A model generated the notes under the pieces. That model did no database searches. It had not been told where the DNA came from and saw nothing but the letters and a program-made list of their open reading frames with translations. Positions 1 to 64,000 of a stretch of DNA of 64,000 bases are shown piece after piece. Positions within the stretch are counted from its first letter, which is position 1. Each line of letters starts with the position of its first letter. Made by a program: the position numbers and the translations under genes. This DNA comes from Sphagnum compactum (Eukaryota), in the NCBI GenBank assembly GCA_965153455.1, contig OZ234493.1, positions 27,704,213 to 27,768,212 on the forward strand. Reading direction: 5' to 3'.

Positions 1-1380
1 GTCTTGAAACTTTTGTAACATATAATATGAAGAACATATGTCGAAAAAGGCTTTACAGAAATGAGTTTCGGTAAAAGCCAAAAAATACTCAAACTTTCAT
101 GAATTTCAATCCAATTTCTACTACATGGATATGTACCACCACTAATAGCAATGGTCAAATAGATTTAAAAAGTTCTACAACAGAATTTGGCAATAGAAAA
201 ATGTGTAACTTAAAGCTTGAAGACAAGAAAAAATTCACATATGATATTTCAATATTCCAGCAAAATAAATGCAAAATTTCTAAAAACGCACTTGAGAATC
301 ATCAAGTGGTGATCTTAAGAAAAAGTCTAAGAAAAATGAAAGAGAAAATCAAAATGTCTAAAACTCTAAGTTAAATATAAATTTCAAAGCCACCATTATT
401 CATTTCACCCTAAAACCTGCCCATTGATTTGCACTTCAATGTGAATCGTTCACTTGAGAATTGTCCTATAAATAAAAATTAAAGAGTATGAAAATTGTGC
501 AAGGTAAAAAAAATCGAAATGTGGTTCTCTGTTTTAGAGGTCTAGGATTAAGGGATTATTTATTCTAGGTTTGAGTAATATGTAATTTTTTTAATGGGAT
601 ATGTGTGCATCCTCAAAGCTAAATGTTTTTATTTCAATGCATCATCTTAATTGACATTGCTTTTAATACTCCCTATGGTGTTAGTTCCACCACATTAACA
701 TGACAAGAGCTTTTCTTTAGCTCATATATATATAATATATGCCCACAATGTTGAGCAAAGAATATGGAACAAACTTGTGATAAGTTGGACAGTATTTTGA
801 GTGCACATTGCTGCCTCATTATTTGAATAGTGTAAATTCAATAATTGGTTTGTAAGAACTATTGGAGATAATTGATTTTCTTACATTTGTGAAAACCAAT
901 AACTTGAGAATTGGCTGAAATTAAGAAATACTGTTTTTATACCTTAAATGGTTCTCATAATAATAAAGAAGATGTAAAAAAACTGAGCTAGATTTGACAA
1001 CTCTATGAGAAAATCAAAACTGTCCCAACATTGATTGGTACCCCTTGCAAAACCTCCAATGATCCTTTAGAAGTTGCATGCTAATCTCTTAAAATAGGCA
1101 TGAACTCCAACATTCTATGAGTGTAGAAAAAACACACCCTTCATTTTTTTTTAAATGAGGAAAATTTAATGCCTATTTTACCACATATTATCACCTTAAA
1201 ACTCAATGACAATTCCCAGCCCACCCAGTTTCCCCTATGTCATTTAAAGTTGACAATTGCATTCTCATGTTATTTTCTTTCCTACCTGCTGTTCACAATG
1301 CCCTTTGTATTATTGTTTTGTAACCCTTAGTTCTGTCACAAACGAATGAGTGTCTTTTCATTTCTCTGTGTACTTTGTGA

Positions 1381-1702
1381 GATCTCCCCCAGCAGAAGAA
1401 CCCTGGGGGGTTATGCCAAGTGGAGATGTTCCTATGTTCCCATGTTCCTGTAAACAGACAGTCGTTTACATGCTTGGAGGTTCCTGTACTTAAGGGTTCT
1501 TCTGAGGTTCAGGAATGTCCTCATCATGGTTCCAGGGCTCCTCCAGAGCTCTGAGAGCTGGAGTGTTTGAGAGAAAGGAAGAGCGATGGGCTCTCCGCTT
1601 CCTGGGAGTGTTTCAGAGAGCCCCCCCCCCCCCCCCCCCCAGCTCCTCCTCCGTTTTTCTTTGTGTTTTTTTTGTCCATCCTCAGCGGTGATGATGAATA
1701 TC
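1381..1702 (+). mobile_element. Probable 5'-truncated 3'-UTR fragment of a related LINE (contains poly-C run 1620-1640)
   Basis: GC-rich island in AT-rich DNA. It shares TCTGAGGTTCAGGAA (1501-1515) with the 3' UTR of the downstream LINE (8969-8983). Boundaries are approximate. Confidence 0.35.
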
Positions 1703-1864
1703 TGCTCTGATCCAGAAGAGCAAAGGAATCTCAAGCTGAATGAGTGTCTCCTGGTTACTGACAGCATTCGGGAGGCAAGGCGCAGCGATCGCCAAGGATC
1801 CGGCAAGCTCGGAAGCGGCAAGCGGAACCCTAATGGCGATGGCGGCGACGCTTCTACCTCCCTG

Positions 1865-4575
1865 ATGCCAAGCAGCTGGGACACCCCATCAGCAAGGGAT
1901 CTCTTTACCCTGCCGGTGCAAGATCCCGGATCGATTCCCTCTGAGACAAGCGCCCCCCTCCCGGGGAGCGCTCGCCCCCCGGAAAAAAGCTCGACTAATC
2001 GATCTCCGGCGCCCTCAGTCACTCCAAAGGAGCAGATAAAGTATTTGAAGAGAAGAGGAGAAACGCGAAAAGGCCATCTACGAAGCAAAGGCAGAACGCG
2101 CGGATTCAACTCTCAACGGCTACTTTTGTCAACAGCACCAGAGGAGGAGGAGGCGCAGCCCGACCAGCGCCCGACTGAGTTTTCTGGAAGTAGCCATCTC
2201 CCCCAAGTACCTCAGAAATCCCCCCCCTCCTTTCAGGCTCAGAGCTCTCTGTTGATGCCACCAGGAAGAGTGCCGGCTCTGTGGTGCCTAGCGCTGAGGC
2301 GGCTAAACTGACAACGAGAGAAGATCTCTTGCATGTTAGAGCCCCAGCCTCAAGCGCAAGGACCACACAGAAAAGACAAGCGGCACCCGCCGTGAGGGAA
2401 CCACCTCCTCCATCTCTGAACGCACACCCAGGCAGCGGGCCAGGAGCACCCTCCCTCTTGGGGGACGGCACCCAAGGCCCATTGCCTGTAGACTACAATC
2501 TAGAGATCGAAGCAGACTTCCCGCCAGACATGGTGCTCGATATGCAAAGGAGCGCGGCTCAAAAAGCGCGCAAAACGGTAATCGGCAGAACATTGGGAGG
2601 CAAAGCTTCCTAGAAGGACCTACAGGACTACCTCAAACTCCACCTCCCAACGCCCTTCTCAACAATAACCCTCCTAACGAGAGGATACTTTGAGATCCTC
2701 TTTGAGGATGAAGATGGAGCCAGAGCCACAAGGAAACTTGCGGCGGTGGAATGGAGCGGATGGGCTCTCTCCTTCTCAAAATACTCAGCAAACTTCAGAC
2801 CCAACGAGCAAGGGGCAGAATCGCTCCTCACGCACTTTGTCAAGGTACAATTTCCGGACCTCCACATTCAGTTTCGCTCAGCAAAAGCTCTGACCATTAT
2901 GGCCAGCAGCATAGGTGAAGTCCTTGACATAGAATCCCCTGACTCCTACATCAAGAGGCCGGCGGGGCCCATGGTCACAGTAGAGGTCAGAGATATCAGC
3001 AAACTGGCGGGGATCATCAGGATCCCCTCCATGGCTGAAGGCGCAGGCACAGGAGACACGACAACACAGAGAATCCTTTACTCTGGGCTACTGAATCAGT
3101 GTAAAAAGTGCCGAAAATTTGGGCACATGGCCAAGATCTGCCCACTCAACAGGTCCCTAGCACAAGGAGGGGGCATTCCTGCCAAGGCCCCTCCTGACCG
3201 GATCCGGAAGACAGCACCAAAGAAGACCCTTGGCGCGCAGCGCTGGAGCTCAACCGATGCCATCACGGCAGGGAACCAGCTGGGCAAGGATCGCACACAC
3301 CCAGCAAAAGGAAACCCCAACAGTGTTGAGGAAGCTGGCAGGCTAACCCACCACCTCAAGGAGCCCCAACACGCTGCCAGCAAAAACCTTGCACCCAGAG
3401 GAGGCGCAGCAAAGGAAGGAAAAATGGTGGCACCTCCCCCCGCACACGCGCTCGTTCTGGATCAAGAGAGGGCCGAACATACCACCTCCCCGCCCCACCT
3501 GCAAAAAAGGACGCAACAAGGGACCTCTCCTCTTTCAAACCACAAGTCCACCCCGAGAGCCAGGCTGAACTTTGGGATCACTGGTCCGGCAATCACCCCG
3601 GCGGATGGAAAAACCGCGAGCGACAATCCATTCGTAGAGACTGGTGAGGAAGTTCACAGAACCGATCGCCTTCAAAAGCTAAACAAGGACCTCAAGGGAG
3701 GATGGACATTCCAGGGCAGGAAAAAACTGCCGATTAGGATAGTTTCTCCTCGACAGGTTCCAACACAACACCTCTCTCACACCCCCAGACTGGCTTCCAC
3801 GCCGGGTGGAAAGAGAGGGCAAATGCACTCGGAGCTGCATCATACTTATTTTGAATCTCTAGGAATCCCAGTCCTAGCAGGTCAGGACTTTTGCAAGGCA
3901 AGAGTCTGGCCCGTTTTATTGCGAGACAAGAACGAGCGAAAGCAAATTTTAGTCCATGCGAGGAACCAAGGCCCCCCGGACCTTCCGATCAGCATCAGAG
4001 TGGCGAGCCCTCTGGAGGAAAGGTGGACCCAAGCCTCTGCCCAAGCGGATCTGGTTCTGCGCCTGGAAGCTGAACTGGAAGAGATCTTCAGGTACAAGCT
4101 TGCCGTCAGGGAATGCCTCCACCTAGAGTGGAGCTGGCAAGTAGAACCGGGCAGGGGAGGGATGGAATGTACCATCCTCACCCATATACACACAGGCACA
4201 AGCGCAATCAGCGTACAAAATAAGCGCCACCTACACTGGAAGGAAACTGATTTCATCACAGTCATGAACAATGAAGCCGAATTCGCAGCTGAGGCGCATG
4301 ACCTACTCCTCAAAAATGGGCCCTCCCGCATTGACCACCAAACATACAAGCACAAGATGGTGAGCATCCTGGCTTTGCCGCAGGCTGCCAGGAAAAGGAG
4401 GTACATAAGGCTAGACTTGGGAAGTGCTGAGCCCAACCTCACAGCTGAGGCGAACCCCCTCCAAGGTACCCAGATGGCGGAGCTCCTCAACCCGCAAAAT
4501 TCAGAGCTCGCACAGGGCAGCCTCCAGGGATCGTTCGGCCAGCAGGCCGCCCTAACTCCTCCAGCCCATGTCTGA
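1865..4575 (+). pseudogene. LINE ORF1 (DUF4283-like region plus CCHC zinc knuckle), disrupted
   Basis: Contains TVIGRTLG...LLTRGYFEILF...WSGWALSFSKY and CKKCRKFGHMAKIC. Probable frameshift near the poly-C at ~2220 and in-frame TAG at 2611-2613. Start codon uncertain. Confidence 0.75.
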
Positions 4576-7500
4576 GAGACCCCTGACGATCGTCTCCCTC
4601 AATGCCAGAGGGCTGGGCAAAGACTCGCCCAAACAAAAGCTTATCAAAACTTGGATCACCTCTCTCCAAAACCCGCCGCAGATCCTCCCCCTTCAGGAGC
4701 ACCATCTAGACGAGCTGGGCATCTCTAATTCAACTAAGGGACTCGAATTCTGGCAAGGCAAGGCCTTCTGGAACCCGGGAATCCCGATGGGAAACTCTCA
4801 GCGCACCAGCGCCGCGATCGCCATCCTGGCGGACAAGGCGACCGCGCCTCTAATCATGGAAAATGGAATCCTAACTGAGGGGAGAGTTCAGTACATAACT
4901 CTCCACCTCTCAGACAGCTCCGAGCTGACTATCATCAACACTTACGCACCCAGATCCTCTAGGGATAGGGCCCCGGGCCCCCTTGTGGAAAAGGATAAGT
5001 GAAGCTAAGTTCACAGCCGACCACGTTATAATAGGAGGAGACTTTAATCACCTGGAAGAAGTCGATTGCAGAGGCAGGGCGGGGGAAGAAGGATGCACAG
5101 GAGGGAGGCCGCCTCCTGGCACCACCTGACCCTGCAATACGGTCTGATGGACGCCTAGAACTTGGATAGCTTCAGAAAGATGACAAAAAAAGACTACATA
5201 TACGACAACAGGAGAGTGGGCTCAGGGTTAGCCGTCTCCAGAATAGACAAGTTTCTTGTCTCACAGGAGATCGATTTCAGAGGAGGGAAAATTGAAGTCG
5301 CTCCCTCCATAAGAAGAATTTCAAACCATCCCCCTTTAGTCATGACAATATAGGGTCGCACATCCGCCCCGCCTACAGCTACTCCCTACTTTGAGTGCTC
5401 CCTCCTAAGGGAGGAAGATAGCAGGACTGTCCTCCTCGAAGCCTGGGAAGGCACAGAGCCCCCACCCAGACACGACACCGAGTGGCTGGGCTGGCTGGAA
5501 GCAGCAATTGACAGAGTACTCAAATGCAGTACTCGCCTAGCGAAGGAAAAAAAACACGCAAAAGGAACTCGATTCAGAGCCCTACAACAGAAAATCCGCC
5601 TATCATAAATACAACTTCAAAGTGACCCTGAGGATGAAGCAGTCAGGAGCATCCTCTCGGAAGCACAAGGCCACATGGTCGACTCCCTGCAAGAACAGGT
5701 AGCCCGGAACTATCAGCTCACCGCAGCAACCTGGTTTAGGTATGGCGATACCGGCTCCAAGCAGTTCTTTGATTTCCACCGCATAGGCAGGAAAAGGACA
5801 CCGCTTAAAGAACTCACAACAGACGACGGGGAAATCACGGGCTAGGCAGACCTGGCCCACTATGTGCGCTCCTTCTATATGCACCTCTATGCCTCGGAAG
5901 CACACGCCCCCAGCACCATTGAAGCCCGGGAGGTATGCTGGGCCAGCACCCCGACCAGGGTCTCTACTGAGATGAACATCAAGTTGATCAGAGAGCTCAC
6001 TCTCAAAGAGGTCTAGGACGCCATCACGTCGATGCCAAAGGACAAAGCTCCGGGGAGCGATGGCATCCCCACTGAGTTCTTTCAAGAATTCACAAAGGAA
6101 ATAACCCCAATTCTGCTCCAAGCGTTCAGAGCTATGCTCAGCACGGGGGCGACCTCTAAGCTGATCAACAAAGGTCTCATAACCTTAATCCCCAAGTCTA
6201 GAGACCATGCCAGACTAGGTAACTGGCGCCTGATAACCCTGTTAGGTAGTCCTTACAAGATCCTGGCCAAAATGCTTGCTAGGCGACTCCAAGTTTTCCT
6301 TCCAAGCATAGTCAGGCCCAGCCAGACCGGGTTTGTGGAGGGGAGGAATATCCTCGACAACACCTTCCTGGCGTAGGAGGCCCTGGACTGGGCTGAGGAG
6401 AGTGACCAGGACCTGGTCCTGTTATTTTTGGATTTTGAGAAAGCCTTCGACAGGATCGAGTGGGGATTCCTGTTCGAAGCCTTGGCTAAGCTTGGATTCT
6501 GCAACCAGTGGATCCACTAGGTGCGTTCCCTGTACCACTCGTTCTCATCGACGATCGAGCTCAACGGGGTGGTGGGGAGCAGCTTCCCCCTTGCCAGGTC
6601 AGTTAGGCAGGGGTGCCCGCTTGACCCCTATCTCTTTATCCTGGCCACGGATGTGCTCGGGCACATGTTAGATGACCAACGCTTTGGGGTGGAGGGTCTG
6701 TCCCTCCCGAGAGGAGGACGCATCATAGACCAGACCTTTGCGGACGATACCGCGCTCTACCTACAAGGCTCACGCTCTAACATGGATAGGGCTCAAAGAG
6801 TCCTGAACCTTTTCTGCAAGGCTTCGGGAGCTAAAGTAAACTCGAACAAGACGGCCGCGATATGGGCCAGCAGAAGAAGCAAAAATTGGGAATGGGGCCA
6901 GGAGGTGGGACTCCAATGGGTCCCGGAAGGCAAAGGGGTGAGATACTTGGGAATCCAGGTTGGATTCCATCTCCCCCCGGAAGCCAACTTTGCCAAAATG
7001 CTAATCGCGCTCAAGGGCAAGCTCATCAACTGGAGCACTTGCCGCCTCTCCCTAGCAGGGAGGATCCTGGTGGCGAACCAGGTGCTCCTAGCTTCCATGT
7101 GGTACCTGGCTGCGTGCTGGAATCCAAATCCTAGGATGTGCAGCCAGGTCTGAGGGGTCATGAGAAACTTCATATGGGGTGGGAAGGCCACCAACGCCAG
7201 AGCAAAGGTAAAGTGGGATACCCTAGTCCTCCCGACCACCAAGGGAGGGCTAGGGATCATCGACCCAAAAACCCAGTCGGAAGCATTCCTAGCAAAGCTC
7301 CTCATCAGGGGCCTCGCACCAGGAGGCGAACCCTGGAAGGAGCTCCTGAGGCACAAAGTCGACCAGGTCAGATTCTCGGTCCATGGCTCGGGCCCCAACA
7401 CCCAGGACATAAACTGGCTGTTTTCAGCCCCCAAACTCAAAAGACCACCGTGCTCCTTGTGGAAGAGCATACTAGGCGCCTGGTTGAGCGTGAGGCCGGG

Positions 7501-8932
7501 TCTGTGCAAATCAAAACCGACTAACATCGCGGAGTTGCTCAGGCAGCCGGTATTCGGGAACCCCCTCATCACCAACGCTTAAAGCAGACCCCTTGGACTC
7601 AGCGGCAGAAGCGAAAGAAACGCGCTCGCCAGCGCCGGCTGCACCAGGGTCAGGGACTTCTGGGACCCCGAGTTGCAAGAGTGGAAAGGCCTCTCTGCAC
7701 TTGGGGTGAGCTTCCACCCCGCCAACAGGCAGAACAAAGACCTCATCATCACCAGTATTCCATGGAACCCAGCCACCTTCAACAGCAGGCCGTAGGTGGG
7801 GGACTGGGTCAGCAAGAGGGAAGCTCACATGAATGTCTCGCATGAATGGGTCTATCAGATAACGGAAGCAACCCAAACCATGGCCAGCGCCAAGGAGTTC
7901 AGAAAATCCTCTCCTGCCGGTCGCATCCAAGCCACCAGCACTCAGAACATCTTTATCCCCTTGGAGGGATATGAGCCTGTCAGAGTGCTTGCCCATGATG
8001 GACATGGAGCAACGCTCAGGCCCGCCAAAAACCTGCTGCTCCCAGGTAAAAAACCCCCCATCTACTGGATTTTCGAAACTGGTTTCATTTCTGACCTCCC
8101 ATGGGACCCCGGAGATTGGCATTAGCAGAAAGCGCAAAACATGGGAGATGCCCCCTTCTTCGGCTACTCTACCAAGAGAGGGTACCAAAACGCCAGGAAA
8201 ATCCAGCACACCCCCAACATCATCTCCTTCATCCAACGTTTAAATCTGTGCAACTCCACGGTCGCTCAAATCATCGTGAGGATGTGGCACAACGCCCGCC
8301 CGTGGAAAGTCGGGGCACTCACCTGGCTAACCCTCAACAACGGTCTACCGGTGGGCACTTGGCTTCAAACGATGGGAATCCAAGCCCTTTGCAAAGGCTG
8401 CGAGCAAGGACTCCCGGAATCCGCTCAACACTGCCTCATGGACTGCCTTCCTGCTCAAATGGCGTGGAAAGCCTTCCTCCGAGTCTGGGAGGAGTGGGAG
8501 GCGCCCAACCGCCTCGCCATCACCTGGCCCTTTGTGCTCCTCGATGAAGCTGTGTTTGAGGAGGAGGACGACCCCCCGGACCTCCACTGTTACCACACTG
8601 GTGGATTCTCCTACTGAAGGCAACCTCTCGACATCCTAAGGAGCTTCCTCCTCTTCTACCTCTGGTCCGAAAGATGCCGAAGGCATTTTGACGACCAGTA
8701 CTCTCTCAAGAGAGTCTTACTCCAGGCCTGGGAGGCTACTGCCGAGGTCGGCATGGCCTCCTGGAAGGCCATTAGATCTTCTTACCAGAGTCGAGATAAG
8801 AACATTCAGAGTTGTATCAAAAAAGCCTTTAAGGCTGAATGGCTTCACGGCCACATCTTTGGGGAGGGCGGGTCTGCCATTTCGCAGCACTTGCTCCCCC
8901 CCTTGGATTTCCTCAATTTCTCTAATGACTGA
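4568..8932 (+). pseudogene. LINE ORF2 (APE endonuclease - reverse transcriptase - zf-RVT), disrupted
   Basis: Endonuclease motifs: LTIVSLNARGL, LQEHH, IIGGDFN, SRIDKF, SNHPP. RT motifs: KAPGSDG, NWRLITLL, DFEKAFDRI, VRQGCPL, FADD, YLG. C-terminal CKGC...ESAQHCLMDC. The ATG overlaps the ORF1 stop (ATGTCTGA). More than 10 premature stops plus a frameshift at the GGGCCCC duplication near 4970. Confidence 0.93.
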
Positions 8933-9316
8933 TGGGGCTGTTGCCTCCCTCCCCGCAAGGGGTTCACCTCTGAGGTTCAGGAACACTGTGGGGCTCACGC
9001 CGTCAGGTGGCCCTCCCTCGCAAGTACCCGCTTGTACAGAAACCTCTTCTATGACATAATAACCTCAGGGGTGGGCATTCTGTTGTGTGAAATGCCTTGT
9101 GTAGGGACCACACAGTGAGAAATTGTGTTTCATCATTTCCTGCCATACGAGCAGGAGGCTCCACTGTACAAAAAGGAGGCCCACTTTGCTCATGCACCCC
9201 TGCCAAGGCATCAACCTACACAGACATATCTCAAAAGATTTTCCAGTTGAATTTTGGAGTTGACAACACTACAATCTTGCAGGCCCATCGTGTACTCTTA
9301 CATGGTTTGGCGTTCT

Positions 9317-9403
9317 GAAACTTTCTCAAAAATCTTGACTATGTTCAAGTGTCCGTACTTGCATTCTAGGAACAGATCATAGTCAAGATTTCTGAGAAAA
9401 TTT
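9317..9403. other. Inverted repeat (hairpin), 22-bp core stem, 34-nt loop
   Basis: TTTCTCAAAAATCTTGACTATG (9322-9343) pairs with CATAGTCAAGATTTCTGAGAAA (9378-9399), one mismatch. Confidence 0.8.
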
Positions 9404-10815
9404 GCTGACATGGCATTCACTTATAGGCTCTAAGCAGAGCCATCTAGACCTTGTAACCTGGCTGTTCTTATCAGCCCCATAAAGTAGGTCCGTCAATAAC
9501 CAAAAATTGCTAAAATATCTAGTTCTTAGAACCAATCTTTACTACCATACCCTAGGGTCAGCTTCCACATTGACAAGATGAATATTTACATTTTTTCAAA
9601 AAATTAATTAAAAATCTCTTATCATTATTATTATTGTTATTATTATTATTCATGATCTAAGGCTATGATATTGTTATATGAGCAGTGAAATTATTCAGAT
9701 TGTAGGCTGCAATAATTATGATGGTTTTCCACACCTCAGATTCCTATTGCCACACAAATTTATTTTGCTATTTTAAGGATTATTTAATGATAAACTGGCC
9801 CTTGGGCAAAGTAGTTTTCTTCTTCTGTTTTCTAAGTTTTGTTTTGTTATGTAGGATCTGAAGCCAGAACTCGTCAGTGGTAAACACGGTCCAATGAGCC
9901 ACATTCTTGTGTGTGAAATTTTGCCAAATTGTGACATAGATCCAAATTTGCCATAACAAGATTCTATTATTTTAAAAGAACAATTTGCCAATTCCTTTTT
10001 TTGGCCTAAATTGCCAGGATTCTATCTCAGGCTGGAACACAAAGCCAAAAAAAAGGAGGATCCTTAATATTTTCAACATTCATATTTTGGAATAGACAAA
10101 TTTGGCTAAATCTTCTTATGGTTGATTACAACACCAGACATTTGAAAAATAATCCGTGCACCCAATGTGTTGAATTCAATATTGCATTGGAAAAACTTTT
10201 TTAGCTGGCTACCCCAAATGTTTTCTTTTGTGGTGAATTTTCAGGTCCTAGCAAAGAAAAAAAAGAAAAAATTGGAAATATTTTGTTGCGTGTTTCCTTG
10301 ATTTTTGGGGGAAAAAGTACATTTTTCAATGAAATTTTTTAGCAACATTTGCCATATCTAGACATTTTTCTAATCTGAGAGCAGTTAGTCGCCAGATTTT
10401 GACTATTTGCCATTTCTAGAATCCATTTCTAAGAAAGTTGTTGCCATCAATGTGCAACAATAAAAATCTGAAATTAAGGACGCTAGGTCAGATATAAAGA
10501 AACTGGTGATCCCAGCCAGTTGCATGAAAAACATCTAAGAACTGGCAGTTTTCATGAAAGAGCCTGCAAAGAACCGATGGTCATAAAGGTGAATTTTGAA
10601 ACTTTCAGAATTTTTGAGAACCAGGGTTATATACCAAATCCAGTTGTCTGGAATTTTTCACCCCTGTGTAACTGGGTATACATGGGGTTGATGCCTGGTG
10701 GTGGGTATCTTTGGTAGATTCTAATAACCGTATAACAATGCTTACTTTACTTGTTGTGGGTAAAAGTTTGTATTAAATTTTGTGGGATAACTCATACTAA
10801 TATGTTGGTAGAGAC

Positions 10816-11079
10816 CAGTGTTTTTTTTTTCCCCCCAATTTTGTGATGTTATTACATTCGCAATCATTTGCAAGGAGATTTAGCCATGTTTGGCTATAGA
10901 CCAGCTAGGAAGAAGAAATTTAGTAAAAAAAAAAAATGCTGGCTACTTGCTGTAACAATGTGTAGAAAAACATGGCAAATTTTTAGATTTTTTTCCAAAT
11001 TTTGGCAATTTCTTAAAAGGAATATTCAATAGATTTTATTTATTTTTGGAAACGAAATTCACTACAAAGAAAAGTGATG
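10816..11079. mobile_element. hAT-type MITE with 8-bp TSD
   Basis: Starts CAGTG and is flanked by GTAGAGAC at 10808-10815 and 11080-11087. Related copies lie near 10.0-10.15 kb, 16.13-16.26 kb, 28.24-28.51 kb, 28.75-29.03 kb and 29.2-29.31 kb. Confidence 0.75.
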
Positions 11080-14064
11080 GTAGAGACATAACCAACAATG
11101 TGCTATAACCAAAGAAAGGAAACATTAAGAAAAAAACATTTGGCTTTCATGCTTCATCCTAAAGACTAAATTTAACCACAAATTAGTGGCTACTTGAACA
11201 TATGAACCATCACCGCATGGTTGCACCTAGAATGAAACCTTAATAGTCCACTAGTGTTAGGTAGATATCACTTCTATTATCAAATTGTGCCAAATATATG
11301 GACAATTCTTTCGAAATCCAAACTAGGTGAAAGGGGGGCCATTTAGCTTAAGGACTATGGACTATGTTCTTACATAGTTATTAAAAGTAAAATATTTTGT
11401 AAAATCTAGTTAAAATCATGATTTACAAACCAACATTTAATTAAAAAAAATTCTTATGACCCAAAAAGATATTGCATTCTAATGTAATGGTGTACATATT
11501 TTTTTCACCTTTTCATTTTCAACTAATTTCAAGTCTTTTAAAAATTCCTTTAAGCAATGCAAAATAGTAGTTACATTATCTTAAAAGTGTTTTTGAATAT
11601 CCCATATTCATTCTATTCATTTCAAACTTTGTCAAATGTTCCCATGATACATCAAGTCTTGAAAATATTGATGTAAAACTTTATTCAAAAATTTCAACAT
11701 TAACTTAAATAACCATTTACCACAATAAAAATTAAACAATGATTATGTCTTGAAGTGTCTTCTTAAACCCAAATTCAAACCCCTCTTAGGCATCCATTGG
11801 AAATGATCATGACATGTATTTATAGATAGAAAGAATCAACAAAGTAGTTCAACTTAAGTGAACCCCACTAGACCTAATTGAAACCTAAACTAAACATAAC
11901 CAAAACCTAAACAAATGTAATTGAAACATAATTGAGCCAAATTGAAACTTAAACCAAACCTTATCAAAACAAAACTAAATGTCATCAAAACTCTACCAAA
12001 GCTCAATTAAACCATCCAAAAAGCAATTAAAACATAACATAGGCAAAGCTAGTTGAAATCTAACTTAATACCTTTTAAAAATATAAGCTAACAAAAATGA
12101 ATATATAATTTGAACTAGTTGAAATTGGTATTAAACAAGTAGATGATTTTCATTAGAACGTAGGTGATTGTTTGATGCAACTGCACATTTGCCTAAACAT
12201 TTGTAAACATTTGATAAAATTGTATTATTTGCAAGATTGTTTGAATGTTGGCACATTTAAAACATTAAGTTATTGTAAATTCAAATTAACCTTTGATATT
12301 TTGCACAATTTGCATCATGGAAATGAAAATGATGAAAATACGTACATTAACAATTTATGGTGATGCCATTTATTCAAGGAAGATTTAAGGTGATTTTATT
12401 GTGATATATTGGATGCCATAATATTTGCAATGCCCAATTCATGGTTGGAACAAGACCAATCATCAAGTAATGATGAAAGTAAGGCAAGAATGCCAAATGA
12501 GACTTTTAAACTTGGTTTTTGCAAATAATTAATTGAATTTACTAATAATTTTCATTAAATTATGAGCATCTCAAATCTTGACAATCATGATCAATTATAC
12601 ATAGAATCTAAGTGACCAATAATGCAAAAGTAAAAAAATTCACATCCTCAATAATTAAACAACACTTAAAATTCAAAATAAACAAAAAAATCATGATGCT
12701 AATGAAATTCCTTATATATATATATAGTGAATTTTAGATGCACAAATGTTTCAAGCAACTAGATGCATAATGTCTTGATTCATAAATCTTTAATTTAGTT
12801 GATAGCAAACATATTATTACATATAGGAAAGATATCCAAAACATTGGTAAATATGTGTATACTATTGTCAAAGAATATATTTTTCATTCAAATTTTCTAT
12901 GCATCTAAATTATATATAATATTTCTCCAAAAATTATAAAAATGTGAATTTGAAAACTCATGTGAAGATGTGTAAATATATCAAAAGAAAATTGATTTGG
13001 ACAAATGATTAAACTTAGATTTATGGAACTATATTATTAATTATAAACTTGATATAAAAATTCTTTCAATGTTGAACAAAATAGTAATGTGAAAACATGA
13101 AATAATGAGCTAGTCACGTCAAGGTTAAAGTCCTTTCCAAGGACTGCATTTTCCAAGTGACAAATTTTTATTGGTTTATACTGTATTTTTCATTTAGTTT
13201 TTCAAACAAAATATCAAATTTGAGGCCAAATATGATATGTAACATGATAAAAACTCAAATTGTTTTGCATCAAGCCTTAGATTATAATCAAATTTATAAC
13301 TTTACTTTGGACCATTATTACAAATTCAAAATTATAATAGTGCTTAAGGATGTTTGAATATCAAAATTTAAAAATGTATATGTATTTTTATTTTTTGAGT
13401 GTTTTGAACACATGGACCCCTTCTTGTGGAATATATTAAAATTCACAAAAAAATTGAAATGATTTGGTGAACATTTGATAAGGAAAAAAAAAATTTGAAA
13501 AAAAAAAACCACATGTCCACATGTTTTTTTTGAGTGCTTTAAATGTATAAAAGGACTCTTGAAACATGGTGAATTTTCATAAATTTTTTGTATTGGCAAC
13601 TTTGAAAGTATAAAAATTTATTGCAAAAATTAAATGAAGTTTTTGATATATAGTGTTCCCACGTTGATTTTTCAAAAAATTGAAAAATAGTTTTTAAGGA
13701 CTATCCACACATTCTGTGGCTCCTTATTTCATGCTTTCACCCTATAATGTTTAATTTCAATACATTTCAAATTTACACAAAATTTTCAATTACAAGGTTA
13801 ACGACAATATGATATTCATGAAAATGTTGTTAATATTTCAACCAACTTAAATTTGGTCCAAAATGTATTACCATGGATGTTGTACGACAATTTATTGATC
13901 ATAGTGTCTTTGAAAAGAAATTAAAATATAAATTCATTAGGAGAAAACACCTCATTTGCAATTAGGTGTTTCGACTATAATTTTATAAAAAAAATCCATT
14001 CTCTTATTTAATTAAAAAAACCCAAACTTGATGGTTAGTAACAAAATCAAAAATTTGCCCAACA

Positions 14065-14962
14065 TGTTGCAACCTTAACCTTGGGCTCGCAACGAAGGCA
14101 AGGGCTTGCAAAGGTGTAAGTTAATAATGAAGCCTAGGAGTCACATTTCATGCTCCTGGGAATCACATTTCATACTCCTGGAAGTGTAGGAGAGTGTGAG
14201 GGAATGAACCCGCACACTCCCAAGTGAGTTCCCATTTTGGGAATTGGAGTCCCAATGAACTCTCAAATTTTTAGATGGCGATTGTAGGGGTCAAAAATCA
14301 TTAGATTAAAGATTTCATTATACCCTTGGAAAGTAGATGTTTAAAATGGGCTCGCATGACCCATTTGCGTATTTACATAAGTTATGGTCAAAAGAAGGGT
14401 CAAGAGTCAAAGTGCTAATTTGACTCCCAACCATTAAAAGTTGAGAATCACCCTAATTTACTTGCGTAGGTGGCGTGCCACATGCCACTGGAAATCTCTC
14501 GATGAAGGTTACAACTTTGCTTCCGACCTCACCTCAATCGAAGGTCTGCACAAAAAGGTATGAACTTCCAAGGTCGCGAAAGTCCTAATTTTGAGAATTT
14601 CGGGACAAAATGACATTTGGGGCAGGTCCCGTGGCCAAGCACAGAGAATACTATAAGGGGAAGGTGATGGCTTTCCCCAAGTCCGGGCCGTGATGAGTCT
14701 TGTGAATCTGTGTTTGCATGTGGTTCGTCCGTGCACCAAAATTGTTCCAACTATGCACTAATCAACTTGTTGTTTGGTTTGTGCAGGTCTATGTGAATAA
14801 TTGACCCGCTTGTCACTTATCATAGTCCCCATCCCGGACTCCAGCACACCCCTTTACCTTCGAAGTGCTGTGAACCAGGGAGTGTACCTCAACTCCATAT
14901 CCTTCCGATGTTTTCACTTTGGATTCGCAATTGATTCTATCAAAAAGCTTGGGGGTGCGTCA
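14065..14962. mobile_element. Solo LTR (~900 bp), TG...CA, 5-bp TSD CAACA
   Basis: TGTTGCAACC...GGGGGTGCGTCA, flanked by CAACA at 14060-14064 and 14963-14967. A second copy in opposite orientation lies at 53076-53987. Confidence 0.85.
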
Positions 14963-17369
14963 CAACATTAATGAATACCTTGCAAAAGGACATGTAATCA
15001 TCATGTGCATATTGAAAATGACCATGTCATTTACATTTTTGATATAATGACACACTTGGTCCTTCCCCTAATGGAAAAACTAAATATGTGCACCTTCTAT
15101 GTACATAGGAAGTAGATGCATTGCATTGAAAAAATGTACAAGTTTTGAAAGGGTATACAACAAATATGGCATGCCTCAAGGATTCAATGGTGACATGATA
15201 CTTCATGGAAGAAACATGTATGCACTAGTTTTAACCAACAAGGTGGAGGATATGGGATTTTGACAAGGAAAAATTAGGGAGGTTTTGGAAGGAGTTTACA
15301 AATTTTGAAGCTATTAACAATGCATATGGATCTTTTCAAGATTACAAATTTAACTTTTTTCAAAATCCTTGATATGGAATTTTTTCCACAATCTTCAAGT
15401 TGGTTTTAACACAAGAATTAAAACATCTCCCTATGCTTTAAAAAAATGGAAATCTATTGAGTAAAAGATTGTTGAAAGACAAATAAAAAGAAATCCTTTT
15501 CATGTCAATTAAATTCAATTTTCTATTCAATTAGCCGCAACATGCACCATTGTAGTACATGGGTGACTTCAATGTGAAATCTATTATTTTGTATTTTACC
15601 AAAATTTTGAACAATTATTAGCCTTTTTTGTCGAAAATTTCACACATGCAATCAAATTCATAAAAAGCACATTTGAAGGTAACCAAATTTGAACTTTGGC
15701 CTAGTCCATTCAAATGTATTAAATGTGAACCATCTAACTACAATGATAACATGAAACTTGTCACAATTATTTTACTTTTGATAATCATATTCCTTACTGG
15801 TTGAAAATTTCAAAATTAAAAATTCATATGCAAAGTTAAAAATTTAAAAATATATTAATTATTTGGTACACAAGTGCTAGTTGCTTAGGTACTATGGTAT
15901 ACACCATGGATAAGGTTTATTAAAAAAATGTTTAACATTCAACCCTAGTGGTGTAACATAATAAGATATGGTTTATAATGTTTAAAAACAATAAATTAAC
16001 ATTTACATTTATTTTTTCCATTAGTGATTTTTTTCCATTTCATGAAAAACATTTGAATTTTTTTGACATAAATTCCCTTAAATTTTTTTTTTGGGCCATA
16101 AAAAGTTTCAAACATTTGCAAAAAATCACCACAATTGCCTACAACATGAGATGGTGTTAAGTTTTTTTTACTTTCATATTTTGAATATATCCAAATTTGT
16201 CTAAATATCTTAATGGATGATCACCACTTAATAAAATCACAAAATTGAAAAAAAAAACATTGTTTTCCATTATCAAATCATTTTTCTCAAGTTGGATCAA
16301 TTGTTAATTAAAAAAGAAGGGTGGATTAAGAACAAATGCACAATATGGATTAAAAATTGCTTTTTTGAAATCATACCGTACATAAAATATGTAATTATAT
16401 AATACCTTAATACTTGTTTTTAAAAATTACATTTCCAAAATATTTTGATTAATCCAAATTAATTAGCATCCATATTCTCTATAAATGAAATAAAAAATAA
16501 TTCATGCAAATAAAACATTTGCACCACTTTATCAATTAAACTTCATATTTAATGTTGTTAAGGATAATTTATGTAAAACTATGTTATTATAACAAAACAT
16601 TATGATACAAATTGTGGTGTCAAACTCATTACACGTCTTTTTTACATAAATGCATGACAAACAATATATATTGCAATTTATAAACTACCTAGAATGCAAA
16701 CATTTTATTGCAAATCAATATAATTAAAACCTATTACAAAAGAAATAACTTCATATTGTCCAATAGTAATAATCAAAGATTTTACCATAAGCATGATGTT
16801 AACAAAAACAAATCAATCATCAACACTACAAAATCTTATGATTAAATGCAAACTAAAACCTAGCTTTTTCAAAAACATCACCTATTAACAAAACCCAAAT
16901 TGATCATATTGAGACAAATGCATCAACACAACAATGTTGTTTCAAATAGACACAAAGTTATTGAATAGATCAATATAAACCTATATATTTTGCATTAGAA
17001 GTTACCACATTACCTATATGCCATATTTTGTTTTACCATGAAATTCATCTTTCAAAAAACATTGTTAAAAATTCATTGAAAAAATTTAATTCTCATGATT
17101 TTTGAGCTAAAATAATAAAGATTAAGGACATATATAATAATTATAATTATAAAAATAAATTATAAAATAATTTCATCAAACCTATAGGCAGGGCTCGTCT
17201 GTCCCAAATACATTGTTTATCTTAGTTTTCTTTGATTCAATTTCTTGATCTCAGTTTCTATATTTTATACAAGAGATATTACATATTATATATTTGTTTC
17301 TATTGCAATTAATGGGTTCTACCAGGTCCTGGAACGGCATAACCGGTGCTCTCCACCATTGATTCACCT

Positions 17370-17800
17370 CACAAGTGGAACTGGGAAAACCAAAATGGGT
17401 CAAAGCCTGGTAGGGTACAATAGACCGTTCCATCAGGTGGTACCTAACAAGTGCTACTGGGGACTGTTCCAGATCAAGCCTGTTGATTTACATCACAAGT
17501 GGAACCGGCAGAACCAAAATGGGTCAAAGCCTGATAGGACACGAGAGGTCATTCTGTCAGGCGTACTGGAACAGTCCGCAGTAGGACCTGTTACTGGGGA
17601 CTGTTCGAGATCAAAATCGGATTTCATACCCGCCGTGAGGAATGGACAGAACCAAAACGGGTTAAAGCCCGGTACGCGGCAAGACGCCTTTCCGTCAAGT
17701 GGGACTTACAGGTTCTACTGGGGACTGTTCCAGATCATAACTGTTGTTAACCCGGGGTGTTGACGTCACAAGTGGAACTGGCAGAAACCAAAAGTGGAAC
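17370..17800 (+). repeat. Degenerate tandem repeat, ~125-140 bp unit, 3 full copies plus a partial one
   Basis: CACAAGTGGAAC...ACCAAAA...TACTGGGGACTGTTC(C/G)AGATCA recurs. Unit starts at 17370, 17494, ~17630 and 17767. Confidence 0.8.
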
Positions 17801-17849
17801 CAGCGCGCACGTATCGAGGGAAAGCACGACTCGTGGGAGTGAGAACCGT

Positions 17850-18314
17850 GGTTAGTTTTCACGGTGAGCTGATTGTAACCGGAGTTACGCCATGGCCAAA
17901 GAACGCGAAGAACGCACGGCGGCTTGTCTTGTCCGTCGCGCGACGGACTCGCGTTTTCTTGCGCGAATGGCCGACATGCTTCCTCGCATTTCTTTGAACT
18001 TTGTTGTTGCGATTTTCCTGTCGCAAGCGAGCATTTTGCAAGCTTGATCAAGCTCTAGAAGAAGCTGGAAATCTCGAGGAAGGCATCGGTTGCAATGAGG
18101 AACATAAATCTCAAAGGAGACCCGGCAATGATGTCATGATGAGCAAACGCTGGTGGGTGCGCGGGCAAGAAGCGGGGATGATGATGATGATGAGGATGAT
18201 GCTAGGGCAACAGGAAACAGGAGTCCGGGTTGTTCAATACAGTCTCGGCGTCTGGACCATCTTCAGGTGTAGAAACAGAACGTTAAGGTGGGAGTAGTGT
18301 AGTTGTGGGAGGAG
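17850..18314 (+). promoter_or_regulatory. Putative promoter / 5'-UTR exon of the RLD/PRAF gene (left in original orientation)
   Basis: CpG-rich, UTR-like sequence with an (ATG)n microsatellite. It ends in ...GGAGGAG, which joins GTACAACAG (a splice donor) when 18315-22028 is re-inverted. Confidence 0.5.
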
Positions 18315-21300
18315 CTTTTCAAGAGCTTCCACAAGCTGGGGATGTGAAACATCACAGTCTACCCCATGGCCTAGTTGGCCCCCTGACTCCTCTCCCCAAG
18401 AAAAAACTTCCCCATGTTTTGTCACCAGTGCAGCATGTCTTCCTCCACAAGAAACATTTTGCACATCTAGTACTACACCAGCCTCCAAAGGCTTGGGCAA
18501 CAGAGCATCCAATTTGATATCCCCAGGGATGCCAACTCTGCATTCACCACCTCCAAGTACACCATCTCCTATCCCCTCACCCCACAATAAAATGGCACCC
18601 AAGGCATCCCCCTCTTCATGCCCTGAACCATGGCTTGAGGAACTAACAGCACTTGACATGCTTATTCTAGAGTTGTCAGTCTGGATTCCCCCACCCAGTC
18701 TTGTATGCGCAGCCACACTGTCTGAACCTACATCAGAAGTGCCTAAATGCATTGATCCACCAATGGATCCTCCATCAAAAAATTTGCTCTTCATTTTAGC
18801 TAATAACTTTTCCTCTGATGAAAAATTCTTTTCTATTCCTCTGTGACAAGGACTCCCAAAGAAACTGAAAACTTTGCGAGCATCTCCACTATCCTGCAAG
18901 ACCCACAGAAATGGTCATCTTAGAAAGTACAACATGCAACCAATACATATGTCAACTTAGAATCTGTGTTTCCTGCAGGATCAGACAAACACCTCACTCA
19001 ACAAAGTTCACTTCACAATTCAACAAAGATTCCTTAGATACACATCTTCTAGAGTTCAGAGAAATTAAAATTGGTGAACTCAGAACAGAAAAGAGTCACT
19101 GGCTCTCAAAGCCAGTTAGAAATGGCAGAAAATGAACAACTTATCTGAAATAAGTACCCAGAATTTGTCCATACTTCAAACTTTAGTCAACCTTTAGAGT
19201 TGAAGGATGACCCAATAATAAGGCCAGCAAAAAGGAAAAAGAGGAGATCCCAATATGAAAACATACAGAAGAAACCAGAGCAGCATGAACATAAGAGATA
19301 GTCTCAAGCATGTTGAGTGACCTTCAACAGCAACATGCATGGTTGTGTTGACCTACCGTAAAATCCCCACCGACTTGATCAGCTATTGGCAGGAGGTGGT
19401 GATCAATGTCAGACATTGAGCAACCTAATGAGTTTAAGTCACAAATCTTGCAGACTCAGTCATAGTGCTCACAAAAGAGATGGAAATTACAAAGGAAATC
19501 AAGATATGAGAAGTAAACACAAAAGAAGAATCTAATTAGCAAGGAAGACAATAGAGATACAACACTGGAAACAAAGTGGGCTTTGAAAAGATCTGCACTC
19601 CGGACTAATAAGTGTTTGAAAGAACCATTTTGAAGATTCCAAATGTGGAAACACTAAGCAGAAATCTTTCTTTGTTAGACAAACCTCTGGTTCATTTTTA
19701 TAGTAACTTTGACAGTTTTCCTTTACTCCTCAGAAGACTTATTAAGTTTGTCTTGAACTATGAGGAACCCTAAAAAAAGAAGAGGTGTCATAGCAAAATA
19801 TAAGGCCATAATCTAGCTGAAATTTACACAGATAGGATGCTGCTGCAGCTGAAACACTGGCCTTTCTTATACACTGGTTGGCAACCACTTAATGCCTTAA
19901 GCAACTTCAATCGTGCGGTACATGCTGTCATCATGCAGCCTTCTTCACATCATTGTGCTCAGTGAAAGAAGCACACCTGATGCAAGCTGTTAAAGCTTCC
20001 AAATGGTGAGCTCAGTTGCAAGGTTTTTCTTGTCCAACCAATAGGGCTGCTGGCATCAGAGGTCCTTTCGATCTTCCCATGAGATCTTAATTTCCGCATT
20101 TGACAACCAGAGATCAAAGCCTCAAGGCCACAAAACCATACCTCAGCCTCTTCTTTGTCCTTGCAGATCTGTATGGAGAATACACATGTATGAGATGGCA
20201 GAGAAAACTCACAAAAAACACTTTGCAGGTAACATGACAATGGGTGGGGTCATAACCTTATGAGAGTCACGAACAAAGTTTCAGACCATCAACTTCATCA
20301 TGATAACAGTGATGAGCTGCCATGACTCCCCGCTGACTTCATCAGCTCCCAATGGTGGGTGTAGATGAGTATGTAATAATCCACCCTAAGTTGGACAAAC
20401 CCTTATGCAAACATCTGCATTGGAAGCAATGGGAAGACTCAGTGATGATGTTGGCTGGCACTTAAGAGACACAGCTAATTAGGAAAGCCATTATTATCCT
20501 CATTCAAGCTGCAACAAGCTTGTGAGGGTAAGCCTCATTTTGTTTTAGCTTGTCCTGTACACAGAATGCATTCAGGCGAGCTCAAATAGAGAGAAGCTTG
20601 TTCAGGTTAACAGTGCTAATGTTCAGTCTACCCATGACAGAATGCCAGTAGTCAGATGTTTTGGTTAACATATCATATTGTGATCATGACCTACAAGAAT
20701 GGGTGACACTTGGGTTGCAAGGTGTAATTTGAGGGCATGAACAACTACCACATCAAGTGAGCACTCCTCATTGGCATGAATCAGAAAAACTGATAGATAT
20801 TCCTTCTCTAGCTCATCCAGGGTAGTTCAGTCTACCCATGGCAGAATGCAAATAGTCGGATATTCTTGTTAACATATCATATTGTTCTTTATGACCTACA
20901 GGACGAGTGACACTTGGGTTGCAAGGTGTAATTGAGGGCATGAACAACTACCACATAAACTGAGCGCTCCTCATGGCCATGAATCGGAGAAAATGACTGA
21001 TACTCCTTCTCTGGCCATGGATACCTCTGAAAAATAGCCTATTGCAGAAAAAAGACATAGGAGGCTAGTTTGAGAATATTCCAAGTTAAATCAAGGCAGT
21101 TGTTGAAATAATCAAGCAAACCAGAACTAACTATGAACTTTCAAGCTTGGTTTTGCAAAGAAGATGATGACTCACAGTGCTTTCTCCTGGGACAATCCTG
21201 GATACTGTGTTCAACCAAAGCTTGTTCTCTTCCCTTCCAAAGTACAAAATCAGCAGAGTTTCATCCTGCAAAAAAAAAACCCCAAGGAAATCTTATTCTG

Positions 21301-21473
21301 CTGCTACAAGGCTACTCTCTGGTTAGAGATCCAGTAAAATAGCTCACAAGTTTCTGCTGGAAGGTGCATCCCAAGAAACGACTTACATTGGATAGTGTGA
21401 AGAGGCAAAACTTAGGTTTCCCCTGGCACCCATACTTGAGAAGCTGCGCACCCTTCTTCAGAGCAGTGATGGC
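18315..21473 (-). pseudogene. RLD: RLD/PRAF gene, N-terminal part (PH domain and first RCC1 repeats), inverted relative to the rest of the gene
   Basis: GT-AG exons on the minus strand: 21473-21387 (AITALKKGAQLLKYG..KPKFC), 21265-21176 (DETLLILYFGREE..VSRIVPG), 21038-20952 (AIFQRYP.PEKEYQSFS), 20168-19977 (ICKDKEEAEVWF.GL.ALIS) and 18893-18315 (SSAVSSSSHGSGHEEGDALG...WGEESGGQLGHGVDCDVSHPQLVEALEK). The first coding exon was not resolved. Confidence 0.9.
20621..21012. repeat. 204-bp-period tandem duplication including part of a PH-domain exon and its donor site
   Basis: GTTCAGTCTACCCATG.CAGAATG starts at 20621 and 20825. Both copies contain GTGACACTTGGGTTGCAAGGTGTAAT and GAGGGCATGAACAACTACCACAT. 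Confidence 0.9.
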
Positions 21474-22028
21474 CTTCACACATTGAGAAAAGATGTCCCA
21501 GTATGAAATCAGGTGATGCTGCCGATAACAACAGTGTCTTGGAACAACACAACCTGCAACCCTCAGTTTGATTGCAATTCCATCTGAATTTGATTTAAAT
21601 GAGATTCAGATCCCAAGATCCACATCCATACATGCAACTTATGAGGCTAAATTCACAGCACAAAATAGTCTAGTTTCTAATGTGCATGCAGATTATGCCT
21701 GAGAACAAAAACCTCTCTGGTTTGCAAGAGCTCCACATGCATAATGGCATCCTGCAGCAAGGCCTAATGGAGTTCTACCAATTTGTGAAATTGCCAAGGC
21801 GATTGAGAATATTGAAATTTGGACAGCATTCCCCTGGCATTTCCTCTATGTACAATTGGTTACTACAGCAGCAGCCTGGCTCTGATGTGAGCTTTTCCGT
21901 TGCTGGCAGACTACCTCTGTCTCTCTGTGGAAGCTCGGCTTGGGGGAGAAAGGCATTCAGTCCTTTGACGGAGCTAGTAGACTTGACGAAAGAAAGAGGA
22001 AGGAAGGAAGGGGGGCATTCTGTTGTAC

Positions 22029-25000
22029 CTGTTCATTGAGTTTGTTTCATGTGGCCAGTACCATTTGTGTGCAGTCACTTTGTCTGGGGACCTCTACACT
22101 TGGGGTGATGGCACACATAATTCTGGTTTGTTGGGTCATGGCAACAACATCAAGCCACTGGATGCCCAAACGAGTGAATGGGCCTCTAGAAGGCATAAGG
22201 GTGTCCTCTATTTCTTGTGGTCATTGGCACACTGCATTGGTCACATCTACTGGCCAGCTTTTCACTTTTGGTGATGGGACTTTTGGTGTGCTTGGACATG
22301 GAGACAGGAATAGGATGTATGCTCCAAGAGAGGTGGAACCTTTAAAGGCACTTAAGACTGTACAGGCAGCATGTGGGGTGTGGCATACAGCTGCTGTGGT
22401 TGAGGTGATGGTGGGCTACTCTAATGCAAGTACCTGTATGTCTGGCAAGCTGTTTACCTGGGGGGATGGGGACAAAGGAAGACTTGGCCATGGAGACAAA
22501 GAACAGCACTTGGTGCCTACATGTGTAGCTGCACTTGTTGACCACAATTTTCGACAGGTTGCATGTGGCTATAGTTTGACAGTAGCACTTACAACAGTAG
22601 GACAGGTTTTCACAATGGGTAGCACAACTTATGGACAACTAGGGGATCCAGAGGCAGATGGAAAACTGCCAGGGCTAGTGGAGGGCAGACTATGGGAGGC
22701 TTATGTGGAGGAGATTGCATGTGGGGTATACCATGTTGCTGTCCTGACTCAGAAGACAGAGGTCTGTACATGGGGTAAAGGGGCTAATGGAAGGCTTGGT
22801 CATGGAGACACACAAGACAGGAGTACTCCCACTCTAGTAGAAGCACTGAAAGGTAAGCAGGTGAAGAGTATAGCTTGTGGTGCTAGCTTCACAGCTGCTA
22901 TTTGTCGACACAAATGGTTGTCAGGGGCTGACCAGAGAGTGTGCTTAGGATGTTGGCAGCCATTTGGGTTCATCAGGAAACGGCACAATTGCTACAACTG
23001 CGGTGCTGTATTTTGTCATGCTTGTAGTTCAAAAAAGGCTTCGAAAGCTTTATTGGCTCCTAATCCAAACAGGCCATACCGTGTTTGTGACCCCTGCTTA
23101 AGCAAGTTGAAAAGGGCTGCTGAATCTGGAGTCACTGTTGGCCCCCTGTCCAGAAGGGTAGCCCCTAGCCAATGGCCAATTGAGGTTAGAGACAGTTTGG
23201 TTCAAGTGGAGCCCAAAGTTCCAAGAGCACAGCCACCACCATCAGAATCAGCCACAATTGTTGAAGCAGTTAAACATATAGACAGGAAACCTGTGCCAAA
23301 GCGAATGAAAAAACCTGAATCTTCTTCCAGCCGTGTTGCTCCTGCACCAAGTGTTGTTTCACCATGCCATCCTGGAGTACTGTGGATGTCCCAACCGGTT
23401 TCAACTCAGAATTTCAGGCAACAAACTCCTCAATACCCAAACTTAAAATTGCCTCCTCTTACTCTGTCCCTTCACCTAGGGCTGTTTCCAGAGCAGTGTC
23501 ACCTCTGTCAAGGAGGTTGAGTCCCCCAAGGGCCACAACACCCACTCCAACCATCAGTGGCCTCACAGTTACAAAGGCAGTTGTTGAGGATCTGAAGAAG
23601 ACCAATGCCACCTTAAGTGCTGAGAATATGAGTTTCCAGTCACAGGTACTTCACAATCCTACCTTCTACAGTGGAATTGCAAGGTGTCTAGTAATTGAGA
23701 TGAGCTAATTCTGTTAAGTCCTGTTGTTGACTTAATTTCCTGTGAGCCTTTGGGCTGTCAAGATGCCCTGAGACATGGAAGATGGAAAATGTTTTTTGCT
23801 GAACACTCAGTTGCTGATATGTTGCAGTTAGCTTTATATGCAAAAGCTTACCTGTAGTGGAAGCATTATGGTTGCACACAGGGTGTTCACACTTTAGAAG
23901 GATTTTGGCATAAGTGTACTGTACTTCCTTGGCTTGCACTCATCTCTTCTCATGTCATCCTATAAACTGTCTCTTTGAATTAGAAATTCATGGTATGGTC
24001 CATCCTACAGATTGAGAGCCTTTCTCACCAGCTTCTAAATCAAGAGAAGGAGCTGTAGCATTCCTCTCAAAAACTTCAAAATGCTATTGCAATGGCTACA
24101 GAGGAGGCTATCAAATCTAGGGCTGCCAAAGAAGTTATCAAGTCTCTCACTGCCCAGGTACTAACAGTTCATGTGGATGGTATGTTAGAATGGTAGTGTG
24201 GTTTTGTTCATCATCATAGAGATCAAAACATTTGTGTGTTGCACTGCAACCTTTAGCACAAAGGTTTTGTAAAGTTTAAGTTTTGGGGACTTCTGCTTAA
24301 AAAAATACCCGTGTTCATGTTATGTATTTGGATTGTACATTCAAGTTGTGACAATAGCCATAATTATAAAAGGTCACAAATTGATGTTCTACACCCTCAA
24401 TTATGTTTCAGTTTTGTGGACACTCTCACGGCTTCAGAAGTTGAGAGGTTTCTCTATCCAAATGAGTGTGTCTTTTGGTGCATTTTGCAGCTCAAAGAGT
24501 GGGCAGATAGATTCCCTAAAGGTGCCTCTAGACATGGGAGATCAGTGTCCAGATCTGCTGGTCATCCTGATATGCCAAATGACAGTCATCTGATGGCCAC
24601 TGCTGACATGGTGCAACAACCTGATGGAGAGGGAGCTCCACTGTTGCCTCGCAAATACAATGTCAGCATGGCAACCAAGAATGTTCATGAAGTGGATGCA
24701 AATGGTGTTATCAGCCCCCATTCAGTGTCAAGTCCTCCTTTCCCTGAATCATACAATTCCATGGATCCTGGGTCTAGTTCAAGTCCTTGTGATGCTACTG
24801 AGAGTAATTTTGGAGGAGTACGAGGCAGGGCACTAGCAGCATGCAAGTAGCTACCACTGGAGAAGGTGAGAGAAACAGGCTTGAACAGGCACGACCAAAT
24901 GAGGAAGGGGGCAGAACAGTGGAGAGCTCCTTCTCATCAGAGAATGGAAGAGAAACTGAAACAGAGTGGGTAGAACAAGATGATCCTGGTGTCTACATCA

Positions 25001-25433
25001 CACTAACCACATTATCGGATGGAGGCAGAGACCTCAAGTGTGTGCGATTCAGGTAGTTTGTCAATCTCATATTCCCTTTCCTTTTGTCTTTTTTCCTGCA
25101 CATTCAAAATTTCATGTGCAATCAAGACTTTCTGCTGTCAAATGTTTCAGTGCAGTGCACATGTAAAGCTATTTCCAATACTACATGGACATTCTGTTTG
25201 AATGCTGTATGAAGAAACTCTGCTCCAATAGAAGTTAATTGTCTGTTAAGCATTGGCTTATTTTCACCAGTGAATGATGTCATGTACCCTGCAGTCGAAA
25301 ATGTTTCAGTGAAAGGGAGGCAGAGCTATGGTGGGCAAACAATCAGGCAAGGGTCCATGAACAATATAACTTGTGTGGGCGAGTTGACAGGGTCAACAGT
25401 ACAACAGAACTTCATTCAGCATTCCATAGATAG
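22029..25433 (+). pseudogene. RLD: RLD/PRAF gene, C-terminal part (RCC1 repeats, FYVE finger, coiled coil/BRX-N, BRX domain)
   Basis: Exons: 22029-23645 ([53 protein letters not shown]), 24011-24157 (AAKEVIKSLTAQ), 24491-25052 ([14 protein letters not shown]...LKCVRF) and 25295-25433 (SRKCFSEREAELWWANNQARVHEQYN). Lesions: +1 nt at ~22152, frameshifts near 23360 and 24830, TAG at 24056-24058. Confidence 0.92.
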
Positions 25434-27984
25434 ACATTTCCTGCAAGGCACATTGTTACCATCTGACACACATAGATACTGATCATACCTTGCGGAAAAT
25501 CTCTTAGACCTCATGTCAACAGACTTGTAATATTCAGAACTCTATGTCCATAAGCAGACGTAACTCTTTCTCTGCAATGAAAATTCAATTGTGGTTTTCC
25601 TTGCCATTTTTATCCAGTGACCTGCTCTGTAGAAAGCCCGAAATCAGCCTGAAATAATGTTGCTAGGGTGAGTCATGGGGGTTGGTGTAAGGAAGAGAAG
25701 AGAGCTCATAGCTTAGTTGTGAATTTCAATGCTGACATGCTACACTTTTTGGCAATATCACTGCTCCTCTGCAAAATTTGTTTGTTTTCTATTTCATCAT
25801 GGAAGCATGATGATGCCATTACATGTGAGGTCAATCCAAGGCTAATGCCCCAAAATGTTTCCAAAACTCACGATTGGACAATCTAATATTAGGGATTTGG
25901 TTAAAGGTAGATTTGGTTAAAGGGATGTCAACACCACTTCAAAATTGCTTGCCATCATCATAGTAGATATCCCAGTGGAATTTTGTGAAGAGAGTAAATG
26001 GAAAATGGATCCCTCAGATGAAGAGGCATTTCACCTCATAAAGTTGCTCCAAAAGTTTTATCAGTATCAGTTGGAACCCTTTATAGAATGCATCAATCAG
26101 AGCTCCAGAAGTTCGAATATGATTAGCTTGAATTGTTTGAAAAATGGCATCACTGGAGATCCCTCACCAAATGATTTGGCATGCAATTCAACAGATGAGC
26201 TCAATATTTCAGATTCAATGGATTTCTCTGTAAACAACCAAAATGTGACAATCAGGGACATTGATGTCTGGTTGTGATCAACAAGTTTGTCAGTTTGTCT
26301 GTGACAAACAAAAAGTGATGGTGGGGATGTTGGCATCTGATTGCAAAGAAATTCCATGAACAGATTAAATGGATTTGGGATTATGCCCATGAGAGGATCC
26401 AGTATATGTTGTTGCCAGTATTGAGAGAAAATTCTGTTCATAATGCCCCTTCCATTCTAAGTCTGCTCAGTGATGCAATAGACTTTCAAGTGGCAACTTG
26501 ATGGTAACATCCTGATCTGTATGAAAACAAGGCACTTGCAATTGCAAATTCTATATAGAGTGCAGGACTGAATGCCTGCACCTGACAAAAAATATATGGT
26601 CCATTTTGTGCACAATTATGTTTCTATATACCTTTCAGTAATAGAGCCCAAGCAAGGCAGCTCCCCCAACACCCTGAAAATCACCAGTTCCATCTGTAAG
26701 CCCTTTGACAAGCAGTGGAGAGGAAAATAGTATCAGTTAGCATCCTCAAAATCCACAGGACTGAGTATGTGTGCGGTTGTAGACAGTGCATTGGGATGCC
26801 TGAGGGAAACACAACCTAATGTGTTTGCATTGACACCCAGTGTGGTATCCTTTTAAACATCGCACTTCCTCACCTGGGAGGCAGTTTTTACCTGTGGACT
26901 CGCATACTGCAGATAGAAACAACCATTGCCCAATTCAATTTACTTACAATTTGCTTCCTAGCCTTGAACTTTTAGGGCAGGTACACAATATAGCAACTGA
27001 TAGGAGGAACATCTCCAAGAGCTCCAGGAAAAACCCACAATTCGTTGTACATGATCCATTTTCTAACAAAAGCACCCAGCTCATCCCTGAGATAAAGAAT
27101 CTAATAACAAAAGTAGTTTTGAGATAAGAAATCACTACTAGCTCGTGCAAAATAGCCACGATCGTGAGAGAAGGACAGGCTCTGCCAGGGGACAACCTTT
27201 ACCCATTCCAGCCTTAACTACACAATCTCTGACAGATGTGATTTGTTTAATAATGAGATAAATAATGACATGGACATGAAAAGAAGGAACCCAGATGTGC
27301 AGGACAAGATGTGAGATTTTAAGGAACTTACAGACAGGATTTTGGGTTTTAGGATCTGCTGGTGGTGTTAGCATGCGCCGCACAAACTGCTGGCCATGAA
27401 TGTCTCGTGATGTTACCTGCATTCAAAACATGGTAGAATGAACAGCTAAGAGCATTTTCTCAAGTAGCTGAAGACATTGTGGAAATCTGAAGATATTGTG
27501 GGTGCCAAAGAATAGGGAGACAATAACAACCCTCAGCTAGAATCTGTGTCTACTGCAATCTGGAGAGGTGGTCATTTGGGGTTTTCGTTGGGTTGGTACC
27601 TCTACTGATTGAGCATCGTCAAGGCCTTCAATGACCATAAATTTCCTGCCAACTTCTGCACTTCCAACACCCCTCACATGTTGGTCAAAACATCATCATA
27701 AACTGAGAACTCTGGACATGGATCTTTGCACACAAAACAGAGTTTTGAAGCCCAACCAGTGGGTGGGTGGGTGGAATGGGGTGGGGGGAAGAAGAGCATG
27801 CACCTGTTGCCACCAACAACAGCATTACGATCCCCATGACATCCCGGTAGTGCATTGTGTCACAAAGCTATGGGGGAACAACAATAAAATGTTCACTAAC
27901 TTTCCTTTCTCCACAAACAAATAGACCCAAGAAAGTGTCGATAAGAATGTGAGCGAAATGGATTGCTCAACAAAGTTTATTGCT

Positions 27985-27985
<1 letters not shown>

Positions 27986-28016
<31 letters not shown>

Positions 28017-28119
28017 GTAAGTGATGTAAGAAGAGGATTTAGATATGTGCAAAATAGTTGTGCAAGAGAGACACATACATACATGCAGAGAGAGAGAGAG
28101 AGATGCGAGAGAGAGAGAG
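27986..28119. repeat. (CA)n and (GA)n microsatellites
   Basis: CA run ~27986-28015 and interrupted GA run ~28088-28119. Confidence 0.95.
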
Positions 28120-28235
28120 TAAGCTTGGCGACAACTGATTTGGTCTGTCAGAATCACTGATTAACACCAAATGGTGGGCCAGAATTAGAAAAAAAGATTT
28201 CGAATAAGAGAGACAGACCGTAGAGACTCGAGACT

Positions 28236-28508
28236 CAGGCAACCTTTTCTTTTTTTGGCTGGCTATATATAACCACAAAACTATTATTAAACATTAAAGG
28301 TGCTAAAGTCAAGTGCTTTTTTGAAGATTTTCTTGATCAAAATTTCAGTGAATCGCCATATGCCTATACATGGTTCAAGTATGTAACCAAAAATTAAGAT
28401 GGATGTTTTTTTAAAAACTAACTTCATATTTAGGTAGTAGCCAAATTTGGCTGAATGCAACATCGCCACTTTGGCTACATCACAAACACTGACAAAAACA
28501 AAGCACTG
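28236..28508. mobile_element. hAT-type MITE, same family as 10816-11079
   Basis: Ends ...AAAGCACTG. Near-perfect 8-bp TSD CTCGAGAC (28227-28234) / CTCGAGAG (28509-28516). Family core TAGCCAAATTTGGCT present. Confidence 0.6.
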
Positions 28509-29102
28509 CTCGAGAGGTAGCCAGCCGGGGTGTTGGCGGTGGGGTAGTGGGGCTAGCGATTGAGCGGTGGAGCTTCAATCTCTAAGCTCTTCTCACCACA
28601 ATCATCTCAGCTTGGATCTTCCGATTCATGCTTCCCAATTCCACAGAAAATTAGAAGGGTTGGTAGAATTGCAGCATATGATCAAACCTCTTTACGACTG
28701 TCATGCATGATTCCTTCTGTGTACCGCCACCGCTCTTTTTCCAAATTAGAATCTCTGTGTTTTTTTGGACTAAATTTGGCCAGTTGGCTTTTTTTTCCCC
28801 CTCAAAATGGCTACAATATGTGTGTGTGTATGTGTTTTTTTGTTTTTGTAGTTGCCAGATTTCAACAAGTTTTTGGAAAAATCGCCAGACTTCTCTAGCG
28901 GGGTTTTAGCATGTAGCCAAAAATATGAAGGATTCTTAAAATTTAAAAATCTTTCATACCTGGTGTATAGCCAAATTTGGCTGAATCTTCTTGTGGATGA
29001 TCGCTAGTTTGGCTACAGCTCAAAATTGAAAACAAGCCCCGAGTCCCCTAGTCCCCCCAATATGAGCTTCTGAAACAGAAGCAGTCATTAGTCATTACCT
29101 CT

Positions 29103-29180
29103 GAGACACAAGCAATGGCCAATTAGTGCTTCAGAGACACAAGCATTCGCCATTCATTGCTTTGGAGACATAAGCATTTG
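29103..29180 (+). repeat. 31-bp tandem repeat, ~2.5 copies
   Basis: GAGACA(C/T)AAGCA recurs three times at 31-bp spacing. Confidence 0.75.
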
Positions 29181-29617
29181 TAGCCATAAACAAGAAGGTT
29201 GGTTAAAGATTTGTATTTCGTTTCTGGTTTATAGCTAGATTTGGCTAAATCTTCCTAGGGTTGATAGTCACTTAGGCTACACGAAGAAATTCCTTAGAAA
29301 ACACTGTTTAGTTATGCCAACAATAGGTAGTGCATTCATTTTCAAATTTCAAGATCAGCATACTAATTGACGCCATTCATGATTGATGTGTTACGCAATA
29401 GCAAGAGGAGTAGAATTGAGCCTAATTATTAGAGGCAGGATGATTGGGGGGAGGGGGGCGGGGGAGGAGACTCGACATGGACTTCTCTCCTTGCTTTTTG
29501 GTGTGGTTTGTCAGTTAAGAACACTGATGAGTGTATAAGAGAAGGGCTCCAAATGGGCCCCTTCCTACTAATGGCCTGGCTTGGCTGGCATTGCAAAATC
29601 AGGAAGGGTCCACTCCA

Positions 29618-29807
29618 GGGGTGATGGCTCAGTGGCATAGCCTCTGTCTTGGACCCTAGGATCTGAAAAGGGTTCTGGGTTCAAACCCACTAGTGCGTAG
29701 ATGAAAGTCTTGCTGGCCCTCTGCCATCAAACTTGACTGGGGGGTGGCAAAGGACTTGTCAGGTCAGGTCTGCTGTTTTGCTTCAGAAAAAGAAAGAAAA
29801 AAGAAAG
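29618..29807 (+). mobile_element. tRNA-derived SINE
   Basis: Pol III A box TGGCTCAGTGG (29625-29635), B box GGTTCAAACCC (29678-29688), A-rich tail ~29787-29807. It does not fold as a clean tRNA. Confidence 0.65.
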
Positions 29808-32800
29808 GGTAGGAAAGGACCCATTTAGACATTTGCTCCATATACCCAAGGGGTGATGGTCCTGAGGTGTAGGGAGCATATAGCTATAATTCTCGAAACA
29901 GGGAGCCTTTCCCTTTGCAAACAACTGCGAAAACTAGCTAAAATTAGTAAAATCCAACTGTCAAGGGGCCTTTTGAGTGCAATGCTCCCCACAGGCAGTC
30001 CTCTCAGCTGGGCAAAATTCTGCCTCACAATTGCTCTAAAGAACAAAGGCACAACTGGAACAGGTTTTTCTGGGTCATTGTAAAACACACGACCTCTGAT
30101 GGAAACATAATGGCTCTATTGGAGGAAACAACCACACTAGAGGAACCATAGGATAAGGGGACATAGCAGAAAATAGGAGACTTAAAGATAACATTCGAAA
30201 AACATACAGATATTGAATCGGACCTAAATATTGGTCCTAGGTCCTCAAGGAGTGGACGTCAGGTAGACGCTACTTTGATTGCAATGGCCCATATCAAAAG
30301 TTGGAGATAAAAATGAATGAATTGTCCCTCCCACAAGGAGGGGAAGTTAGGTACAAGTCAGTACTCCAAAGAGTGCAAGGGCCTGATTTCATATACTGTA
30401 GTACTGGGCTGGTTGGGCAGCAAAGTGCCTAATAATTGATAGATTTTTGTCATTTTTGGCAGTTAAAATAATAATGTTTTTCAACTCTAGGCACTGTACT
30501 AAGTAATGAAGCTAGTGTCCTTGAGGGGTTTTTTTCCAGATTTTCTGCATGGCATGTAAGAAATTTTCAGAATTTTTGGAAATTTCAAAAACGATTAATT
30601 TGTGCATAACCAGCCTAGGTTCTAGGGTAATAGACATTTGCAACTTTGTAACCTGTAATGGAAACCCATTTCCTAAATAGTATCAAATTGACTAAGTGAA
30701 AGGATATCCTATGCCTTCAGTGTCCCACAACAATTTATTAGCACAAGTATGCAATAGTTGTCAAGTTGTGTGTGCATGTAATTTCACCCCCTCAAAGAAG
30801 AAGCAAGTCCCTTGGGTGTCGATTTTGATAGTTATTCTTGATGTAGAAATGGAATGGGAAATAACCTTCAAGTTTACAATAGAGATATTTGTTCAAGTGC
30901 AAAAGCTTCAAAAGTTCATTTTTTGTGCCTGTAACTAAAATTAGCCACTTTGTTAGGAACTGGAATTTGGTGCTTTTTTTAGGATTTAGAAAAAAAGTGC
31001 AGAAAAAAAGTGGAGATCTCTTATGTTTCGAACTGAAAATAAAATGGCAACACATGTCAAAACTTACTAAAAAATTAAATGAATCCTTAAGATAGTTAAT
31101 GGCAGAGTAGACCTGATTGCTCATAAATATTGAAACAGCAAAGGAAGTAATTACGTGAACCTAGAGGAATAAGAAGGGGAATAACTTAATGAGATGACAA
31201 GAGGAACCAGAGCAACCTCTTTCTGGCTCCTCCATTATATCAGAAGTTGAAATTTAGGCAATTCTTTAATAAAAAAATTCTTGAGATTTCCTATGAGAAA
31301 AAAAAGTGACTACACTAAAAATGCTTTCTAGTGATATATTGCCAGTAAAAAATAAAACACCAGTGAAACTAGTCTAAAAGGAAACCTGGAAAGGACCAGC
31401 TTCTTGTGAAGCATGTTCTGCCTAGATCAACCCATTACAGGAATTGAACCCAAAGTAGGTGAAATTAGATATGAGAAATGGTGATAAATTTTGTTGGCGC
31501 AACACTTTAATATTCAGCCTTGAAGCTTCTCCAACCTTGAAGGTATGAGTTGTTCGAGTCAAAGGACACAAACTTGACTTAGGGTTTGCATGGTTTTCTA
31601 GAGTTTGCCTTGGATGTCGTTTGTGTATTTTGAAAAAATGGAACAAGATGTAATATAGATATGAATGTCAAACATTGATATTGACTTTGGCAACAGGTTA
31701 GAGAGGAAAGTAGAAAAATTTAGGAGTCCTGCTATATTTTGGGAACATGCCAGAACATATTGTCAAAATCTAGTGATTTAAAAAAATTTACTCATAATGT
31801 GACAACTTTGGGCCATTTTTTTGCTCTGCCCTCTTTTTGGTAGCCAGGATGTAAAAATTGCCCAAAAAAAGAAACTGCTGATTAGTGCACAGACAGGTTG
31901 AGCTGAATTGGAGTTGTAAATACAACACTTTTTTCCTTTGCACAATCCTTTTACTTACCCTAATATGTGAAGGATTGTCATTTTGGACCTAAGCTAAGTG
32001 CAAAATATGGGCTGCATTATAAAAGCAAATATGTCCATAATGTACTATCTTTTATGCTTGAATATGAATTGGGGAAGGTATAAGATAAACAACTTGAAGT
32101 ACATATGACCCATTAATAGCGATACTTAAATGCATTTATTTCACAATTGCTAAAATAGCACATGCTTAGAATACCCTTGTTTAATACTCTAAATCATTCC
32201 AATTATATTTGGAATCATAAGTAGAGGGGAAGAACAAATGGAATGGCCTTTGTCTAAATCTTTTGTTACAGCATTTGGGATGTACATACATACAAACATT
32301 GGGACTAATTTATTAATTACAATATATCAACCAAATAACCGCAATTAAAGACCTGAAAACATACACAACCAAAAAAAAGCTTTGGTAATTTCCAACTATT
32401 GGTACAGGTAACGGTAAACATTCAAAACAATTACCTAGTACCAGGAAAAGGTAAATCTTAAATATATACAAGCCAGTTAGGGTACACAGACCAGTCAGTT
32501 CAGGTATCTACTCTAAACCTATTTTATATACTCTTTGACCCTCAAGTATATATGTAAACTCGTTACCCACTCGACAAATATGCTTTACCCGTAAGCTGGA
32601 ATTAATTAAGGAGTATATTGTGAACTCATCAGGACCAACCTACCTCCTTGAGTTGGAAATTGTAATTAGTTACCTATTCCAAACCCCCTCAACAGTCCTC
32701 TAAACCTTTGAAACCCCATCTGACTTCTTGTAATCTGGAGCTACTAGAATACCATTTGCGCACAAATGAAACCTGATGTTGGCCATCCATTGATCCGCCC

Positions 32801-32864
32801 CATAATCTAGATGTACCGCTATAGTAAATCCAATCCTTCTCCTTCCCAGTAAAAAGTAAGTGGT

Positions 32865-35800
32865 TTATTGCAATATCTGTTAGATGGTACACAACAATTC
32901 ACAAACATTAGTGGTGCAGTAAACACAATACTTGAATTCTAGAGGAAGCTACCAATAAGCTAATGAAGAAAACAAACCTCTCCATATGACTAATTCCATA
33001 AGTCCCCCCATAGATTTGACAAGCCTAACAATGTTAGCAGAGGAGGAAAAATCTCAAGGAGTTTCACGCTTACCTCTAAAGTGTGGATCGAATTATAGTG
33101 GACCTCTGCCCAAAAGCTCAAGTAAATTTCTGCACCACCCTATCATATGCAGTGTTAGATGCAGAAGTGGACAGGCATCACTCTCACATCAGTACAATGT
33201 AACTCATAAGATGTCTTCATGGACCTTCAGGTAAAGCTAGCAAGTTTAGAGACATTGCTTGCCATAGCCATGCACAAAGTTTGTTGATGAAATAAATGCC
33301 ACGCGTTGCAACAAGGGCTCCCATAAAGTATCACACCACGGGACTCTGGAGGATTTGGAAAACACGGTAGTGACCTCGCTTTGATTTTTGCTGTGTGGGT
33401 ACAATCTCAATAAAGCATGTGTCCTTGAAGGAGGTGACCAAAGAAATCCTCACACCATACTGCAACCCACCGCAACAGCTTTTTTAATGCTTTATCTCTG
33501 CGACTTGGAAGTTCAATTGTCGGGAAATCAGTCATTCTGCTCTCTCTCTCTCTCTCTCTTTGTTTCCATTTAAACTACAGATGGAGTCTCGGGTCTCAAG
33601 TCTATGGCACATGAAACATGATATGGAAAGTCTATTGGTAACCAGAAAAAAATCAGATGTAAATTCATTCCTCCGTAGTGTGACTGGCATATAGTTTCTC
33701 GGCATCTCATCTTATCTCACTATCTCTGTTTCTCACTGCACCACTTAATTCCTGTTTGACTGAGGAATACTCCCATCAAGAAAGACAGTAATGGTGCAAA
33801 CAAATCTGCAAAAGAGACATAGATGCATAATACAGGCTAGTGGAAAGCTAACATAATCAGCAGCAGCTTGCAGTGTTACATGATCACCCCATTCACCACT
33901 CCTGCAATTCATCAACTCCAGGTTATCATCTTCAGGACCATACAAAATCAACTCAAATCCAAGACACCTAGGACAGAAATAACAGCATACAAAGACAAAG
34001 GGGTTTGTAAACAGCAGACTTGGCCATTTTTTCCAGGTAATCCCCATACTCCATCTGGACGTAACCCGAATATGCATCCGGAGTCTTCCTGAGCTGCTCC
34101 CACCACCCACACATTGGATTTCCAAAAGAGCCTGATTACTGGTTGCATCCCTTCCTCTGATGACTACATAAGTTATTCCCCCTCAGTCAACTACTATCTA
34201 GATACAAACCAAGTTTACTTTGTTTTTGCCTCCCAAGCTTCCCTGTGTCCCACCTCCACCTAATGATGTCAAGTTGCACACCAGAATGACCAAAGGAAAA
34301 AGAACAAAGGAAGATAGATCTCCATGGTGTGTGTCAGTCAGTCCACAACTGTACATTGGATTTGATACCCATCCACTTTCTGCAGAAAGTAAAACTGAAG
34401 CTTCTGACACTGCACTAAGGCCCGAGGGAGGTGGCCATTTTCCTTCCCTAAGGAAATCCTCTACAATTAAAAACATTCCTTTGAAGTCAAATACCATCAC
34501 ACAATGGAAGGGCTCACAGAAAAGCTTAGATACCTGCTTAACCACTGAGTCTCTCACAAAGTTGTGATACTCAGGAGAGTGATAGAGCTGATCTGATAAT
34601 GCCCGAAACTGCCATCAGTTCAATCACCCAAACATGCAAAAGTAAATGCCTGCACCTAACACTTCCAGGTAAGTTTCAGCAGAGAACTTATCTGCTAGGT
34701 GGACTCCAAAAGTTGGACTTCCCTTCAAGCAACTTCTCCAGACCTCCCACATTCACTTAGCCTAAACCATTCATTCTTTTATCAATTTGGAGCAAATAAT
34801 CATTCAAGAACCCATCCAGATACGATTTGGAAGTTGCCACAACTACTTTTGGACACAAGGGTTGCTGTAACAATATCTTCAGCCTGCCAACAGAGTATCA
34901 CTGTCGTAGGATGCCTCTACACTCCAGCAGCAAGAAATAGTCACGCTACTCACCACCTTAGCCACATATAACGACTTGCAGAAATATTCCAGCATTATTC
35001 AATCCACAATTGATCTAGAAGACCTAATCCATGCCCGCATTTGGCAAGGATAATTTCTCCAATTGAAGTCCCAATAATATGGAAGGTGGGGAGGATAACC
35101 TGACAATTCCCATCACCTTCAATTTTCTGTTCACTCAGCCCATACAGGCTCAACCTGTTCTCCCTCCACCTCAAAACAGCCAACCCAACAGGTTTATCTC
35201 ATTAGGAAAAGGGAATGTCACCACAAAATGGTCTTACAATGAATTCAACTGTGATCCCACTCTGGACACACAATACATTTCTCCTTGTACCCAAGTCAAG
35301 ACATCTGAAAAAGGAAGTAATGGATTAGATGTTTTCACCTGTCCAGCAAGCGTTGATGATCTTCTGAGGCAACCTTTGGAGCTGGGATATCCGCATTAAT
35401 TTTTGGAACATGCTGCACAGGTGTAGTCAACCTCCCCAGTAAACATGTGTTGAAAGCATTTGTTCTCAGAAAAATAGCCTGGCGATTGGAGTAAAAGATA
35501 GAGAGATTCAAATGAAAGCCAGATCTTGCTACAGATTGATCACATTATGTAATCCGCTCCATAAGGGAACTTGACAAAAAGCATGATGACTGAACTCATC
35601 TTGAATCTCTCCACAGAAAGTGTACTCCCCAAGCAACTGAAGCTGTAGGACTAAGTAGGAAAGTTGGGCATACAGGTAATGAGTTGAGCGTGGTAAGGCA
35701 TCTTGCCATTTCTCTGTCATGTGGGCGATCTTCAGAGAGTACCAGTGATTTTTGTGAGTCGTCCTCTTCCAACTTGTAATGAGGAGCTTTGTGAATAAAG

Positions 35801-36754
35801 CTTGAATTGGTTGAGTCCTGGTTCTCATCTTCAGCACTACAAATTCCCTCGCTTATTATCTCCATCTGTCCTTCATCCCAATACAGTATCACTCCATCTT
35901 GTCCCAAATGTGTTGAGACCTGGCTGCATCTTGTTGCCACAGCAACTCCACCTACCCAAATCTGTGACATCAATGCCTGCACCATTGCAAAACAGAAACT
36001 GACGCCTTATGTCCACCAAAGTCAAGTTGTTCAGTTCATAGAAGAACAATCTCACAAGATGCTAATCTAAAGCAAGCAGTTACAAAGTCGGAATGATAAA
36101 CCTGCAAATAAAACAATCTCAATAATTGGTATTGATGTCCTATTTGCTCAAGTTGAGGACTGTAACTCCCTTAATCTTATAATACCATGACTACAACCCA
36201 AGACAAGAAAAGATTAGTTCTGAAAAGTCACCCAGGTCATCTTTTCACTGCAATAAATAAGGACTTGCCACTGAACACAAACATGTCTCTTCCTCTCCAT
36301 AAAGTGCTAAATTGATGCTTTTGAGGGCCATCCTTGCTCATAGTTGACAAAATTATTGTGCTATAACTCCCTCATAAATTTTCAAGATCACAACCAAAGA
36401 AAGAAAATATGACTTTGGCATTGACAGAGTTAACTTGTAAACACACATGCTGAGAAGAATTACCATGACCTGAAAACCATGAACTAAATTTGTCATGCCA
36501 AATGCATTCGCATAGTATTTCAATCACGGGAAGAGCAAGAATAAAGCTCAGGCTACACCAAGCTAACAGTCTACCTGCAAGTGTTCAGACATAGGGACAA
36601 TAGGACCTGTGGCTTCTGAAGTTTTGGCAGCAACTAGTCTTTCAAACTCCCAGGTAGTTATAATTTTATCATTGGCAACTGTGTTTCGCAGATGCAGTGT
36701 TGCCGTATCCAGAATCCTATAAGGCCTATTTGTCACACCGCAAACCACAGACAA
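32865..36754 (-). CDS. OTU-domain deubiquitinase (plant OTU9-OTU12-like clade), multi-exon
   Basis: Phase-consistent GT-AG exons: ..-36575, 35976-35674, 35412-35339 (HVPKINADIP..DHQRLLDR), 35154-35100 (IEGDGNCQ), 34608-34534 (FRALSDQLY), 34093-34020, 33901-33853 (SGEWGDHVTLQAAADY), 33459-33375 and 33129-33074 (LSFWAEVHYNSI). Catalytic Cys and His intact. Start codon and last exon uncertain. Confidence 0.9.
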
Positions 36755-37538
36755 GTTACCATCATCTCTTCATGCATCATATCATTCCATGACTCAACCT
36801 TCACAAATTCACTAGGGCATGGCATACCCATGCTTGAGGAAAACCTAATTGATGAGTGACAAACTTCTGTGAATGACTCATCAGCTCCGTGATCCAAAAC
36901 TGAAAAAAGACTTGTAAAACTGACATAAATCTAACAGGCAGGCCAATGAAGTCAAAGCTTTGACTGAGAAAAAAGCTTCAAAAAATTCTGATACCTCAAA
37001 GGAATGTAGTTGCAGACTCTCCCTGTTCTGAAGAACGTCCTTTTCACATAGCCCAGAAATCAAGAATCCTGTACAATTCGCATGCACATATGGATCAGCA
37101 GCCCTCCAGGGACAAGCAGTATATTCTGCAGTCCTTGTCAAAAGAAACACTTAGAAGATATATATCTGTATTGAAACATTTTCAATGCATCAACCAGCAG
37201 TGTGAGGGACCGTCTCATTGCAGTAAAACTGCTTCCCTGGTTACGTTGTGTATGGATGTGTAACTGAGAACGGCAAAAAGATATCGTCACGATTGTCCAA
37301 TACAAGAACAAATCAACAAAAAAGGTTCACTGCAGCTGCTAGCCAGACTCATCCAATGTGCAACCGGCCACAATACAAATTCCTTAAACAAGATCGATGT
37401 CAGCCAGCTCAGAAACGCGAACTGAGACTACGAATCAACAACAGCCGATGCAATGACCGAAATTCTGTAGACGAAAGATCGCAACAAAAAACCTTGAAGC
37501 ACGCAGCTTGATGTGATATACAAGACAAGAAACCAAAA

Positions 37539-37950
37539 TTGTGGACGTCCGTATGCTTTCAAAGAACTAGTCAATTCGTTCAACGACGACGAAAACTTCT
37601 CTAGGATTCCAGACAACTTATTACCGATGTCCAGAGCAATTGTGGACATCTGTATGCTTTCAAAGGAATAAATATGCAGCACATTAAGTGCATCATTATC
37701 CGCTGAGACTTCTTCAACGACGAGGACAACGAAATTTTTTCTACGATTCCAGACAATTTATCACCGATGTCCAGAGCAATTGTGGACATACGTATGCTTT
37801 CAAAGCAATAAATATGCAAAACATTAAGTGCATCATCAGTCGCTGAGACTTTCTCAACGACGAGGACGACGAAAACTTCTCTACGATTCCAAACAACTAA
37901 TTACCGATCTCCAGAGCAATTGTGGACGTCCGCATGCTTCAAAAGAACCA
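37539..37950. repeat. Tandem repeat (101, 140, 140 bp units plus a partial one) in the OTU gene 5' region
   Basis: TTGTGGAC...ATGCTT starts at 37539, 37640, 37780 and 37920. Each full unit ends ACCGAT.TCCAGAGCAA. Confidence 0.9.
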
Positions 37951-40829
37951 AACGGGGCCATGGCGTGTTGTTGCTCACGTTTTTTCGCAATCGAGAATTT
38001 TTTAAGAAAATAAAAAACATAAGTGCATCATCATCATCCTCCGCTCAATTCTACAAGAACGACTTCCGGCGATGACGACAACGAAAACTTGGATATGCCA
38101 AAACAGAAGCGCATGAACTCCGGAACTAATTCCGGAATCTTTTTTTGTTTTGGAAATAGAGGGCAAAATTCAGTGGCTATGGCGAATGCTTCGTACCTGT
38201 TGCGCTAAGTGAATGGACGGTGATGTCGTGTGATTACAGAAGAGACGTGGAAGGCAAGCTTCTTGTGAGTAGGAGGTAAGTGTGACGGGAGAGAGAGTGG
38301 AGGTACAAAAGGGCTTTGCTTTGGTTTGCTTGCTTACGGGCACAGACAGCAAGGGCTACAAGGTGCCGGCCAGCTTGCTACTTACAGGACAAGAGTTGGA
38401 GTCCCGCGAGGCCCACCTACGTTTCGCACGTGGATGATGAGGAAAATTTCAAACGCTTCGACTGTTTATTCGTTCCCGCTAAGTTATAGTTTCTAAACTT
38501 ATATTTATGTGTAATGGTTAAGGACACAAGACTTTTCTGGGAATGAGAACCCGGCACGAGGTGGGAGCTGTGTAAGTGTGCGACCTGAATTCATTCCCAG
38601 AACACCCCCCAACCCCTTAAAGGTCGTTACCAGTGTTGGCCGGTTCTTGGTTTTCTCAGGAACCGTCAGGTCCGGGTCTAAATTTCTTTAAACGACTCCC
38701 AGTTCCGGTCTAGGTAATATTGGCCAGAGTGAACCAGCAGCCACCAATGCACCAGTTGCCCGTTCTGTCCACTGCATGGGCTGCATTTTTTCATTCGGCG
38801 TCAGATGGGTTCATCACAGTCCATTTCTTTTTGCTGTTGATCACTGTACGTTTTTTTCTTGGTTCTTGGCCATTTTTCCTTTGGACCTGACCTCACACAT
38901 ATCTACCTTGCTCACTTTCCTACCCTCATAAGTACTGCACCAACCTTGGTACCTTATTTATTATCCCTTATTGACATAGCTACCCTAATAACTAGTTATC
39001 TTATTAACCTAGCTACTGTACTAACCACCTACCCTACTAACCTAGCTACCCTATTACATACCTTATTAATTTAATCATTGTACTAATTACTTACCTTACT
39101 GACCTAACTACCTTACATACATAACCACCCCATTGACATAAGTATTTTACAAACCTAATCACTTTGATAAGGTAATTTGTTTTTTATGTACTAATTTGCC
39201 TATCTACCTAACTACCTATCTATCTATGTTTTTTACATAACCAAATACCTAATTAACTACCTATTCACTTTTTCCACCTTCACCCCCCCGCTTCAATCCT
39301 ACTTATCAATTTATTAAGGTTCGCCCATATGTAAGTATTACACACAATTTATAGCATAAACAATGCCATAATTGCAGCCATTTTGGTTTCGTTAATATAT
39401 ATTTTACTAAATTTTGTTTACCTAATTTATTATTGAATGGACATTACAATACATCTTTTCATGTAATTATTATAAATATGTATTATTGGATTATGGTTTA
39501 AATTTAGGGTTCGGACACATAAATTAATTAAATTTTTTTTCACAAATGTATAGTAATTAACTTAAAGTAGACTAAATTTGAGGGAAAATTTTTAAGGTTT
39601 ACACATATGTGAAGTAATACAATTGCATTCTATATCTTCTTCAAAGAGAGTGAAAAAAATTAGGTTGGAGAGATCACACAAAGGTAAAAGACATATCTTC
39701 TCTTTTGGTTTTGTACAAAATTTATTTGATTGTTTTTAAATATTAAGGTATTTTCTTTCAGTCAATAAATATTTATAGTTTTAAACATTTAAATTTTTGT
39801 TAGTAAGGTAGGTGGTTAGTAGGGTAAATTTAAATTTTTTCCTATGTTTTTTTAAATTTATTTATTTTGCATTATATAATTTGTATAGTTTGTATAGTTT
39901 TTTGGGTTTAAAGCATACATCACTAGGACTTTTTTTTGTTAGGGTTGTAATAAGGCTTATGGAAAAATATCATTTGGATTTTTAAGGTTATGCTTTATGA
40001 TTTAATGTTTAAGAATTTGGTTCATATATTTCTGAGCCTAAGGTTTATACTCTAAACTTTGCTCATTGTATTGATTTTTGATCTTATCACTTGTTTAGAT
40101 CTATGCCATAATTATGAATCCCCTTTGTTTCCATATGTTCCATAATTGTTAGAGTTTAATATTTTCTAACCCACTTTTGTACGACTTATGATATTTTAGG
40201 GTTGCGTTTTCAATTGGGACTACAAACTCTGGTGGAACGTTGTCATCTTTTATTCCTAAAGGTATGCATTTGTCTCTTGTTACTTTATATACATATATAT
40301 ATTCACAATTCAACCTCTTTTCATTTCCTAGTTATTGGATATAAAAAGTATACAACCATAGATAAAGGTTTTATACCTTTACATGGATATTGCATATTCA
40401 ATATCTCTTTGTAATTTGATTTTTTCATACCCATATGCAAATAATGCATTGACTCCCCACAACTAGCGTGGATTTTATGGCTTAAGGTAGGTGTTACATT
40501 TTGCACCTCTCAAACAGTGTGCATTAATTATCATTATGTGGGTATTGCTACATGGGGTTTTCAATGATGGAAGGTTTAATAATTCAATGTGGGTATTGCC
40601 AAAGTTTGTTTTAGTATATGGGTTCATAATGCAAGTATTGTACGTTATGTACATTTGGAATAGTAAGTATTTTATATCATGATATGGGTATTGTAATGGG
40701 AATTCCAAGTCACAACATTGATTTTAAAGGAGCCATGTATGTATTGCATTTTTGGTTTTAATTCAATGATGAATGTTTATAAAATTATAAATTCTCTTGG
40801 TGCAGGAATTTGTCCTATTTCCTTCAATC

Positions 40830-43527
40830 ATGGGAAGGGTTCCAAAGTCCCATTCCATTCATGTCCAAAACCCCACCAAGTCCCTTTTCTCAAACAAAGA
40901 TTTAGTGTGGAGGTCCGGGATACACCATGGAGGGCAAAATAAAGTGACCATTTCAATTTGCTTATGTTCCATATGCTTGCATCTTGAAATTCTTGGAAGG
41001 TGAACGAGGGGATACGAGCACCCCTGTGGAATGGAATGTTTACAAAAACTTTCCAAGCCAAACGGATGTCAAGCAACCAACTATCAAAAACCACCTCTGG
41101 CATACGTGGTAAACATTTATGGCATTAACCTTTTTAATTTCTTTAATTCATATACTAAAAGATGTAATCATTTACGTTTTGAAAGTCTTTTGGTCTAGGT
41201 ATTAGTGCGGATATGGACCAGAGGACTATCGGGAAAATTCAACCCACACTCGATCTATTAAACGAGGATGCCTAGTGTCATTCTCAATCAAATGTCTATA
41301 CACACAACTTGATGTGGCTGAGATCACAATTTATCATAAGGCCCATACACGAACTGATGAGTCATTCGCACATGGTGAGCATGACCCGGAATTCGTTTCT
41401 CGTATGTCTCATTATGCTCCACACATGTCACAAGCATTGAAGGACCACATATGGGCCCAACTAAGCTTAGGTTACACGATCAAACAAATATATGACAAAC
41501 ATAAAACAATTTGGGGGGAACGTGTGAATGCGGGTCAAAGCATGACACAAGATGATTTCATTTGGCTTCAAGACATTGCTTATTTGGATCGGAAACATAA
41601 GAAAGGGAATTGGCATTTACACATCAACCCTGTAATTTCAATTCGGTCTTGGGCTCTCCAACATCCGGAAGATGTGTTTTTTTTCCAAGATGTTGATGAA
41701 ATCTATGGGATTCAAGTCCCATTCACCATAGGTATTCAAACACCAACTCAATGTGAGTCCATGCTATCATATGGTCACAATGGTGCCATTTCTATGGATG
41801 CCACATTTGGCACAAATGACATGAAATTCCATCTATTCACTTTGATGGGGTTTGATGATCATCGCATGGGTGTTCCTTTAGCCTGGATCATTACAAGTAG
41901 GCAAATAGTTCAGGATTTGATCGAATGGTTGAAACCATTAAAAGATAAGATGTTATCACACATGCGACATTGGAAACCATCATGTTTTCTCATTAATGAT
42001 GCACCTCAAGAATTGAAGGCATTACGATTAAATCTATACCTGGTACCTACTTTGTGTTTATTTCCTTTGATTTTTTTAATATCTTTCATAAATTTCTTGA
42101 TTACTTCAAATGCATTTTATGTTGTACTAACCCCATCCACTCATGGAAATTTTATTGCATATGTGTCTTTGTTACGGTCATTTGGGGTATGGACAAGGTT
42201 CCCATCTACCTTTGTTGTTGGCATGATCTCAAAGCATGGCGCTTACGTGGTACTGAAAAAATCAAAGATGTGGAAGTGTGGGGTGGAAACCTCTAAGACC
42301 TTCATGATGTGATGTACATGTTCATCAATTATGGAGAAAAAATTGATGACTTTAAAGAGCGTGGGAAGGTTGATGTGAGAGAAAGCCTTCATAAACATAG
42401 GCATGGTGATGAGTGGACAAATTATTTATGGACTTATTACCATTAGTTTGGTAAGTGATAATATTTATCATGGTTTAGTATTCAAAATTCTTTTGTAATA
42501 ATGTTATTCATCCTTGTGCATTGTGTTTATGTTTGCAGAATTATGGATGGTGGGTGTTCAAAGAGTGCCCCATTCCAACTAAGACGCCCAAGCGAGCATT
42601 GAATCATATCATGATGCGTTGAAATGTTGGCTTGCTCTTAACACAAAAGGCCTTAAAGGGCATAGGATTGATTGGGTGGTGTGACGATTAACATCAACCA
42701 TTGCACGCTACTACATGCACACATTGGAAATGAAAAAAAAAGGTTTCACAAAAAATAAGGTTATGAAGGCCATTATTACATGAAGTGTGGAAAAGGTAGT
42801 CCTTATTCCATTCACCCATGTGTACCAACCAACCCTTGAGAGTGATGGAGCTTGGGGTGTATGGAGCCAACGCCTTCCCAATGTTATTTATGGGGTGAAA
42901 TTCTCATTCATCGAAATATTTTGTTGCACATGTGAATGGGCATTACGAGGGAACATGTGTAAACACGAAATTGTGGTCATTCTCACATGCACATACATTT
43001 TTCAAGAGGATATCATTCATTACTGTAGAACATCGTATGGATCACATCGTGGAGGGTTGGGTCACATGTTTGTGGACCCACGACATATTCCAAATGATAT
43101 GGAATCTAATGATGATGACGAAGATGAACATCTTGAAGATGATGATGGGATCATGGAATTTGATGGGCTCATGTACATGGAGCAAAATGATCTCCCTATG
43201 GGTGCCATTGTAGGGTTTAATGACACAATAAATTCATCAACCCCAATGGAAAAGGTTCTTGCACAATTGGTCACTATAATGCAAGAGATCACAAATGAAT
43301 GTAAAGAAGACGATGTGACACTTTGTGAACATGCCACCTCACACATGAGAGTATTGGCATGTAATATTTGTAACATAGGCCTCACAAAGGCAAATGCAAT
43401 TTCACACCCAAGATTGGTGTTACATCGCGTAGAAGATGGATTGGGAAATAGTGTCAAACAGTTCAAAGAGTGGCATGAAACAATGCTCAATCACACAAAT
43501 GTACGTACTAAACGATGTCATGAATAA
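40830..43527 (+). pseudogene. MULE-type DDE transposase with SWIM finger (At1g60560/At4g13970-like), intron-containing, disrupted
   Basis: Motifs IHVQNP..FSNKDLVW, CGYGPEDY, RSIKRGC..SFSIK, FTIGIQT, MDATFGTN, PLAWIITS, INDAPQE, QASIESYH and SWIM CTCEWALRGNMCKH. Several stops and frameshifts, and a mutated donor site near 42027. Confidence 0.85.
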
Positions 43528-46500
43528 ATGTCTCAATTACTAATCAAGATTGTTGCCATTGGCACTAAGAATTTTGTTTTAGAATCAATTTTGTATTGAG
43601 GAAACCATAGCCCAAATTCTTTGAACATTATGTATTCAACACACACATGAAGTCTAATATGGCACAAAGGTTATTATTGTTTCCAAGTAATAAGCACAAA
43701 AAATGTGAAATGCAAAAACACAAGGATAGTGATAATATTAGTGTTAAATGCAGGTATTGTAACTAGGCCCTAAATTCCCAGTTGGTAAAGGTAAGTACGA
43801 GTGTAGGTATTGCAATGAAACCCCAAAATTCCAGTTGGTAGAGGAAAATATAAGTTCGAGTATTGGAAATTTAAATGAAAAATCAACCTTAAATGCAATA
43901 CCCACGCTTCAAAAGAACCCATCGAGATGGTTTAAATACCCTTAAGTGAAGACCTAGCCCTAAACAAAATACCCACATGCAAAGTCACTTTGAAATAACC
44001 CAACCTTATATGCAATATTTGCATTCAAGGTCATTTCAAAATTACGCATGTGGGGTTTAAGCCTTTTTAAATGAAGATCCTACCTTAAATGCAATACCCG
44101 CATTTTGGGCCACTCCAAAATAATTAGTTAACATCAAAATAATATGCTAACAAAGGTGTGTATAGAGGTTGGGGTTGTTGATTAGGAGTTCCATGATTTT
44201 TACTTTGTTTCATTGAATTTGAAAAAAGGTTGTATTGTTTGTGGAACAAATAGTACAATGACAATTATGATCAAATTTATCTTGGTGTAGGAATTTTTCA
44301 TGGAAAAGTTAAACTTGCAATCTATAACGTGGAATAATTATCTTACATAGTGATTTTAATAACTTATTAAAACAAAAATATAAGTAAGTTAATCAATCAA
44401 ATATCAAATTAATCAATCTGATTTTTAGATCCAACTTTTTATTATCCAAGTAAATAAAGTTAAACCAAACGATTAGTTAATTACTTTAAATAAATAAATG
44501 ATTATCTAAATCTTGATAATTAATCATTTAAATTATCAAAAATATTGGTCAATTAATTATTTAATTATATGGCAAAATTTGTTGATAATTCATTAGTTAT
44601 TAGAAATATTTTACATTAAATTAGGGGGGAAGTTTTTAGGGTTTAGACATATGTGAAACAATATAATTTCATTTTATATCTTCTGCAAAGAGATTGGAAA
44701 AATTAGGCTGGAGAGATCACACAAAGGTAAGAAACAAACCTTCTGTGAAAACCTAACTTTAATTGTAATACAAAGTTTGTCCAGATCAAAAAATTAAAAG
44801 TTCAAGCTTAAATTTTCTTCAAATATGTTCATATTTATGTTTTTTCCCTTTTAAAGTTGTAAACTCATTTCAAGAAACAAAAATATAAAGTCTCTAATTT
44901 AATAAGATTTTAAACTATGTTTTAAAAAAAATTAAAGCACATAATTTTCTACTTTTCTTTTTGTTTCACATAATAATAAAAATGATCTCTCCCATATCTT
45001 AATCCTATGTTTGATTGAAATTTAATTTTATACTTTTTTATATATAGTAAATATTTTTTTGATTAAAATAATCATATTGTGGGTCAAAAATATTTATATT
45101 TATACATATATAACACAAGTCCTTATGTAAACTTTATGTTTTATGATGTATACATTACTACAAAATGTGGGTGCAGTTCACTAGTCCTCATTCACTAGAC
45201 CAGTGAATTCACTACTTCTTCGCTAGTCCCCGTTCACTACAACCAATGAATTCACTCAAAATCCAATGAAATCACTTGGTGTACAAGGACGCATTTTGTT
45301 GTAGTGATAATATTGATTTAAATATTTGTCCAAATATATAATGATATTGTGGAATTATATTGTTGATTCATTTCAATACATATAATATTTTCATACTTAT
45401 TTAAAATAATATAATCCTATGGTTACGTATATTGTAATTATTTTTAATGAACTTTGTTTTCAATGCGAATTTTAAAATTCCAAAATATTAATAGCTAGGT
45501 ATGAAAATGTTCATAAGCTCTTAAAAGCCATGTCAGAATTTGTGTGGATTTGGAAGTTTTGTGAGGGCCAAGTTGTTATGTAATGTTTGGACACCTTCAA
45601 AAGCTGAAACATGACTTGACTACCCAAAAAAATAATATTGTTCATAAAAAAACAACCAAGAATCTGTAGCCTTAACAAATTACTAGCTTCAACAAAAGCT
45701 CATCACCAAGGTTGTTAAGTAACCTAATTAACTACTTAATAGGCTACTTATGTAATATAGGCCTATTATGTAGTTTATTCATTAGTGTAGGCCTTCTAGG
45801 TTATATCTTAGATGGTCTATGTAGGTATTGAAGGTGGTTGAGCTTATTAAGTAAACATACTAGTTATATAGGTAGTTTACTAGCCTAGGCCACGTAAGCC
45901 TAATAAGCATTTATGACAGTTTAACGTCTATTCCTTATTATCTTATATTATATTATATTATATTATAACATATTAAATTTGAACTAAAAGAAATTATTAA
46001 AAAGAAAACACATTTTTTCATATAATTGTTATAAGTGTATACTATTGGATTATGATTCAAATTTAGAGTTTGGGAAACCCTAAATTAATTAACATTTTTT
46101 TTACAAGTCTATGGTAAATAAAATAAATCTACGGTGCATTTTAGGGGGAATTTTATATGAAAAAAATGCAATATATATTTTAAAAGAAAGTGAAAGAAAT
46201 CAGCTTGGAGATATTAACAAATGGTAAGAGACATACCTTCTTTTGTGTTTTGTTACAAATTTTATTTAGTTATTAAAAAAATTAAGGCTAAATTTGTAAT
46301 TGGTGAAAGTAAATATGTGTGTGGATATTGCAAAATTATATGAAACCTTAACCCTAAATGCAATAGCCATATTCAAGTTCATTTCAAAATAACCCATAGG
46401 TGATTAAGGTAAAACCTGTAGTGGAAGGGCAACCTTAAATGTAATACCCACATGTAAGGTCACTTTGAAACAACCAATATGTAGTTTGGGTGCGCCTTTG

Positions 46501-46719
46501 AATGAAGACCAAGGCCTAGATGCAATACCTCATGCAAGTTCATACTGAAATAATCCATAGGTGATTGAGGCAAACCTTATGTGAAGACCCAACCCTAAAT
46601 GCAATACTCGCATGTAACGTCATTTCAAAATAATGAATAAGGGGTTTGGGTACCCAAAATATTTCTTTTTATATACATAAATTAATTATTATTCTAAATT
46701 AATTTTATGACAAAATGCA

Positions 46720-46930
46720 GGTTTTGTAATGAATGTAAAAAACCAGCAATTATTATGGGACTTATATGCGCGTGTTACAATGAATGTAAAAAACCAACGA
46801 CTATTATGGGACCTATATGTGGGTATTGTAATGAATGTAAAAAACCAACTATTATTATGGGACCTATATGCAAGGTATTGTAATGAATGTAAAAAACAAC
46901 ATCTAATATGGGACCTATATGTGGGTATTT
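46720..46930 (+). repeat. 51-bp tandem repeat, 4 copies
   Basis: AATGAATGTAAAAAAC...TATGGGAC.TATATG at 46728, 46779, 46830 and 46882. Confidence 0.9.
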
Positions 46931-47393
46931 CATATTTGAAAATGGCCTTATGGAATTTATAATAGAAAATGATATAGGTATTATGTGTTTAAGATGTGTG
47001 TATTGTTTTAAAAGTCTTTAGGTGATGTGAGTCTTGTTACATTAGATATAAGTATTACACATTGTTCATTTTGATCTTTGTAGACCCTAAACAAATTAAT
47101 GTTACCTATTCATATGGGCCTATTTAAGGTTTGATTCTTACATCTAAAGTACTAAGAAAATTATGACAAAGAAGACATATATGATTAACCATATACCCAT
47201 CAAACAAGTGTGACGAGAAGATAATATTATATTGATAAAAGATGTACAAAATTGGGTGGATGAAAAATGATTAAAGAACCTAATGAAAAATAAAAGGTTT
47301 TAAATAACATATCAAAGGATCAAAGTTCAAAAATTGGGTAGTCCAAAAAATTAAAGGGGTGAAAAAACCTAGCTAACTATATAAATTGAAACC

Positions 47394-48900
47394 TTAAACC
47401 AAATCAATATTTACAATCCCGTGTTTAGCGCGGTAAGCAGTTGTTGCATTTGCAGCCCTTGCTGCATGATAAGCAGTGTAGAAATGGCGGCGTTGCATCT
47501 CAACCTGAATTGCATTTGCAACAAACTCTTCCTTTGTTGTCTCCTCAACCCTATAAACACCCAAAAACCACCAAATTAAACCTTAACACACCTTGGATGA
47601 AATAAAATTATAAAAAAACAATAAACATTGATTATTATTGTTTTTACCTTCCATGATCATTCTAGATTCATGAAAATCCAATACATTTATCAATTGTTTT
47701 GTCCGACTTGTTATACTAGACTCTCGATCCCAATTTTGACATCCTATGCCATTTTTAATTATCATGCACACAACAGGTGGATCGAATCATCTCTTGTAAA
47801 TCTTCATGATTCTTCATCCGTGATGTTGCATCTCGAGGCACACTTCCCACGCCCCAGGCATTGAGACCCAACAATTGCAACAGTTGTTCTAAAGTTAATT
47901 TGACCAAAGCTAGTTTTGGGAATGGTGGACAATGTTTTGCAACATTACTAGGTTATTGCACTCGTGTTTGCTTCAGCATGAATGCGACTAGTAACCTTTT
48001 GATCATTCTGCCTTTGCACGGCCATGGCATTTCCCAAGATGGAGCATTCATTTTAACATGGTCTTGATGTCAAGGACCTCCTTCAAAAGTTGAAGGCCTC
48101 CCAGGTTTAGCTTTTTCTGCCACCAAGCCATGCACCTCCTTTAAATGCTTGGTCAACAACCATTTGGCACAATATGCAACAATGCAAATGCCAACTTTAC
48201 ACTTCCATTTCGACCCAACCTTCGTCCATTCTTTGTCCTTTCGAGCCAAATTAGGTGGACAAGGGGGTGCCGATGACTAAAAAGCCTGGTCGGTTTCAAG
48301 TTCCAGACCTAAACCAAAAAATATCAAAAAGCAAATCAATACTTTGTAATAAAAACATCCTAACCCTAAAACCTTACACATAAAGAGTTCAAAAAATAGA
48401 ATGCAGGTATTGGAAAATATAAAATCACACAATCAGATACAACTCCTACAAACTTTAATTGTTTTCAGGTATTGCAATAAATGTTTTTTGACAAAAATGA
48501 TGGAAGGTGCGGATATAATTAAACTTCAAAAAACTTGTACAATTTCTTTTATTTGCATTTAATCTAATGTAAATAAATTTTAAAACAATCTAACCCATCA
48601 TTTTTCGATCGAAATTCTCAATCTACATTGAGAATGATTTCACCATTTGAATTGCAAATTATCATCATTGTCAACTCTAATCCCCATAGATTACTTGATT
48701 CATCAATTTTCAATTCTCATTTCTGGTGGAGCAACATTTTGCTCACCAATTGTCTAATCTCCTGAATCAACATTTTGCTTAGCAATTGTCTATTCTGATG
48801 AAGCAACATTTTGCTTAGCAATTTTCTATTCTGATGAAGCAACATTTTATTCAGCAACTTCCAAATCATCACCACCTTTCTTCAATTTCCTTCCTCTAGC
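47394..48900 (-). pseudogene. Degenerate spliced gene encoding a C2H2 zinc-finger protein, convergent with the MULE transposase
   Basis: Minus-strand translation near 48240-48095 gives KEWTKVGSKWKCKVGICIVAYCAKWLLTKHLKEVHGLVAEKAKPGRP (C-x4-C-x12-H-x4-H). Putative last exon ~47550-47394 (VEETTKEEFVANAIQVEMQRRHFY..*). Putative upstream exon with a 36-bp repeat. Contains stops and frameshifts. Confidence 0.6.
48721..48858. repeat. 36-bp tandem repeat, 4 copies
   Basis: TTCTG.TG.AGCAACATTTTGCT.A.CAATTGTCTA-like unit. Length is a multiple of 3 and it lies in the putative exon of the zinc-finger gene. Confidence 0.85.
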
Positions 48901-48989
48901 CATTACAACCTTCAACATAAAAAAAACCCACCATTTCATTATTAAATGTCAATTCTAATGAACTAAACCAAAAGGACCAAAAAAAAAGA

Positions 48990-49395
48990 AAAAGAAGGAA
49001 ACCGCCTGCTCCCATCGCCTTCTTCACAACACCACCCCCATAGAAGAAGGTGACGACATTGTTACCGTCACTTTTTTCGTAACAAAATGACCAAAAAAAG
49101 TGAAGGTAATTACCATCGCCATTTTTTTGCAACAAAGCCGCAAAGAAGGTGACGGAATGTCGTCTTCTTTTCTTCGCTACAACAGGATCACAAAAGTTTT
49201 CAAGCACAAAGAAAAAGGCGCCGACAGTAGCTGTTGTTGCCTTCTTCGCTGTAACAAAACCAAAGAAGAAGGCAACGGCAACAATTGTCGTTGCCTTCTT
49301 CGTTGCAACAAAACCAAAACAAAAAGGTGCAACAAAACCAAAACCTTCGTTGTGACAGCAACTTTGTTGCCATCGCCTTCTTTGTTGCAACAAAA
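48990..49395. repeat. Array of palindromic (hairpin) units, roughly 40-70 bp spacing
   Basis: Example: GAAGAAGGCAACGGCAACAATTGTCGTTGCCTTCTTC at 49265. Related units lie at ~49043, 49102, 49143, 49211 and 49350, separated by CAACAAAAC-type linkers. Confidence 0.85.
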
Positions 49396-49566
49396 ACTTG
49401 GTAGGTTTTGGATCTAGGAAGATTCATTGGGTCTAATTCTTAGACCCTGAATCTAGATTTGGTCCCAAACCAGAATACTCGGAACCAACCATCATTGGCC
49501 TTACCTGACATAAAGATCTGGTAGAATTTTAAATAGATGTATTCACTAGAGTAGGAAATGGGGGCT

Positions 49567-52500
49567 AGAGTGAACCAGTATCCACCAGTGCACCAACGGG
49601 GATGGATGGTGCACTAATAGGATCTCTTTTCTATCCCTGTGCCATCAAGTTGACTTTTTTTCTTTGCCCTTTCTCAACCCTAATCAGCCTTGATCTCAAT
49701 TTTATTTGCAACTTTATTTTCTCCCCGCCCCCTTCCCAATTGTCCTTTTCCTTGATTTTTTTTTTGGGAACTTTATTTTCTCCCCGCTCCCCACCCGGTT
49801 TGTTTTTTTTTTTTGCTTTTGAAATTTTTCCCACCCACTGACCTACTACCCCCCTCTATCCCCCATCGACCTACTCACCTATACATTTAAATTAAAAGTA
49901 GACTCTTTCCCATCTACCTACTCGCTTATAAATTTAAAATGTGTTATTCTCATCCCCACCCACCTACCCAGCCCCATCTATTTATCTACCTACCAAACCC
50001 TACCTACCTGGTTGGCATTCCAATAGACCCCCAATGGTTGAAAACGATGAGGAAAAAATAAAATGAAAGTATTGCATGGAACTTGGTCTTGTTCATTGAA
50101 GCAAGTTAATAAGGGCATGATTAAAGTATTTTGTGATGCCCTTATGTAAGGGTATTACAAATAGACATTGTCTATAAACATGATGTTTTAGTGTGTTTTG
50201 AGGGTATCGTAGAATCTTTTGGAAATCCAAAATATGTGAAACCCGGTAATGAAATGAAGGTATTGCAGGTTGTACTCTGAAAATGTTTTCCACAATGGGG
50301 GGTATTACAAAGCCAACACAATTATGCATGTTTTACACATGTTTATCAAACAATTAAACTTAGATTAAACAATTTGATTTGCTTGTTTTAATGGTGTATA
50401 AATAGCAATGTGGATTAGATTTAGCAATATTATGTTTTTATAATTATTTATGTTATTTAGAAATAAGGTTTTAGAATTTTGGGTTATGGAGACAAAAAAC
50501 ATATATGATTTTTTACACCTTTTAAGCCTAATTAAAATCAAACCTAATATGAATTTTGGGAAGAATTTGGCATTTGCACATTTATGCCACAATACATTGT
50601 TTTTCCTCTTTTTTTTAAAGAGAATGGAGAAAGGCTCACATTGGTAGACTAAACTAAGAGGTAAAAAATAAACCATGGCTACCATTCATTTGTTTACTTC
50701 ATTTAGTTTTTCCAAATTAGGGTTTAATTACTGGTTATAATGAAGTTTCATTTAATTTGCGTTTGAATATTGGCTTCAATAGTGACTATGTGCTTTATTT
50801 TTTTTAGGGTCATGTGTAGTTAGTTGTTTCGAATTATCATGGTTCATAGCATCCACCATTGGAATTATTTAAGGTTTAATGTTTATTTCTTTAATGACAT
50901 CCATGTTGATCTATCCATGGATGTGTTTTCATATAAGGCCAAAACCTCATTGAGCATTAGTGGCATTGTCCTTGAACATCATCTGTACAATATTCTCTCT
51001 TAATAAACTCCTTTTTTTTTTCTTTTTTTTTTTGGCTTTTACTTAGGGAATTTTGTTCTTACATATGGATGGTCATGGAAGTATCAATTGCATGTGGGTA
51101 TTGCACATTTTGATTGAAAGCCCTACATATATTCAATTGATTGTCTCGAGGAGGATAGGGAATTATTATATTTACATAAGTCTAAATAACCATAAGATAG
51201 TTACGTGGTTTTTTTTTTTTCATTTGTAAACTATTGCTTGTTTATGGGTTATGGTAAGGTTTAGGGGTTTTGTTGATTAGGGTTTAATGGCTTTGTTGAT
51301 TAAATTTATTATGATTTGTAAACTTATGAAGGTATCCATGGGTTTTCACAAGTTGAGGACTCTTATTACAAGGTTATTTCTTCGACAATTCAAAGCACGG
51401 GGCAAATTCCATTGTCCTAATCCATCAAGATCCAAAACTCACCAAAATCACCTTTCTCGAATGTGGACTTGGTGTGGAAATATGGGTTTAGGCATGGAGG
51501 CCAAAACAAGGTGGCAATTGAAACCACATACATCCCCCATGCTCATGTTTTTGTAGGGTGAACGAAGGAATATGGAAACTACAGTTGAATGGAACATCTC
51601 TAAGAATTTGTCCCTTCAAAAAGATGTAAAAAAACCGATGATAAAAAACCACTTCAAACATACTTGGTATGGTTTCAAAACCTAAAAACCCTTTCCATTT
51701 GTCATTTTTGCAAATTTTAAGGTCAGTCATTCTTGTGTCTTTTGATTTGATTAAGTGGAAACTATGTTTTGTAGGTATGAATGTGGTTACGGGCCAAAGG
51801 ACCACTACAAAGACCCCAACCACATGAGGTCAATCAAGTGCGGTGGTTTGGCCCACTTTTCCATCAAGAGGCTTTACATAGCCAAATGTAGTGGAAATCC
51901 ATTTTTACCATTGGACTCACACTCGAACCAATGGAGATCTTACTCACGGTGCATGTGACCCTGAATCCACATCATGGATGTCGACATATGTTCCACGTGT
52001 GTTTCAAAAGTTGAAAGAGTTGATGTGGACTTAATTAGGGTTAGGATACATCATGAAGCAAATTTATGACAAGCATAAAGGAATTTGGTGGGCATAGATG
52101 AATGCAAGTGAGCAAATGACCAGGGATGATTTCCTACAACTCCAAGATATCACTTATTTGGATCAGAAGCACAAGAGGGGCACTTGGTGCTTGCACAAAA
52201 ACCCAGTGTTTTCCATCCGATCATGATGATCTTTATGCTCATTTTGATGATGTCTTTTATTTCTAGGATGCAAGTGAGGTGAATGGGATTCAGACATAAG
52301 GATCTAGACACCTACGAAGTTTCAGGCCATGTTCTAGTTTTGTCACAACTCGCTTATTTCTATGGATGCCACGTTTGGCACCAATAATGTGAAGTACCAC
52401 CTATTCACATTGATGGCATTTGATTTTCATCACACAGGGGTGCTAGTTGTTTGGGTTATCATGAGTCAACAAATGTGTGAAAACTTGATGGAGTGGTTGA

Positions 52501-54550
52501 GTGCCCTGTGAACAAAGCTTCTTTCATATATGCCACATTGGAAACCATCATGTTTCATTATGGATGATGCCCCACAAGACTTCCAAGCATTGCAATAGGT
52601 TGTACATTGATTTTTTATTTTTTGTTGCATTATCTTATGTTTTGGTATTATGTTAACATGGGGATTTTGTAACATATTTATTGTTCATGGTAAGCACATT
52701 GATGTGGGGTGTACCATGGCAGGATTGTGTGGGGTCAAAACCTATCCCAAATTTTCTTTGCACATGGCATGTGTTGAAAGAGGGCATTTGCGCTCCATGG
52801 AAGAAATCAAAGATTCAAAAGTGAGGCATGCAGTACCTGATCGCCTTCACATAGTGATGTTCATGCCCATCAACCTAGATGAAACCATTGATAATTTCAA
52901 GGCATGTGGGAGGGAGATGGTGGTGGAGAGTTTTGATAACCTACAACCTGGTGTTGCTTGGGCAAGATATTTTTGGGCTTATTAATGCCAACTTCGTAAA
53001 TAAATGGTCCCCCTTTCAAGTATGGCATGTTTTAAAACCTTTTTGCTATGGATGCATTACAAGTTGCATGTTCACTAATGCACCCCCAAACTCCTTGATA
53101 GACTCAACAGCGAGTCCAAAAGTGAAAACAGCAGAAGGATAAAGAGTTGGGGTACACTCCTTGGCTCGCAACACTTTAGGGGTAAAAAGGCATGTTGGAG
53201 CTTCGGGATGGGGACTAAAACGAATGATAAGTGGGTCAATTATTCACACGGACTTGCACAAACCAAACAGCAAATTGGTTAGTGCATAGTTGGAGTAGTT
53301 TTGGTGCACGGACGAACACGAGCAAACACGGACCCACAAAATTCACCACGGCCCGGATTTGGGGAAAGCCACGACCTTCCCCCTTATAGTATTCTCTGTG
53401 CTTAGCCACAGGGCCTACACCCAAATGTCATTTTGTTTCGGGATTCCCAAGTTGGAAGTCTCGAAATTCACGAAATTGGGACTTTCACAACTTTGGAGGC
53501 CTATAACGTTTTTTGTAGACCTCCGATTGAGGTGAGGTTTGAAGCCAAGTTGTAGCCCTCATCAAGAGATTTCCAACAATATGTGTCACGTCACCTGCAC
53601 ACTAGTAAATCAAGGCGATTCCCAACTTTTAGTGGTCGGGAGTCAAATTGGCAATTTGACTCCTGGCCCTTCTTTTAGCCATAACTTATGTTTTAAGTAC
53701 TCAAATGGGTCATACGAGCCCATTTTAGACTTCTCAAGAACTTTCTAATGGTATAAAGAACTTTTCAATTCAATGAGTTTTGACCCTTGCAATTTCCCTC
53801 TGAAGATTGGAGAGTCCATCAAAACTCCAACTCCCAAAGTGGGAGCCCACTTGGGAGTGTGTGGGTTCATTCCCTCACACTCTCCTACGCTCCCGGGAGC
53901 ATGAAATGTGATTTTTGGGCTTCACTTTTGACCTGCACCTTTGCAAGCCTTTGCTTTGGTCGCAAGCCCAAGGCTGGGGTTACGACAATCATTTTTCACA
54001 CATATTCGAATTACATCATGGATTAAAAGTATGTTGTGCATGTCCATGCAGAGCTTTGAATGGTTGGGCTTCATCAGGTGCTGCATGCGAATCAAAACAC
54101 ACAAACTAACATAAAAGTCTTATCACAAAGCTTTGAAACGTTGGTTCTCTCTTGAAACCAAAGGTTTGAAAGGGTGCCACATCATTTGGTTAATGTGGAA
54201 ACTAACCACGACAATGGCATGACATTATATGCACCAAGTTGAGATGAAGAAGCAAGGGTTCATAAAAACCAAGGTCATGGCACAACTTGTGGTGGCAAGT
54301 GTTGACAAAGCTTGTCGAATTCCACACTCCGATGTGATCCCACCTACCTTTAAGGGGGATGATGGTGATGATGTTTGGCGGGTGCAAAACCAACATCATC
54401 TTAGTGTTACTTACAAGATTCATGCCCCTTTCATCAAGTACACAAGTTGTGCCCCTTTCATTGAATATGCAAGTTGCACTTGTGAATGGGCATTGTGAAG
54501 CAACTTTTGCAAACATCAAATTGTTAGTCTATTGACTTGTTGGTACCTTA
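49567..54550 (+). mobile_element. Mutator-like element 2 (paralogue of element 1), heavily decayed, 3' end truncated
   Basis: Same left terminus as 38726. Transposase remnant ~51390-54545: YECGYGPKDHY, RSIKCGG.AHFSIKRLY, MDATFGTN, FIMDDAPQD, CTCEWAL*SNFCKH. Confidence 0.8.
53076..53987. mobile_element. Solo LTR, same family as 14065-14962 (opposite orientation), inside an intron of MULE 2
   Basis: Collinear reverse complement of 14065-14962. Degenerate flanks TTCAC/ATCAT. It lies between the GTAAAT donor (~52997) and the TGCAG acceptor (~54050). Confidence 0.85.
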
Positions 54551-55409
54551 CATGGAGATTGTTGAAGTGACCTATACCAAGTTGCTTGGAATTTTAATGA
54601 TGTCTTGGTAGAGTCCAAGTGGATTTCAAATGGATCTTAAGTGTAATCCATGCTAAACATAGTGGAATATGGGTGGGTTGTAAGTAAAACTCAAGTTGAA
54701 GTGTCATATATACCATGTTGGAATTATCATGAGGTATGTATGGAATCTAGAGTGAACGGGCATAGTGTAATGAATATGGAGCTAAAGTGACATGTATAAG
54801 TGGAATGTATGTGGATTTTACATGGTGTTAAAGTGGAATTATGGTGTAATGCGTGTAAAGGAACAATGGAACATATGTGGGGTGTAAATGCAACTGAAGT
54901 TGTAGTGTCATATATGCCACTTGATGGAATTCTAATGAGTTTTGTATGGAATATTATAAAGTTTGGACCTAAAGTGGATGGGCCGCAAAGTGTAATGGAT
55001 GTGGAGTTGAAGTGAAACACTTGTGGGATGTAAATTCTGGAATGCATGTAAAGCCATAATTATGGAATAAAAATTTGATAGACTTGGCATAATACTTGGG
55101 CTAGTAATTGAGAGATGTGGGTCTAGTTGCAATTTATAAGGTAGCCTACACCTAATTGTTATTTGGATTTATTAATAGTCGGTGTAATTTTACGTTAATT
55201 TATTAGTTGTTGTAACCGAATTATTTCTTTAGAAGGTGGGAATAGACCTTGGGTTAGCAACACAAGTTTCTTTTACATGGATTTTGTTCAAGTGCCTTTC
55301 ACGTCCAAGCTTGGAAACCTAGTGAGTTTTAGGTGGAATGTAGGTGGGACCATAATAGATTAACCATGTGATGCATGTAAACTCATAATGGAAGGTATGT
55401 GGGGCTAAA

Positions 55410-55899
55410 TGTTAGAAATACTATTCGTTTCTAATTCCCAATGTTGATGAATGTGTTAAACATTCATCAAAAGGATGAATAGTATACACATCCTTGTAGT
55501 TGTTAGGTTAGGGTTTAGAAGTGGAGACTACTTAGGGTTTGGCGGCGGCTAGGGTTACGGTTAGGCGGCGGCTAGGTTTAGGGTTTGGTGGCAGCTAGGG
55601 TTAGGCGACGGCTAGGGTTAGGGTTTGGTGGCGGCTAGGTGAGGGTTAAGTGGCGGCTACTTTAGGGTTAGGAGATATTATATAATGGAAAGGTTTTGAA
55701 TTGTCTTTCATTCTTTCCTTTCATGGTTGTTGAGTGCACATAGAACCTTCAAGCTTTGTTAGTTGTTGCAAGCCATAGTTTTATGATTGTAGCATTTGAA
55801 GCATACAACCTTTGTAATCTTTTTTTAGTTAATACAATTGTTCCATTTCATGAACCTTGAGTGTTGCATTTCTTGCTTGTTTTCAAGTTGTTTCCAATA
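55410..55899 (+). mobile_element. 5' LTR (490 bp) of Copia copy A
   Basis: TGTTAGAAA...TTTCCAATA. Near-identical to 57313-57802 and 59748-60236 on the minus strand. Followed directly by the PBS. Confidence 0.95.
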
Positions 55900-55912
55900 G
55901 GTTATGGGCCCA
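55900..55912 (+). promoter_or_regulatory. Primer binding site of half-tRNA(iMet) type
   Basis: GGTTATGGGCCCA abuts the LTR end and is the same type as the Drosophila copia PBS. Confidence 0.85.
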
Positions 55913-56567
55913 CACCAAGCAAGAGAAAGGACATTGTGTTAGAACAAGAAGTAGTGAAAGGTTTGAGCTTGTATTGCATAGGAAAAAGGAGAGAATCCTT
56001 TTGAGACAAGGTTCTTAGTTTGCAAAGGGAGAGAGAGTTCATTTCCAAGTGGTGCCATACAAGGAGCTTGCAACTTTTCCAAGTGAGTGGGAGGTGTGGA
56101 AGAGACTTCTTCAAAGTGTTGTAAGTTCTTAAGTGTGGAACAGTGTTCTTCAAGTCTTTAAGTTTCAAGTTTGAAGTTCAAAAGTGTGAAAGAGAGTTCT
56201 TCAAGTTTTTGAGGCTTCCAACATTAAAGTTTGAGGTGTAAGAGAAGTTTTTCAAGTTTCTTGTAAAGGTTTTTAGGAAACTTGTTTCGTTTAAGTTTTT
56301 TGAAAGTGTTTGCTTGTACAACATAGAAAGGGAGAATCCTTTTGAGGGAAGGCTTTTAGTTTGCAAGGTTGCAAAGAGAATAGTCTTACAAGTGAGTGAG
56401 AGGTGTGGAAGAGACTTCTTCAAGGTGTTGTAAGTTTTTCAAGTGTGAAAAACTTGTTTTTGAAAGTATCAAGTTTCAAGTGAAAGTGTTTGGAAGAGAG
56501 TTTTTTAAGTTGTTGAAAACTTCAACTTTCAAGTTTGAGAGTGTTTGTTGTAGCATTTGTGTTCAAA

Positions 56568-57025
56568 ATGTCTTCTTTTCAAATGGAGTCCTTGAAAGTC
56601 ATGGAGAAGTTTGATGGTGGCAACTTTCACCTTTGGAAGTTTAAAATGTGCATGATGCTTTCCAAACATGGGCTTTGGAAATTTGTTGATGAGAGTGCCA
56701 CCTTGCCAAGTGAAGAAGTTGCAAGGGCTGATTACAATGAAAAAGAGACGAAGGCTTTTGCATTGCTTTGTGAACATCTCACGGATGCCCAACTTGCACA
56801 CATTCAATATTGTGACAATGTGAGAAGTGCAAGGGAAGCTCTTTGTGGTGTGCATGAAGCTAAGACCATTGGCAACAAGTTGTTCCTTCGAAGGAGATTC
56901 TTCACCATCAAAATGCAAGAAGGAGATCACATGCTTGTGCACATCAACACGGTGAAAGCCCTTGCGGACCAACTACGTTCTATCGAGGTGAACATTACGG
57001 ATAAAGATGTTTACATGGTACTCCT
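56568..57025 (+). pseudogene. Copia gag N-terminus (copy A), interrupted by copy B
   Basis: MSSFQMESLKVMEKFDGGNFHLWKFKM...LFLRRRFFTIKMQEG. It breaks at ...GTACTCCT|TGTTAGAAA. Confidence 0.9.
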
Positions 57026-57312
57026 TGTTAGAAATACTATTTGTTTCTAATTCCCAATGTTGATGAATGTGTTAAACATTCATCAAAAGGATGAATAGTA
57101 TACACATCCTTGTAGTTGTTTGGTTAGGGTTTAGAAGTGGAGACTACTTAAGGTTTAGCGGCGGCTAGGGTTACGGTTAGGCGGCGGCTAGGTTTAGGGT
57201 TTGGTAGCGGCTAGGGTTAGGCGACGGCTAGGGTTAAGGTTTGGTGGCGGCTACTTCAGGGTTAGGAGATATTATATAATGGAAAGGTTTTGAATTGTCT
57301 TTCATTGTCTTT
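57026..57312 (+). mobile_element. Partial 5' LTR of Copia copy B, inserted in gag of A and itself interrupted by copy C
   Basis: Starts at the exact LTR terminus TGTTAGAAATAC and lacks one G-rich repeat unit relative to LTR A. Confidence 0.9.
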
Positions 57313-58199
57313 TATTGGAAACAACTTGAATACAAGCAAGAAATGCAACACTCAAGGTTCATGAAATGGAACAATTGTATTAACTAGAAGAAGATTACAA
57401 AGGTTGTATGCTTCAAATGCTACAATCATAAAACTATGGCTTGCAACAACTAACAAAGCTTGAAGGTTCTATGTGCACTCAACAACCATGAATAGAAGGA
57501 ATGAATGACAACTCAAAACCACTCCATTATATAATATCTCCTAACCCTAAAGTAGCCGCCACTTAACCCTAACCTAGCCGCCACCAAACCCTAACCCTAG
57601 CCGCCGCCTAACCCTAGCCGCCACCAAACCCTAAACCTAGCCGCCGCCTAACCCTAACCCTAGCCGCCGCCAAACCCTAAGTAGTCTCCATTTCTAAACC
57701 CTAACCTAACAACTACAAGGATGTGTATACTATTCATCCTTTTGATGAATGTTTAACACATTCATCAACATTGGAAATTAGAAACGAATAGTATTTCTAA
57801 CACTCCCACTCTATGAAATTTCTAATCCGAACATGTTTATCAACTTATGATGTCGTTTTTTAGATAATGCCTTAGTAAGGACATCCGCCACCATGTGTTC
57901 CGTTGGACAATATTCAAATCCTACTTCTCCATTTTCAACTCGTTCTCGAACAAAATGATGTTGTACATCAATGTGTTTTGTTCGTGCATGGTGAGTGGGA
58001 TTCTTGGTCAATGATATCGCACCTTGATTGTCGCATCGAATCACCATCATTTTCTTCTCCTCCATGTAACCCAAATCCATCATCAATTTTGTTATCCATA
58101 CGGCTTCTTTTGTGGCTTGCATGTTCGCCATGTATTCCGCCTCCGTGGTGGACAATGCTATTGTGGGTTGTCGTTTGCTACTCCAAGAAATCGCTCCAC
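57313..58199 (-). mobile_element. Copia copy C: 3' LTR (57313-57802), PPT and RNase H end (57811-58199); remainder deleted
   Basis: Complete LTR, PPT AGAGTGGGAG and STTEAEY...CDNQGAI...HARTKHIDVQHHFVRE...ADVLTKAL. Confidence 0.92.
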
Positions 58200-58217
58200 G
58201 ATTTCTGTAAGGTCAAC

Positions 58218-59747
58218 GATGTTTACATGGTACTTCTCATGAGCCTTCTTCCTTCCTTTGATAACTTAGTCACAAGCTTGGAATCCATGTCCACCAAAGA
58301 TGTAGACCTTCAATTCATTGTCGCAAGGTTGCTTCACGAAGTGTCCAAAAGAAAAGAATGTGAGAGTTCCGAGACTACCGCATTAGTGAACAAAACCCAC
58401 AAGTCAAACGAGAAGCTTTGTTGCTATTGTAAGAAACCCGGACATTTTGTGAGAAATTGTTTGAAGAAGAAAAATGATGAAAAAGAAAAGGCCAATCAAG
58501 CTTGTGAAGATCATGAGCAAATGTTTGTTGCCGCATTGAGTGCCAATGATCATACCACGTATGATTGGATTGTTGATTCGGGTGCAACGCAACACATGAC
58601 ATTCGAACAAGAATGGTTTACCACGTGCGAGCACATTTCCCCAAGGAAGGTGTTCATGGGCGATGACACCGTTTTGGAGGCCGTCAGCAAGGGGAGCATC
58701 AAAGCCACAATGCAAGTGGGAGGCAAATTGTCCCACGCAACCATGACCCAAGTTCTTCATGTTCCAAAAATGAAGAATAGTCTCATTTCCGTGAGTAAGC
58801 TCATTTCCGAAGGTTTCAAAGTTGAGTTTGACAAGGATGGTTGTAAGGTGAATGATGCTCGAGGAGTTGTTGTGGCGGAAGCACGAAGGGACAAGAACTT
58901 GTACCTCCTAAATGTCAAGGTGCACAAGGACATGGCGCACATCGCAAATTCTTCGGAGGAAAGTGCCATGCTTTGGCATGAAAGACTTGGCCATCTCAAC
59001 ATGGCAAGCCTCAAGGAGTTGGATGCCATGGTGGACGGCATGAATTTGAAGGAAGTGCCCTTGCATCACATTTGTGAAGGATGCATCAAAGGCAAACATA
59101 AAAAAACATCATTTCCCAAGGATGGAGCAACAAGGGCCTCACAACTTTTGGAGATTGTGCACACCGATGTGTGCGGGCCAATGAGGACTAGATCGCATGG
59201 TGGAGCGCGATACTGTCTCACTTTCATTGATGATTTGTCAAGGAGAACTCATGTCTATTTTTTGAAGGCCAAAGGAGAAGTGTTTGAGAAATTCAAACAA
59301 TACAAGGCGTTGGTGGAGAACGAAATTGGTCACATAATCAAAGTGCTACGATCGGACAACGGAGGAGAATTCGTGTCCAAGAAGTTTGACACATTTCTTG
59401 CGGAATGTGGAATTCAACGACAAACAAGTGCGCCCTATTCCCCACAACAAAATGGTGTTGCGGAACGTGCCAATAGAATCATCATGGAATGTGCGAGAAG
59501 CATGATTCTTGCACAAGGGTTAGGACTTGAATTTTGGGGCGAAGCGGTGAACACGGCCGTGTACATCAAAAATCGATGTCCAACCAAGGCTCTTGATTCC
59601 AAGACCCCTCAAGAAGCATGGAGTGGTAGGAAACCCGATGTGTCTCATTTGAGAGTCTTTGGTTGTAAAGCCTTTGCACATGTTCCCGACGAGAAGAGGA
59701 CCAAATTAGAGTCCAAGTCCATCCCTTGTGTGTTTTTAGGATATCAT
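58218..59747 (+). pseudogene. Copia gag-protease-integrase segment (copy B or A), interrupted by copy D
   Basis: CCYCKKPGHFVRNC, WIVDSGATQHM, LWHERLGH, CEGC, HTDVCGP, LRSDNGGEF and QQNGVAER. It breaks at CVFLGY|LTR. Confidence 0.92.
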
Positions 59748-60244
59748 TATTGGAAACAACTTGAATACAAGCAAGAAATGCAACACTCAAGGTTCATGAA
59801 ATGGAACAATTGTATTAACTAAAAGAAGATTACAAAGGTTGTATGCTTCAAATGCTACAATCATAAAACTATGGCTTGCAACAACTAACAAAGCTTGAAG
59901 GTTCTATGTGCACTCAACAACCATGAAAGGAAGGAATGAAAGACAACTCAAAACCACTCCATTATATAATATCTCCTAACCCTAAGTAGCCGCCACTTAA
60001 CCCTAACCTAGCCGCCACCAAACCCTAACCCTAGCCGCCGCCTAACCCTAGCCGCCACCAAACCCTAAACCTAGCCGCCGCCTAACCCTAACCCTAGCCG
60101 CCGCTTAACCCTAAGTAGTCTCCACTTCTAAACCCTAACCTAACAACTACAAGGATGTGTATACTATTCATCCTTTTGATGAATGTTTAACACATTCATC
60201 AACATTGGGAATTAGAAACGAATAGTATTTCTAACACTCCCACT

Positions 60245-61771
60245 CTATGAAATTTCTAATCCGAACATGTTTATCAACTTATGATGTCGTTCTTTAGATA
60301 ATGCCTTAGTAAGGACATCCGCCACCATGTGTTCCGTTGGACAATATTCAAATCCTACTTCTCCATTTTCAACTCGTTCTCGAACAAAATGATGTTGTAC
60401 ATCAATGTGTTTTGTTCGTGCATGGTGAGTGGGATTCTTGGTCAATGATATCGCACCTTGATTGTCGCATCGAATCACCATCATTTTCTTCTCCTCCATG
60501 TATCCCAAATCCATCATCAATTTTGTTATCCATACGGCTTCTTTTGTGGCTTGCGTGTTCGCCATGTATTCCGCCTCCGTGGTGGACAATGCTATTGTGG
60601 GTTGTCGTTTGCTACTCCAAGAAATCGCTCCACCTCCAATCATGAAAACAAACCCTGTGGTGGACCTCCTATCTTCAAGATCACCACCCCAATCCGCATC
60701 ACAATATCCAAGAACTTCCTTGGATGGTGTTCCCCCAAATTGTAATTTCATTTGCAATGTACCTTGCAAATATCGAAAGATTCGTTTGACGGCCATCCAA
60801 TGCTCCATGTTAGGGTTGGCCATGTGTTGACTCAACACGCTTATTGGGTATGCCAAGTCGGGTCGTGTGCACAACATGGCATACATCAAAGACCCAACCG
60901 CTTGTTGATATGGGAATCCCTTTGATTCATCATTTCCTTTCACATTCCTTTGTAACTTCACCTTGGGATCCAATGGAACTCCAATGGGCTTACATTCTTC
61001 CATTCGAAACCGCTTCAATATTTCCTTGAGGTATTTGATTTGGTTGATGCGTAGGAGTCTTTCATCACGATTCCTTTCCACCTCCATCCCCAAAAAGAAA
61101 TGCAACTCCCCGAGGTCCTTCATTTCAAACTTTTGACTCAATTCCTCTTTGATTTGTAAAAGTTTGTTTTGATCGTTGCACACCAAAATGAGGTCGTCCA
61201 CATAGACCACAATGAAAAACTTCACATCTCCCACTTGTGCAACGTACACACTAGGATCCGCCTCACTCTTGATAAATTCAATGCTTTTGAGAAACGCATC
61301 TAACTTTTGATTCCATGCCCTCGGAGATTGTTTCAAACCATACAAGGACTTCTGAAGCTTACACACGAGATGTTCACCTCCTTGGTGCACGAACCCTTGA
61401 GGTTGCTCCATGTAAATCTCCTCTTCAAGCTCGCCATTGAGAAATGCGGTTTTCACGTCCATTTGATGGATCTCCATGTCTTCCAAGGCCGCCAATGCAA
61501 GAATACAACGAATAGATGCAAATTTTGCGACCGGCGCAAAAGTTTCGTTGTAATCCACTCCGTAGGTTTGAGTAAAACCTCTTGCTACTAATCTAGCCTT
61601 GTAGCGTTCCACTTCCCCATTTGCGCCTTGTTTGATTTTGAACACCCATTTGCAAGAAACGGGTTTCCTACCGGCGGGAAGTGGTACCAAAGTCCATGTG
61701 TTGTTTGTCATGAGGGAATCATATTCTTCTCGCATCGCACACTCCCACTCCTTGGAATTTTCACATGTCAT
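60245..61771 (-). CDS. Copia reverse transcriptase / RNase H (copy D)
   Basis: KARLVARGFTQ, QMDVKTAFLNG, SLYGLKQSPRAW, YVDDL, YCDADW and TEAEY; 508-aa open frame. Confidence 0.92.
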   Translation of the reverse strand: MTCENSKEWECAMREEYDSLMTNNTWTLVPLPAGRKPVSCKWVFKIKQGANGEVERYKARLVARGFTQTYGVDYNETFAPVAKFASIRCILALAALEDMEIHQMDVKTAFLNGELEEEIYMEQPQGFVHQGGEHLVCKLQKSLYGLKQSPRAWNQKLDAFLKSIEFIKSEADPSVYVAQVGDVKFFIVVYVDDLILVCNDQNKLLQIKEELSQKFEMKDLGELHFFLGMEVERNRDERLLRINQIKYLKEILKRFRMEECKPIGVPLDPKVKLQRNVKGNDESKGFPYQQAVGSLMYAMLCTRPDLAYPISVLSQHMANPNMEHWMAVKRIFRYLQGTLQMKLQFGGTPSKEVLGYCDADWGGDLEDRRSTTGFVFMIGGGAISWSSKRQPTIALSTTEAEYMANTQATKEAVWITKLMMDLGYMEEKKMMVIRCDNQGAISLTKNPTHHARTKHIDVQHHFVRERVENGEVGFEYCPTEHMVADVLTKALSKERHHKLINMFGLEIS

Positions 61772-64000
61772 GCTTCTTCAATATTTTGGGGCTCCTCCAA
61801 AAATGCAACGGTGGCGCGCTCCACCTCTTTGGTAGCAATCCACCAATCCCGAGGCCATTCCCTTCGTTGCCTTTGAGGTCTTTCCCTCGCAATATCTTGT
61901 GAAGGTTCACAAGATGGGTTGTCATTGGAAACAACAAATTCCTCTTCCGATGAAGAACTTGGTGTGGATTCACTTTGCACACCTTCCATTCTTGTTTCAC
62001 TCAAAGGTCTATCTTGACTAAAGGCCAATGGTTCTTCTCCCTCAACTTCTTCATGCACAACTACATTTTCTTCTTTCTCAAGATGAGGTACACCACCTAT
62101 TTCCTTTGACCTTTCAATGAACACAACATCTCTACTTTTGATGATTCTCTTTGTTTTCACACACATCAAGCGATACGCTTTGGTGCCTTCGTAATATCCT
62201 AAAAACACACAAGGCATGGACTTGGACTCTAATTTGGTCCTCTTCTCATCGGGGACATGTGCAAAGGCCTTACAACCAAAAACTCTCAAATGGGACACAT
62301 CGGGTTTCCTACCACTCCACGCTTCTTGAGGGGTCTTGGAATCAAGAGCCTTGGTTGGACATCGATTTTTGATGTACACCGCCGTGTTCACCGCTTCGCC
62401 CCAAAATTGAAGTTCCAACCCTTGTGCAAGAATCATGCTTCTTGCACATTCCATGATGGTTCTATTGGCACGTTCCGCAACACCGTTTTGTTGTGTGGAA
62501 TAGGGCGCACTTGTTTGTCGTTGAATTCCACATTCCGCAAGAAATGCGTCAAACTTTTTAGACACAAATTCTCCTCCGTTGTCGGAACGCAGCACTTTGA
62601 TTTTGTGACCAATTTCGTTCTCCACCAACGCCTTGTATTGTTTGAACTTTTCAAACGCTTCTCCTTTGGCCTTCAAAAGATAGACATGAGTTTTCCTTGA
62701 GAAATCGTCAATGAAAGTGAGAAAGTATCGCGCTCCACCATGGGATGTAGTCTTCATTGGCCCGCACACATCGGTGTGCACAATCTCCAAAAGTTGTGAA
62801 GCCCTCGTTGCTCCGTCCTTGGGAAATGATGTTCTTTGATGTTTGCCTTTGACGCATCCTTCACAAATGTGATGCAACGGCACTTCTTTCAAATTCATGC
62901 CATCCACCATGGCATCTAATTCCTTAAGGCTTGCCATGTTGAGATGGCCAAGTCTTTCATGCCAAAGCATCGCACTTTCCTCCAAAGAATTTGCAATGTG
63001 TGCCATGTCCTTACGCACCTTCACATTAAGAAGGTACAAGTTCTTGTCCCTTCGTGCTTGCGCCACAACAACTCCTCGAGCGTCGTTGACCTTACAACCA
63101 TCCTTGTCAAACTCCACTTTGAAACCTTCCGAAATGAGTTTGCTCACCGAAATGAGATTATTCTTCATTTTTGGAACATGAAGAACTTGGGTGATGGTTG
63201 TGTGTGTCAATTGGCCTCCCACTTGCAATGTGGCTTTGATGCTCCCCTTGCCAATGGCCTCCAAAACGGTGTCATCGCCCATGAACACCTTCCTTGGGGA
63301 AATGCGCTCGTACGTGGTAAACCATTCTTGTTCGAATGTCATGTGTTGCGTTGCACCCGAATCGACAATCCAATCATTCGTGGTATGATCATTGGCACTC
63401 AATGCCGCAACAAACATTTGTTCGTGATCTTCACAAGCTTGATTAACTTTTTCTTTTTCATCATTTTTCTTCTTCAAACAATTTCTCACAAAATGTCCGG
63501 GTTTCTTACAATAAAAGCAAAGCTTTTCATGTGGCTTGTGAGTTTTGTTCACTAATGCGGTAGTCTCGGAATTCTCACATTCTTTTCTTTTGGACACTTC
63601 GTGAAGCAACCTTGCTACAACGAATTGAAGGTCTACATCTTTCGTGGACATGGACTCCAAGCTTGTGACTAAGTTATCAAAGGATGGAGGAAGGCTCATG
63701 AGGAGTACCATGTAAACATCTTCATCCGTAATGTTCACCTCGATGGAACGTAGTTGGTCCGCAAGGGCTTTCACCGTGTTGATGTGCACAAGCATGTCAT
63801 CTCCTTCTTGCATTTTGATGGTGAAGAATCTCCTTCGAAGGAACAACTTGTTGCCAATGGTCTTAGCTTCATGCACACCACAAAGAGCCTCCCACGCACT
63901 TCTCACATTGTCACAATATTGAATGTGTGCAAGTTGGGCATCCGTGAGATGTTCGCAAAGCAATGCAAAAGCCTTGGTCTCTTTTTCGTTGTAATCGGCC
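61768..64000 (-). CDS. Copia gag-protease-integrase (copy D), 5' end outside the window
   Basis: Open frame with CCHC knuckle, DSGA protease motif, HHCC and DDE integrase. Ends EEPQNIEEA*. Confidence 0.9.
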   Translation of the reverse strand, partial: ADYNEKETKAFALLCEHLTDAQLAHIQYCDNVRSAWEALCGVHEAKTIGNKLFLRRRFFTIKMQEGDDMLVHINTVKALADQLRSIEVNITDEDVYMVLLMSLPPSFDNLVTSLESMSTKDVDLQFVVARLLHEVSKRKECENSETTALVNKTHKPHEKLCFYCKKPGHFVRNCLKKKNDEKEKVNQACEDHEQMFVAALSANDHTTNDWIVDSGATQHMTFEQEWFTTYERISPRKVFMGDDTVLEAIGKGSIKATLQVGGQLTHTTITQVLHVPKMKNNLISVSKLISEGFKVEFDKDGCKVNDARGVVVAQARRDKNLYLLNVKVRKDMAHIANSLEESAMLWHERLGHLNMASLKELDAMVDGMNLKEVPLHHICEGCVKGKHQRTSFPKDGATRASQLLEIVHTDVCGPMKTTSHGGARYFLTFIDDFSRKTHVYLLKAKGEAFEKFKQYKALVENEIGHKIKVLRSDNGGEFVSKKFDAFLAECGIQRQTSAPYSTQQNGVAERANRTIMECARSMILAQGLELQFWGEAVNTAVYIKNRCPTKALDSKTPQEAWSGRKPDVSHLRVFGCKAFAHVPDEKRTKLESKSMPCVFLGYYEGTKAYRLMCVKTKRIIKSRDVVFIERSKEIGGVPHLEKEENVVVHEEVEGEEPLAFSQDRPLSETRMEGVQSESTPSSSSEEEFVVSNDNPSCEPSQDIARERPQRQRREWPRDWWIATKEVERATVAFLEEPQNIEEA

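Follow-up and report, generated by a model that had tools for sequence, protein, structure and literature searches.

How a single gene comes to be read from both DNA strands is the question raised by a locus in the window, the 64,000-nucleotide stretch of Sphagnum compactum DNA analyzed here. The first-pass annotation had described it as a clean 3.7-kb inversion within one gene copy, produced by blunt end joining without the loss of a base. The reading favored here, with a probability of approximately 0.82, is a germ-line inversion of 3713 nt (18322-22034) in a PRAF/RLD pseudogene, in which two breaks were rejoined by end joining after constraint had been lost. The inversion itself is real; several details of the earlier description required correction.

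One gene on two strands

The gene belongs to the PRAF/RLD (PH-RCC1-FYVE-BRX) family and comes from a Sphagnum-like moss; its best named relatives are the Sphagnum proteins P0001 and P0004. By tblastn, residues 16-358 of P0001 were matched on the minus strand (21476..18321) and residues 364-1130 on the plus strand (22038..25421), with the residue numbering continuous over the break (358, then 364). The earlier assignment of the PH-region exons and first RCC1 repeats to the minus strand and of the remaining RCC1, FYVE and BRX parts to the plus strand, from 22035 onward, holds in tblastn, and the Pfam matches agree for RCC1, FYVE and BRX.

The PH_12 domain of P0001 occupies residues 15-122, and the corresponding region of the window was recognized by homology, as four minus-strand exons that match P0001 residues 16-167 with 63-83% identity in tblastn: exon 2 (21387..21476; residues 16-45, the start of the PH region; 83%), exon 3 (21176..21265; residues 46-75; 77%, and 97% to P0004), exon 4 (20949..21038; residues 76-104) and exon 5 (19977..20168; residues 104-167, the end of the PH region and a linker; 75%). 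The exons are short, and Pfam yielded no PH match on the minus-strand open reading frames (ORFs) 19959-20249 and 21312-21605. The first part of the large exon (18321..18896, minus strand) encodes a linker and the first RCC1 repeats (P0001 residues 167-358; tblastn 78%, E = 2e-88; Pfam RCC1 1.1e-12, RCC1_2 5.2e-07) and is cut at the 3′ breakpoint; the RCC1 and RCC1_2 matches of Pfam fall on ORF 18234-18914 of the minus strand and on 21987-22274.

On the plus strand, the rest of the large exon (22035..23648; P0001 residues 364-901, by tblastn) encodes RCC1 repeats 3-7, the FYVE domain and a linker, with RCC1 matched by Pfam in five stretches of the ORF (5.2e-60) and the FYVE zinc finger (PF01363, 1.3e-15) located 3′ of the repeats, at residues 343-409 of ORF 21886-23520. 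Exon 7 (24008..24160; residues 900-950, by tblastn) covers the BRX_N region, which corresponds to residues 931-958 of P0001, and exon 8 (24488..25050; residues 949-1087, by tblastn) contains the start of the BRX domain (PF08381, 2.2e-12, profile positions 1-31 of 56, ORF 24808-25056). The remainder of BRX is encoded by the last exon (25284..25433, within ORF 25278..25433), of which 25293-25421 aligns with P0001 residues 1088-1130.

Collinear relatives and a common origin of the two parts

Forty-one related metagenome loci were found, and twelve (L001-L012) were aligned in detail, L013-L041 (46-67% protein identity) lying outside this alignment. The closest of the 41, L001, is 94% identical to the window at the protein level and approximately 96-97% at the DNA level; none is from a genome identical to the window. 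In all 12 aligned loci, the two gene halves are collinear on one strand, and in four of these (L001, L002, L003 and L012) the left flank of the window is also syntenic, with the flanks forward and the block reversed. This flank (14963..18321, plus strand) comprises the ancestral upstream region and presumed 5′-UTR in unchanged orientation and is collinear in blastn with L001 1419-4734 (90.4%). The inverted block (18322..22034, minus strand), which spans a remnant of exon 1, intron 1 and exons 2-5 as well as the opening 576 nt of the large RCC1 exon, aligns to the relatives in reverse between forward flanks: window positions 18320-22038 are 95.9% identical to L001 8565-4825, 94.6% to L003 and 93-94% to L012. 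Since the gene is collinear in 12 of 12 aligned relatives, four of them with a syntenic left flank, the arrangement in the window is, on these alignments, the derived state, and the earlier claim of an inversion inside one gene copy holds.

The block also carries a partial tandem duplicate of a 90-nt PH exon (20746..20812, minus strand), located in the following intron with a period of approximately 204 nt. It was identified through repeat families D4, D6, D9 and D10 and through second blastn matches of the exon in four of six sequences; the window shares it with L001, L003 and L012, whereas the intact paralogues L009 and L007 do not carry it. The large exon of the window is approximately 85% identical to that of L009.

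A head-to-head arrangement could in principle consist of two partial copies of different paralogues, with no inversion at all. The bare layout is all that speaks for such an origin, and its probability is next to nil: in trees built from the exon parts on each side of the break, the window groups with the same three relatives (L001, L003 and L011) with 100/100 support in both, and the 3.7-kb block over its full length, with its introns, matches in reverse, at 94-96% identity, the stretch between the same flanks in L001, L003 and L012. L013-L024 (12 loci), with DNA-level matches to the 3′ exon part only, were left out of these trees, and L002 and L012, identical to L001 and L011, were dropped. 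The trees and the reverse alignment thus refute a two-paralogue origin, which the first-pass annotation had itself named as the finding that would overturn its reading; both halves fall in the same four-row clade.

Breakpoints, lost sequence and mode of rejoining

At the left junction, the flank terminates in CTTTTCA, a motif found 52 nt before the ATG in the relatives. A three-line alignment of the window, the upstream sequence of L001/L003 and the reverse complement of the L001/L003 coding sequence places a 2-nt microhomology, CA, at 18320..18321, where upstream sequence and the reverse complement of the RCC1 exon overlap. At the right junction, the last 6-7 nt of exon 1 (codons E and Q) persist at 22029..22035 on the minus strand, followed by the GT donor at 22027-22028 on the same strand, and the microhomology of this join is a single nucleotide, the A at 22035. 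In the relatives, exon 1 runs from the ATG as MAEQ[A/C]FLETLECDIEQ and is followed by GTACAACAGA; the N-terminus of P0004 consists of the same 16 residues. Neither join contains filler sequence.

Comparison with L001, L003 and L012 reveals what is missing. At the 5′ break, the window is without approximately 93 nt (range 93-96), the ATG and the first 13-14 codons among them; in the relatives this stretch corresponds to the 90 nt between CTTTTCA and the end of exon 1 plus 3-4 more. At the break in the RCC1 exon, 11-14 nt are absent, at the [V/A]ASN codons. The net loss over both joins is 107 nt, start codon included, which contradicts the earlier statement that the event was clean and that no bases were lost.

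The breakpoints themselves also had to be moved. The block had been given as 18315-22028, approximately 6 nt too far left at both ends relative to the unambiguous block 18322-22034, and because of this offset both an apparent in-frame junction and a supposed 5′-UTR splice donor arose as artefacts. Re-inversion of 18315-22028 produces EKLF where P0004 and P0001 read AASN and AATN; at least 7 of 12 bases would need changing, and point changes cannot yield EKLF from the ancestral [V/A]ASN. The EKLF codons are instead the reverse complement of a 5′-UTR hexamer and the exon-1 remnant. The proposed donor, GGAGGAG/GT, was never contiguous, since the GT donor of the relatives stands after exon 1. Likewise, the AG/CT homology of 2 bp is superseded by the microhomologies of 2 and 1 nt, which sit at other positions. 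This serves as a caution for reference-free reading, as an in-frame, well-spaced junction arose from unrelated UTR and exon-1 remnants. The hexamers immediately right of the breakpoints as first placed (18315-18320 and 22029-22034) match at five of six positions in direct orientation, probably by coincidence; staggered-cut duplication and hairpin (palindromic) models were rejected for them, since the orientation is direct and not inverted and each hexamer has an ordinary ancestral origin (5′-UTR and exon 1, respectively).

The alignment up to the joins also bears on how the inversion was generated. According to a review, inversions can arise by repeat-mediated non-allelic homologous recombination (NAHR) and by transposon routes, and breakpoint microhomology is diagnostic (PMC13516404). 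Of the 15 inverted repeat pairs in the window, none coincides with both breakpoints, in agreement with the earlier observation of repeat-free breakpoints, nor does any of the 25 longest of the 138 pairs in L001; a repeat-mediated inversion, which would call for inverted homologous repeats flanking the block, was rejected on this basis. The alignment of both flanks with the relatives extends to the very joins, so that no transposon end is present there, and a transposon-mediated inversion was rejected as having no substrate.

It is very unlikely that the reversed block is merely an assembler error or the product of a chimeric long read, in a genome that is in fact collinear. The inverted state has a single witness, one assembly, and no identical sequence occurs among the 41 loci. 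Against this, the window contains no N, there is no repeat at the breakpoints to mislead an assembler, and a plain orientation error would retain every base, whereas the losses of approximately 93 nt and 11-14 nt relative to three related haplotypes, together with 1-2 nt of microhomology, are what cellular repair leaves behind.

End joining is marked by breakpoints free of repeats, by microhomology of 1-2 nt and by small deletions where the ends meet. Microhomology of 1-2 nt with flanking deletions is also an output of replication-based template switching, in which templated additions are frequent. A real inversion generated in this way, through fork stalling or microhomology-mediated break-induced replication, would be compatible with the 2-nt and 1-nt (imperfect 4-nt) microhomology and with the end losses, but neither join carries a templated insertion, a duplication or an extra switch, and two simple joins with small, resection-sized losses are a textbook product of end joining; template switching is accordingly considered unlikely. 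End joining is thus the most likely repair pathway, although the data do not really separate it from template switching. Of the earlier proposal of blunt end joining, the end joining stands as the best explanation, and the word blunt does not, given the losses and the microhomology at the joins. By this end-joining route, one DNA break would have occurred in the 5′-UTR/exon-1 region and another in the large RCC1 exon at the [V/A]ASN codons, the piece between them would have been put back the other way round through non-homologous or microhomology-mediated end joining, and end processing would have removed approximately 93-96 nt at the 5′ break and 11-14 nt at the RCC1 break.

Decay of the paralogue, timing and known counterparts

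The copy in the window is a PRAF/RLD pseudogene, and its ORF is not intact: the ATG is deleted, the 5′ half is inverted, and three frameshifts and one stop are private to it. The additional frameshifts and stop that had been reported earlier were located in alignment columns as a +1 insertion at 22152 and a −1 deletion at 23364 in the large exon, a −1 deletion at 24839 in exon 8 and a CAG>TAG stop at 24056-24058 in exon 7. A further lesion, a 7-nt deletion after 25421 that gives an early stop at 25431-25433 in the last exon, is common to all four copies of the paralogue.

Neutral evolution is observed in this clade, in accordance with the relaxed selection proposed earlier. Pairwise dN/dS is 1.0-1.6 within the clade, compared with 0.27 for the intact pair L009 and L007, and private nonsynonymous/synonymous changes number 42/5 in the window, 33/7 in L001 and 35/7 in L003. 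An omega of ≤0.3 is rejected on all three terminal branches (p = 1e-8 for the window, 2e-5 for L001 and 7e-6 for L003); the omega of 2.5 on the window branch, with p(neutral) = 0.055, is at the edge of the neutral expectation. From dN/dS values of approximately 1 or more in all three lineages, the gene most likely lost constraint before the inversion.

Because no unambiguous, domain-internal ORF-breaking lesion common to all four copies was found, the inversion could still be the first ORF-breaking hit in the window lineage. A rival reading, in which the gene worked up to the inversion and was inactivated by it, with the frameshifts and stop following later, is unlikely. In its favor, none of the four point lesions of the window recurs in the relatives, no disabling lesion inside a domain is common to them and the window, and the inversion removed the ATG and split the RCC1 propeller. 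Set against these points, the non-inverted L001 and L003/L012 each acquired disruptive stops and frameshifts of their own, the exon for residues 104-167 is deleted in L011/L012, low omega is rejected on each terminal branch, and both the 7-nt deletion with its early stop and the partial PH-exon duplication are common to the four copies. The first-pass annotation had left it undecided whether the inversion destroyed the gene or followed its decay; the second option is favored by the breakage of the relatives elsewhere and by dN/dS of approximately 1 or more on the three terminal branches. The inversion dates to after the split from L001, the closest sampled relative (approximately 96-97% nucleotide identity), and the paralogue would already have been free of purifying selection when flipped; for that reason, no functional consequence beyond further damage to a dead gene would be expected.

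The biological weight of the event is therefore small, as it represents another small end-joining inversion, an ordinary repair scar in an already dead gene. Its value lies in the ancestral sequence, which is available base by base for a natural inversion and provides a clean record of the repair loss (107 nt) and of the microhomology used. In addition, a PRAF/RLD paralogue decaying in several Sphagnum-like lineages bears on RLD gene counts in mosses. It is conceivable, at very long odds, that the retained upstream region (to 18321) may fire and produce an RNA that would read the PH and first RCC1 exons in antisense and the remaining exons in sense, feeding small-RNA or antisense regulation of working PRAF/RLD paralogues; if such a hybrid transcript were made, the scar would have gained a lineage-specific regulatory role.

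Land-plant PRAF/RLD proteins include Arabidopsis RLD1-8. The gene in the window matches the family in domain order and content, its PH region by homology to P0001 residues 15-122, the architecture consisting of PH, RCC1-like repeats, FYVE and BRX in PMC6941992; it differs in lacking an ATG, in its inverted 5′ half, in its three frameshifts and internal stop, and in its membership of a paralogue lineage in decay in all relatives sampled. The non-inverted counterpart is Sphagnum fallax BDL97_08G069500 (P0004). Individual exons of the window share 86-97% identity with it, blocks of L012 match it at 100%, and it has the unusual PH-region substitutions of the window too. Unlike the window copy, P0004 is collinear and retains the ATG and the AASN codons. 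Its model has 935 residues, is without the exon for residues 104-167 and changes frame between blocks; judged from these features, it has the look of a pseudogene that the annotation pipeline has patched up. Among plant inversions formed by end joining (non-homologous or microhomology-mediated), the case in the window is alike in its repeat-free breakpoints, its 1-2 nt of microhomology and its small deletions, with no mechanistic difference; it stands apart in being small (3.7 kb), intragenic and located in a pseudogene, with an ancestral state that can be read from its relatives.

Division of a PRAF/RLD gene between the two strands

One PRAF/RLD-type gene copy occupies about 18.3–25.4 kb of the window, and Pfam matches place RCC1 repeats and FYVE on the plus-strand ORF 21886–23520 (544 residues), BRX on the ORF 24808–25056, and RCC1 on the minus-strand ORF 18234–18914. 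When the plus-strand part was used as a protein query, 2806 proteins were retrieved at E<=1e-30; the top named matches were the Sphagnum proteins P0001 (S. tenellum, 1156 residues) and P0004 (S. fallax, 935 residues), followed by other mosses, liverworts and vascular plants, which points to a Sphagnum-like moss as the source. The exon map was obtained by tblastn of P0001 against the window. Residues 16–45, 46–75, 76–104, 104–167 and 167–358 lie on the minus strand (21476..21387, 21265..21176, 21038..20949, 20168..19977 and 18896..18321, respectively), and residues 364–901, 900–950, 949–1087 and 1088–1130 lie on the plus strand (22038..23648, 24008..24160, 24488..25050 and 25293..25421, respectively). 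Together with the domains of P0001 (PH 15–122, RCC1-like 268–650, FYVE 655–721, BRX_N 931–958 and BRX 1057–1112), this map bears out the layout proposed in the first-pass annotation, with the PH exons and first RCC1 repeats on the minus strand and the remainder on the plus strand; the residue numbering is continuous over the strand break (358, then 364). The window gene is a pseudogene of the land-plant PRAF/RLD family.

A scan using the minus-strand exon as query identified 41 loci on metagenome contigs, 12 of which (L001–L012) were aligned against window 10001–32000. In 12/12 aligned loci, both halves of the gene run collinearly along a single strand, and the left flank of the window is syntenic in L001, L002, L003 and L012. 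In L001, positions 1419–4734 match window 14963–18321 in forward orientation, 8565–4825 match 18320–22038 in reverse (95.9%), and 8577–11077 match 22035–24539 in forward orientation (97.2%). L008–L010 are intact, collinear paralogues with about 85% identity in the large exon (L009 matches P0001 at 97–100%), and L004–L007 are likewise intact and collinear, at about 79–82% identity. Since all aligned relatives are collinear, the inverted arrangement of the window is, as judged from these alignments, the derived state. The annotation had also proposed that a single gene was inverted, the contrary case being that its halves come from different paralogues. Maximum-likelihood trees of the large exon were built from the inverted-block part (576 columns) and the plus-strand flank part (1597 columns), with 11 rows per tree (L002 and L012, identical to L001 and L011, were left out); both place the window in the same four-row clade with L001, L003 and L011, with 100/100 support, in favor of a single gene.

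The window is transposon-rich eukaryotic DNA in which Pfam matches mark ORFs belonging to a LINE-like element and two copia elements, as well as an ORF for a MULE transposase. A GC-rich region (2614–8617, GC 0.54–0.56) with plus-strand ORFs matching DUF4283, RVT_1 and zf-RVT is probably a LINE-like non-LTR retroelement. A 368-residue ORF at 41206–42312 carries a MULE transposase domain (1.6e-06) of a Mutator-like element, and two Ty1/copia-type bodies (gag, integrase, RVT_2) lie in opposite orientation at 56517–59822 (+) and 60245–63999 (-), the latter continuing past the window end. A GT/CA dinucleotide microsatellite at about 27945–28160 appears as C/V or T/H residue runs in several frames. 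In the left flank, the AT-rich stretches 13077–16350 and 14066–14962 (GC 0.25–0.36), which are without counterpart in L012 and L001, respectively, are probably lineage-specific insertions.

Junctions and ancestral bases

In L001, L003 and L012, 90 nt that are absent from the window, including the ATG, come after the upstream motif CTTTTCA; these and the next 10 nt encode MAEQ[A/C]FLETLECDIEQ. This is exon 1; it agrees fully with P0004 residues 1–16, and a GT donor comes directly after it. Also missing from the window are 11 nt ([V/A]ASN codons) that the large exon of the same loci contains between "...CTCTTG" and "ATTGAG...". Base-by-base alignment of the junctions revealed no filler sequence at either join. 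At the left join, the upstream sequence reaches ...TTTTCA and the reverse complement of the large exon starts CAAGAGC..., with an overlap of CA (18320–18321); at the right join, exon 1 in reverse complement reaches ...CTGTTCA and the large exon restarts ATTGAG, with an overlap of A (22035), or an imperfect 4 nt when counted as A[A/T]TG. With the overlaps counted, the window has lost 107 ancestral bases, about 93–96 nt at the 5′ break and 11–14 nt at the RCC1 break, and the unambiguous inverted block is 18322–22034.

The event was thus not clean and without loss of bases, as first described, and the block originally proposed (18315–22028) lies about 6 nt too far left at either end, which brings a 5′-UTR hexamer and the last two exon 1 codons into its "coding" junction. 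Between VEAL/VDAL and IEFVSCG/TEFVSCG, P0004 has AASN and P0001 has AATN, and re-inversion of that block yields EKLF at this position, with at least 7 of 12 bases differing whatever codons are chosen. Elsewhere, the window gene is 86–97% identical to P0004, exon by exon; therefore, the 12 EKLF bases are not descended from the ancestral ones but replace lost bases, the frame being preserved by coincidence. The suggested 5′-UTR donor GGAGGAG/GT was never contiguous, its GT being the true exon 1 donor. The hexamers 18315–18320 and 22029–22034, immediately right of the originally proposed breakpoints, match in direct orientation at 5/6 positions; their ancestral origins are ordinary (5′-UTR and exon 1 end), and the match is probably a coincidence.

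The inversion itself is genuine, with good support. An assembly error appears unlikely from the junction sequences: a mis-oriented block would retain every base, whereas both joins bear deletions relative to three related haplotypes, although no window-identical sequence was found among the 41 metagenome loci. The window has no Ns.

Lesions, selection and the order of events

Exon-by-exon alignment to the intact paralogue L009 agrees with the reported additional frameshifts and stop: a +1 insertion (22152), two -1 deletions (23364 and 24839) and CAG>TAG (24056–24058) are private to the window, and these four lesions, the junction loss aside, are absent from L001, L003 and L012. The relatives are disrupted at other sites: stops occur in three exons of L001, several frameshifting deletions and one stop are common to L003 and L012, and L011/L012 lack about 0.8 kb (counterpart of window 19725–20537) holding the exon for P0001 residues 104–167. 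P0004, the collinear S. fallax counterpart of the window gene, lacks the same exon and matches L012 at 100% in blocks with frame changes between them; it resembles a pseudogene that gene prediction has patched together. All four copies of the clade (window, L001, L003 and L011/L012) share an in-frame 3-nt deletion (23134), a 7-nt deletion after 25421 leading to a stop at 25431–25433, and a tandem duplicate of part of the 90-nt PH exon (20746–20812) that is not in the intact paralogues L009 and L007. The ~204-nt tandem duplication bearing this second, partial exon (20621–21015) is a candidate for an early lesion in the paralogue lineage.

Pairwise dN/dS is 1.0–1.6 inside the clade, except for the near-identical pair L003 and L012 (0.70, based on 20 changes), and 0.27 between L009 and L007. 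Branch-private changes, counted over 1143 codons, comprise 42 nonsynonymous and 5 synonymous on the window branch (omega <= 0.3, p=1e-8; neutrality, p=0.055), 33 and 7 on the L001 branch (p=2e-5; p=0.46), and 35 and 7 on the L003 branch (p=7e-6; p=0.37). Neutrality is rejected on none of these three branches, and the relaxed selection noted earlier is corroborated by the clade dN/dS and the omega tests. On the simplest reading, constraint would have been lost before the window, L001 and L003 lineages split, and the inversion would have struck an already dead gene later, on the window branch only. Of the two orders first considered, destruction by the inversion or prior decay, decay first is the most likely. 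No disabling lesion inside a domain is common to all four copies; hence, the three lineages may have lost constraint independently, or the inversion may have been the first ORF-breaking hit in the window lineage. It is highly improbable that an antisense-sense chimeric RNA acting on working paralogues is now transcribed from the retained upstream region.

Mechanism of the inversion

None of the 15 inverted repeat pairs in the window lies at both breakpoints, nor does any of the 25 longest pairs in the non-inverted L001, which has 138. The flanks match relatives up to the joins, and thus neither join carries a transposon end. At 17359–17800, 0.5–1 kb upstream of the left breakpoint, there are three to four diverged tandem repeats (units of about 124–138 nt with internal inverted arms); L001, L003 and L012 also have them, and they are therefore older than the inversion and unrelated to it. 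Of the blunt end joining first proposed, end joining stands and bluntness does not, given the losses and the 1–2 nt microhomology at the joins; the inversion might also have arisen by a replicative template switch. Non-homologous or microhomology-mediated end joining classically yields this kind of structure: two breaks, small losses at both and 1–2 nt of microhomology. According to a review (PMC13516404), inversions otherwise arise mainly through repeat-mediated NAHR or transposons, and microhomology at the breakpoints is diagnostic. The rearrangement in the window most likely belongs with ordinary end-joining inversions.
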